From Narcine bancroftii (Eukaryota), in assembly GCF_036971445.1 (NCBI RefSeq), contig NC_091473.1, positions 210,986,001 through 211,050,000 of the forward strand: a stretch of DNA of 64,000 nt, given 5' to 3'. The notes under the pieces are model-generated. The model worked only from the letters and a program-made list of their open reading frames with translations. It had not been told where the DNA came from and did no database searches. The position numbers and the translations under genes were made by a program. Positions 1 through 64,000 of the stretch are shown here, piece by piece. Every line of letters starts with the position of its first letter. Position 1 is the stretch's first letter.

Positions 1-781
1 GCCATCTCCTCTGTTTCTTCCCTCTCAGATGGTGCATGATCTTCCTGTCCTTTGATGCCTTGCTCCAGTCCTCTGATCCTTCAGCCTCTGTAGCCCCTCG
101 TGGCTACGGCTGATTAATAGGCGTCACCAACTAGGGCGCAGACCTGCGGTCAAGGAATTTCAACAAAAATCACCTTCAGATCCCTCAACGGGCCATTCAA
201 AGACCATGCAGAGCTGACGGTAATTGACAGGGCTGCTGGACACCATGGGAGCACTGTATCTCTGGTCCCCGCAGGTCTACACCAGCTGCTGCACTACTGG
301 CAGTGCTGCCATCTTAAACTGGCCATTCACCCTATCTCTTCCCCTCATATTCTTTAATTCCTCTCATCCTTGGTCGCTCCAAAGAGAAAACCCTGAGCTC
401 TGTCACTCTTGCTTCATATGACACATTCTCCAAACAGGCAACATGCTCGTAAGCCCCATCTGCACTCTCTCTGAAGCATTGACATCTTTGCAATACTGAG
501 GCGATCATCACTGTACAAATGATACTCTAAGTGTGGCCTTACCAGAGTTTTGTTGAACAATGTTATCTTGCTGCTCTTGAATTCAGTCCCTGACTAATGA
601 AGGCAAATGTACCACTCATAATCAGAGTGAATACCTTTCCTTTACACTTATCCTGACTCCAGTTCCTCCACACACAACAACATTGGCCCTAAAGTGAATC
701 AATTCTCTCCCCACTTCAAGTTCAACTTTATTATTATCTGACTGAACACATGCACCTTGTTGTAAATCTGGATGATTGTAT

Positions 782-820
782 ACACACACACACTCTCACA
801 AACACACACACACACACACA
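782..820. repeat. imperfect (CA)n microsatellite
   Basis: acacacacacactctcacaaacacacacacacacacaca seen directly. Confidence 0.9.
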
Positions 821-967
821 TTGGAGGAGGGGGAGTAACAGTGTCTTTTCCAGGGGAGATGATTCTAGAACTCATCCTCAATCTCAGGCACAACTTTTGT
901 TTCAATACCAAACACTATTTCCACATGGACATATTTATCTATGGCCACATGCACTGTTAAACCAAGT

Positions 968-1485
968 TGGTATGAGCCTAGAGGACCCCAAAACCCAGAA
1001 GCAATAGATATTCACCAAGACAAATGGTTACATAAACAAAAGTTGCTTTTAGTATCTTTAAACATGAAAACAGGATCAAACTTCAACTTATTACTATAAC
1101 TTAACTAACCTAACTTAACCCCCTTCTAATTCTAAGTGCATGTAATGTTTATGTAAGTTCAGAAAGGGTTAGGCTTCATTGATTCACAGTAGAATCTCAC
1201 TTCTCATTCCTCCAAATTTATTGGTTGCAGGCAATTATTATACTGTGCACAGAATTTAACTTTTATGAAGTTCACTAGGCTTTGGTGCTTGAAAGGTAAA
1301 TTATTACCATTCAGGAAGGTTCTTGTCAGTTTTCAGAGAGATATTTGTTGTTTGCTCGACACCCACAACTGATTCCTTCTGATCAGCCACTTCAATGTCT
1401 TGCTGAAGAAACCTGCCCCATCAGGGTTTTCCAGATGATAACCTCTTTCTTTCAGGTCACCACAGAGTTCTTTTCTGTTTCACTT
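968..1485 (-). mobile_element. partial LTR (family LTR-X), reverse-complement homolog of the 3' half of the solo LTR at 24231-25265; interrupted by ERV-A copy 1
   Basis: tggtatgagcctagaggaccccaaaacccag matches the reverse complement of the 25265 end (gggttttgcggtcctgcgggcccataaca); similarity continues to 1485. Confidence 0.75.
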
Positions 1486-1543
1486 TGTGAGAGATGAGTA
1501 AAATATGAGAGATGAAGAAAGCTAGTATGGATTGAGGGGAGAG

Positions 1544-4500
1544 TGATGATTTCTGGAGTAGGAGGAAGAGATTTTACGGTCCCTGTATTAAGGGATGTAA
1601 GAATACAAATGGAAAAAAGATAATAACAGAGGATATTTTACTAGTTCCCCAAGCTGGAGTTTGTTTGTTAGGACGAGACTTACAGGACCAATTGGCTATC
1701 AGCACCAGGCCACTGGAATCAGGTATCGGGGTTCAATTGTATGTATTAACCGAGCAGGATCGGGAACTAATAAATCCTGGAGTATGGGCAAAATTCCTCC
1801 CCTGCAAGCTACTTTAAAAGATCCTGAGCAAGTAATTAGACGAAAATAGTACCCAATACCTATGGCTGGCCGAAAGGGGCTGCAGCCAGTAATTGACCAG
1901 TTGGTGAAAGATGGTATATTCGAACCTTGTATGTCACCTTTTACCTGTCCAAAAATCAGACGGTACCTATCGATTAGTGCAGGACTTGAGGGAGCTGAAC
2001 AAAATTATTCTCACCCGTCACCCGGTTGTACATAATCCCTATATGATAATGGGTAAAATCGATCCCCATAGTAAATGGTTTAGTGTGATTGACCTCAAAG
2101 ATGCTTTTTGGACCTGTCCGTTAACAACAGAAAGCAGAGATATGTTTGCCTTTGAATGGGAAAATCCTTTTACTGGAAGCAAGAATCAATACCGGTGGAT
2201 GGTCCTTCCTCAGGGCTTTACAAAATCACCAAATTTATTCGTCCAGGTCTTAGAACAAATACTAGATGAGGCTCCTCAGAGAGAGAATTGCCAGTTGATA
2301 CAATATGTTGATGATTTGTTAATTACGGGAAAAACGTATGAATCAGCTAAACAGTATACTGTTGAACTTTTGAATTTTCTGGAGGATAAGGGTCTCAGGG
2401 TGAGTGAATCCAAATTACAATTTGTTCAATCAGAAGTTAAATACTTAGGTCATCTGGTAAGTCAGGGAACTAGGAAAATAAGTCCAGAGAGGATGCGTGG
2501 TATTCGACAGATCCCACCTCCCAAGAATGCCCAAGAATTTAGGAAATTCCTTGGTTTAGTGGGATACAGTAAAATCTGGGTTGAAAATTATTCTAGCCTG
2601 GTCAGATTTCTCTATGATAAACTCACGATTCTAGGGGGCGAAGCTGTTGTCTGGACAGAGGAAGAGATTAAAGATTTTAACTTGGTGAAACAGCGCCTTA
2701 TTAGTGCCCCAGTGTTGGCTTTACCCGACCTAAATAAGCCATTTGACCTATATACCAATGCAAAAGGAGGTGTGGCCACCGGAGTACTAACACAAGAGAG
2801 GGCAGGCTGTAGACAGCCAGTTGCTTTTCTGTCAAAAGTTTTAGACCCTGTTTGTGGTGGTTGGCCAGAATGTGTGCAAGCCATCGCAGCCACTGCTATT
2901 TTAGTTGAGGAAGGACAAAAGATTACGTTTGGTGCCCCGATGATAGTTCACACCCCCCACACAGTCCGCAATATTTTCTTACAACGTGCTGGAAGGTGGC
3001 TTACAGACTCTAGAATTTTAAAATATGAAGCGATCCTAATGGATAGGGATGATTTGACCCTGATTACGAATAAAGAACACAATCCAGCAGCTTTCTTGGT
3101 TTCTCCAAATTCTGACAATACCATAAATGATTTAGAGCATGTATGTTTAGAGGTAATAGATTTACAGACCAAAATTAGAGAGGATTTAAGCGATGAGCCT
3201 TTACAGGAGGGTGAAAGGTGGTTTATTGATGGATCTTCCCGTTGCATTGATGGCACTCGCTATAGCGGGTATAGTGTAGTGGATGGGAAGGAAGGAGTAG
3301 TGATTGAAGCTAGTCGCCTTCCCGGTCATTGGTCAGCACAGTCTTGTGAATTGTATGCCCTCTGTAGAGCTCTCCAGGGTCAAGAGAACAAGGGCACGAT
3401 CTACACAGACTCAAAGTACGCTTTTGGTGTAGTGCACACCTTTGGGAAGATCTGGAAAGAGCGGGGAATGATAACTGGGAAAGGACAAAAGTTGATACAT
3501 GAAAACTTAATTGTCCAATCTCTAGATGCTCTTACATTACCTGAGGAAATAGCTGTAGTTCATGTACGGAGCCATCAAAGTGGTGACAATCCTGAAGCAC
3601 AGTGGAACAGACAGCTGCCAAACAGGCTGCGCTCACGGAGAAAAATAGACATGCAGCTGTTACTGCCCACCCCATATTCAAAAGACTCCCATCTTTTCAC
3701 GGGAAGAGGAGGTTTACATGAAGGACCAGGGAATGCGTCAAACTGTTGATGGGTTGTGGTGGATGGCAGAAGGATGCCAAGTGCTGAACCAAGCCTTGGC
3801 TCGGCAAATTATTGATCAGCTCCACCAGCAGACACACTGGGGAACACAGGCACTTGTGGATACTTTTGTACGGTATTTTCATTGCTCGGGAATATACACT
3901 ATAGCCAAGCAGAGTACGCGGGGTTGTCCAATCTGTCAGAGAGTAAATAAGAAAGTTATGTGCCAGGTAATGCCTGGTGGTCGTGATATAGCTGTACGCC
4001 CGTTTCAACGGATACAAATTGATTTTACGGAATTACCTAAGATAGGGGTTTACAAATACCTCCTGGTGATGGTAGATCATTTCACACGATGGGTTGAGGC
4101 TTTCCCCAACCCCTAATGATCGTGCCAGCACTGTTATCAGGATACTACTGGAGTCTGTGATTCCACGATATGGTATGATTCAAACCATTGACTCAGATCG
4201 AGGTACACATTTTACCTCGCAGGTACTCCAGGGTGTGTGTAAAATACTGGGAATAGATTGGCAGTTACATACCCCATGGCACCCCAGAGCTCAGGCCATG
4301 TTGAACGAATGAATCAGACCTTGAAAAATCAGCTCACTCGACCATGAAGAAAATGGCCTCTCCTGGATTAAATGCTTACCCTTAGCTTTAATTAGGACTC
4401 GCACAGCTCCTCATAAGGACCTTGCTGTCTCACCATATGAAATGATGTTTGGTCTTCCTTACATGGGATTCCACACTGATACCCCTATCCCTGAAGCTAA

Positions 4501-4867
4501 TGACCAATATATATCTAAATATTTACAGGGACTTTCTACTTCTCTGTATGACTTATGACAGAAGGGCTTATTAACTCAAACCCCACCCCTGGAGTATCCT
4601 ATTCATTCTATTAAACCTGGTGATTGGGTATATGTAAAAGCATGGTAAGATCACCAACTAAAACCTGTCTGGGATGGCCCCTATTGTGTACTTTTGATTA
4701 CAGACACTGCCGTGCGAATTAAAGAAAAGGGATAGAGCCACATCCAACGAATTAAACGAGGTGCTGAACCATAGACTAACGACATTGATAATCTACCCTC
4801 CACCTGGCGTGCAGTCCTTCATCCCTCTGATCTGAAAGTTACACTACGCCGGGAAAAAGTGCTGTAA
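1544..4867 (+). pseudogene. pol: ERV-A copy 1 pro-pol (RT, RNase H, integrase), frameshifted
   Basis: ORF 1911-3749 has LPQGF, YVDD and RNase H FIDGSS/YTDSKY; ORFs 3718-4312 have the IN HHCC zinc finger, QIDF and DSDRGTHF; stop TAA 4865-4867. Confidence 0.93.
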
Positions 4868-6012
4868 TGTTGTTTTTACCATTTGCTGTTTTGTTTATTT
4901 GTTGGTTCCCAATTTTTGGGAAATCACCAAATTGCTCACAATGTATTAAGTCCTCCTGGAATAGGGGCAGCAGAGGTGACAATTATTTACCTTTAGAATG
5001 CAGACAGGGCGCAGGTATAGAGTATAGTCATAGTGGGGTACCTTAATTAGTATGGGTTAATATAGGATCTCAGCATGGACCAGGGGAACAGAACGACCCT
5101 AGGGGAGTAGATTTGATTTGTATTTCGGCCTCTACAGGTATTAAAAAGAGGAGTTTTAAAGGGATAGCACAAAGAAGATGGTGGGACAATGACAGACAGA
5201 ATGTTAGTCAGGATTGTACATGTAGCAGAGATAGAGTGAATACATATGCTAATGTTCACAGACAGGCTGCAACTCACAGGTTCAGTGATACTTATGCTAA
5301 TGTTAGCAGACAAGATGCAACTCACACGTTAAGTGACAAGAAACACCCCTCCCCAACTTGGTCTCCTGTAAATCATCCTTCGGGTCACACAGACATTCGG
5401 AAAGTTAAGAACTACCACTGTAAGGGGAGTTCCAGTTGTAAACGACGTAAGCTGCTCCAGAACACCACAGCTGCTTGGCATTTAAATTGTTTAATCAGAC
5501 TCCAGGCAGCCTTGGAGATCATCACCAAACAGACAGCGATGGCCCTGAATTTATGGGCTGAAGAAAGACAACAGATACGAGCCACAGTTCAACAAAACCG
5601 CCTGGCTCTCGATTACTCGTTGGCTGCTGAAGGCAGCGTTTGTGAAAGACTGGTTAATGACAATGCTCACAACGGTCAGGCGGTAAAAGACACTTCTTCA
5701 GGAGTTCGAAAATCTTCCCATACCCAGGTTCAGACTTGTCAACCTCGGTCCGGTGTGGGATGGACTAGACTTTTTATTGGTAACTGGAGTCTGATACCCA
5801 CAGCTGGACTTGCTATTCTGGCCATTATAGTGCTCCCCCGCCTAAAGACTTGTGTGCAGTATTTAATTCAACGATCCCCTCGTCAGATCACTATAACCCA
5901 AAGGATGTATGTTTCCCAAATTCTGTCTGATGATGCTGAGACTGCAGTTCATTTACTGACTCGCTGGGAAAAAGACCAAGTTACATTCCAGTTGAGAATT
6001 CACAAAGCGTAG
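4867..6012 (+). pseudogene. env: ERV-A copy 1 shortened env-derived ORF; open except one in-frame TAA within a 12-bp insertion (5041-5052)
   Basis: hydrophobic signal-like start MLFLPFAVLFICWF, CSQC, ERV3-like LIRLQAALEII, ISD-like QQNRLALDYSLAAEGSVC, hydrophobic TM. Confidence 0.8.
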
Positions 6013-6014
6013 CT

Positions 6015-6031
6015 AAAAGAAAAGTGAGGAT
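6015..6031 (+). promoter_or_regulatory. polypurine tract
   Basis: AAAAGAAAAGTGAGGAT immediately before the LTR TG. Confidence 0.85.
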
Positions 6032-6596
6032 TGTGAGAGATGAGTAAAACTAATATGAAAAATATGAAAGATGAAGAAAACTAGTATGGATATATGTGGA
6101 ATGAATAAAGCCAGTATGAATAGGATAAGGATAGATAATAGATAATAGAATGTAGGAAGTAAAGTTAGTCTGAATAAGATAAGGGTATTTTAGCCTTTTA
6201 GACAGAATTAGCAAGTTCTGCATATAAGAAGTTAGTAAGCCCTGAGAGTCCGGAAGGTATGAATTAGAACAAAGGCAGGTTTGTGAATAAGGACAATAAG
6301 GACAATGACATGATGGGACACCGACAGGATACCCCCTGGTCCTCCAAGTTCACAGAAACAGCACGTAGGCAGGCAGGATTGACTAATGCCAAACTCATCC
6401 AGGAGGCAGAAGAATGTTAGGGGGAGGGTACTTCTATACTGAAATCAACTGTATAAAAGTTGGGTGAGCCCCAGTGTGTGTGTGTATTCCCAGGGCAAGG
6501 GGAAAGCACCCAACTTTGCATTGTTGTATAATAAATGTTCTTTGTTCTCAATTTTTGACTCGAGCAATTTCTGTGAAGGTACTTCTGTTTCTCACA
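6032..6596 (+). repeat. ERV-A 3' LTR (565 bp)
   Basis: TG...CA ends with inverted TGTGAGA/TCTCACA, TATAAAA at about 6453, AATAAA at about 6530; homologous to nine other LTR copies or fragments in the window. Confidence 0.93.
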
Positions 6597-6995
6597 GTAA
6601 TGTTCTCCAGGCCAACACAGCTCTTCATTTTAGGAGTCAGAGTTCCAGGAAACCGCTATGTACTCGCTGGCCACTGCCAATGTGATCATAACAAATCGAA
6701 TTTGAAGTTTGGACAGCTTACATCCATTATGTTTCCCAACATGAAGAGCTCTGGATCCTCTGGGAATTCTTTACCTTTGTTATTTTTTCCAGAGCTTGGC
6801 CTCATTCCACTCAAAATGGTCTCACCTTGGCTCATGTCCAGGTTGTGTGCACAAAATCCCTGTTGCAATGCTACATCTAAAACATTGGTCTGATGGTTCG
6901 GCTAAAGAACTGTTCAATTTTTGTGGCATCAGGTATAGCTTGCGCAAAAATCATATTGCATCAGCCAACCATGCATTGATGGCTGCAGTCCATAG
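6597..6995 (-). mobile_element. degraded L1-clade ORF2 C-terminal fragment
   Basis: reverse strand encodes LYLMPQKLN..SDQCFRC and FPEDPELFMLGN, similar to the C-terminus of the L1 ORF2 at 13230-14921. Confidence 0.6.
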
Positions 6996-6999
6996 GAAC

Positions 7000-8995
7000 A
7001 TTGTTTTGAAAGACAGATTTTAATTGAATTTACCAATGAAATTGATCATTCCCAGCACTCTCAATATGCCTTTTTTGACAGTGGGTCTGTGCATTTCTAG
7101 AAGTGCTTTCACCTTGCTCATGTCTGGCTCTATACCTGCCTCTGACAGTTTGTCTCCCAGACAGATGATTTCCTTCGCACCAAACTGACATTTTTCCCTG
7201 TTTAACTTATACTTCTGGATGTGTTGTAACACTTTGATGAGCCTTTTATAATGTTGTTTTTGTGTGGATCCCCATAGGATTATGTCATCCATGTACACAC
7301 ATACCCCATTTATGCCTTTGATGATGTGATCAATTGTCCTGTGGAACACGTCTGAAGCTGAGGAAATACCAAAAGGCATCCTCAGACAGGAGTATTGGCC
7401 AAATGGTCTATTACAGTATTTTGTGCCATATACATGCAGTTTTATTTGCCATAAGCCCTGGGATGCATCCAATTTAGTGAAAAACTTTGCACTGGCCATC
7501 TCACTTGTCATTTCATCCCTGGTTGGGATTTGATAATGTTCCCTCTTTATATTGACATTCAAGTCTCTTGTGTCCATGCACACGCATAGGTCACTGGTCT
7601 TTTTGACACACATCATTGAATTCACCCATTCTGTGGGTTTGTGCATGAGCCCTAGTGTCATCATTCGGTTGAGTTCCTGCTTGAACTTTTCTTTTAGGGT
7701 GCTGGAACCCACCTCGATCCAGTAGTAACTGGCTGTGCATCCTCTTTTAACTGTATGTTATAGGTGAATGGTAGAATTCCAAAGCCCTTGAAGATGTTGG
7801 GAAATTGATCCAGTATTTCCTCTTCGCTGTTCAGTACATAGTCACTATTAATGTGATACACCCTCTTGACTAGGTGAAAGTTTTCACATGCTTTGTCACC
7901 CAGCAGTGAATAATGTCCATCTGGGACTACTGTAAACCCGAGGTGATGCTCTTCATCCTTATCTTTCACCTTGAGTTTACATGCACCTATCGTTTCGATG
8001 CTCTGTCTATTGCATGTTTTGAGCAGTACAGGATATACATGGATGTATTAGTTTATCTTCATTCCCCTGATATCGCGCTCACAGATCAAATTGACCTTTG
8101 CCTTTGTGTCTACATAGAAAGAAATATTTGCTCCATTTGTATGCAATGACACACTCCATTTTTCCTGCTCGACACTGTTCACTTCCTGCACCACCATGCC
8201 CATGAAAAGTTTATCACTGGGAGCTGCTTCTTTTATAGTGTGTACAGTGCCTTCTTTGCTACAGTGTATTGTATAGGGTGAACTCTTTTACTTCTGTTCC
8301 ATTTCCCTTTGGAAAAACATTACTTGGCATACTGATTCTGCCCTTTGCACTTGCTACACTTTTTCCATAAACTGGGCATTGCTTTAGTGCATGTTTACTG
8401 CCACATTGTGTCCAACTGAATGTCTCTCCATCTTTTTACTGGTTCCTGTATCTTATTTTGTGTGTGTCTGTGCCCAGACTCTGGTAATGACTATGCCTTT
8501 ATTTTCATTGGCTTTTACACTAACACCAAATTTTTTATTGTGCTGTAGAGTTATTTCACTGGTGTGGCATATCTTCGTAGCTCCAGCTAAGGTAAGTTTT
8601 GAGTCTTGCAGGAACCTCTCTCTCATTTTCTTATCATTAATTCCGAGCATGGATCATTGAATCTTGCAGCGATCCACAACTGCATGTTCTTGCTTTTAGT
8701 CTGTTAAAAAAGTATCAAAACTCTCTCCCTGCATCTGCGTGCATAAGTGAAACACATACATCTTGAAGGTTTAATTTTTCTTTGGTGAACAGTCTTGAAT
8801 TTGCTGTGATTGTCTGTGTCAGCAAAAATAAATGTTTTGAAAACCTCTAGTACTTGAGGTCCTGCCACGTTAAGAAGCCAATGCAATCTTCCAAATTCTA
8901 AGTTTGCTATCGATTCCAATTGCTTGCAGGCACAAGATAAAGCTTTATTTAAACAGCTTCCTATCATGGTCAACATTTCCAACTAATTTTACAGG
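7000..8995 (-). mobile_element. truncated Ty3/Gypsy LTR retrotransposon internal region (gag, protease, RT), degraded
   Basis: RT motifs KLDASQGLWQI, RMPFGISSA, YMDD (7020-7712); gag-like VAGPQVLEVFKTF and GINDKKMRERFLQDSKLTL (8453-8982). Confidence 0.85.
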
Positions 8996-9306
8996 ATTAG
9001 GACAATAAGGACAATGACATGATGGGACAATGACAGGATATCCCCTGGTCCTCCAAGTTCACAGAAACAGCATGTAGGCAGACAGGATTGCCTAATGCCA
9101 AACTCATCCAGGAGGCAGAAGCATGTAAGGGGGAGGGTACTTCTATACTGAAATAAACTGTATAAAAGTTGGGTAAGCCCCAGTGTGTATGTGTATTCCC
9201 AGGGTAAGGGGAAGCACCCAACTTTGCATTGTTGTATAATAAATGTTCTTTGTTCTCAATTTTTGTCTTAAGCAAATTCTGTGAAGGTACTTCTATTTCT
9301 AACAAA

Positions 9307-9324
9307 TGGGGGCTCGTCCGGGAT
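9307..9324 (+). promoter_or_regulatory. primer binding site, tRNA-Pro
   Basis: TGGGGGCTCGTCCGGGAT, the MLV-type PBS-Pro, 2 nt after the LTR CA. Confidence 0.95.
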
Positions 9325-9536
9325 CACACTCCCTCCACTGACAGAGTGCCCGACGACGAGGGTAGGTGCACCCCAGCTGATTTAGCTGGACTCACGGACG
9401 AAGGGTGACTGGTCAGTGGATGAAGCGAGTGATATCCGAGAAGAGGCATTGAGAACAAACAATGGGAGAACATTAAGGAAGCACGCTAGGAATAGCTACT
9501 GGGTCCCGGTAAGAGGAATTTTACTTACCTATTAGT

Positions 9537-11495
9537 ATGGGAGGTGTGAGTAGCAAGGGAAATGGTCCTAAGGAAGGACAGGACAATCAGATAACTAAGC
9601 AAAGTCCGTTAGGATTAATGCTATCTGATTGGGGTGCAGGGAGAACCCATGGGAAAGACAAACTGACCATGGTCAGGTATTGCTGTCTGGATTGGGTTAA
9701 AAGTCCGATAAAAGAGAGTTCGGTATATTGGCCAAAGCTCGGATCCGAGGATGACTGGATGTGTCAGGCATTGAACATCTGGCTCTATCAAAACCAAAGA
9801 GATAATATTGAGAGCAGGGAATATGCAGCCTGCTGGCTCAGTGGATCGGTTGATCAACTGGTTTTGAATGAAAAGGAATGTAAGGACAAGAAAGATGAGG
9901 AACCTTTTGTCCCTGAAACACAAGGATGGGATGTGTTACATTCCCTTCCTCCACCTTATGCTCCTCCTATGCCGGTTCCTATCTTTCCTCTCTCTCCTAT
10001 GCTCTACCCTTCTGCACCTTCCCATCCTCCCCCACAGCTAAAGAAAGGGGAAGAAAGTAGGGGTGGTATGATCACCTGTTCACAAAGTACTAGATTACCA
10101 CCTCAATTGACAAGAGAGGGAGGAGACTTTGATTCAAAACAGTGTGAGACCCTCTGGAAGGGAAGGGCAGAACCTTTTGATTGATTTCCTGGAGAGCAGG
10201 AATCTAGACATTATAAAGGAGAGGATAAGCCAGAAATTAACTGGATGAGACCTTTACGGGAAGTTCCCATGGGAGGGGGTCTCGGTTTTGTAAATGTGCC
10301 CTGACTAGTACGGAGGTGCGTAATTTTAAGAGAGAATGCCCAATAAACAGAAAGGAAAGGCTAAGATTTTGATGCAGGCAGTCAAGGAAGTCGTGGAGGG
10401 ACAGCAAGGAAAGGGTAGGGGCTGTGTGCCAGCTCCTGGACATTGGGTGGATCTCCGGGAGTGGGAGAGTAGAGACCAGAGCAGGGGCAAGGGTAGAGGG
10501 GAATTCCAGGGACGACGACTGTTCCTGGGACCTCGTGGTAATCCTGGTAGGAATTGGGAAACAGGAGCATTAGTTAGCTACTATTGTAAAATGAGGGACA
10601 TTTTAAGAGAGAATGCCCAATGCGAGCCAGGGAGACACGATCTTATGCACTGATGTGTTGGAATATAGGGGTTAATTAATCATAGAAAATATGTAGACTA
10701 TATGCTTATGTACTATTCAGTTTGTATACATGAATCCAGTACTTTGTAACAATTTAATATTTACCTCGTGATGAAAGGAAAGAGTAATGTAAGTAATGGG
10801 CAGCCATAGTATGTAGCAAAGTTGGCTGATTACAGTAGGTTTAGAATTGTCCGCTCCCAAAATACAAAAGAGAGGATATGTATGAAACAATTTAGTAGGA
10901 ATGTTAAGGCAAAAGGAGGTGTTGATTAGCACAAACAAAGAGACTGTCAGAAACAAAGAGAATGGAAGAGTAAGAAGCTAAGACAGAAGGAGGTGTTGAG
11001 TAGAACAGAGGAATATGGCCAGATGAGAACAAAAAATAATTAGAAATATCTTGGGTATGAATTGATTTCTGATCAAAACAACAGGATATTCTGACCTTGA
11101 GGATTAAGATGGGAGCTCTACACCCCAGAACTGCAGAGCAGGAAATTACGTGATAAATGTTATGCAAGAAATCTAGCAAAGAAAGCCAACTTTTGTTCTG
11201 TATGATAATGAAATCTAGCAAAGGAAGCCAACTTTTGTTCTGTATGATAAGGTTGAGCTATATAAACTGTAGAGACTGGACAGTAGAGGTCAGTCTTGGG
11301 GAATAACTCACTGTGCAGGTGACCTATGAACTAACGACTGAACCAGAGCTCTGTTAAGCTTTATTCTTATGCTGTGTAATATACTGATTCTCCTATCACT
11401 TCATTTAATGAACACGCTGGACTCAGACGACACATAGACTAAATTAAGGGTAGGGTAAAGCCAGAGTCCGACAGATGGAAGCAGATTATGAATAG
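9537..11495 (+). pseudogene. gag: ERV-A copy 2 gag (MA, PPPY/PSAP late domains; capsid largely deleted; interrupted by a solo LTR just before the amber stop)
   Basis: MGGVSS myristoylation-type start, LPPPY, PSAP; degenerate NC knuckle; TAG 11493-11495. Confidence 0.85.
10656..11473 (+). mobile_element. solo LTR of an unrelated family (818 bp) inserted in the gag end
   Basis: TGTTGGA...TCCGACA ends, 4-bp TSD GATG (10652-10655 / 11474-11477), TATAAA at about 11262, internal ~42-bp tandem duplication at 11168-11250. Confidence 0.88.
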
Positions 11496-11787
11496 GGGGT
11501 TTCACGGTTCTTAGTCAATACACACCGTGGGGCTGCACGGAGAACCATTGGTAAATTTAAGCATAGATCCCCACAGTGACAAGATGGTATTTTTAGTTGA
11601 TTCTGGGGCAGCCCGGTGTAGTATTTTACAACCACCCGAGGGTGTTAAGATAGAGGGGACCGTGATGATTTTGGGAGTAGGAGGAAGAGATTTTACGGTC
11701 CCTGTATTAAGGGATGTAAGAATACAAATGGGAGAAAAGATAATAACAGACGATATTTTACTAGTTCCCCAAGCTGGAGTTTGTTTG

Positions 11788-12427
11788 TGTTAGAAACAGA
11801 TGTACTTTCACAGAAATTGCTCGAGACAAAAATTGAGAACAAAGAACATTTATTATACAACAATGCAAAGTTGGGTGCTTCCCCTTACCCTGGGAATACA
11901 CAAATACCCAACTTTTATACAGTTTATTTCAGTATAGGAATACCCCCCCCCCCCTACCTTTACATTCTTCTGCCTCCTGGAGAGGTTTGGCATTAGGCAA
12001 TCCTGCCTGCCCACGTGCTGTTTCTGTGCACTTGGAGGACCAGGGGGTATCCTGTCGGTGTTTATCATGTCATTGCCCTCATTGTCCTTATTCACAACCC
12101 TGTCTTTATTCTAATTTACACCTTCCCGACCCTCAGGGCTGTGTCCTCTTCATATGTAGAACTGGCTAATACTGTCTAAGGCTTACTAATTACATATGCA
12201 AACCTGCTAATTCTATCTGGGGCTAGAAGACCCTTATCTCATTCATACAGTGAACTTGCTGATTCTGTCTAGGCTAGGAGATCCTTATCTTACTCAGACT
12301 GATTCTGCTTCCTGCATTCTAATATCCATGTCTTATCCTGTTCATACTAGCTTTATTCATTTTCCCATGTATCTATTTTAGTTTCCTCATCTTCATATTT
12401 TTATATCAGTTGTACTCATCTCTCACA
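11788..12427 (-). mobile_element. ERV-A solo LTR (640 bp) inserted antisense into pro of its own family
   Basis: reverse complement of the ERV-A LTR; TSD TTTG (11784-11787 / 12428-12431). Confidence 0.93.
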
Positions 12428-12954
12428 TTTGTTAGGACAAGATTTACAGGACCAATTGGCTATTGGCACCAGACCACAGGAATCGGGTATCGGGGTTTAA
12501 TTGTATGTATTAAGCGAGGAACATCGAGAACTAATAAATCCTGGAGTATGGGCAGAAAGAGGCAGTAGAGGAGTGTTAGATATTCCTCCCCTGCAAGTTA
12601 CTCTAAAAGATCTTGAGCAAGTAATTAGACGAAAGGAGTATCCAATTCCGATGGCTGGCCGAAAGGGGCTGCAGCCAGTAATTGACCAGTTGGTGAAAGA
12701 TAGTATACTCGAACCTTGTATTTCACCTTTTAATACCCCAATTTTACCTGTCCAAAAACCAGACAGTACCTATCGATTAGTACAGGACTTGAGGGAGCTG
12801 AACAAAATTATTCTCACCTGTCACCCAGTTGTATCTAATCCCTATACAATAATGGGTAAAATCGATCCCCATAGTAAATGGTTTAGTGTAATTGACCTCA
12901 AAGATTCTTTCTGGACCTGTCCGTTAGCAACAGAGAGCAGAGACATGTTTGCCT

Positions 12955-15900
12955 CTTTTTTTTTATTTTTTATTTTTTTTAAAAATTTTTTATTTTTCAC
13001 ACCATAAATCACATTAGCCATGATGTACACTTTTTCTTTTTCACACATATACAGTGACTTTTTCTCCCCCCCCTCCCTCCTCCCAAGCCACCCCCCCACC
13101 CCCACTCTCATCCATTTTAGGTATACAATCTAGGTTGCATTAAACCCGTCAGACAATGTTGTCATTCAACAAAAATACACCAGAAATTCTACTGAGTCCA
13201 TTCTTTTCTTTCCTTCTCCTTCCATCAACTTAGGTAATGTTTGTCCCCGGGAGGTTTTCGCTATTGTATTTAATGTAAGGCTCCCATACTTGTTCGAATA
13301 TTTCAATATTATTTCTTAAACTATATGTTATTTTTTCTAATGGAATACATTTATTCATTTCTATATACCATTGTTGTATTTTCAAATTATCTTCCAATTT
13401 CCAGGTTGACATAATACATTTTTTTGCTACGGCTAGGGCTATCTTAACAAATCTTTTTTGTGCATCCTCCAAATCAATTCCAAATTCTTTGTTTTTTATG
13501 TTACTTAGGAGAAAGATCTCTGGATTCTTTGGTATATTGTTTTCTGTTATTTTATTTAATATCTGATTGAGATCATCCCAAAATTTTTCTACTCTCTCAC
13601 ATGTCCAGATTGCATGAATTGTTGTTCCCATTTATTTTTTACATCGAAAACATCTATCAGATACTGTTGGGTCCCATTTATTTAACTTTTGCGGTGTAAT
13701 GTATAGTCTGTGTAACCAATTATATTGTATCATACGTAGCCTCGTATTTATTGTATTTCTCATCGTTCCAGAACATAATTTCTCCCATGTTTCCTTTTTT
13801 ATCTTTATATTTAAATCTTGTTCCCATTTTTGTTTAGTTTTACCATTTGTTTCCTCATTCTCCTTTTCTTGCAGTTTAATATACATATTTGTTATAAATC
13901 TTTTGATTAACATTGTATCTGTAATCACATATTCAAAGTTACTTACCTCTGGTAAACTCAAATTGCTTCCTAATTTATCTTTCAAGTAGGATCTCAGTTG
14001 GTAATATGCCAGCACTGTATCTCCAGTTATATTGTACTTATCTCTCATTTGTTCAAAGGATAAGAATCTACTTCCTGAAAAACAATTTTCTATTCTTTTA
14101 ATCCCTTTTTTTTCCCATTCTCTAAAGGAAAGGTTATCTATTGTAAAAGGGAGTAGCTTATTTTGCGTCAATATTAGTTTTGGTAATTGATAATTTGTTT
14201 TATTTCTTTCTACATGAATCTTCTTCCAAATATTGAGGAGATGATGTAATACTGGAGAAGTTCTATGTTGTACCAATTTTTCGTCCCATTTATATAATAT
14301 GTGTTCAGGTATCTTTTCCCCTATTTTATCTAATTCTAATCTCATCCAGTCTGGTTTTCCCCTTGTTTGATAAAAATCTGATAGGTATCTTAATTGTGCG
14401 GCTCTATAATAATTTTTGAAGTTTGGCAATTGTAAGCCTCCTTGTTTATACCATTCTGTTAATTTATCTAGTGCTATCCTCGGTTTCCCCCCTCTCCATA
14501 AAAATTTCCTTATTATTTTCTTTAACTCTTTGAAGAATTTTTCTGTCAGTTCTATTGGCAATGCCTGAAATAAGTATAATATCCTTGGAAAAATGTTCAT
14601 TTTAATACAGTTTATCCTTCCTATCAGTGTTAGTGGTAGATCTTTCCAATGCTCTAAATCGTCCTGTAATTTTTTCATTAGTGGATTGTAATTGAGTTTA
14701 TATAATTGGCCTAGATTTTTGTTTATTTGTACACCTAGGTATCTTATTGCCTGCATTTGCCATCTGAATGGAGATTCCTTCTTAAATTTTGAGAAATCTG
14801 CATTATTCATAGGCATTGCTTCACTTTTATTTACGTTTATCTTGTAACCCGACACTTCTCCATATTCCTTCAATTTCTTATATAATTCTTTTATTGATAG
14901 TTCTAGTTCTGTTAAGTACACTATAACATCATCCGCAAATAAACATTTTATATTCCCTGTCTTTTATTTTTATTCCTTTTATATTATTATCTATTCTTAT
15001 CAATTCTGCTAGTGGTTCTATAGCTAGCGCAAACAATAAAGGTGATAGTGGGCATCCCTGCCGCGTTGACCTGCTTAAGTTAAATTGCTTTGATACATGT
15101 CCATTTACTGTCACTTTCGCTAACGGTCCCTTATATAATGCTTTAATCCAATTAATATACTTCTCCAGTAAACTGAATTTTTGCAATACTTTGAACAAAT
15201 AATTCCATTCTACTCTGTCGAAGGCCTTCTCTGCGTCTAAAGCAACTGCTACTGCAGGTGCTTTATTTCCTTCTACTGCATGAATTAAGTTAATAAATTT
15301 ACAAATATTGCCTGTTGTGCGTCTTTTTTTGATAAATCCAGTTTGGTCTAAATTTACCATTTTCGGTACCTGTTCTGCTAATCTGTTTGCTAATAGTTTA
15401 GCTATTATCTTATAATCTGTGTTTAGCAAAGATATTGGTCTATATGACGCTGGTGAGAGTGGATCTTTCCCTTGTTTTAGTATTACTGTAATTATTGCTG
15501 TTTTACATGAATCTGGTAAGTTTTGTGTCTCATCAATCTGGTTGATTACATCCAGGAGGGGCGGTATTAATAAGTCTTTAAATGTTTTGTAGAATTCTAT
15601 TGGAAATCCATCCTCTCCTGGTGTCTTATTATTTGGTAATTTTTATATTATCTCTTGTATTTCTACTGTTCCAAATGGTTCTGTTAATTTATTTTGTTCC
15701 TCTATTTGTAGTTTTGGTAGTTCAATTTTAGTCAAAAATTCATCTATTTTCCTTTCTTTCCCTTCGTTTTCAGTTCGGTATAATTGTTCATAGAATTCTC
15801 TAAAGTTTTCCTTAATTTCTTTTGGATTATATGTAATTTGTTTGTCTTTTTTCCTTGATGCCAATACCATTTTCTTAGCTTGCTCTGTCTTAAGCTGCCA

Positions 15901-17288
15901 TGCTAGGATTTTGTGCGTTTTTTCACCTAGTTCATAATATTTCTGTTTTGTCTTCATTATATTCTTCTCTACCTTATATGTTTGTAATGTTTCATATTTT
16001 ATTTTTTTATCCGCCAATTCTCTTCTTTTAGTTGTATCTTCCTTCATTGCTAATTTTTTTTCTATGTTTACTATTTCCCTTTCCAACTGCTCTGCTTCCT
16101 GATTATAGTCCTTCTTCATCTTGGTTACATAACTTATTATTTGCCCTCTAATGAATGCTTTCATTGCGTCCCATAGTATAAACTTATCTTCCACTGATTC
16201 CGTATTTACTTCAAAATACATTTTTAATTGTTTTTCAATAAATTCTCTAAAATCCTGTCTTTTAAGTAGCATGGGGTTTAATCTCCAACTATACATTCTT
16301 GGAGGGATATCCTCTAGCTTTACTGTCAATATTAAGGGTGAATGGTCCGATAGCATTCTCGCTTTATATTCTGTTTTTCTTACTCTATCCTGCATATTAG
16401 CTGATAACAAAAATAGGTCTATTCTTGAGTATGTTTTATGTCTAGCCGAGTAGTATGAGTATTCCTTTTCTTTTGGGTTTTGTTTCCTCCATATATCCAA
16501 AAGTTTCATTTCTTGCATTGATTTAATTATAAATTTGGTTACTTTGTTCTTCCTGTTAATTTTTTTCCCCGTTTTATCCATATTTGGATCCAAATTCAGG
16601 TTGAAATCCCCTCCTATTAGTATGTTCCCTTGTGTATTAGCTACCTTCAAAAAGATATCTTGCATAAACTTTTGATCTTCTTCGTTAGGTGAATATACAT
16701 TAAGTAGATTCCAAAACTCCGAATATATCTGACATTTTATCATAACATATCTCCCTGCTGGATCTATTATTTCCTCTTCTATTTTAAATGGCACATTTTT
16801 ACTAATTAATATAGCCACTCCTCTTGCTTTTGAATTATACGATGCTGCTGTTACATGTCCTACCCAATCTCTCTTTAATTTCTTGTGCTCCAATTCAGTT
16901 AAGTGTGTTTCTTGGACAAATGCTATATCAATTTTTTCCTTTTTCAGTAAATTTAGTAGTTTCTTCCTTTTAATTTGGTTATGTATTCCATTAATATTTA
17001 AAGTCATATAGTTCAGCGTAGCCATTTTATATTTTGTTTATCTTCTCTTTCCGTTTTTCCATCATTACCTTTCCTCCTTTTCCATTTCTGTTTTCTTATT
17101 TTCAACTCTTTATAAGACAACATTCCTACAACATCCAACATTTTCCTTATTCTCCTATTTATATCTTCTTTATCCCCAATCTCCCCTTCCCCTCCTGAGT
17201 TGTCCTTTATCCCTTGTCGGACAACCATATCTCCCCTCTCCATTTGGGTTTGCGAATCCACTCGCAAGCATCAACTGATTTTGCAGTG
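12955..17288 (-). mobile_element. 5'-truncated L1-clade LINE inserted into ERV-A RT
   Basis: A-rich tail (T run at 12955-12995), G-rich 3' UTR, 13-bp TSD GACATGTTTGCCT (12942-12954 / 17289-17301); no ORF1. Confidence 0.95.
13230..17025 (-). pseudogene. L1 ORF2 (APE endonuclease, RT, C-terminal cysteine-rich domain), near intact with about 3 lesions
   Basis: TLNING, VQETH, GGDFN, SRID, SDH endonuclease motifs; LDAEKAFD, RQGCPLSP, FADD (broken by frameshift), YLG; CFRC..H..W.C. Confidence 0.93.
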
Positions 17289-18771
17289 GACATGTTTGCC
17301 TTTGAATGGGAAAATCCTTTTACTGGACACAAGAATCAATACCGGTGGACAGTCCTTCCCCAGGGCTTTACATAATCACCAAATTTATTCGGCCAGGTCT
17401 TAGAACAAATCTTAGATGAGGCTCCTCGGAGAGAGAATTGTCTGTTGATACAATATGTTGATGATTTGTCAATTACGGGAAAAACGTACGAATTAGTTAA
17501 ACTGTTGAACTTTTGAATTTTCTGGAGAATAAGGGTCTCAGGGTGAGCGAATCCAAATTACAATTTGTTCAATCAGAAGTTAAATACTTAGGTCATCTGG
17601 TAAGTCAGGGAACTAGGAAAATAAGTTCAGAGAGGATGCGTGGTATTCTACAGATCCCCCCTCCCAAGAATGCCAAAGAACTTAGGAAATTCCTTGGTTT
17701 AGTGGAATACTGCCGAATCTGGATTGAAAATTATTCTAGCCTGGTCAGATTTCTCTATGATAAACTCACGATTCTAGGGGGCGAAGCTGTTGTCTGGACA
17801 GAGGAAGAGATTAAAGATTTTAACTTTGTGAAACAGCGCCTTATTAGTGCCCCAGTGTTGGCTTTACCCAACCTAAATAAGCCATTTGACCTATATACCA
17901 ATGCGAAAGGAGATGTGGCCACTGGAGTACTAACACAAGAGAGGACAGGCTGTAGACAGCCAGTTGCTTTTCTGTCAAAAGTTTTAGACCCTGTTTGTGG
18001 TGGTTGGCCAGAGTGTGTGCAAGCCATCGCAGCCATTGCTATTTTAGTTCAGGAAGGACGAAAGATTACGTTTGGTGCCCCGATGATGGTGCACACCCCT
18101 CACACAGTCCGCAATATTCTCTTACAACGTACTGGAAGGTGGCTTACAGACTCTAGAATTTTAAAATATGAAGCGATCCTGATGGATAGGGATGATTTGA
18201 CCCTGATTACGAATAAAGAGCACAATCCAGCAGCTTTTGGTGTAGTGCACACCTTTGGGAAGATCTGGAAAGTGCGGGGAATGATAACTGGAAAAGGACA
18301 AAAGTTGATCCATGAAAACTTAATTGACCAATCTCTAGATGCTCTTACATTACCTGAGGAATAGCTGTAGTTCATGTACGAAGCCATCAAAGTGGTGACA
18401 GTCCTGAAGCACAGGGGAACAGACAGGCAGATGCAGCTGCCAAACATGCTGCGCTCATAGAGAAAATAGACATGCAGCTGTTACTGCCCACCCCTGGAGT
18501 ATCCTATTCATTCTATTAAACTTGGTGATTGGATATATGTAAAAGCATGGCAAGATCACCAACTAAAACCTGTCTGGGATGGCCCCTATTGTGTACTTTT
18601 GATTACAGACACTGCCGTGCGAATGAAGGAAAAGGGATGGAGCCACATCCAACGAATTAAACGAGCTGCTGAACCACAGACTAACGACATTGATAATCTA
18701 TCCTCCACCGGGCGTGCAGTCCTTCATCCTTTTGATCTGAAAGTTACACTATGCCGGAAAAAAGTGCTGTA

Positions 18772-19846
18772 ATGTTGTTTTTTACCATTTCCTGTTTTGT
18801 TTACTTGTTGGTTCCCAATTTTTGGGAAATCACCAAATTGCTCACAAAGTATTAAGTCCTTCTGGAATAGGGGCAGCAGAGGTGACAGTTATTTACCTTT
18901 AAAATATAGACAGGGCACAGATATAAAGTATAGTCATAGTGGGGTATGGGTTAATATAGGTTCCCAACATGGACCAGGGGAACAGAACGGCTCTAGAGGA
19001 GTAGATTTGATTTGTATTTTGGCCTCTACAGGTTTTAAAAAGAGGAGTTTTAAAGGGATAGCACAAAGAAGAAGGTGGGACAATGACAGACAGAATGTTA
19101 GTCAGGATTGTACATGTAGCAGAGATAGAGTGAATACATATGCTAATGTTCACAGACAGGCTGCAACTCACAGGTTCAGTGATACTTATGCTAATGTTCG
19201 GAGACAAGCCTGCAACTGACAGGTTAAGTGACAAGAAACACCCCTCCCCAACTTGGTCCCCCGTAAATCATCCTTTGGGTCACACAGACATTCGGAATGT
19301 TAAGACCACCACTGTAAGGGGAGTTCCAGTTGTAAATGACATAAGCTGCTCCAGAACACCACAGCTGCTTGGCATTTAAATAATTTAATCAGACTCCAGC
19401 CTTGGAGATCATCACCGAACAGACAGTGATTGCCCTGAATTTATGGGCTGAAGAAAGACGACAGATACGAGCCACAGTTCAACAAAACTGCCTGGTTCCC
19501 GATTACTCGTTGGTTGCTGAAGGCAGCGTTGTGAAAGACAGGTTAATGACAATGCTCACAACGGTCAGGCGGTTAAAGACATTTCTTCAGGTATTCGAAA
19601 ATCTTCTCATGCCCAGGTTCAGGCTTGGCAACCTTGGTGGGATGGACTAGATTTTTTATTGGTAACTGGAGTCTGATACCCACAGCCCTTATAGCAGCTG
19701 GACTCGCTATTCTGGCCATTATGGTGCTCCCCTGCCTAAAGACGTGTGCAGTATTTAATTCAACGGACTCTTCGTCAGAACACTATAACCCAAAGGATGT
19801 ATGTTTCCCTAATTCTGTCTGATGATGCTGAGACTGCAGTTCGTTT
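18772..19846 (+). pseudogene. env: ERV-A copy 2 env-derived ORF, frameshifted, 3' end deleted
   Basis: TAATG at 18770-18774; collinear with 4867-5955. Confidence 0.8.
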
Positions 19847-20689
19847 ACAGCACGTAGGCAGACAGGATTGCCTAATGCCAAACTCATCCAGGAGGCAGAA
19901 GAATGTAAGGGGAGGGTATTTCTATACTGAAATCAACTGTATAAAAGTTGGGTGAGCCCCAGTGTGTGTGTGTGTATTCCCAGGGTAAGGGGAAAGCACC
20001 CAACTTTGCATTGTTGAATAATAAATGTTCTTTGTTCTCAATTTTTGTCTTGAGCAAATTCTGTGAAGGTACTTCTGTTTCTCACAGGTTCTTTTTAAAA
20101 CAACTAGATTTATTAACGAAGCCAAACATACACATTCCAGACCTCATGTGGAAGCATCCATCTTGAAAATACCCAAGATGCAACAGTATTCCTAAAATGC
20201 AATATTCTCCAGATGTTACAAACTCTGACTAACTCCTCCTGGTGGTAGCCATCTATCATTACAAGCACAGATACATTCCATTAACCCCTCTCAGGGCTCC
20301 TCAGACTGTACCTCTCTGCATTCACCTCCATGTTTCATCCCCCATGTGTCCGACCATGCCATCACAATGTCCAGATGTTCTACACTTGGAAAGGACTGCG
20401 ATCAATGTCCTGGGAGATTTTTTTGCCAGTGGTGTTGTGGAGGGTGAGACGACTATGGCAGGTGAATGATATTATCTACAGGATGACAGCAGGAAGTAAA
20501 ATAGAGACAGAAGCAAAAGGTAGAAAAGGGGAAAATCAAAGTGGAAACAGAAAAAATCAATCCAATAGACAAAAAGTCACATTAAAAACAGTCACGTGTG
20601 ACCATAATTTATCTGAATGGCCAGAGCATTGCAGAAAAGGTTAATACTAGTAATCAGTCCAAAGGAGTGTGATGTTATAGCCATTACAT

Positions 20690-21129
20690 CCAACTGCACT
20701 GGGTAGGTCACGTCTCCAGAATGGAGGACCATCGCCTTCCCAAGATCATGTTATATGGCGAGCTCTCCACTGGCCACCGAGACAGAGGAGCACCAAAGAA
20801 GAGGTACAAGGACTGCCTAAAGAAATCTCGGTGCCTGCCACATTGACCACCGCCAGTGGGCTGATATCGCCTCAAACCGTGCATCTTGGCGCCTCACATT
20901 TCGGCGGGCAGCAACCTCCTTTGAAGAAGACCACAGAGCCCACCACACTGACAAAAGACAAAGGAGGTAAAACCCAACACCCAACCCCAACCAACCAATT
21001 TTCCCTTGCAACCGCTGCAACCGTGTCTGCCTGTCCCGCATCGGTCTTGTCAGCCACAAACGAGCCTGAAGCTGACGTGGATATTACCCCTCCATTAATC
21101 TTCGTCTGCGAACCCAAGCCAAAGAAGAA
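20690..21129 (+). mobile_element. RTE-clade LINE 3' fragment
   Basis: encodes W.GHVSRMEDHRLPKIMLYGEL...GAPKKRYKDCLK and a terminal C2H2-like motif; GAA-type tail; absent from the paralogous segment at about 58750. Confidence 0.8.
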
Positions 21130-21549
21130 CATACATATGGTTGCATGTTGAAGATAATTGGGAATTAAATATCCTGGGATCTTAGGTAATTTGGAAGGAT
21201 AGGCAGGAAGTTATGAGAGGTGGGGTAGCACTCTTGATTCAGGATGAGATCAGGGTGATAGTGAGAGATGATTTAGTGTCCATTGAGCAGAATGTTGAAT
21301 TGATCTGGGTAGAGATTAGACATAATAACGGGGCAAAAATCACAGGTGGGGCCATCTATAGGTCATCAAATAAATAGCATTACATTAGCAAAGGCACTGA
21401 TCAATGAGTTTCCATCAGGTACATGATGATAATGTCATCCAGAAGGTGCTTCAGAAGTTAAGAAAGAGGGCAGAATCTTCCCATCAGAGCCATTTTTATT
21501 AAATGTCCATCAAGGTACAGGTCAGACAGGATCTGTCCGTACAGGCCAT

Positions 21550-21810
21550 CCCAGCAAGTACAAAGAGGAAGTGACCCAGGAGATCTGATGCAGTTTAGAT
21601 GAAAAATCCAATGAACAGATGCAGCAGGCTGACTGGGGATTATACAAACGCATGGAGAGCTGGAGCTGCAGGGGAAAACCCCCATCAGAACAACAATTTG
21701 GACTTCAATCGTCAACACCACTGCAAATTGGAGGGACAACACCTTATATCCGTTCTCCCCTGTCTCCAACCAGATGGCATGAACCTTGACTTCCAATCTC
21801 CATTAACCCC
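21550..21810 (+). mobile_element. Penelope-like (GIY-YIG end) degraded fragment
   Basis: CKLEGQHLI...LQPDGMNLDF motif; paralog at about 59200-59400. Confidence 0.4.
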
Positions 21811-22349
21811 TTTTAGAATCAGAACATTACTATACAGAAACAGGCCCTTTGGCCCTTTTTGTCTGTGCCAAACTATTTTTCTGCCTAGTCCCACTGACCT
21901 GCACCCAGTCCATTTCCCTCCATACCTCTTCCATCCATGTACTTGTTCAAATTCTTCTCAAAGTTAAAATGGAGCCTGCATTCACCATTTCAGCTGGCTG
22001 CTCGTCCCACACTCCTACCACTGTGTGAAGAATTGCCCCCTCACAGCACAGTCACACTTCCCTCCTCATTGCACATGCTCTAGCTGGCAATTTTGCACCT
22101 TGCATGCACCAGCCAGCACAATACAGGCCCCACAATTCCTTAACCATATAACCATATAACCATTTACGGAGCGGAAACAGGCCATGTTGGACTTTCGAGT
22201 CTGCACCGGTTCACTGATTTTGTGCGCCCTCTTCAGGCATTGGTGATTTTAAGTGTAATGTATCTGAGAATTTTAACATCTATCCATAGGTACTCTGTAC
22301 TTTGGATGTGAAATCTCATATTAAAATATTCAAAAACATTGGCTGTGTG

Positions 22350-22645
22350 GGAGAAGCCAGTGAGTGGCCGTGGACAATAGATTCTCAGACTGGAGGCCTG
22401 TGACTAGAGGTGTGCTGCAGGGATCGGTGCTGGGACCAGCGTAGCTTGTCATCTAGATCCACAATCTGGACAACAATGTGGTGATTGGATCAGCAAGTTT
22501 GCAGACAATACTCAGATCAGAAGCGTTGTGGACAGCAAGGAAGGTTTTCAAAGCTTGCAGAGGGATCTGGACCAGCTGAAATAAACAGCAGATGGAATTT
22601 AACATGAACAACTGTGAGGTGTTGCGTTTTGAAGGACAAACCTTA
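22350..22645 (+). mobile_element. CR1-clade LINE RT fragment
   Basis: SDWRPVTRGVLQGSVLGP...SKFADNTQ...LQRDLDQL...QMEFN motifs. Confidence 0.7.
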
Positions 22646-24230
22646 ATCTGGCCCTGATTAAAAGTTATGTGTGTATTTGTTTTGGAGCAACTTCAGGTCA
22701 ACCGTCAACAAAATTATAGCATTACATTGGCACAGGCACGTTGAAGTGTTTTAAAGGACTTTCAGGCTGCTACATGTTGTTGGGTGTGGAAATAATGTCG
22801 ACCAGAAGGTGATGAGGTGTCAAGAATGAGGCCTGAACCTTCCTGTCGCATCTATTTTTATTTGATGTCCGTCAAGGTGCAGGTCAGACAGAGTCTGTCC
22901 GTACCAGCCAGCCCAGTAACTCCTGTCAGAGAGAAACCCTCTGTCCTCTCCCTGTCACTTCTCTTCTCCCCTCTCACCTGTATCCACCTATGACCTTTTA
23001 CCAGTTCACCTATGCTGCTGCCCCTCCCTTTGTTTAATCGGGCAACTGGCTTTTTTTCCACATTCCTGAGAAACGGCCCAAATCCGAAACATCGATTGCC
23101 TTTAATTTCCTGTCCTGCTGAGAGAATCCCTTCCCACGTAGGGAGCAGGTGAATGGATACTGAGAAACCTCCTAAGTTCCTCACACATTTAAACAGAACC
23201 CACTTCTGTTGACACATTTCTCATGGTCCATAAAGGTCCAAGTCTCTGCTTTCTTTTCTCTTTCAAACATTCTGTCCAGATCTTGCCGGGTTTGCATGAA
23301 CATGGTGATTCCAAAATTGGTTTAGATCCAGGAGGAGTTAAAGTCAAACAAAGCGATTGCAATTAATTTAACAACCAGAGGAAACATTCACAAAACATTC
23401 AATAAAATGCAAAGCAACATCCCCCTGGAGTTAAACAAGAAAACCTGCAGATACTGGGGTCGAGGGCAGTTCACCAAAGGGCTGGAGAAACTCAGCAGGT
23501 CACGCAGCATCTACAGGAAGTAAAAGCTGAACCACGTTACGGGTCTGAGCCTTTCGTCACAAATCTGCACAAACAGGGAAAGGCCTGAATAAAAAAGTGG
23601 GGGGAGGAGCACAGGATAAAACGTCAGGGGTAATAGGTGAATCCACGTGGAAGGGGAGAAGAGAAAGAAGCCAAGAAGTGATGGGGGTGAGGTCAGAGGG
23701 ACCAAGGAGAGTAAAGCTCTGTCAGGAGATGGGAGGGAAGGGGACAAGGAGGAGGGAAAGAGAGAGAACGTTCCAGAACATTGGTGACTCTGCAGCTCAG
23801 TCCCTGGTGAAGGGGGCAGTCTCAGACTGAACCTTCAACTCTTCGTGCCTGACACAAGGAGTGAGGCCAATATCTGGGACTGGGATAAGTGTTGGGGCAG
23901 GGTTATTTGTGGATATGAAGGGGTGGGATTGAACCTGGAACCATCCATAACTGGGGAGTTGGATTCATTCTGGATGCTATATCTATGGAAATTACATGAG
24001 TTTGGGAATCCAATCTGCATCTGGCATTTTCTGGGAATGTGTGGGATTCCCCGTGGATTCTTTCTCCACGAGTGTCCCAGTCCATCATTCCTACCCAATC
24101 TCTTTTCAATTTTAGGTGTTCTTTTTCAGTTAAATGAGTCTCTTGTTAAAATGCAATATCTGCTCTCAATTTCTTAATACAAAGCAGAAATCCCTTTCTT
24201 TTTATTTTTCTGTGGATCCCATTAATATTA

Positions 24231-25265
24231 TGTAATGGATTATGTTATAGATATGTTTTAAAGGAGATAAATTCTAGCAGGTTTTTTTAGTGTAGGTCAC
24301 AAACAAACACTTCACAACACAGATCTCATTTAAAATGTCAGAGCTCTTCTCAAGACAGACATTGAGTGTTTTTGGAAAAACTTTGAAGAATGCTTATAGA
24401 GACTTCACAAGTCAGTATTAATTGGACAGGCTGTGGAGTAATGAATTATCTTTTTGGAAAGCAACAGATGAACGAACTCAGAAGATTATGTCTGGTGCTG
24501 CAGTCTGTCTAAAGGCAATTGACTGTTCCAAGAGGGTCATGTGGTTTACTCTGAGTGAGGGAGACAGAGAAGACAGTTCTACAGTTCAGCAACAGCAGCT
24601 GGGACTGGAACAGGACAAGCTGGCAAGCTTATGGAAAAACCCCATTTTGAAGATGGGTTGTGAGTTCTTAGTTCAGCCTGGTCAAAGCCCTTGTGGTCCA
24701 TACAAGAGGAGATGGCCTGCTGTTTCACTTCACTCTGTTTCATTTCAATATTTCACTTGAAATAAGGGAAACAAAAAGGAATTCTGTGGTGCCCTGGAGG
24801 AAAGAGGCTATCACCTGGAAAACCTTGATGGGGCAAATTTCTTCGACAAGACACTGAAGTGGCTGATCAGAAGGAATCAGTTGTGGGTGTCCAATGAGCA
24901 ACAAATCTCTCTGAAAACTTACAAGAAACTTCCTGAGTGGTAATCATTTACCTTTCAAGCATCAAAGCCTGGTGAACTTCATAAATGTTAAATTCTGTGC
25001 CCTGATACCAGTGAATTTGGAAGAGTGAGAAGTGAGATTAGACTGTGAACCAAACAACTTTTTTGTTCTTACCCGTTCATTACATACATGTGCGCTTAGA
25101 ATTAGAAGGGGGTTAAGTTGGATTAAGTAAGTTAATAGTAATAAGGTAAAATTTGATCCTGTTTTCATGTTTAAAGATAATTAAAAGCATCTTTTGTTTA
25201 AGTAACCATTTGCCTTGGTGAATATCTATTGCTGCTGGGTTTTGCGGTCCTGCGGGCCCATAACA
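24231..25265 (+). mobile_element. solo LTR, family LTR-X (1035 bp)
   Basis: TGTAATGG...CCCATAACA ends, TSD ATTA (24227-24230 / 25266-25269); homolog at 968-1485. Confidence 0.85.
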
Positions 25266-26049
25266 ATTAAAACATAATCTTAATTGCTTTATTCATTTTC
25301 CTTATTTATAAAATCCCCTTTCATTACTCCTATCCAGGAAGAATTCCAATAAAATAATTGGATCCTGGACGCCATCATCTGCAATTGGAAAACATTAAAA
25401 TTCTTCAAATTGAATACAATATATTTAATTACTAAAGAAAAAGATACAAAACAAAACAAAACAAAAAATCCTCCCCAACAAGTGCTGGAAAAACAAGCAC
25501 AACCTCCCTCCATTCATGGCCAAGCCTTGAGAATACATGCAGAAATAATTACCCTTTTTTTGAGAAAATGTTGATTCTGTATTTGGTATGTATGATTTTA
25601 GATGTTCGGTAATTTTTTTTATTTCAGTTTTGTGTGGGGAATTGGTATATTGTAATTCAACCCACGATGATTATATTTTTTGTATAAATATTTTTTGTAT
25701 ATATTTTAAGCTCTGGGGGGGTAGGGTAGTTAGGGTTGGGATGGTGGGGTGGGGGATGGGGGGTATAGGGGGTAGTTTAATTTTGTTTTCTTTTATTTTA
25801 TTTTGTATTCTATATTTGTATTTTGCAAAATTTTAAATAAACTTAAAAAAAGAGAGAATACTTGCAGAAATCCATTCATCCCATCCCCTGCCCAAGGGGT
25901 GGGGGGGGGGGAAGAAAACATTGAATTAATCAACAATTACATCTAATATAAGAATTCTTCAACCATCAGAGAGAAAAAAGAGAGTAACCCCTCTCCCTGT
26001 GTATTAAATTCATTGCAACAAATCAGTGCCTTCTGTTACTTGAATTTTA

Positions 26050-27380
26050 GACAAACTCTGACCATATTCTTCAACTTGAACATAATTTGTAAAAAAACAT
26101 ATTCTGCTGACCTGGCACAAATATTTTCAAAGTGGCAGGATAATGCAACCCAAATCTGTAACCTTTGTCATATAAAACTGTCTTAACTGGATTAAATTCT
26201 CTCCTTTTGGACTCGCATCTAGATTAAAAAAAGATCTTATCCCCTTCATAGTTCAAAGGTCCATATTCTTTAACTCCCCTCATTGCCAAACATAGAAGCT
26301 TCTCTCTATCCTTGTAGTTTAAAAATCTAACCAAGATAGATTGTGGTCTCTGGCTTTGGTCTCAGAGCTCTATGAGCTCTCTCAATCAAAATCTTGTCTT
26401 CCAAATGTTCCTTTCCAAATAACTTTAGTATCCATTCTTGACAAAAATGAATCACATCTTCTCCTTCTTTACCTTTGGCCAATCCCACTATTTTAATATT
26501 ATTATAGTTTTCCAGAATATCAACTTTCTCCAACAGTTTTTCATTCATCATGATCAAACTAGTCATTGTATCTTCACACATATTAGATCTGCATTTCCTC
26601 TCGAAAATCTTGAACCTTCTTTCCAACTTATCCACTCTTTGTGAAACATTATTCATCACCATTAATGCATTATCCACTTTAACTGTGTGATAGTACAGAT
26701 TCTATCACCAATCTGTATATGTACATATGTACAGATGGTAGTGTAGGATGACAGTGATTGGCTGAGAGTGGAGCCACACCTACTGGCAGGTCTTAAAGGA
26801 TTGCTCCTAGCCAGACCAGGTCATTCTTGTGATATGTTCCAGTCTTTTAGTTAATAAAAGCCTTGGTTTAGATCAACAAGTCTTTGGTTCTTTCGACGCA
26901 CACTGCACACCTGTCAAATCTGTTTCAACTTGCTTCAATTCTTCAGACGACAACTTAAAATTATTTTCCAAAGGCAAATTACATTTTATTTGATGTTGAT
27001 CTATTTTTGACTCAATCTTATTCATTTCCTTCTTAAAAGTCTTTTTCTTTCCTCTAACCTGTTCTTCTTCTGAATATTTTCACTCTCGTATTCTTCTGAA
27101 GCCTCTTCCACAGGAGTTGTATCCACTTCATGTTCAGGTATTAAAACACCGAACTGCCCCTTTAAGAGACCTTGAATTTTTTTCAAACATTTTTTCTTTG
27201 TGAAGAAGGCTCTGGAGGAAGGTCCTTGTTGGTAGATCCAGAAAGAGCTTCAACGGCCTGATTCATTGCTAAGGTAGGCCCAGCTTCTTTTCTCTTCTTC
27301 TTCTCAGACTTTTGAGTCAGAGTTAATTTAGGTGTCTTTTCCTTTTGAGGTGACATCTTCTTTCTTCTGTTGAACACTTT
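26050..27380 (-). mobile_element. degraded L1 ORF1 region
   Basis: LLEKVDILENY..NIKIVGLAKGKEG...IERAHRALRPKP, typical L1 ORF1p coiled-coil/RRM motifs. Confidence 0.75.
26686..26907 (+). mobile_element. short solo LTR (about 220 bp) inserted in L1 ORF1
   Basis: TG...CA ends, ATTGG box, AATAAA at about 26853; interrupts the ORF1 coiled coil; TSD imperfect. Confidence 0.55.
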
Positions 27381-27571
27381 ATATTAACTTCAAAATAATT
27401 TTTGTCGGAAAAACTTTTCTTAACACATCAGAGAAGTATTCAATGTGGAGAAGATATTGAAAATTTCATTCATTCTATATGGTCTTGTTGGTCTTGTTGG
27501 ATTTTGATGAGAAAGTTTTTGCAACAGGTGTTGTTTTTCCATTGAATCCTCAATTATTGTAGAAGGGAAAT

Positions 27572-28273
27572 TGTCCTGGGTAAACTTATACCTCTCATTT
27601 TGTTCATTTTATATTGGTCACAGTGTTTGAGCTGCCTAAAGAAAACGGAGACACACGCCGAGAGCACTTCAGTTTATACAAATCTTTATTACTAGATCTA
27701 AAGCTGATTTCAAACTACAATATGCAAGCCCTTCCCAATTATACTGGTCCCAACTGCCGAAGCAAGGCAATGACCGGTGTGCCGGTAGCAGCTTCTCCAC
27801 CTCCCCCGACTGGGATGTTGGTTGGACTCTAGAAGTTCTTCTTCTTGCTGAGAGATGTTTCCACCCCTCAGAGAGTCTGTAACTTCAGCAGTGGGACCAC
27901 GGCTTATATTACCCAAAAATTGCTTACTCAAGCATCTATTCCCTGCAGAAAAAAAAGATAACCGAGCACGCCTCGGCTTCTATCAAATACCGCAACTTCC
28001 TAGCTTATCACTTTGAATACAATGATTTACTTCGTTTCAAGGTCTCGCCTGACAGTCTGCGACCAACAATCCCATCAATCTCAAATAGCAACCGGCTAAC
28101 AAGTAGGAAGATGAAATGTTCTTGGTACCAGATATCTTTTTGTCAGATAACTGCATCTCTGGGCCCCATGGTGGAATTTAGCTTATGTCTGCTGATTTTT
28201 ACATTATTCTCAAAGTTGGTTACTGATACCCAGCCTTACATAAGCAAAAGCATGGTCTAAATCCTCCATTACA
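27572..28273 (-). repeat. ERV-B 3' LTR
   Basis: near-identical to 48811-49542 apart from substitutions and two short indels; adjacent PPT at 28274-28287. Confidence 0.92.
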
Positions 28274-28285
28274 TTCCACCCCTGG

Positions 28286-29837
28286 TCACAGTCTGTCACT
28301 TACGAGACCTAACAAGCATTTGAATACAGAAGAGCGAAAAATAGAAACCAAAACTACAATAATCACAAAAATAAGCAATAATGCGAGCAACCAACGGAGA
28401 TTAGTGTGGCCCAATCCCCCAAATGTACCAGTTAACCATGAAAAAGGATTCCAACCAAGGCTCAAACTATCCTTGTGGGCCACAATACTCAGCTCATGAA
28501 CAGATTTTGAAACATGCTGAACATGCTGAACAATATCAGAAATATTAGTGGATACATCGGGAACATACGAGCAACATTCAGAACCGACAACGGAACACGT
28601 GCCACCCTGTTTTGCTAAAAGAAAATCCAGGGCCATACGATTCTGTAAAGCCACTGTCCTGACGGCAGAGAGTTCGTGATTAAGGTCATTAAGGCCCTGA
28701 CTGACAGACAAAAGGGCGAAGGATGTCTCATTGGTAATAGAGCTCGTTAGATTATATAATTTGTGAACCTCTTGGGAAATGTGAATAACGCCATAACCTG
28801 GGATCAAGGCACCAAAGAAATTCTCAGCACCTGAGAGGGCACGTCTATGCCGAAGGACAGGGGACATACGCATAAGCGAGGGATGATCCTGTAAACGGGA
28901 AATATGATGGAGGTAGGGGATAGCGTATGCCAAATAGCAGCAACCACCCCAGGTAAGGGGTAGCCATGCAAAGGCGCGAGAGCCACAAACCCAATAGGTC
29001 CTGTTCATAGGGTGCTTGGAAATAAAAGGGGATAATGCCAGACAATCACTGTATCCCAGTGCATCGGCAGGCCTGTCAGAGAACTTACAAAAGCAGACAG
29101 AGCCCTTCATATGTTGAGAAACAATAAAATAGGGGAGTATTATATTACAAGGGGGTGGGGGAAGGAATATGCCATCCTCGAAAAATACCCAAAATGTCAC
29201 TTAGACTAAAGAACAGGGCCTCCTCAGGAACAGACTTATTAACATCAATGTGAACCCTGCCTTTGGAGGGATCAAAATATTTCCAGGCAGCAACGTCCTT
29301 TCGGGTGAAAGGAATAGGGATCATAGGTATGTCTGTAACGGTATGCAAAGGGCCTACAGTACAAATCCAACAATCAGAAACATTCAGTCAGTGAGCGTAC
29401 GCATAGGAAACATGGAGAAAGGAATTGTCGGGCAAATCTGAAGGAATATTTGATGGTGAAGCAGGCTACCAACCCCCCACAGAACCGGAATCCTCCCACC
29501 ATTTAGCGACAGGTGGTGCAGAGTTATCACAAGATATAAAGCAAGTACAAAAATGATCGTCACAGAAGTAGAGGGCGACTCCTTCAGTTGGTTCATCCAC
29601 ATACAGAATATAGGAACCGCGATCGGCAATAACATATTTATACAAGCTGCACTTGAGGTGGGTGACCGAGGACTTCTTTGGTGTAATGCATTGGGCCGTG
29701 TCCCCCACGGACAACTCCCTCGGAATGTCCTCGACATTACAAATCCAATTGCTGGCACCAAAGCAGCTGTTAAGCCAGATCAGCAGGAGCGCAAGACGGT
29801 GGACCTGGAACAAAGAAACCTGACATATGTCACTCAC
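28286..29837 (-). pseudogene. env: ERV-B env (gamma-type SU/TM), two in-frame stops and one frameshift
   Basis: signal peptide, LNVSDCWIC at about 29361-29387, furin site RHRR, fusion peptide, ISD LQNRMALDFLLAKQGGTC, CX6CC (CSVVGSECC), TM helix. Confidence 0.93.
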
Positions 29838-29849
29838 GAGGCCTTAAGC

Positions 29850-32190
29850 ATTCAGTATTTAAACAAACTAAACCATCCTGTCCTTCAATAGCTACCCATC
29901 GAGTGTTACCATGGGCAGGTGTCACTATTTCCCCTTTTACAGGAGGGCCACTACCAGGTGGTGCCACCCATACCTTTTGTCCGACATTCTCTGGCTCGGG
30001 AATGGGGGGGCAATGACTGTTTTTCCTCTGGAATAGGCTGTAGTTCAGAAGCGTGAAGAAGTCGGTGGAAAGGTGTACCTCCCTTTAAAGGGCGATGATT
30101 CAAATTGTCGAGTACTTGCTGCAGCACATGGCACCACCCCTTCAGGGTCCTCAGTTGTGTTAATAAACAAATTTGTTCCTTCAGTAAGCCATTCATTCGT
30201 TCAACTAACCTGGCAGCCTGTGGGTAATAACGAATATGGTGGACCCATAAGATACTGTTGTCAGTTGCCCAATCACAGATTGCCTTCCCGGAGAAGTGCG
30301 AGCCATTATCAGACTGAATCTCCTCTGGTACATCATAACGAGAAATTAAATGGTTTAGTCCTTGAATAGTGCTAGCTTGGTCACCCGTCTTGGTGGGAAA
30401 AACAAAAACCAGGCCCGAAAAGGTGTCAACCATTTCTAGGACGTAACGTTTACCCATACAGTCTGGCATGGGGCCTATGTAATCAGTTTGCCAGACTGCA
30501 GCCGAGGGAGCTCCCCATCTTATACGGCCACGCGGACCAGGAGGAACGGTGCAGGACTTCACAAGCTGGCATGGTGTGCACGTATGCACGACCATGAGGA
30601 CATCGTCCTAATGGATGGGCAAGGCATGTTTACAGGCCCACATAGCTGATCCCTTCTCCCCCAAATGGCCACTCTGTTCATGTGCTCATTGAACCAGGGG
30701 GACGGTATCGGCATGGCTTACAATGGCAAGCTGATCTGTTGTGCCATGTTCGTCGTCACATTGGTATGGGCGTCAACATGATATATGGTTATCTCATGAT
30801 GGTGGGAAGCATCCCACAACAGCTGCCACAACTTTTTGCCCCATACTGGGTGGTCATGTATCAGCCAGTCGTTCTTTTTGCCAATCAGAGGCTCCAGGAG
30901 GCCACAAAATCAGTAACGGAGACCTGTAGTTCATAGCGGGTATTTGCGATGTGGGAAGAAATGGGCAGGGCCTGAAAAATAGCCTGCTTGGTGGACTGGA
31001 ATGCCCTTTCGTGATCGTTACCCCATAAAAAGTCTGTTTTCTTTCAGGTAACTTTATATAGAGGACGTAAAAGCAACCCCAAATGTGGAATATGGCATCG
31101 CCAGTACCCCAATAACCCTAGGAAATGCTGAGTCTCTTTTTTACTAGTAGGAGTGGCCAAGACTGCGATCTTATTCTGAACTTTATCAGGAACCACCTGT
31201 TCTCCAGCATGCCACTGAATTCCAAGGAAAATAACCGTCTGGGACGGGCCCTGCACCTTGGCGGGGTTAATGGCCCACCGTCTTTACATCAGGGTATTTT
31301 GGACACTCTCCATACCTTCCTGTACCATCTCTTCTATGGCCCCTTGGATCATCACATCATCAATATAATGGTGAATTGAGAGAGAAGGTGATACTGGCAC
31401 CGTCTCCAAATCACAGGCAATTAGGCTGTGGCAAATAGTGGGAGAGTGTACATAGCCCTGAGGGAGGTAGGTGAAGGCATACTGGCACCCCTTCCAGGTA
31501 AAGGTGAACTGATCCTGTTAGACCTTGTCTATAAGAATACTGAAGAAGGCGTTAGTGAGATCAATGACAGCATACCATGTTCTCGAGTTCCCAGTAGCAA
31601 TGTTTTCATTAAGGGTAACAATGTCCGGAACTGCCAAAGCAAGTGGTGGGGCATGTTTGTTCAAAAAACAATAATCAACTGTCATTCTCCAGGAGAATGA
31701 CCAGCCAAACAGGGCTATTAAAGGGCAACGTTGCGGGCCTCACTACCCCTTCTTCTTTCAAAGCATTGATGGTGGCAGTAATCTCTTCCTGCCCTCCAGA
31801 GAGGCGATATTGTGGAATGCACACTGATTTCATGGGGGGTGGCACCATCACAGGATCCCACTATACCCGACCCACCACTAGTCTCTTTGTAATAGTCCGA
31901 ATTCCAAATACAAATCCCCCTTGACTAGTATTAAGGGCCGTACCGGCCAACATATTACAACCCAGGATACACTCATCAGTGGCAATCACCAGGGCATGTA
32001 ACCATATAGGGGAAGGGCCATCACCCACCGTGGCGCGGACTTTTATTTCCTTCGCTAGGGTGATCGCTGTTCCCATCCACTCTATTCGAAATGTCGGTCC
32101 AGTCCATAGGTGGGGGTTACTAGGAATAACCGAGTGCTCCTCACTTGTATCGTCCAAGGCCAAATATTGATGGTCATTACCCCCACCCAT
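29850..32190 (-). pseudogene. pol: ERV-B pro-pol (protease, RT, RNase H partly deleted, integrase)
   Basis: degenerate protease LDDTSEEHSVIP; RT HYIDDVM at about 31350-31375, VIFLGIQW, FLGLLGYW; IN WQTDYIGP, IQSDNGSHF, VERMNGLLK. Confidence 0.88.
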
Positions 32191-32290
32191 TGGATTGTTA
32201 ACGGTATGTATGGCCGCGAGTCCCTGTGTATCCGCCGTATCTCAATGGAGTAGAGACGGGAATCCCGACCGCACCCTCATTCCTTAGTAG

Positions 32291-33018
32291 GGTTAGAAAT
32301 AGAAATACCTTAACAGAAATTACTCGAGACAAAAATAGAGAACAAAGAACATTTATTATAACAACAATGCAAAGTTGGGTGCTTCCCCTTACCCTGGGAA
32401 TACACACATACACTGGGGCTCACCCAACCTTTATACAGTGAATTTCAGTATCAGAATACCCTCCCCCTTACATTCTTCTGCCTCCTGGATGGGTTTGGCA
32501 TAGGCAATCCATCCTGCCTACGTGCAGTTTCAGTGGACTTGGAGGACCAGGGGGTATCCTGTCATTATCCCCATTGTCCTTATTCACAACCTTGCCCTTG
32601 TCCCCATTCACACCTTTCCAACTCTCAGAGCTACAGTCTCTTCATATGCAGAGTTCGCTAATCCTGTCTAGGGTTTACTAATTAAATATGCATAACTGAT
32701 AAATCTGTGTAAGGCTTACTAATTATATATGTAGAACTTGGTGCTTCTGTCTAGGGCTAGGAGACCCTTATCTCATCCAGACTATCTCAACTTCCTACAT
32801 TCTATTATTCCTTGCCTCTCCTTATCTTATACATACGGTGGGCTCACTGATCCTGTCGAAAGGACTAGAAGGTTCTTATCTTACGTAGGCTGACTCTGCT
32901 TCCTGCATCCTAATTTTCATGCTTAGCCTGTTCATACTGGTTTAATCCATCACTCCATGTGTCTGTACTAGTTTCCCCATCTTTCATATTTTTATGTCAA
33001 GTTTACGCATTTCTCACA
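32291..33018 (-). mobile_element. ERV-A solo LTR (728 bp) in ERV-B gag
   Basis: reverse complement of the ERV-A LTR (terminal base mutated), TSD GTAG (32287-32290 / 33019-33022). Confidence 0.9.
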
Positions 33019-34441
33019 GTAGAGTTCGAGGGCTTCCAGGACCACATGCTACAATTATTCATAAGAGCCTTTTTAACCAATTGTTGTATCTCATCACAGG
33101 TAACTGGAGCAAGAGAAGCTGGCTCGATAGGAGCAGCAGTGGGAGCAGAAGGCACAGCTGGGCCAGGAGGACTCAACAGCTGGGGAAGATGTTCCCCTGC
33201 CTTCCTCTTATTAAGGGCATAAAGGACCGCAGTAAGTTTCCCATCAATATCACTTTGAGGTACGCCTAACTTTAACAAGGTTAGAAAAAGGTCCTTTCTT
33301 GTCGGTCCGTTATTACCAGCAGCCCCTCTCTTTTCATCCTGCTTGTCTGATTTAACCTGGGTTGCACGTGAGTGGATTTTACCTCCCAACTATAATTCTC
33401 AAAACCCAGATAAGGCGTGCACCGCCTCAGACAGAAGGTGCCCAATTAGCGGACTAGTTACGGACAGAATCAGGCCCCGTACAGTGGGTTGGGCAGAATG
33501 AACCAATCTGGTATGCATTCTGGCTGTGAACATCTCTTTGTCAGGGCTCCCCCCATGCCCTGCATACAAGGCAGAGGCGAGGGCCTGTTGACGAATTACT
33601 GCTATACCCTCCTCTGGGGTTCCTCAGTTGTTCAGCAAATGTAAATCCCAATCTACTGGTGATGGGTATACTTGTAACAGGGCATCCACTAGAGTGGCGA
33701 GTAAGTAATCCACCCCTCTCATTCTACTGCGTAGCTCAGCAGTGACCCGGATATCAGTAGTCAATGTTCCTAATCCCAACAATTCCTCAGGGGTTAAATA
33801 TACATGACCCCCTCCTTGTTCCCAAACACACAGGAGCCAGGCCACCAGAGTTTCTCCTGTCTTTTGCCTAAATTGATCTCCAATGGCAGCCAGCTCTTTT
33901 ATAGAGAAGTCACATATCGTTGATTGCTCCTGACCCCTGTTCCCACTTTGGCCCACAGGGCCCTCTACCCAGTGGACGGGATGTGGCTGAGGCTATCCTG
34001 TAGGAGGGGAGCATTGAGCATAAGCAGGGGTTCGGGTACCTTCCCCTGGGTCCACTTGGGAGGCCGGGGCATCTATCCTTTCATTCTCTACCATGACATC
34101 ACACCCTCTCCATCTCCGTCTGTTTGGGAAGTCCGCTGCCATACAGGGCGGACATGAACAGCGGGTGGAGAGGGGAGTATGTCAGGCAAATGCCGAGGGG
34201 TATCTGCATTATTACCATTGTCATCATACCAGATATTCTCGTCCCAATCATCAATTACATCAGGATCGTCGCCATTCCTTATCATGGCACGAATTCGATG
34301 TGGATTGGGTTCTACACCTTGCCTTTCCTTATCTGCACAGAGCTGCTGCTGGAGTTTAATATTATGGCAGATCGTTTGGACATGCTTATCCTCCCATTCT
34401 TTGGCTCAGTCCTGACTGGTGCAATCAATATCGCTCATCAT
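33019..34441 (-). pseudogene. gag: ERV-B gag, middle part (N-terminal part at 48420-48780)
   Basis: FSIKELAAIGDQFRQKTGETLVAWLLCVWEQGG and RKDLFLTLLKLGVPQSDIDGKLTAVL resemble ERV-L/S-type Gag; the reading frame continues across the ERV-A insertion. Confidence 0.75.
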
Positions 34442-35216
34442 TGTGAGAGATGAGAAAAACTGATATTGCAATATGAACATGAAGAAATGAAGAAAATAAA
34501 ATTGATACATAAATAAATGAATGAAGCCAGTACAAACAACATGAGACATGGATATTAGAAAGCAGGAAGCTGACACGGTCTGAGTAAGATAAGAATCTCC
34601 TAGAGCAGCAAGTTCACTGAATGAAGGAGAAAAGGACAGACAATTGAGAATAGAAGTAGAGTTAGTCTGAACGAGATAAGGGTCTCCAAGCCCCAGACAG
34701 AATTAGCAAGGCTTGCATAAATAATTAGAAAACCTTAGACTGTATTAACAAGTTATACATATATAATTAGTAAGCCATACACAGATTTTTCAAGTATGCA
34801 TAGTTAACTAGTAAACCCTAGACAAGATTAACGAACCCTGCATATGAAGGGACTGTAGCCCTGAGAGTCGGGAAGGTGTGAATGGGGACAAGGGCAAGGT
34901 TGTGAATAAGGACAATGGGAATAATGGCATGAGAAGACACTGGCAGGATACCCCCTGGTTCTCCAAGTATACTGAAACTGCACGTAGGCAGGAAGGATTG
35001 CCTCTGCCAAACCCATCCAGGGGGCAGAAGAATGTAAGGGGGAGGGTATTCTGATACTGAAATTTACTGTATAAAAGTTGGATGAGCCCCAGTGTATGTG
35101 TGTATTCCCAGGGTAAGGGGAAGCACCCAACTTTGCATTGTTGTTGTAATAAATGTTCTTTGTTCTCAATATTTGTCTCGAGAAATTTCTTTAAAGGTAC
35201 TTCTGTTTCTAACAAA

Positions 35217-35234
35217 TGGGGGCTCGTCCGGGAT
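35217..35234 (+). promoter_or_regulatory. primer binding site, tRNA-Pro
   Basis: TGGGGGCTCGTCCGGGAT. Confidence 0.95.
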
Positions 35235-35416
35235 CACACTCCCTCCACTGACAGAGTGCCCGACGATGAGAGTAGGTGCACCCCAGCTGATTCAGCTGGA
35301 CTCACGGACAACGGGTGGCTGGTCAGTGGAAGAAGCGAGTGATATCCGAGAAGAGGCATTGAGAACAAACGACGGAAGAATGTTAAGGAAGCGCGCTAGA
35401 GCATTGCTACTGGAAC

Positions 35417-35425
35417 CCGGTAAGA
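35417..35425 (+). promoter_or_regulatory. putative major splice donor
   Basis: CCG|GTAAGA just upstream of gag ATG, conserved in copies 2 and 4. Confidence 0.6.
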
Positions 35426-35447
35426 GGAATTTTACTTGCCTATCAGT

Positions 35448-37143
35448 ATGGGAAGTATGGGTAGCAAGGAAGAGAGTCCTGGTAAAGGATGTGAGAATCA
35501 GATAACTACGTACAGCCCGCTTGGGTTGATGTTATCTGAGTGGGGCACGGGAAGGACCCGTGGAAAGGACAAACTGACCATGGTCAGGTATTGTTGTAGG
35601 GACTGGGTTAAATACCCGATTAAAGGGAGCTCCGTGTACTGGCCAAAGCTCGGATCCGAGGATGACTGGATGTGTCAAGCTTTGAACATCTGGCTCTATC
35701 AAAACCAGAGAGATAACCTAGAAAGCAGGGAATATGCAGCCTGCTGGCTTAGGGGATCGTGTGATCAATTGGTTTTGAAAGAAAAAGAGTACAAGGAGAA
35801 GAGAGAGGAGGAACCTTTTGTCCCTGAACCACAAGGGTGGGATGTGCTACATTCCCTCCCTCCACCTTATGTTCCTCCTATGCCAGCTCCTATCTTTCCT
35901 CCCCCTCCTATAACCTAGCCTTCTGCACCTCCCCCACCACTAGAGAAGAGAGAAGAGAGCAGGAGTGGTATGATGACTCACTCACAAAGCACTCAATTAC
36001 CACCTCCGTTGACAGGAGAAAGAGGAAACTTAAATTTAGAACAGTGCGAGACTCTTCAAGAAGAAAGGGCAGAACCCCCCAATCCATCTTCCAGGGAGCA
36101 GGAACCCAGACCTAATAAGCCAGAAACCAACTGGATGCAACCCCTGCGGGAAGTTTCCGTAGGAGAGGGTCTCGGTTTCGTAAATGTGCCCCTGACCAGT
36201 ACTGAAGTGCGTAACTTTAAGAAAGAACTGACCTCCCTGATAGAAGATCCCCAGGGATGTGCCAAACAGTTAGACCAATTTTTGGGACCAAATCTATATA
36301 CTTGGGAGGAGTTAACATCTATCTTTAAGACTCTGTTTACTTTGGATGAGCGTGGAATGATCCGCAAGGCAGGGATTAGAGTCTGGGATAGGGATCACCA
36401 AGGGAGACCAGATGCGGTACCTGGAGAAACAAAATTCCCCTTGGCTAGACCTAATTGGGATAAAAATACCAATGATGGTCAGGTATTGATGGAAGAATAC
36501 AGGGTTAATTTGATAAGAGGAATCAAGGAATCTGTCCCAAAGGGACAGAATTTCAAGAAAGCCTTTGAGGTTCCCCAAGGTCCCGAGGAGACCCCCCTCT
36601 GCATTTCTGAATAGATTGCGCACGGCAATACAACAATTTGGGGGTCTCGACATAGAATCACCAGCAGGGGAACAATTGGTACTAACTGGTTTTGTTACCA
36701 ACTCAGCCCCAGACATTAGAAGAAAATTACAAAAAACGGAAAATTGGCATGAGCAAGGAATTACCCAGCTACTACAGATTGCACAGAAAGCATTTGTCCA
36801 GAGGTCTGAAGATAAGCAGAAAGGCAAGGCAAAAATTTTAATCCAAGCAGTCAGAGAGGTAGTAGATGAGCGACATGAAAAAGGTAGGGACTGTGTTCCA
36901 GCTCCTGTATGCGGTGAGGGGAGCCACGGGTGGGGAAGTGGGGACCCCAGTAGATGGAGGAGTAGAGGAGGATTCCGGGGACGACGACCCTTCCCGGGGC
37001 ACCTTAGAAACCCAGGTAGAGATTGGGAAACAGGAGCATTTGTCTGTTTCCATTGTAAAAAGGAAGGACACTTTAAAAAGGATTGCCCACTGCGAGCCAG
37101 GGACACACGATCCTATGTCCTGATGGAAGCAGATTATGAATAG
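35448..37143 (+). pseudogene. gag: ERV-A copy 3 gag (MA, late domain, CA, NC), with stop and frameshifts
   Basis: MGSMGS start, LPPPY, capsid LTSTEVRNFKKEL and QGPEETP, CFHCKKEGHFKKDC knuckle, TAG 37141-37143. Confidence 0.92.
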
Positions 37144-40100
37144 GGGGGTCACGGTTCTCAGTCAATACACACCTTGGGGCTGCACAGAGAACCATTAGTA
37201 AATTTATGCATAGGACCCCACAGTGACAACATGATATTTTTAGTTGATTCTGGGGCAGCCCAATCTAGTATTTTACACCAACCAAAGGGGGTTAGAATAG
37301 AAGGGACAATGATAGTTTCGGGGGTGGGAGGAAGAGACCACAGTCCCTGTATTAAGAGAGGTCAGAATCCAAATGGGAAATAAGGTAATAGTAGAGGATC
37401 TTCTACTACTTCCCCAAGCTGGAGTATGCTTATTAGGACGAGACTTACAGGACCAATTGGCTATCGGTACCAGACCATTAGAATCAGGCATCGGGGTTCA
37501 ATTTTATATTTTAAGCGAGGAAGATCGAGAACTTATAAATCCAAGAGTATGGGCAGAAAAAGGCAATAGAGGAGTTCTAGACATTCCTCTCCTACAAGTA
37601 ACTTTAAAAGACTCGCAACAAACAATTAGAAGAAAACAGTACCCAATTCCTATGGCTGGCCGCAAAGATCTGCAGCCCGTAATTGACCAGTTGCTTAAGG
37701 ATGGTATACTCGAACCATGTATGTCACCCTTTAATACCCCGATTTTACCTGTCCAGAAACCAGACGGTACCTATCGATTAGTACAGGACTTAAGGGAGTT
37801 GAACAAAATCATTCTCACCCGTCACCCTGTTGTACCTAATCCCTATACGATCATGAGTAAAATTGATCCCCATAATGCATGGTTCAGTGTCATTGATCTC
37901 AAAGACGCATTCTGGACCTGTCCATTGGCAACAGAAAGCAGAGACATGTTTGCCTTTGAATGGGAAAACCCTTTTACTGGACGTAAAAATCAATACCGGT
38001 GGACTGTCTTTCCTCAGGGCTTTACAGAATCTCCAAATTTATTCGGTCAGGTCCTAGAACAGATACTAGATGAGGCTCCTCGGAGAGACAATTGTCAGCT
38101 AATACAATACGTTGACGACTTGTTAATTACTGGAAGAACTTACGAATTGGCTAAAGAATTTACTGTTGCACTTTTAAATTTTTTAGAGAAATAAGGTCTT
38201 AGAGTCAGCAAATCCAAACTACAATTTGTACAATCGGAGGTTAAATACTTAGGACATCTAGTGAGTCAGGGAAGCAGGAAAATTAGTCCAGAGAGAATAG
38301 CTGGTATTCTGCAGATTCCCCCTCCCAAAAATGCCAAGGAACTTAGGAAATTCCTTGGCTTAGTGGGATTCTGTAGAATCTGGATGGAAAATTATTCTAG
38401 CCGTCAAATTTCTTTATGATAAACTCACGATAATAGGGACCGAAGCTCTTGTCTGGACAGATGATGAGATTAAAGATTTTAACTTCGTTAAACATAGCCT
38501 TATGCGTGCCCCAGTCTTGGCACTACCCGACTTAAATAAGCCTTTTGATTTATATACTAATGCCAAAGGAGGTGTAGCCACCGGAGTATTAACCCAGGAC
38601 AGGACAGGCTATAGACAACCAGTGGCTTTTCTATCAAAGGTTTTAGACCCCGTTTGTCGTGGCTGGCCAGAATGTGTACAAGCCATCGCAGCCACTGCTG
38701 TTTTAGTTGAGGAAGCACGAAAAATTACTTTCGGCGCCCCTATGATAGTTCACACCCCTCACACAGTCCACAATATTCTCTTACAGCGTGCTGGGAGATG
38801 GCTCACGGACTCTAGAATTTTAAAATATGAAACGATCCTAATGGATAGGGATGATTTGACCTTGCTCATGACTAAAACCCTCAACCCAGCATCCTTCCTC
38901 GTTGCTCCAAATTTGGACAATTCCACAAATGAATTAGAACATGGGTGCTTAGAAGTTATAGACCTACAAACCAAAATTAGAGAAGATCTAACTGATGTCC
39001 CTTTAAAAGAAGGTGAAAGATGGTTTATTGATGGCTCTTCACGATGTATTGCAGGAACTCGCTATAGTGGGTATAGTGTAGTGGATGAGAAGCAAGGACT
39101 GGTGATTGAAGCCGGTCGCCTCCCTGATCATTGGTCAGCACAATCCTGAGAATTATACGCCCTATGTAGAGCACTCCACGGCTTAGAGAGCAAAATAGGC
39201 ACTATCTACACTGACTCTAAGTCCGCTTTTGGTGTAGTCCACACCTTTGGGAAGATCTGGAAAGAACGAGAAATGATAACTGGTAAAGGACAGAAGTTAG
39301 CCCATGAGCACTTAATTGTCCAATCCCTAGATGCTCTAACTCTCCCGACTGAAATAGCCGTAGTACATGTCCGAGGACATCAAAATGGTGACAGTCCTGA
39401 AGCTCACGGCAACAGACAGGCTGATGCAGCTGCCAAACAGGCTGCACTTGCTGAAAAGATTCACATCCACCTAGTACTGCTCACACCACTAGAGATTAAA
39501 AAAAACCCATCTTTTCACGGGAAGAGGAGGTCTCAATGAAAGATCAGGAATTTCGCCAAACTGCCGACGGGTTGTGGTGGATGGCAGACTGACGTCAAGT
39601 CCTTAACAAAGCATTAGCCCGCCAAGTGGTAGATCAGCTACACCAACAGACACATTGGGGAACCCAGGCGCTTGTTGATGCCTTTCAACGATCCTTACAC
39701 TGCTCCGGTAATATACAATAGCTAAACTCACTACTCGCGGTTGTCCGATCTGTCAGAGAATCAATAAGAAATCTATGCGCCCTGTAATGCCTGGCGGTCG
39801 CGACATCGCAGTTCGCCCGTTTCAACGCATACAAGTTGATTTTACAGAATTTCCTAAAATTGGTATTTACAAATACCTTCTGGTGATGGTAGATCATTTT
39901 ACACGATGGGTTGAAGCTTTCCCCACCCCGAATGATCGAGCTATCACTGTGATCAGAATACTTATTGAATCTGTGATTCCAAGATATGGTCTGATTCAAA
40001 CCATTGATTCAGACCGAGGTACACATTTTACCTCTCAGGTTCTCCAGGGTGTCTGCAAGAAACTGGGAATAGACTGGCAACTACATACCCCATGGCACCC

Positions 40101-41279
40101 CCAAAGTTCAGGTTGAGTTGAAAGAATGAATCAAACTTTGAATAATCAATTCACTCGACTTCATGAAGAGACTGGCCTCTCCTGGATTAAATCTTTACCA
40201 TTAGCCCTGCTTAGAATTCGCACAGCCCCTCGTAAAGACCTTGCAGTCTCACCATACGAAATGAAGTTTGGACTTCCATTTATGGGATTCCACACTGATA
40301 CCCCTATCCCTGAGGCTAATGATCAATACATTTCAAAATTTCTACAGGGTCTTTCTACTTCTATACACGACCTGAAACATAAGGGATTATTAGCCCAAAC
40401 TCCACCCCTGGAGTTTCCTATCCATTCTATTAAACCTGGTGATTGGGTTTGTTAGAAATAGAAGTACCTTTAAAGAAATTGCTCGAGACAAAAATTGAGA
40501 ACAAAGAACATTTATTATACAACAATGCAAAGTTGGGTGCTTCCCCTTACCCTGGGAATTCACACATACACTGGGGCTCACCTAACTTTTATACAGTTTA
40601 TCTCAGTATAGGAATAACCCCCCCCCCCCTTACATTCTTCTGCCTCCTGCTGGAGAGGTTTGGCATTAGGCAATCCTGCCTACGTGCTGTTTCTGTGCAC
40701 TTGGTGGACCAGGGGGTATCCTGTCGGTGTCCCTTCATGTTATTGACCTTATTCACACCTTCCTGATTCTCGGAGCTACAGTCTCTTGATATGCAGAGTT
40801 CGCTAATCCTGTCTAGGGTTAACTAATTTAATATGTATAACTTTGTAAATCTATGTAAGGTTAACTAATTAAATATGTAGAACTTGGAACTTCTGTCTAG
40901 AGCTAGGAGACCCTTATCTCATCCAGACTACCTCAACTTCCTACACTCTATTGTTCCTTACCGCTCCTTATCTTATTCATATGGTGGGCTCATTGATCTT
41001 GTCACAAAGACTAGAAGATTCTTATCTTAAATGTGCTGACTCTGCTTTCCTGGATCCTAATTCCCAAGCTCATCCTGTTTGTACTGGTTACATTCATTTA
41101 CTAATGTATGAATTTTAGTTTCCTTCATGTTCATAATTTTAGATCAGTTTTCTCATCTCTCACAATCCTCACTTTTCTTTTAGATCAGTAATACTGATCT
41201 CTCACCATGATCAGTGTTACTGATCTTAGGGTTACTGGTCTCAGTGTTACTGATCCCTCCCCATTCTCACTTTTCTTTT

Positions 41280-42420
41280 AGATCAGTATGTTGTAAAGTG
41301 CAAGGTGTTGTTTTTCCCAGCTGGTCAATAACTGAATTGCAGTCTCTGTGTCGTTGGATAGAGTTAGGGAAACATACTTTTTTTGGGGTATAGTGTTCTG
41401 ACGAGGGGTTCGATGAATTAAAAACTGCAGCCAAGTCTTTAGGCAGGGGAGCACCATAAAGGTCAGAGTAGCAAGTCCAGCTGCTAAAAGGTTGTGAGTA
41501 TCAGGCTCCAGTTTTTAGTAAAGAGTCTAGTCCATCCCACATCAGTCCGAGGTTGCCAAGTCTGAACATGGGCATGGGCAGATTCTCGTCGAAGTCCTGA
41601 AGCAATGTCTTTAACTGCCTGACTGTTGTAAGCATTGTCCTGAACAAGTCTTTGAGAAACGCTGCCTTCAGCAGCGAACGAGTAGTCGAGAGTCAGGCGG
41701 TTCCATTGAATTGTGGCTCGTATCTGCGGTTCCTCTTCAGCCCCGACCCCAGGGCCACCGATCTCCGTTCGATGATGATGTTGAAGGCTGTTTGGAGTCT
41801 GATTAAACGATTGAAATGCCAAGCAGCTTTAGGGTACTGTAGCAGCTCACGTCGTTTGTAACTGGTGCTCCCCTTCACGGGGTGGTGTTTGTCATTTTGA
41901 ATGTATGAGAGACCCAAAGGATGTTTGAGAAGAGACCAAGCTGGGGAGGATTGTTTCTTATCATTTAACCTGTGTGTTGCAGCTTGTCTGCTAACATTAG
42001 CATGAGTATCATTGAACTTGTGAGTTGCAGCCTGTCTGTGTACATTAGCATATGTATTAACTCTCTATCTCTGTGACATGTACAATCCTGACTACCATTC
42101 TGTCTGTCTTTGTCCCACCATGTCCTTTGTGCTATCACTTTAAAACTCCTGTCTTTAACACCTGTGTAGGCTAAGTTACAAATTAGATGTACTCCACTAA
42201 AGCTGTTCAGTTCCCCTGGTCCATGTTGGAATCCCTTGTTAACCCATACCCCACTATGACTATACATTAAATCTATGCCCTGTCTACATTCTAAAGGAAA
42301 ATAATTGTCACCTCTGCTGCCCCTATCCCAGGAGGACTTAATACATTGTGAGTAATTAAGTGATGTCCCAGAAATGGAGAAGCAACAATTAAACAATACA
42401 ATAAATGGTAAAAACAACAT
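41280..42420 (-). pseudogene. env: ERV-A copy 4 env-derived ORF, frameshifted
   Basis: ORFs 41965-42420, 41693-41917 and 41484-41822 collinear with 46415-47554; ATG overlaps the pol-tail TAA at 42420. Confidence 0.8.
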
Positions 42421-42687
42421 TACGGCACTTTTTCACGGCGTAGTGTAACTTTCAGGTCAGAAGGAAGAGGGACTGCACGCCAGGTGGAGGGTAGATTATC
42501 AATGATGTTATTCTGTGGTTCAGTACCTGGTTTAATTCGTTGGATGTGGCTCCAGCCTTTTTCTTTCGTTCGCATGGCAGTGTCTGTAATCAAAAGTACA
42601 CAATAGGGGCCATCCCAGACAGGTTTCTGTTGGTGATGTTGGCATGCTTTTACATATAACCAATCACCAGATTTAATAAAATGAATA

Positions 42688-44062
42688 ACAATCTGACTAT
42701 TCTTTGTGTTAGTGTAAAAATTGTAAAATGAAACACAAACCATATTTCCATGGGTTTTGAATATATTAGACCTTATTCAAATGCAGTTGGAGCTGATTGT
42801 CTGTATGAGGCAACCAACCTGCAATTTGTTAGAGTGAGTACATAACAGATATTGCAGCACAAGAGCCCCTGCGAGAGAACTTGAAACATATTCAACCTTT
42901 AGTTCTGCCTTAAGTAAAATGCCTTGTGCCACAGCTCACAGGAGCTGGCCTTATTTAAAACAGTCTGTAAAACAGGCACCAAAAAAAGTTAAAAGATGTT
43001 CTTATGAAGATTGCACACACAATCATTTAAGTACAGGCTAGTTTCTATTATATTCCACTTAAAAGTTCTGCTGCATGAATCCTGGAGCTTGTGGAGTCAT
43101 TATTGAATCAAGAAATATTGGTGCCATGCCAATCTCATTCTAACATGCCAATTTCTCCAGTCCTTAAGTCAAGATGTACTGAATAGCATCTGGTACAAGA
43201 TCTGTGAGTTCTTAATGATATTATTATTCTTATGCACCCAATTGTTCTGAACTATGCCACCAATTTAAATCATATTCCACCTATTGCAGTACTCACACAG
43301 CACCATAGACCAGTTCGCAGGTTTATTTCTCCATTAAACTAAATCCAGTCGCGCAGGGTTTACCTCCGTGATTATTTACAATGTAACTTCCGCACTACTG
43401 GATTTAAATATAAACCTGATGAATGGGGGGGGTGGGGGGGGGAGGAAAGTTATCATGAATTAAATAACAGTGGCAATACAGAGAAATTGTGCTGAGGCAT
43501 TAATTTCACTCCGGAGAAAAATGCACCAGAGAAATGAATGATTAAACTTATGGGAATCCCCAGAGGTATCTTTATTCTCCAGAGGTGGGTGATCTTTAAA
43601 CTCACGGACCTTGACTGCTGAATGTGTAGAAGAAATGTACTAAATCTGTTGATAGGGCTCCATTCCTCTAACTGCAAGACAAGAGCCTGAAGCCTCAATT
43701 TCAAGTGCCACAGTGCACTTAAAGGGACATGCACACTCCCCCTTCAACTGGCTGATCCAGCCACTTTACACATCAGATCCTTTCTTTATCTTACATACAC
43801 TTAAAATAAGACGTGTAGAGCTCACCCTATTAGCGCAAACATTTCTCCCTGCGAATGTTATAACATTGCTCAGTTCTCAGGTACTCCCTATGCAAAATCA
43901 CATTTGAATACAATTTATTTCATAAATTGGAATTAACTGGTAGTTAAATTTGCTCATTCTACAGTATTGATAAACGATCATTTATGACATTTAAATTTTA
44001 GCATGAATTTTAATCAATATTGGTCAGTGACTGAAGTGGGAAGTCGTAATTTATGAAATTAT
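42688..44062. other. non-viral AT-rich insert inside provirus copy 4 (candidate transduced cellular sequence)
   Basis: no visible homology to any ERV-A copy in the window, no long ORF, no TSD, joins gag (44063) directly to the integrase tail (42687). Confidence 0.7.
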
Positions 44063-45242
44063 CTCTGGTCTCTACTCTCCCACTCCCGGCACTTCTCCCA
44101 ACATTCAGGAGCTGGCACACAGTCCCTGCCTTTTTCATGTTACTCATCTACTATTCCTTTAACTGCTTGCATCAAAATGTTAGCCTTTGCTTTCTGCTTA
44201 TCCTCAGATGTCTGGACAAATGCTTTTTGTGTGATCTGTAGAAGCTGGGTTATTCCCTGCTCATGCCAATTTTCTGTCTTTTGTAATTTTCTTCTAATGT
44301 CTGGGGCTGAGTTGGTAACAAAACCTGTTAGTACCAATTGTTCCCCTGCTGGGGATTCTATGTCGAGACCCCCATATTGTATATATATTTGGTCCCAAAA
44401 ATTGGTCTAATTGTTTGGCACATCCCTGGGGATCTTCTATCAGGGAGGTCAGTTCTTTCTTAAAGTTACACACTTCATTACTGGTCAGGGGCACATTTAC
44501 AAAACTGAGACCCTCTCCCACGGGAACTTCCCGCAGTGGTCTCATCCAGTTGGTTTCTGGCTTATTAGGTCTGGGTTCCTGCTCCCTGGGAAATGAATCA
44601 AAGGGTTCTGCCCTTTCTTCCTGAAGAGTCTCACACTGTTCTGAATTAAAGTTACCTCTCTCTCCTGTCAACAGAGGTGGTAATCGAGTGCTTTGTGAAC
44701 GAGTCTTCATACCACTCCTATTCTCTTCGCTTTTCTCTAGCTGTGGGGGAGGAGGGGAAGGTGCAGAAGGGTAGGGCATGGGAGGGGGAGGAAAGATAGG
44801 AGCCGGCATAGGAGGAACATAAGGTGGAGGGAGGGAATGTAAGCACATCCCACCCTTGTGGTTCAGGGACAAAAGGTTCCTCCTCTCTCTTTTCCTTGTA
44901 CTCTTTTTCTTTCAAAACCAATTGATCTCACGATCCCCTGAGCCAGCAGGCTGCATATTCCCTGCTCTCTAGGTTATCTCTCTGGTTTTGATAGAGCCAG
45001 ATGTTCAAAGCTTGACACATCCAGTCATCCTCGGATCCGAGCTTTGGCCAGTACACGGAGCTCCCTTTAATCGGGCATTTAACCCAGTCCCTACAACAAT
45101 ACCTGACCATGGTCAGTTTGTCCTTTCCACGGGTCCTTTTCGTGCCCCACTCAGATAACATCAACCCAGGCGGGCTGTACGTAGTTATCTGATTCTCACA
45201 TCCTTTACCAGGACTCTCTTCCTTGCTACCCACACTTCCCAT
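44063..45242 (-). pseudogene. gag: ERV-A copy 4 gag, ~330-bp capsid deletion, NC missing
   Basis: ORFs 44928-45593, 44294-44872 and 44140-44337 match copy 3 gag. Confidence 0.88.
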
Positions 45243-46414
45243 ACTGATAGGCAAATTCCTCTTACCGAGTTCCAGTAGCAATGCTCTAGCGTGCTTCCTT
45301 CCGTCGTTTGTTCTCAATGCCTCTTCTCGGATATCACTCGCTTCTTCCACTGACCAGCCACCCATCGTCTGTGAGTCCAGCTGAATCAGCTGGGGTGCAC
45401 CTACTCTCGTCGTCGGGCACTCTGTCAGTGGAGGGAGTGTGATCCCGGACGATCCCCCATTTGTTAGAAATAGAAGTACCTTTAAAGAAATTGCTCGAGA
45501 CAAAAATTGAGAACAAAGAACATTTATTATACAACAATGCAAAGTTGGGTGCTTCCCCTTACCCTGGGAATTCACACATACACTGGGGCTCACCCAATTT
45601 TTATACAGTTTATCTCAGTATAGGAATAACCCCCCCCCCTTACATTCTTCTGCCTCCTGCTGGAGAGGTTTGGCATTAGGCAATCCTGCCTACGTGCTGT
45701 TTCTGTGCACTTGGTGGACCAGGGGGTATCCTGTCGGTGTCCCTTCATGTTATTGTCCTTATTCACACCTTCCTGATTCTCGGAGCTACAGTCTCTTGAT
45801 ATGCAGAGTTCGCTAATCCTGTCTAGGGTTAATTAATTTAATATGTATAACTTTGTAAATCTATGTAAGGTTAACTAATTAGATATGTAGAACTTGGTAT
45901 TTCTGTCTAGGGCTAGGAGACCCTTATCTCATCCAGACTACCTCAACTTCCTACACTCTATTGTTCCTTACCGCTCCTTATCTTATTCATATGGTGGGCT
46001 CATTGATCTTGTCACAAAGACTAGAAGATTCTTATTTAAAATGTGCTGACTCTGCTTTCCTGCATCCTAATTCCCAAGCTCATCCTGTTTGTACTGGTTA
46101 CATTCATTTACTAATGTATGAATTTTAGTTTCCTTCATGTTCATAATTTTAGATCAGTTTTCTCATCTCTCACAGGTTTATGTCAAAGCATGGCAAGATA
46201 ACCAACTGAAACCTGCCTGGGATGGTCCCTACTGTGTATTTTTGATTTCAGATGCTGCCGTGCGATCGAGAGAAAAAGGCTGGACCCACATCCAACGGAT
46301 TAAACCAGCTACCGAACCACAGGATCACGACAGTCAAACTCAACCCTCCACCTGGCGTGCAGTGACTCATCCTTCTGACCTGAAACTTACACTACGCCGT
46401 GAAAAAGTGCCGTA

Positions 46415-47554
46415 ATGTTGTTTTTATTCTTTATTGTATTGTTTAATTGTTGCTTCTCCATTTCTGGGACATCACTTAATTACTCGCAATCTATTAAGTT
46501 CTCCTGGAATAGGGGCAGCAGAGGTCACAATTTTTTTCCTTTAGAGTTTAGACAAGGTGCAGATTTAGTTTTTAGCCATAGTGAGATATGCTTTAATAAG
46601 GGATTCCAATATGGACCAGGGGACCAGAACAGCTGTAGCGACCTTCACTTAACTTCCCACATAGATATTAAAGGTATGAGTTCTAAACCTGTAGCACAAA
46701 GAGAGCGATATGACAAAGACACACTGAATGTTAGTAACCAATGCACCTGTCAGCGAGAGAGAGAGAAGACGTTTGCTAATGTACACAGACAGGCTTTGAC
46801 TCACAACTTCAATTATACTCATACTGTAACACACATCTCTAATCGTAATGCACAATCCTCCCCAGACTGGTCTTTTCTCAAACATCCTTTGGGTTCCTCC
46901 AGCATTCAGAATCCTTACCATTGCATCGTTAAGGGAAGTTCCAGTTATAAACGGCAACAGCGGCTACAGATCGCTAACGCTCCTTGCCATCTGAAACATC
47001 TAATCAGACTCCATGCAGCCTTGGGCATCATTATCCAACAGAACACAATGGCCCTGAGGTTACGGGCTGAAGATAAACAACATTTACCAAGCACACTTCA
47101 ACAACACCGCCTGCCTCTCGATTACAGCTTCGCTGCTGAAGGCAGCACTTGTGAAAGACTCCTTAAAGACACTACTCACAACGGGCAGGCGGTTAAGAAC
47201 ACTTCTTCAGGACGTCGAAAAAGTTCCCATGCCCAGGTACATACTTTGCAACCTCGGTCCTCTGTGGGATGGACTGGACTTTTCACCGGTTACTGGAGTC
47301 TGATACTCGCAACCCTTTTAACAGCTGGACTCATTATTCTCACCATCTTACTGCTTCCCTACATACAGACTTGTGCACATCGTTTAACTCATCAACCCTT
47401 TCGTCAGAACACTTTCACCCAAAGGATGTACGGTTCCCAACATCTTTCTGAGGACATGGAGACTGCTATCCATTTATCGACCAGCTGGGAAAACCACCAC
47501 GTTCCACTTTATCACATCAGTAATACTGATCTAAAAGAAAACGGAGGATTGTGA
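46415..47554 (+). CDS. env: intact 379-aa env-derived membrane protein ORF (shortened SU, degenerate TM)
   Basis: uninterrupted ORF; signal-peptide-like MLFLFFIVLFNCCFSISG, LIRLHAALGII heptad region, ISD-like QQHRLPLDYSFAAEGSTC, TM LILATLLTAGLIILTILLL. Confidence 0.65.
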   Translation: MLFLFFIVLFNCCFSISGTSLNYSQSIKFSWNRGSRGHNFFPLEFRQGADLVFSHSEICFNKGFQYGPGDQNSCSDLHLTSHIDIKGMSSKPVAQRERYDKDTLNVSNQCTCQREREKTFANVHRQALTHNFNYTHTVTHISNRNAQSSPDWSFLKHPLGSSSIQNPYHCIVKGSSSYKRQQRLQIANAPCHLKHLIRLHAALGIIIQQNTMALRLRAEDKQHLPSTLQQHRLPLDYSFAAEGSTCERLLKDTTHNGQAVKNTSSGRRKSSHAQVHTLQPRSSVGWTGLFTGYWSLILATLLTAGLIILTILLLPYIQTCAHRLTHQPFRQNTFTQRMYGSQHLSEDMETAIHLSTSWENHHVPLYHISNTDLKENGGL

Positions 47555-47632
47555 GAGACCAGTAACACTGAGATCAGTAACACTGATCATTGTGTGAGAT
47601 CAGTATTACTGATCTAAAAGAAAAGTGAGGAT
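47516..47632 (+). repeat. duplicated PPT flanking palindromic GATCAGT-nnn-ACTGATC repeats
   Basis: PPT1 47533-47549 followed by TGTGAGAGA, palindromes 47572-47588 and 47598-47614, PPT2 47616-47632; similar array at 41165-41290. Confidence 0.85.
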
Positions 47633-48419
47633 TGTGAGAGATGAGAAAAACTGATATTGCAATATGAACATGAAGAAATGAAGAAAATAAAATTGATACA
47701 TAAGTAAATGAATGAAGCCAGTACAAACAACATGAGACATGGATATTAGAAGGCAGGAAGCTGACACTGTCTGAGTAAGATAAGAATCTCCTAGCCCTTC
47801 AGACAGAAGCAGCAAGTTCACTGAATGAAGGAGATAAGGACAGACAATTGAGAATAGAAGTAGAGTTAGTCTGAACGAGATAAGGGTCGCCAAGCCCCAG
47901 ATAGAATTAGCATGGCTTGCATAAATAATTAGAAAACCTTAGACTGTATTAGCAAGTTATACATATATAATTAGTAAGCCATACACAGATTTTTCAAGTA
48001 TGCAATAGTTAACTAGTAAACCCTAGACAAGATTAACGAACCCTGCATATGAAGGGACTGTAGCCCTGAGAGTCGGGAAGGTGTGAATGGGGACAAGGGC
48101 AAGGTTGTGAATAAGGACAATGGGAATAATGGCATGAGAAGACACCGACAGGATACCCCCTGGTTCTCCAAGTATACTGAAACTGCACGTAGGCAGGAAG
48201 GATTGCCTCTGCCAAACCCATCCAGGGGGCAGAAGAATGTAAGGGGGAGGGTATTCTGATACTGAAATTTACTGTATAAAAGTTGGGTGAGTCCCAGTGT
48301 ATGTGTGTATTCCCAGGGTAAGGGGAAGCACCCAACTTTGCATTGTTGTTTTAATAAATGTTCTTTGTTCTCAATATTTGTCTCGAGCAATTTCTTTAAA
48401 GGTACTTTTGTTTTTAACA

Positions 48420-48780
48420 TTATGGAACAGCATTGTCGCATGGCTTCTATCTCCTCCTCTAGTTGATCTCTCTTGTGCTGGGATTCTACTTCTCGCTGAA
48501 CTAATACTGCTTCACGCTGAACGGCGTGTCGTAAGGATGTGGCCAGCAGCCAAAAACCATCCCTCAGCATCCCCTTTTTATCAGGAAATTTACTCTCTCG
48601 AAGGAGAGTGGCAACCCGCTCTCCCAGAGGCGCACTTGATGGATCTAACCTCTCATCCCAACTAATGGGTGGTCCCAACAAAGGCAGGGTATTGGCCAAC
48701 ATGCCAAACCCATTGTCTTTGGAAGTCCATCCCGGAATCAAGATCTGCTCAGGCCTCACCTCTTTCTTTCGGAGAAACAT
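48420..48780 (-). pseudogene. gag: ERV-B gag N-terminus
   Basis: ATG 10 nt after PBS; IPGW...LGPPISW...GFWLLATSL followed by a coiled-coil-like stretch. Confidence 0.7.
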
Positions 48781-48790
48781 CTCGAGACCA

Positions 48791-48808
48791 ATCCTGCTGA
48801 CTACGCCA
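48791..48808 (-). promoter_or_regulatory. primer binding site, tRNA-Ser
   Basis: TGGCGTAGTCAGCAGGAT, 17/18 complementary to the vertebrate tRNA-Ser 3' end ATCCTGCCGACTACGCCA. Confidence 0.9.
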
Positions 48809-48810
48809 AT

Positions 48811-49542
48811 TGTCCTGGGTAAACTTGTACCTCTCACTTTGTTCTTTTTAGATTGGTCACAGTGTTTGAGCTACCAAAAGAAAACAGGGACACACGCCGA
48901 GAGCACTTCAGTTTATACAAATCTTTATTACTAAATCTAAAGCTGATTTCAAACTATAATATGCAAGCCCTTCCCAATTATACTTATCAATGCCTGGACT
49001 GGTCCCAATTGCCGAAGCAAGGCAATGACTGCACACTTGTAGTAGGTTGTTGGGGTGCCAGTAGCAGCTTCTCCACCTCCCCCGACTGGGATGTTGGATG
49101 GACTCTAGAAGTTCTTCTTCTTGCTGAGAGATGTTTCCACCCCTCAGAGAGTCTGTAACTTCAGCAGTGGGACCACGGCTTATATTACCCAAAAATTGCT
49201 GACTCAAGCACTTGCGCAAAAAAAAGATAACCGAGCACGCCTCGGCTTCTATCAAATACCACAACTCTCTAGCTTATCACTTTGAATACACTGGTTTACT
49301 TAGCTTCAGGGTCTCGCCTGACAGTCTGTGACCAATAATCCCATCAATCTCAAATAGCAACCAGCTAACAAGCAGGAAGATGAAACGTTCTTGGTACCAG
49401 ATGTCTTTTTGTCAGATAACTGCATCTCTGGGCCTCATGGTGGAATTTAGCTTAATCCTGCTGCTTCTTACATTATTCTCAAAGTAGGTTACTGATACTC
49501 AGCCTTGCATAAGCAAAAACATGGTTTAAATCCTCCATTACA
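48811..49542 (-). repeat. ERV-B 5' LTR
   Basis: pairs with 27572-28273; adjacent to the PBS. Confidence 0.92.
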
Positions 49543-49547
49543 GAAAT

Positions 49548-50078
49548 TTTGAGAATTTAACTCCTAAATTATATTTTATCAGATTTTCAATTGAAATTAG
49601 TTAAATCAGCTTTAGTGATAGCAAGGAAATGTATTGCTCTCACTTTGAAATCAGCTGTTTGATTGACATTAAGAAGATGGCAAACAGAGGTTCAAAGTTG
49701 CATTCTATTAGAAAAAAATACATATAATTTGAGGGGGAAATATTCTATATTTTTACTGATTTGGACCCCATATGCTTACCCTCAAAAATAAATAATGTGT
49801 TTTTAGGGAAATGTTTTTTTAAAATCTTTCAGCATTCAATATATAATAATGTTTATTTTATATTTTAGTAATTTTGATGCTGTTTTAGTAGGGGTAGTGG
49901 GGCTTGGGGGTTGGCAGGGAGGGATTAGTCAGGATTCAGATTTTTTTTCTATGTAGGTTTTTTACTCTTTTCTTTTATATAAATCAACATGTATTTATTT
50001 AAGTTTTAAATAGTGTGATATATGATTTTTATTAATTGTTATATATGTGTTAACTTTAAGTAAAATGTAAAAAAAAAT
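49548..50078 (+). mobile_element. old L1 3' end (ORF2 C-terminus, G-rich 3' UTR, A tail); upstream part at about 27420-27566
   Basis: LVIARKCIALT..K, LEK.TYNLRG, W.PY motifs; A run at about 50069-50078. Confidence 0.65.
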
Positions 50079-50607
50079 ACTTTAACATTGTCTGAGCTGG
50101 GAAACCACAAGGAACTCACGAGAATCCGCAGTCGAGACGAGTAAACCGGTGCTGGGAACTGTGCTCCCGTCTACTGTTTGTGCTGAGAAGGTGCAGAGGG
50201 GAACATTGTGTCAGAGAGACTGTGTTCAAGGGGCGGTGTCTTTGACTGGAGTCACTGTGTTTGTGGATCCGACCTTAGCGCCGGATTTGCCGCCCCCTCG
50301 TGTGAAAGATGACAAGATTTCCCTATCACCGGATAGCGCCGGCCCCAGCTCAGTGCTGAAGTGGGAATGAACGACAAAGTTTTGGTTGGTTTTAATATTT
50401 CTATCGGAAAGCAGGAAACATGTCAGTGATTGGGGGAGAGAACGCGGTCGGTGCTGCAATGAAACGGGTTTAAACGGGAAGTGTCTCATTGAATTTGGAT
50501 CAAAATCCCTTTACAACAAACATTCGGTGCTCGGGACGGTCCAGGATGAGTCCGGGACTCCGGGGTTTCCGATGTTAATAGGAATGGGAGAATTTTGGAG
50601 GGGACAG

Positions 50608-50614
50608 AAACACA
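50608..50614 (+). promoter_or_regulatory. H1 box (AC box)
   Basis: AAACACA followed by a GC-rich box, about 145 nt upstream of the H1 ATG. Confidence 0.7.
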
Positions 50615-50757
50615 GAGAGGCGGTAGTGGCGGGAGCTGACAGCAGGATGTCTCCACCCCGTCCGCTCGCTGCCTTTAAGTTGCTCTGTGCCGCCGCCTCC
50701 CGCTTCATTTCTCACTCAGTTCTGAAACTCGGAGAGAATTGGTGTAGAGTCGCTAAC

Positions 50758-51375
50758 ATGACTGAGATCGCAGCGGCCGAAGCGGCTCCTCCTGCTGCTC
50801 CCGGCGCCCAAACCAAGGCTCCCAAGAAGAAAAAGGCGCCCGCTCGGCCCAAGCCAGCCGGTCCCAAGCTGGGCGATCAGATCGACAAGATTGTGGCGAA
50901 TTGCCGTGAGCGCGGGGGGATGTCCTACTTCGCCATAAAGAAGGCTCTGGCCGACGGCGGCGTCGATGTGCACAAGTCCGCCTCGCACATCAAGACGAGC
51001 ATCAAGAGAAAATTGGACAGCGGCCTCCTGGTTCAATGCAAAGGCTCGGGCTTGTCGGGTCACTTCAAGGCCGGGAAGAAAGAAAGGACAGTGACATTGG
51101 CAAAGAAAGCGAAGAAACCAGCGGCCACGGCGTCGAAGTCCAGGAAGTCGGTGGCAAAGAAATCTTCGGCCAAAAGACCAGTCATCAAGAAATCTCCCTC
51201 CAAGAAACCCGCGGCTAAAAAGACGGCGGCCAAGAAGCCAATGGCCAAGAAGGCGACCCCGAAGAAGTTCCAGAGCCCCCCGAAGGCCAAAGTCACCAAG
51301 GTGAAAGCGACCAAAAAGGTTGTAAAATCCAGGGCCCGGCCGAAATCTAAACCCAAGGCAGCGGCCAAGAAGTGA
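50758..51375 (+). CDS. H1: histone H1 (205 aa), replication-dependent
   Basis: winged-helix globular domain (GMSYFAIKKAL...VQCKGSGLSGHFK), K/A/P-rich tail with SPxK/TPKK motifs, intronless, 3' stem-loop. Confidence 0.95.
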   Translation: MTEIAAAEAAPPAAPGAQTKAPKKKKAPARPKPAGPKLGDQIDKIVANCRERGGMSYFAIKKALADGGVDVHKSASHIKTSIKRKLDSGLLVQCKGSGLSGHFKAGKKERTVTLAKKAKKPAATASKSRKSVAKKSSAKRPVIKKSPSKKPAAKKTAAKKPMAKKATPKKFQSPPKAKVTKVKATKKVVKSRARPKSKPKAAAKK

Positions 51376-51411
51376 AAGAAAAAGCTCAACGTGTAAACTC
51401 CTGACCCCAAC

Positions 51412-51427
51412 GGCTCTTCTCAGAGCC
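51412..51427 (+). terminator. histone 3' stem-loop (HDE GAAGAGCTG at about 51444)
   Basis: GGCTCTTCTCAGAGCC. Confidence 0.92.
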
Positions 51428-52418
51428 ATTCACATCCCTCAGTGAAGAGCTGCATCCCAGTCACGTCACTCCTGTCCCGGCACCGCGTTCACATTCCAAC
51501 GGGGAATCATTCACGCGAAGCCTTGCTATCCCCGTTAACTCCACCACATTCTCTGCACCCGCCCGGCCCCAGTGTCCAAACAAAATCCCGAGAACGAGAT
51601 GTCCGGGACCAGCCTCACTCGGTCTGGGGATGTGATCGGGTGCTGTCTCCGTTCATCAACAATTCCTTCAGGCAGATTCTGGGGGAGAATGAGACGGGGA
51701 CAAAGAGGGAGAATTCTTCCTCAGAATCTGCAGCCAAATCAGGGAGGCTTCCCATATCAGCTGGGTTAAGGTGATTGTTCACCAAGGAGGGGAGGTGTGG
51801 GGACAGGAACAGGGTCCAGGGGTGTAAACGGAAGGAGACGGGATCCGGGAGGCACGTTGTGAAGATTTGGGGAGTAGATTTGAGATGGAGATGAGGAAAT
51901 GCCTTCTTCCTGAGGGAAGTGAATCCGCGGAATTCTCTGACCAGTGAAGCTGCCGCATTAGAGATTTTTAAAAAGGGGGATTAAAGGTTACGGGAAATGA
52001 TGCCGAGTCTAAGTGCAGATCTGGTCTGATTTGATTGAACAGCCATAGCGTTGGGCCGAATGGCCGTCTCCTGCTCCTAATGTACCCTTGACTTCTTCGT
52101 ATATTAATGAAGGCGCAGAGCTTCAGCGGGAATATCACCGCTGGTATAATTGTAACGGCGCTTATTTAAAGCTTTCGTATTTCAGGAAATCGGAAAAAAT
52201 GTAACCCCGTGTGTGTTGTTCGCGGTCGCTGTTTCTGTTCTGCTGCAGATCACGGTTGGAAATTAGCGATTTCCGGGGCCGGGGCGGAAGATGAGAGGCC
52301 GCTCTCTGCCCTGTCTGTCACTCTGACTCTGTCTCCTCCCCTCCCCTTCACTGCGCGTCCTCAGCCAGGTCGGGGCGCTGTGTATAAAAGGGGTCGGCAG
52401 CAGTGGGGTTGTCATTGA

Positions 52419-52754
<336 letters not shown>

Positions 52755-52787
52755 AGAACTCTGTCCTTTTCCACACAACAAAACAAA

Positions 52788-52803
52788 GGCTCTTCTAAGA
52801 GCC
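52788..52803 (+). terminator. histone 3' stem-loop
   Basis: GGCTCTTCTAAGAGCC followed by ACCCA. Confidence 0.93.
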
Positions 52804-53569
52804 ACCCACCGCTTCACAGGGAGTAAGTAACCAGCAATGGGAATTAAAATATTAATTTGAACTAATTCAGGGGCAATTTTCTTATTTGGACTTATTCTCG
52901 TTCAAATTTAAATAGACAACATTTGAAATAAAAACAAATCAGGAACATTCGTTTCAGAAATCCGTGGAAAATCTGGAAGTTTGGACTGAACCAACTGCCT
53001 TGAGAGGAAGGCGTTCAATTTATTGATTTTCTGTTGTACTTTTATAAAATGGGTTTGACGAGGGTACAAACAATTTATACATAAATGAAGGTATTATTTG
53101 AAAAGTACAAACTATCTACTTATATTTTAGCCCATGTATGTCTATTAATGTTCTAATTATATCCAATAATATTTTAAAAATAAAATGTAATTAATTGTGC
53201 TTTAGAAATTCTTCATTCGTGCATTTCGAATCCCACAATAATCAGGGGTTATCTGACGAGGAAAGAGTAGATAATGTCGATATTCATGGTGGATTTAAAG
53301 AATGAGGGGTAATCTACAGCCGGTTTCCCTCGAGGCGATCTCCGCTCTCTGACCCACACAATTTATATTGCGGTGTCACTAAAACGGTCGCTTTTCTCCA
53401 GCCTCCGCCAGAGCTGAATTCCATCCGCTTCAGCAGCAGTTCAGTCCATTCGCAGCCCAATTTCAGACACATTGGTTGAATCAGGGAGAACCGGTTTCCA
53501 TCAAATCGTTCTCCAAAATTGGCGGGTGATTTGAAAATAAACTACAGCCAATCCCACTGCAGCCAGTGT

Positions 53570-53595
53570 TTCTCTCTCTCTCTCTCTCTCTCTCT
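53570..53595. repeat. (CT)n microsatellite in the H3 promoter
   Basis: tctctctctctctctctctctctct between two CCAAT boxes. Confidence 0.85.
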
Positions 53596-53824
53596 GGTTC
53601 TCAGTCACAAACTTTATCAGGGTCAATGTTCCATTTGCGCTGCAGATCTGAAACGGCTCCTTAGTCATATGATGATGGAGCCAATCACAGCCCTGGAACA
53701 CGATGATTTCCATCTCTGCTCCAGCCATTCAGAGCGATGGGGCGGATCTTCATCAATTGTTTATAAGTCAGAGCCTGAGCCGATTTCATCATTCAAGTTC
53801 TCCTGTTTCTGATTGTGCTGTTGA

Positions 53825-54241
<417 letters not shown>

Positions 54242-54269
54242 ACCCGGCCTCGGCACCAAGTACCAAAAA

Positions 54270-54285
54270 GGCTCTTTTTAGAGCC
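54270..54285 (+). terminator. histone 3' stem-loop
   Basis: GGCTCTTTTTAGAGCC. Confidence 0.9.
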
Positions 54286-54763
54286 ACAATTTTGATAAAG
54301 GGCTGTGTCGTCCTAAATCCGAATTTGTTTCTAGGTCTACCGGCTTCTGTTAAAACGGAAATAGCGCAGTCCGTCACGCTGGTTTCGGGTCCATGACTCG
54401 TATGGAAGTTATCCTCCCAACCCTGTGATATTGGTGTGGGTGTTTTTAAAGGAGACTTTAGGATGTCCTCGGTCGATGCCAAGATCAACTCCAAACCTCA
54501 CTGATTTAACGTCACAGAATCGACTACTCAGCTATCTCACCGCGGTGGACCGTCAGGTAGTGCCGGATTTAGATAATCCCTCTACACCCGTGTCTGTGTC
54601 CAGTCGCTTGTCCCCAAGGATGTCGCTTTTTTGCGGTTGTTGTTGGTTTAAATCCTGGGTTTTTTACCCAAGAAGCAGTTAAAAGTTTAATTATATGCCG
54701 ATCTCTTCGGCCGAACAAACGTTCATAAATATTTATTGTAAAAATTTCATAGTGAGTGCCGCT

Positions 54764-55123
54764 TCACTTTATTTGCTCCGTCTGTTGTTTTAGGCAATAG
54801 CCCGGCCTTGATTTTGGGCCGTTTTGAGTGAACTTCACCCCTCCCAGCAGCTTGTTGAGCTCGTCGTTGCGGACGGCCAGCTGCAGGTGTCTGGCGATGA
54901 TGTGCGTCTTGTCCCGGGCCGCGTTACCGGCCAGCTCGAGGATTTCAGCCGTCAGGTACTCGAGCACAGCAGCCAGATAGACCGTGGCTCCGGCGCCCAC
55001 CCGCTCAGCATAGTTACCTTTTCTCAGGAGCCTGTCAACACGGCCCACGGGGAACTGCAGTCCGGCCCGGGAAGAGAAAGACTTGGACTGAGCTTTCCCG
55101 CCAGGTTTCCCTCGTCCACTCAT
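54764..55123 (-). pseudogene. H2A: divergent histone H2A (119-aa ORF): probable pseudogene or variant
   Basis: [12 protein letters not shown] core intact; three in-frame deletions, frameshifted docking domain, no stem-loop, AATAAA at 54737-54732. Confidence 0.7.
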
Positions 55124-55924
55124 CTCAATAATTTCACCAACTCATTCACTGCCAGTAAGAAGCTGAGGTCGCAGTCGCCCTTCCTGTACCTTTTGGAGGA
55201 ATAGAAAGGGAGCCTGATGATTGGACCTTCAGTGCGCACTGTCATTGGCTGAGCGAGGTCCCCATTCTGAGAGCAACCAATGAACAGTCGGCAGCTCGTT
55301 GAACGCGGAGAATAACGGCCCGTATCCCCAAACGCCGAAATGTGTAAAGGCCGTGAAATTTCATCTGTGCAGAGTCTGAAAACAAGTTGTTGTGAATCTG
55401 ATTGTTGGTGTGATTTCTGCTCATCAGTGATCACTCAATCACGACACATTTACATCGTGTGTATTCATGTCCCGAGAATCGCTGTAAAGAGTTACCCGAT
55501 TTATTTCAAGAAGTAACAGATGCAGGAAAGGAAACGATTCTCAGCATTAATTAGCCTTAAATGTCCCTCCGGGAAAAGACCGTGAACAGACTGATCAAGG
55601 GTGGCGTTCGGGGCAGTAACATCATGCGTGGGTTCAGATCATAGAACGCACCCACAGTAGCAATTAAACAGTGAAAACGCTTGTATTTTGCCCACATTAA
55701 TCACTCCCGATTGTCAAAATGTTTTATAACCGTGATAACGTTTCCGTGGCCCTTTCGGGGGCAGGAATTCGACAGCGACACCAGAAATAGGCCACATTGA
55801 AACCGCAAACTTGGATCAACATAAACTGTGAGAATAAACACGTTAAGCAGAAATTTCAGGATAATCAATCGCTCGGAAATTATTATGGAAACTGTGGTAC
55901 AACACTTTCAGTGAAACTGTGAGT

Positions 55925-55940
55925 GGCTCTTAAAAGAGCC
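55925..55940 (-). terminator. histone 3' stem-loop of H2B
   Basis: GGCTCTTTTAAGAGCC on the minus strand. Confidence 0.93.
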
Positions 55941-55980
55941 GTTGGGTTTTCTGTCTGTCTGGTCAGTTCCCTGTGAAGCT

Positions 55981-56355
55981 TTACTTGGAGCTGGTGTACT
56001 TGGTCACCGCCTTTGTCCCTTCCGACACGGCGTGTTTGGCCAACTCCCCGGGTAGCAGCAAGCGCACGGCGGTCTGGATCTCCCGGGAGCTGATGGTTGA
56101 CCTCTTGTTGTAATGGGCCAGGCGGGAAGCCTCGCCCGCGATGCGCTCGAAAATATCGTTAACGAACGAGTTCATGATGCTCATGGCCTTGGAGGAGATC
56201 CCGGTGTCGGGATGAACCTGCTTCATCACCTTGTAGATGTAGATGGAGTAACTCTCCTTCCTCACCCTCCTGCGTTTCTTGCCGGCCTTGCCTGCTGGTT
56301 TGGCCAAGGCTTTCTTGGCGCCCTTCTTGGGAGCTGGTTTCTGCTGCTCAGGCAT
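55981..56355 (-). CDS. H2B: histone H2B (124 aa)
   Basis: [12 protein letters not shown]...[26 protein letters not shown]...TKYTSSK. Confidence 0.98.
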
Positions 56356-56432
56356 TTCCTCGATCACCTTCAAACACTGAAATAACCACAAACATCTGTG
56401 AGCGCTGGTCAAATAGGCAGCCCCGTCGCCCC

Positions 56433-56440
56433 ATGCTAAT
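56433..56440 (-). promoter_or_regulatory. H2B octamer-like element with upstream CCAAT boxes
   Basis: ATTAGCAT (minus strand), followed on the top strand by ATTGG boxes at about 56446 and 56468. Confidence 0.65.
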
Positions 56441-59400
56441 GAGGGATTGGAGATAGAAAGGATTGTCATTGGTGATGTATTTTGCGGTGACACGTTCTGG
56501 TTGGATACCCGAGCGAACAAATCCCAGCGCCTCGCTCCACCAATCAGAAGTCTCTCTCTTTGTCCGGGTCACTGCGGTCGGGCAATCGGAGCCGAACCGG
56601 TGCAGTTCCTGCTGCCGTTTAAGGAGAAAGCACGGAATTGTGGAGAGTGTGTGGGGGTGATTTAATTAAATCAGGAAACTAGAGGCAAGTGGATGTTTTA
56701 TCGCAAAGGAAAAGCAAATAAAATGTCCACAAAATACAAAAATGACGATTTCTAAATTTGTAAACGTGCAGCAGGAGACGGAGGGATAGCGTTGACCTGT
56801 GAGGCGCATTTCTGTGTGAAGGTGGGGTTTGAAGGCGACCTTGTCCCCACCGGGTGTCTTCACGGAGGAGGGCGTGAACACGGTGCCTTCATCCGGAGGG
56901 CGGGGGTAAGTAATTGGATCGGATAAACATTGGAAGAGAGAGGGTATCTGTGAATTCAGCTCCTGTGGAAATGGACCAGTTCCTGCACTGGATTAAATCT
57001 ATTCCAGGCTGTTCAAGGGAGCTGGAAACAGAGGACAGTGTGGAGGTTCCAGCATCATGTTTTCGCACTTGTCCGGCCAGTGGGGTTGGAGGAGTGGGAG
57101 ATCAGAAAACCCCGCGGTGACTTTTTATCACAACCTGAAGAGCTCAGGCCCTCCTCGTCGGGGATAGATCTTTACCTCCTGTGGACGCTGCGGGACCCGC
57201 TGAGATTCTCCAACGTTTTCGTATTTTTCTTGCAAAAGAAGCGCGGTCACCCTCCCCCTGAGGGCGCAGGTGTGAGGGAGCATGATTTCATTTCCATTGC
57301 CCAAACCGACTGGGAGAATGGGACACGTGGTGGTGATTGGTCTTGTGACTGGTTTCCGAAGTCGGGTATTGGTGTAAGATAGCAACAAGCTTGAGTGAGC
57401 CGACCCTGTGTGTGATGAGGTAATAGAGATCACGTGATTTAGTTGCTATTTTTTGTGTCCGTTTTAATGCTGGAAAACGGATCATTTCCAGGCGCCCGTT
57501 GCTTCATTACCTCCTGAGACTCCCCAACTGGGACGAGTTCGTCCTGTCCTCTGTGTCAGGAATCAGCTCTATGCTCAGTGTGAACGAAGATGTGGAGAAG
57601 CTTGATAAAAGCGGAGCGCAGTAGGGGATTACCACAGTCAGGGAGTGGACCAACTTAGTGGATGGGGTTCAGAATGGAGACAGGGCACCAGACTGAAGAC
57701 AGGAGACTTCTAGGACTGTGCAGCTCAGGTCCGTGCCGGAAACCTTCAGCGCCCTCGGCACCTCCTCCTCGGATCCTGGTTATTATTGGTACCATTCCAG
57801 CCAGTTCGACCTCGTCTCCAGCAGTCCGCAGCTTCCACGGGTTCCTCGCTCGAGTTGCCAGTAGTCTGCTGCATGCACAGGTCGCTCAGCGAGAGTCCCC
57901 TCACTGGTCCCCCACTGTCGAGGAGTCCAGTAATTGAGACACGCAGCCAGGAAGGCCAGAGAAGACGGGTAGTCGCCGCCAACTTGATTATCTGCAGATC
58001 CCGAGCAAGGACCGGCAGAACAAACCACACCGAGGCGTTCCAAAAGAGAAAGACCACCTGAACATTTTAAGGATTATCTGCCCTGAATATTATTAAATAT
58101 TTTCCCTTTTATAATTACTCATGAGGTGTATTCTAATTCTCACGTGTAGTCTTGGGCCCGATGCAATGTTATTAGTTCGAAAGGGCCTAGACATCACGGG
58201 GTGGGGGGAAAGTGTGTTGGGTATAAGTCCGCCCTCTGATGGACATCATGGGTCTCTCTTTTTATTTGCACTATATTATGACTTCGGTTCTCTGCTTGAA
58301 ATTTCCTCTCCACTTCCTAGCAAAATAGTACCCTTGTGGATTCTGTAACGTGCTGATCAAGGAAGTGAGCACAGATATATTCCATCAACCCCTCGCCAGG
58401 GCTCCTCAGACCTATCTCTGTATTCACCTTCATGTTTCATCCCCCATATGTCACCATCCCGTCCAGATGGTCTACACCTGGGCTGGACCGGGATCAATGT
58501 CATGGGGGATTGTTTGCCAGTGCTGTTGGCAGGGGAATGGCATTATCTGCAGGATGACAGAAGGAAGTGGAATAGAGACAGAACCAAAAGGTAGACAAGG
58601 GGAAAGTCAAAGTGGAGGTCAGAAAAAATTCAAAGCCACAAAAAAAGCCACATTAAAAATAGCCTCAAGTGTGATTGCAATTTATCTGAATGGCCAGAGC
58701 ATTGGAGAAAAGGGATCAGATATCAGTCCAAATGTATGTGATTTTGTAGCCATTACACAAATATGGTTGCATGTTTGAGATGATTCAGAATGAAATATGC
58801 AGGGATCATAGGTAATTTGGAAGATATGGGAGGTGGGGAAACACCCTTGATTCAGGATGAGATCAGGGTGACGGTGGGACGCTGAGATGCAGAAGGTTGA
58901 ATTGATCTGCATAGAGATTAGGAATAATAAAGAGGCAAAAATCACTGGTGTGCGTCATCCACAGGTCATCAAATAATAGCATTACAGGGGCACAGGTACC
59001 AATCAATGAGTTTTAAAGGACATTCCAACAGCAACATGCTGTTAAAACTGGAGATAAAGTCACCCAGAAGGTGCTTCAAAAGTCGAGAATGAGATCAGAA
59101 TCTTCCCATCACAGCCATTTTTATTTAATGTCCATTGAGGTACAGGTCAGACAGGGCCAGTCCATACCAGCCAGCCCAGCAAGTACAAAGGGGAAGTGAC
59201 TCAGGAGATTTGATGCAGTGAACAGGTGCAGCAAGTCAACTGGGGATTGTACAAACACACAGAGAGCTGGAGCTACAAGAAAAACCCCATCGGAACACCA
59301 ATCGTCAACACCACCCGCAAACTGGAAGGACAACTGCTGATATTCCGTCTTTGCCATCTCCAACCAGACGGCAAGAACATTTGACTTCCAATTTCTGCAA

Positions 59401-59479
59401 ACCCCCTTTCAGGAACATAGAACATTACTGTACAGAAAATGGCCCTTCAACCTTCTCATCTATTTTTCTGCCTAGTCAT

Positions 59480-60037
59480 TGTGAAAGGACGTGGCTGGCC
59501 CATGATAGGACTACCCACTATCTGGTTAGAAGATCCATCACTTGCCAATAGAGTCCACCTTGCCGTTGGCCAATTTAAATACTTTATACTTGCCCTTGGG
59601 TCATTGGCTTTTGTTATTGACAACTGCTGGCACTGAACTATTGGTTCTCTGTAAATTACCTGGGTTGGACCCTTCCAGCACTATAAAGGGTGTCATATGT
59701 ACTCAGCTCTCCCTCTTTCCTATCTTCGAGGGACCACCCTGCTTCACTCCAGACTGAGTACTGTGGAACGGTGGTGGAGAAATTGTTGGTGAGATGTGCA
59801 GAGTTTTAGGGTTGGGAGTATTTTAGTTAGTGTCTGTAGTGCACTTAGTCGGGGATGGGGGGGGGGGGGTTAGGCGCTGTGAGTGTGTGTGAGAGACAGA
59901 TCCCCTCTATAAATTATGCATGCTATTTTATTCACGGTGGGACTTTCCCATGCTCGTCTTTTATAAATAAAATAATTTATTACCAGACGGAGTTCAGAGT
60001 CCTTGCTTTAGAGACCCATCGAATCAGTTTTCTCACA
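59480..60037 (+). mobile_element. candidate solo LTR (about 560 bp)
   Basis: TGTGAAA...TCTCACA ends, TATAAAA at about 59683, AATAAA at about 59966; absent from the paralogous segment at about 21890; no clean TSD. Confidence 0.55.
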
Positions 60038-60169
60038 ACACCTGCATCCAGTCCATTGCCTTCCACACCTCTGCCATTAATGTGCATGTCCAGACTCTTA
60101 AAATTGATTAAAATAGAGCCTGCATTCACCACTTCAGTTGATAGCTTGTAGAAGATCCCCTAATCCTCC

Positions 60170-61030
60170 TTTTAAACTTTTCCCCTTTCATCCTTAACCC
60201 ATATCCTCTGGTTGGTATCTCACCTATGTTTTCTCTGCCTGAACTCCTCAGAATTTTAAATAACTATCAAAACTCCAACCATCCTTCTACACTCCAGGGG
60301 AAAAAAAAGTCCTGACCTGTTTAACCTTTCCCTGTAACTCAGTTCCTGAAGTCCAGGCAACATCCAAGTAAATCTTCTCTGCACTCTTTCAATGTTATTG
60401 ATATCTTTCCTGTAGTTAGTTGACCAAAACTGCACACAATACTCCAAATTTGGCTCACAAATTTCTTCTACAACTTTACCACAACATCCAACTCCTACAC
60501 TTAATCCAGATAACAGGGAGTTTACAGACTTAGATTTATGAAGGCCAATATACCAAAAGCTCTATCCACCTGTGATGCTGCTGTTAGGTAATTATATATC
60601 TGTGTTCTCAGATCCCTGTGTTCTACCACAATCTTCAATGCCCTACCATTTACCGTGTATGTCCTTTCTTGGTTTGCCCTTCCAAAATGCAACACCTCAC
60701 ATTTGTCTGCATTAAATTCCATCTGCCATTTTCCATCCCATTTTTTCCAGCTGGTCCAAATCCCTCTGCAAGTTTTGCTCACCTCCAATCTTTGTGTCAT
60801 CTGCAAACCTGCTGATCCAATTCACCATATTCTCATCCAGATCACTGAGAAATGAGAAACAACAGTGGTCCCACCACTGATCTCAGAGGCACATCATAAG
60901 TCACAGGCATCCAGACTGAGAAGCATTCATCCTCCACCACTCTTGGGCCTCTCCTGTATCACTAATATCAAATCAGTTTACTAGCTCACCTTGAATATCG
61001 ACAGCCTTAACCTTCCTGACAACCTCAACC
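60170..61030 (-). mobile_element. CR1-clade LINE 3' RT fragment
   Basis: WQMEFNADKCEVLHFG, EYCVQFWS..YRKDI..ERVQRRFT.MLPGL motifs. Confidence 0.85.
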
Positions 61031-61999
61031 TCAACTAATCTTAGCCTGTGTTGCTTCCCCTGTCCCACCTCCCCACACCTTTTCATTCAGGAAACAGCCT
61101 GTTTTTCCACATTCCTGTGGAAGGCCCAAAAAATTTGAAACTCCGACTGCCTTTCCCTTCCTGTGGCTGCTGTGTGTCCTGCTGAGTTTCTCCAGCACTA
61201 TTGGGCATTGCATCTTGTATTCCGTCCCGACCCTCTCCAACCAGGTGGCATCAATATCAACCTCGTTTCTGTTATCCCTGTTTCCTCTCCTACAGCTCCC
61301 CACCACCTTCACTTCCTTTGCCCATCAGAGAGATTCCTTCTTAGCCCTCTCCCCCATCTCTCTCTCTCTTCTACCCTCCCACCAGTATCCATCTATAAGC
61401 CCGGTTTCCCCCCTTTCCCCTAACCTTTTTTTAATTCAGACATCTGCTTCATTTTCGGCACTCCTGGCGAAGGGCTCAGGCCCAAAATGCTGAATGCCTT
61501 TTACTTCCTATGGACGCTGCATGACCTGAGTTTCTCCAGCACTTGTGTCCTGCATTAGATCCCGGCATCTGCACATCCTCATTATCTGAAAGAGTCCAGG
61601 ATGCAACGTCGAGTCACAAACTTAATCAATTACAAACACCAAAGGGAAAGAGAGCAGAAGCACAAATAAGAGTGGGGAGAACGAGACAGGGAGGGGATCA
61701 GACTGCAGGATAAATCCCCATCAACATAATAATCCTTAAACCTGTGGCCTCTGAAACATCGACCCTTCGGCCCACATGTCTGTACTGAACAGGATGTCCA
61801 AACGAAACTGCTGCCTGCAAATAATCCATCTCCCTCCATACTTGTGGTTCTGTCAAGAACGGACTATACCTGGTCATCCATTCCACGTATAGTCTCTGGG
61901 TAAAATAATTGCCCCAAACATCTCCCTTAACCTTCCACCCTCCCACCTCAATTTAAACACACATCCTTTAGCATACACTTTTACCAGAGAGAAAAGATG

Positions 62000-62680
62000 C
62001 TGACTGTCCACCTTGAACCTCTCTCCCTGTGTGAACTCGCTGGTGTCCCCACAGACCGTAAGGCTGATTGAACTCCTTCCTGAGCAGGGAGCAGGGGAAT
62101 GATTTCTCTCAGTGCAAATACACTTGTGGCCCTGCAGAGAGGTGCAGTGGACCAATCCCTTTCTGAGAGAGAACAGTTTCTCTCAGTGAACCCGCTGGTG
62201 TGCCTGAGGCCGGATTGCGGAGAGAAGTCATTCTCCCACAGGGACCATGTGAATGGTTTCTCCCCAGTGTAAAATCTGTGGTGCCCCTGCATAGCGGAGG
62301 ACTGAAAGAAACCATTCCCACACAGGGAGCAGGTGAACAGTTTTTCCCCAGCGTGAATTCGCCAGTGGTCGTGCAAAAAAGTCAAATGGGCAAATTCCTT
62401 TCTGCACTTTCTTCAGGAGAACTGTTTCTTCCCCCATGTTAACCCCCTGATGTACCTGTAGGACAGATTGCTGAGAGAACCCTTTCCCACCCAGGGAACA
62501 GGTGAACTGTTTCTCCCCAGTCCAACCCGCTGATCTACCCCAAGGCTGGAGGGCTGAGTGAACCCTTTTCTGCACAAGGAGCAGGTGAACAGTTTTTCTC
62601 CAATGTGAATTTTCCAGTGGCTTTGCCAAGAAGTCAAATGGGAAAATCCTTTTCCACACATCCCACAAGGAATATGGTTT
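62000..62680 (-). pseudogene. decayed C2H2 finger repeats downstream of the ZNF stop
   Basis: GEKLFTCSLC, TGEKPFT remnants in shifting frames (ORFs 62228-62668, 61981-62385). Confidence 0.75.
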
Positions 62681-63553
62681 CTACCCAGTGTGATCCCGCT
62701 GGTGTACCCACAGGAAAGATTGCCGAGAGAACCCCTTTCCACACAGGATGCAGGTGAATGGTTTCTCCCCAGCATGAACACGCTGGTGTGCTTGCAGGCA
62801 GGAGGGCCAAGAGAACCCTTTCCCACACAGGGAACAGTCGAACGGTTTCTCCCTAGTGTGAACCCGTTGGTGTACTTGCAGGCCAAATTGCCGGGTGAAT
62901 CTCTTACCACACAGAGGACAGGTGAACAGTTTCTCCCTGGTGTGAACCTGCTGGTGTGCCTGCAGACCGGAATTCCGAGAGAACCGCTTCCCACACAGGG
63001 AGCAAGTGAATGGTTTCTCCCCAGTGTGAACCTGCTTGTGTATCCGCAGGTTGGAGGGCTGAGAGAATCCCTTCCCACACAGGGAGCAGGTGAATGGTTT
63101 CTCCCCAGTGTGAACACTCTGGTGCCTCAGCAGGTGCGAGGATCGAGTGAACTCCTTCCCGCACACACAGCATTTAAAGGATCTCTCCCTGGAGTGATTG
63201 TTCTGGTGCTGTAGGAGGCTGGAGGATTGGGTGAACCTTTTCCCACACACGCGGCAGGTGAACGGACTCTCACCAGGGGGAACACACCCATGCTCCTTCA
63301 GGTCCTTGGAGGTTTGAAAGCTCTTCCCACAGTCAGAGCAGGGGAATGGGCTCCCCCTACTGGGGAAACACTGGTGTTGCAGAAGTGCCTCCGAGCTGGC
63401 GAATCCCTCCCCACACTCGGAACAGGGGAATGGCCTCTCCCCAGTGTGAGTGCAGGGATGTGCTTCCAGCAAGTCCACAGAAAGCCCCGCCTCACCGCAT
63501 GCTTCATTTTGGAGTGTTTTATCTGCTGTATCACTGGGCACCTGACACTCCAT
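62681..63553 (-). CDS. tandem C2H2 zinc-finger protein (7 canonical plus 2 degenerate fingers), no KRAB visible; may be a truncated gene or pseudogene
   Basis: CxxC...HxxxH with TGEKPF linkers; polypyrimidine-CAG acceptor at 63697-63695; stop TAG sits where linker GAG (E) is expected. Confidence 0.75.
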   Translation of the reverse strand: MECQVPSDTADKTLQNEACGEAGLSVDLLEAHPCTHTGERPFPCSECGEGFASSEALLQHQCFPSRGSPFPCSDCGKSFQTSKDLKEHGCVPPGESPFTCRVCGKRFTQSSSLLQHQNNHSRERSFKCCVCGKEFTRSSHLLRHQSVHTGEKPFTCSLCGKGFSQPSNLRIHKQVHTGEKPFTCSLCGKRFSRNSGLQAHQQVHTREKLFTCPLCGKRFTRQFGLQVHQRVHTREKPFDCSLCGKGFSWPSCLQAHQRVHAGEKPFTCILCGKGFSRQSFLWVHQRDHTG

Positions 63554-64000
63554 GTCCACCAATCACCTGAAGTCAAGTTCACACACTCAATGTGCCGGTT
63601 GCTACTACGATCCCGAGGTATCCAGTCGGAGTGTTAGACCACCACGTGCCATTGTCTGAACCATTATTCTTGGAAATGCACTGATTTCTTCATCCTGTGA
63701 CGAGAAGATGGTGAAGTGAGAGGGAACAAAGCATTCTCCATGGGGAATGTTCCAATATGACACACATGGAGGCATGGTCAGCAACATGGAATTGTCCTGA
63801 ACTATGAAGAGGGCCACCATGGACAGGTAGACACCTGGTGGGTGAAATTCAGCTCAAGGAGTCAACAAACTGGAGAGAGCAAGAAACTGATTATGAACAC
63901 TGGATTGAATGTTTTTATGCCAAAAGTTCACAGCAGCTTTTGTTTTGGAGGTCAATTACAGCATTATTACCCAGAATCCTCAACAGAACCCACTCTGCCA

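Follow-up and report, generated by a model that had tools for sequence, protein, structure and literature searches.

A multicopy, non-autonomous endogenous retrovirus of Narcine bancroftii carrying non-coding host DNA from upstream of ISL1 and from beside a WASF gene

Background

A provirus in which most of the genes between gag and the end of pol have given way to unrelated DNA raises the questions where this DNA came from, how it was acquired and whether it serves the element. Such a provirus is found in the window, i.e. the whole stretch of 64,000 nucleotides of the Narcine bancroftii genome analysed here, in which an endogenous retrovirus (ERV) contains an insert of 1,375 bp. A preliminary description, made from the letters of the window, had read this insert as non-coding cellular RNA carried by a transducing retrovirus. 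We consider it rather likely that the element is a non-autonomous class I ERV with about 1,100 copies which contains DNA from upstream of ISL1 and, nested in it, a piece from beside a WASF gene, that template switching by reverse transcriptase (RT) brought both pieces in, that the enzymes of a relative mobilized the element, and that the cargo was probably just carried along.

Architecture of the provirus

The window holds a nest of related proviruses: the element in question (inner provirus; 40450-46174, minus strand) sits within the integrase tail of a related plus-strand provirus with broken gag-pol (outer provirus; 34440-48419), which serves as a yardstick for the sequence missing from the inner one. 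Just as described before, the LTRs of the inner provirus (5' LTR, 45462-46174; 3' LTR, 40450-41164; both minus strand) are nearly identical (98.2% over 717 bp) and bounded by a perfect target site duplication (TSD; GGTT at 46175-46178 and GGTT at 40446-40449), and both the polypurine tract (PPT; 41165-41182, minus strand) and the primer binding site (PBS; 45442-45459, minus strand) are retained, the latter with a single mismatch to that of the outer provirus; we take it to be of the tRNA-Pro type. The leader and a broken gag (44063-45441, minus strand), which contains stops and an internal deletion of about 330 bp, end just before the nucleocapsid (NC) knuckle, at 44063 and about 95 nt short of the CCHC position of the outer provirus. 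At its far side the insert joins the C-terminal tail of integrase (42420-42687, minus strand; MLVIN_C, E=7e-9), and about 3.47 kb of virus is missing compared with the outer provirus, close to the 3.4 kb estimated previously. In terms of Pfam matches, the insert is flanked by Gag_p30 on one side and MLVIN_C on the other, and the inner element is devoid of the zf-CCHC and RVT_1 regions that are present in the outer one. The env region, which had been listed among the retained parts, is only a degenerate remnant (41183-42419, minus strand), 82% identical to the neighbouring proviruses and free of Pfam matches; the inner open reading frames (ORFs) and a 383-aa ORF at the env position of the outer provirus had no Pfam match either, and the 383-aa ORF had no meaningful PDB match. 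To judge from its sequence, the element is a class I (gamma/epsilon-like) ERV, with a Gag_p30 domain, an MLV-type integrase C-terminus, a presumed Pro-type PBS and a 4-bp TSD, and it is to be classed as non-autonomous, having kept LTRs, PBS and PPT while its coding capacity for RT and integrase is gone.

The insert is AT-rich (37.6% GC compared with 48.5% and 43.3% in the flanks) and poor in ORFs (the longest comprises 96 aa), and neither poly-A nor a TSD is present at its edges, all in keeping with the preliminary description. On the minus strand, it starts with a 2-nt filler at the junction with gag (44061-44062), which was found in 96 of 98 tallied junction contexts, the two contexts without it being the donor itself. 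The filler is followed by segment A1 (43412-44060), segment B (43068-43411) and segment A2 (42688-43067), with a length of 1,029 bp for A and 344 bp for B in the window copy. Elsewhere in the window, a second PPT and LTR-start motif precedes the 3' LTR by about 100 bp (41241-41288), and there are an ORF which we take to be histone H1-like (50371-51375) and an array with a period of 84 bp, presumably a zinc-finger array (62070-63449).

Family size and insertion hallmarks

Within the window the insert is unique, as had been noted, but not so in the genome: with up to two mismatches allowed, a 24-nt pattern across the junction of gag and insert matched 1,094 places, compared with none for the control. 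Searching with the insert yielded 1,401 candidates at first look, and the 40 that were scored showed 93-100% identity. All of the 30 best loci fetched have the gag junction in common, and 28 of them also have the integrase junction of the window copy, whereas in two an additional deletion extends as far as the end of pol. A pattern for 3' ends other than that of the window copy had 222 matches; among the 100 matches listed, 83 were of the pol-end type, 16 of a longer type and one was different. When 26 long loci were examined, both ends were readable in ten elements, nine of which had matching 4-bp TSDs with eight different sequences; the LTRs of the sole exception are 76% identical. Across copies, the LTRs of a pair are 94.6-100% identical.

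Parts of the insert are also contained in public contigs under four organism labels; the gag junction is spanned by contigs of several runs, the integrase junction by one contig. In runs X10 and X11 (organisms C and D) the chimeric element occurs at low depth, which may reflect low copy number or cross-contamination; a 21-nt contig match in run X10 was discarded, as it is about at chance level. Two of four runs that we guess to be RNA contain the ERV-borne form, with little or no cover of donor-only flanks, which speaks neither for nor against expression.

Individual copies have diversified further. One sublineage (L070-L072, L074) carries an extra non-gag segment of about 800 bp and a piece of pol inside gag, matching window positions 10614-11497. 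Copies of the pol-end type, the youngest subfamily, contain variable tandem repeats at the env position, with units of about 59 and 40 bp (e.g. L084:5744-6156, proviral sense). In copy L076 (G000:C9:57.06 Mb), A2 switches back into a long stretch of pol, and this copy is thus a recombinant with a pol-bearing relative. A LINE-like element, presumably of the RTE type, is inserted in several copies (L070, L073, L074) and is also seen at 20688-21138 of the window.

Donor of segment A upstream of ISL1

The donors were reached through segments retained only in old, longer copies of the element; patterns at the insert ends designed against viral flanks had matched only ERV variants. For A, 40 loci were fetched from the 100 listed among 106 pattern matches, including plausible ones with two mismatches. 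One locus (C8:76.757 Mb) matches positions 3-651 and 1250-1914 of the long insert at 92-93%, A1 deriving from G000:C8:76,757,545-76,758,213 and A2 from G000:C8:76,758,256-76,758,932. The two matching parts are separated by 42 bp, proviral flanks are absent, and no ERV sequence was found in the 10-kb stretch around the locus. This donor is the only real match to the uninterrupted middle of A, a second match being unrelated, and its left flank is single-copy, barring a local 147-bp duplicate; the right flank is covered without differences by a 151-nt contig from a run of another organism label. The two copies of the 147-bp duplicate (L268:3400-3552 and 5722-5875, G000:C8) are 87% identical, and the first of them ends at the 5' capture breakpoint of A.

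The neighbouring gene encodes two LIM domains and a homeodomain, with ISL1 as the top PDB match (E=2.7e-42); we take it to be ISL1 rather than ISL2 on account of this match and of its sequence. Its ATG is located at C8:76,765,295, which places A at a distance of 7.75-6.4 kb upstream, on the strand of the gene and within a CpG-rich, repeat-poor domain (observed/expected CpG ratio 0.82-0.88). As far as sequence comparison can tell, segment A is host DNA from a single-copy, non-proviral donor upstream of ISL1.

Donor of segment B behind a WASF gene

Segment B, which is nested in A in place of 42 bp of A, has a more intricate origin. The 254-bp segment which longer copies possess and the window copy has lost from B matches an old dispersed family at 71-78% and a single non-proviral locus at 98%. 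The old family is a decayed ERV with remnants of RT, connection, RNase H and integrase, and B is an antisense piece of this family from which the RT core has been deleted; in the window, 43079-43261 (plus strand) is a decayed N-terminal RT fragment (tblastn, E=8e-8; MMLV RT, E=1.2e-6; no Pfam match). Copies of the old family match B at only 69-78%, whereas the non-proviral locus (C17:142,288,684-980) is 96-97% identical to the long copies of the chimeric element. It begins exactly at the A/B junction and retains 11 bp also found in relatives from the old family; a 24-nt pattern spanning these 11 bp matched this donor only. The locus lies on the sense strand 891 nt past the stop codon of a WAVE-family gene, which we take to be WASF2, and ahead of the first AATAAA, i.e. 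in a predicted 3' untranslated region (UTR).

At this donor, which corresponds to the 5' part of B, 297 of about 610 bp survive. The remainder of B was absent within about 100 kb on either side and was recovered neither by the search with the old family nor by patterns, and no non-ERV copy of the right half of B was found in the assembly. The capture junction at the donor (L161:4785, C17:142,288,684) is no more than about 3 nt away from the edge of the old ERV fossil and abuts a duplicated unit of about 100 bp, and the other end adjoins a GC-rich minisatellite. The unit that is duplicated in the WASF 3' region has another copy, with 86% identity, at G000:C1:487,823,257 (L292), and an intronless 7tm_1 receptor gene, presumably of the GPR3/6/12 type, is convergent with the WASF gene (L180:4017-5084, minus strand). 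An origin of B from a spliced exon was rejected: the GT of a potential splice donor is still present where A meets B, the acceptor would be GAG, and homology to the old ERV runs across the right break of B.

The two donors change the reading of the insert in several respects. The postulated non-ERV donor loci exist, and many ERV copies show an identical 5' junction together with different TSDs, but the insert is a mosaic of two donors rather than the product of one. It is cellular in that both donors are host loci, except that the RT fragment in B is itself of retroviral descent. Likewise, about three quarters of the insert represent DNA upstream of ISL1 and not the 3' UTR or intron of any identified gene, whereas about one quarter is indeed a piece of a predicted 3' UTR, albeit one that is an old ERV pol fossil. 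The insert is neither a one-off repair patch nor a single known transposon.

Junctions and deletion history

Apart from the filler at the gag/A junction, the A/B junction is blunt, and the B/A junction cannot be judged because the corresponding donor flank was not found. At the A/RT junction the chimera shows microhomology of 8 nt, and the parental sequences share 10 nt, the probability of 8 nt or more by chance being 1.7e-4; clear microhomology is thus present at one of four host junctions only. Downstream of A, two pieces of pol of about 20 nt each, from the start of RT and from the integrase core, precede the integrase tail. Since A is joined to the start of RT, only NC and protease should have given way to it at first, and pol disappeared later. 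Exact and near-exact patterns, which can miss such forms, detected neither a provirus with A only nor an intermediate with A and a long pol.

Older copies exceed the window copy in length by stretches of 254 bp, 154 bp and about 150 bp, and their insert measures about 1.95 kb; a pattern for the longest form matched ten places, all of them ERV-borne. The window copy is therefore a deletion derivative, in which the 254 bp are gone from B and A2 lacks an internal 154 bp as well as about 150 bp at its 3' end. Divergence from donor A amounts to 4.6-5.3% for seven long copies and to 7.5-9.5% for 18 young copies including the window copy. In a tree of 45 A1 sequences, all rows kept, the donor is part of a polytomy with the oldest copies, and 24 young sequences form one clade (100/99, with bootstrap values not fully settled); the topology does not require the ERV copies to group together to the exclusion of the donor. 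Tree and divergence together indicate that capture shortly preceded the first burst and that spread continued until LTR pairs were identical.

Acquisition and role of the host DNA

The sequence of events that we propose would have started with a template switch by which segment A (1.39 kb) took the place of NC and protease, leaving gag joined, via A, to the start of RT as seen at the junction. The templates of both switches would have been co-packaged host RNAs, in the case of A possibly an upstream or read-through transcript. Segment B (about 0.6 kb) would then have replaced 42 bp within A, as its nested position implies, probably in a separate second event, and nearly all of pol was then lost in two jumps that left the two pieces of about 20 nt. 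The form with the 1.95-kb insert went through a first burst (LTR pairs about 95-97% identical), and successive deletions, which removed 254, 154 and about 150 bp, resulted in the 1,375-bp form and a sister form, both belonging to a younger clade (LTR pairs 96-100% identical). The absence of pol from an element with many TSD-bounded copies suggests dependence on a helper, and the decay of CpGs and large insert losses in amplified sublineages point to a passenger role. The microhomology at the A/RT junction, the lack of poly-A and TSDs at the insert edges and the orientation of A and B, both of which run in the same direction as their host genes and as the viral RNA, favour template switching; the non-genic site of A, 6.4-7.75 kb upstream of the ATG of ISL1, counts against capture from RNA, and the missing intermediates and the presence of microhomology at just one host junction count against our model. 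Not accounted for by it is the position of the left end of B, which coincides with the edge of the fossil to within about 3 nt and lies about 5 nt from the base of a predicted stem.

The main competing explanation is that A, B or both are patches that entered a resident provirus during templated repair by microhomology-mediated end joining, with retrotransposition only afterwards. Recombination is routine in retroviral virions (see also Tan et al. 2016), and the acquisition of two pieces from unlinked donors on different contigs, one nested in the other, by one and the same provirus is easier to conceive there; the same 3' junction moreover shows additional jumps of the RT type in pol, and both donor pieces are oriented like their genes and like the viral RNA. 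Yet A is non-genic DNA, microhomology, a 2-nt filler and a blunt junction are also compatible with end joining, and capture of genomic and retrotransposon DNA during repair has been reported (PMC4516963). On balance, we regard such patches as unlikely. For B alone, the direction of transfer might be the reverse, in which case an early chimeric copy would have supplied the C17 piece and the locus from which B really came would have been lost. The exact start of this piece at the A/B junction, its end after 297 bp at a minisatellite and its rearranged flanks would fit such an event, but the piece keeps 11 ancestral bp that no ERV copy matches, and a paste beginning exactly at the junction would be equally coincidental, which leaves a reversed transfer quite unlikely in our opinion.

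A further rival explanation is that the cargo contributed to the success of the element, with A acting as an internal enhancer or the stem in B as an RNA export or packaging element that drove amplification. There is a precedent in SERV-K/MER11, where a recombinant CTE drove amplification according to the excerpted account (PMC11379458); the domain next to a developmental gene from which A stems is CpG-rich and poor in repeats, and the commonest deletion among the fetched loci, that of 254 bp, preserves the 18-bp stem, although one sublineage has lost an arm of it. However, four large deletions of the insert have each spread, namely those of long-insert positions ~80-270 (14 contexts), ~690-950 (74 contexts), ~820-1610 (15 contexts, with the 3' arm of the stem gone) and ~1400-1560 (25 contexts), as counted among the fetched loci, which are a non-random sample; positions ~1-80, 270-450 and 1610-1800 are included in no catalogued deletion. 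In the window copy, 13 of 44 donor CpG positions are mutated compared with 7.9% at non-CpG positions, and the observed/expected CpG ratio has dropped from 0.75-0.86 to 0.27. The branch of donor A (2.9-3.8%) is not shorter than that of donor B (1.8%) and gives no sign of constraint, in a comparison of low power, and in Rfam the provirus had just two matches, both below threshold, and the donor regions had none that reached the gathering score. A functional cargo is therefore very unlikely in our view, and we think it just as improbable that a cis-regulatory segment of the ISL1 domain, planted at about 1,100 sites, acted as an enhancer within the element or on its neighbours and helped it to outgrow its relatives; if this were true, a host developmental enhancer and not a viral LTR would have been dispersed genome-wide.

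Two features of the insert that had suggested regulation turned out to be younger than the capture. GCACTT and AAGTGC are indeed present at 43703-43720, but the donor is without these candidate miRNA seed sites, both of which arose after capture through a 22-bp deletion and CpG decay, and the argument built on them fails. A hairpin (43338-43403, minus strand; z=-3.96 for the region 43310-43425) was compacted by the 254-bp deletion between inverted-repeat arms in B, and since it spans the deletion junction it was rejected as a pre-miRNA. The earlier suggestion that the element moves regulatory sequence around the genome thus holds as a description of the copying, but a regulatory function of the insert is unsupported, because seed sites and compact hairpin postdate the capture, many CpGs of the donor have mutated and amplified sublineages have dispensed with large portions of it. 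The host DNA probably travels as a passenger.

The element provides a traceable case of a retrovirus that captured non-coding host DNA twice and amplified it about a thousandfold, in which donors, junctions and a series of deletions can be read. It illustrates that host DNA, even from the domain of a developmental gene, can make up the "unrelated" middle parts of non-autonomous ERVs. Some 1,100 dated copies of a formerly CpG-rich host segment represent a natural experiment on methylation and the rate of decay, and they also bear on whether transduced host regulatory DNA ever stays active.

Comparison with known systems

In acutely transforming transducing retroviruses a captured protein-coding gene is expressed from the provirus, often as a fusion with gag. 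The element analysed here resembles them, as had been proposed, in carrying host DNA, but it contains no captured coding gene; with a longest ORF of 96 aa and no overlap of either donor piece with coding exons that we found, a transducing virus of the oncogene type can be dismissed. A plain recombinant between two ERVs was likewise rejected, as B is 69-78% identical to the old family but 96-97% to the host locus, and as three quarters of the insert are not ERV sequence. The internal region of mouse ETn is unrelated to MusD and of unknown origin. In extracts of a survey covering ETn (which depends on MusD), IAP 1Delta1 and VL30 (PMC6466679), these are non-coding or deleted elements which have kept their cis signals and use helper proteins, as we suppose for the present element; no host donor is named in these extracts, whereas both donors were found here.

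Host sequence within an ERV lineage of several copies is known from the KIT-ligand and nectin3 captures of crocodilians, which, according to the excerpts of the report, concern protein-coding mRNAs in nine and six copies with ORFs under purifying selection (PMC4299795), in contrast to the ORF-less insert described here. HERV-K/FAM8A1, in the short mention within PMC5131818, is a further host sequence in an endogenous retrovirus with several copies, FAM8A1 being a protein-coding mRNA. With recKoRV, the recombinant of KoRV and PhER, the element shares a class I provirus disabled by old retroelement sequence and remobilized, and microhomologies at some breakpoints; in the excerpted description PhER is a transcribed retroelement family (PMC6112702), whereas B is a small antisense fossil from one host locus and the larger part of the insert is unique host DNA.

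The closest parallel is offered by LTR-mediated retrocopies, in which, in the parts of Tan et al. 2016 (PMC5131818) considered here, a host fragment without poly-A tail or TSD lies between discontinuous halves of one LTR element. These include maize Bs1 and the multi-gene mouse "Super" and show microsimilarity or filler at the switch points and several donors per chimera; in the present element, there are 8-10 nt of microhomology at A/RT, a 2-nt filler at gag/A and neither at A/B, with B/A unreadable. Secondary retroposition with shared switch points, also described there, has its counterpart in the 1,094 matches and distinct TSDs reported above. The retrocopies in these parts of the article are exonic mRNA pieces with few copies (one to five for Bs1), whereas the present element mainly carries upstream DNA from outside genes, together with an ERV fossil that was embedded in the host, and its deletions form a readable series across about 1,100 copies. 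As to the exonic mRNA origin, B lies in a predicted WASF 3' UTR and A upstream of ISL1, and no splice junction was seen. In listings of the openly available literature, neither the element nor a capture of ISL1-flanking DNA was found to be described. The element is a variant of known LTR-mediated retroposition, unusual in its non-coding cargo, its copy number and its traceable donors.
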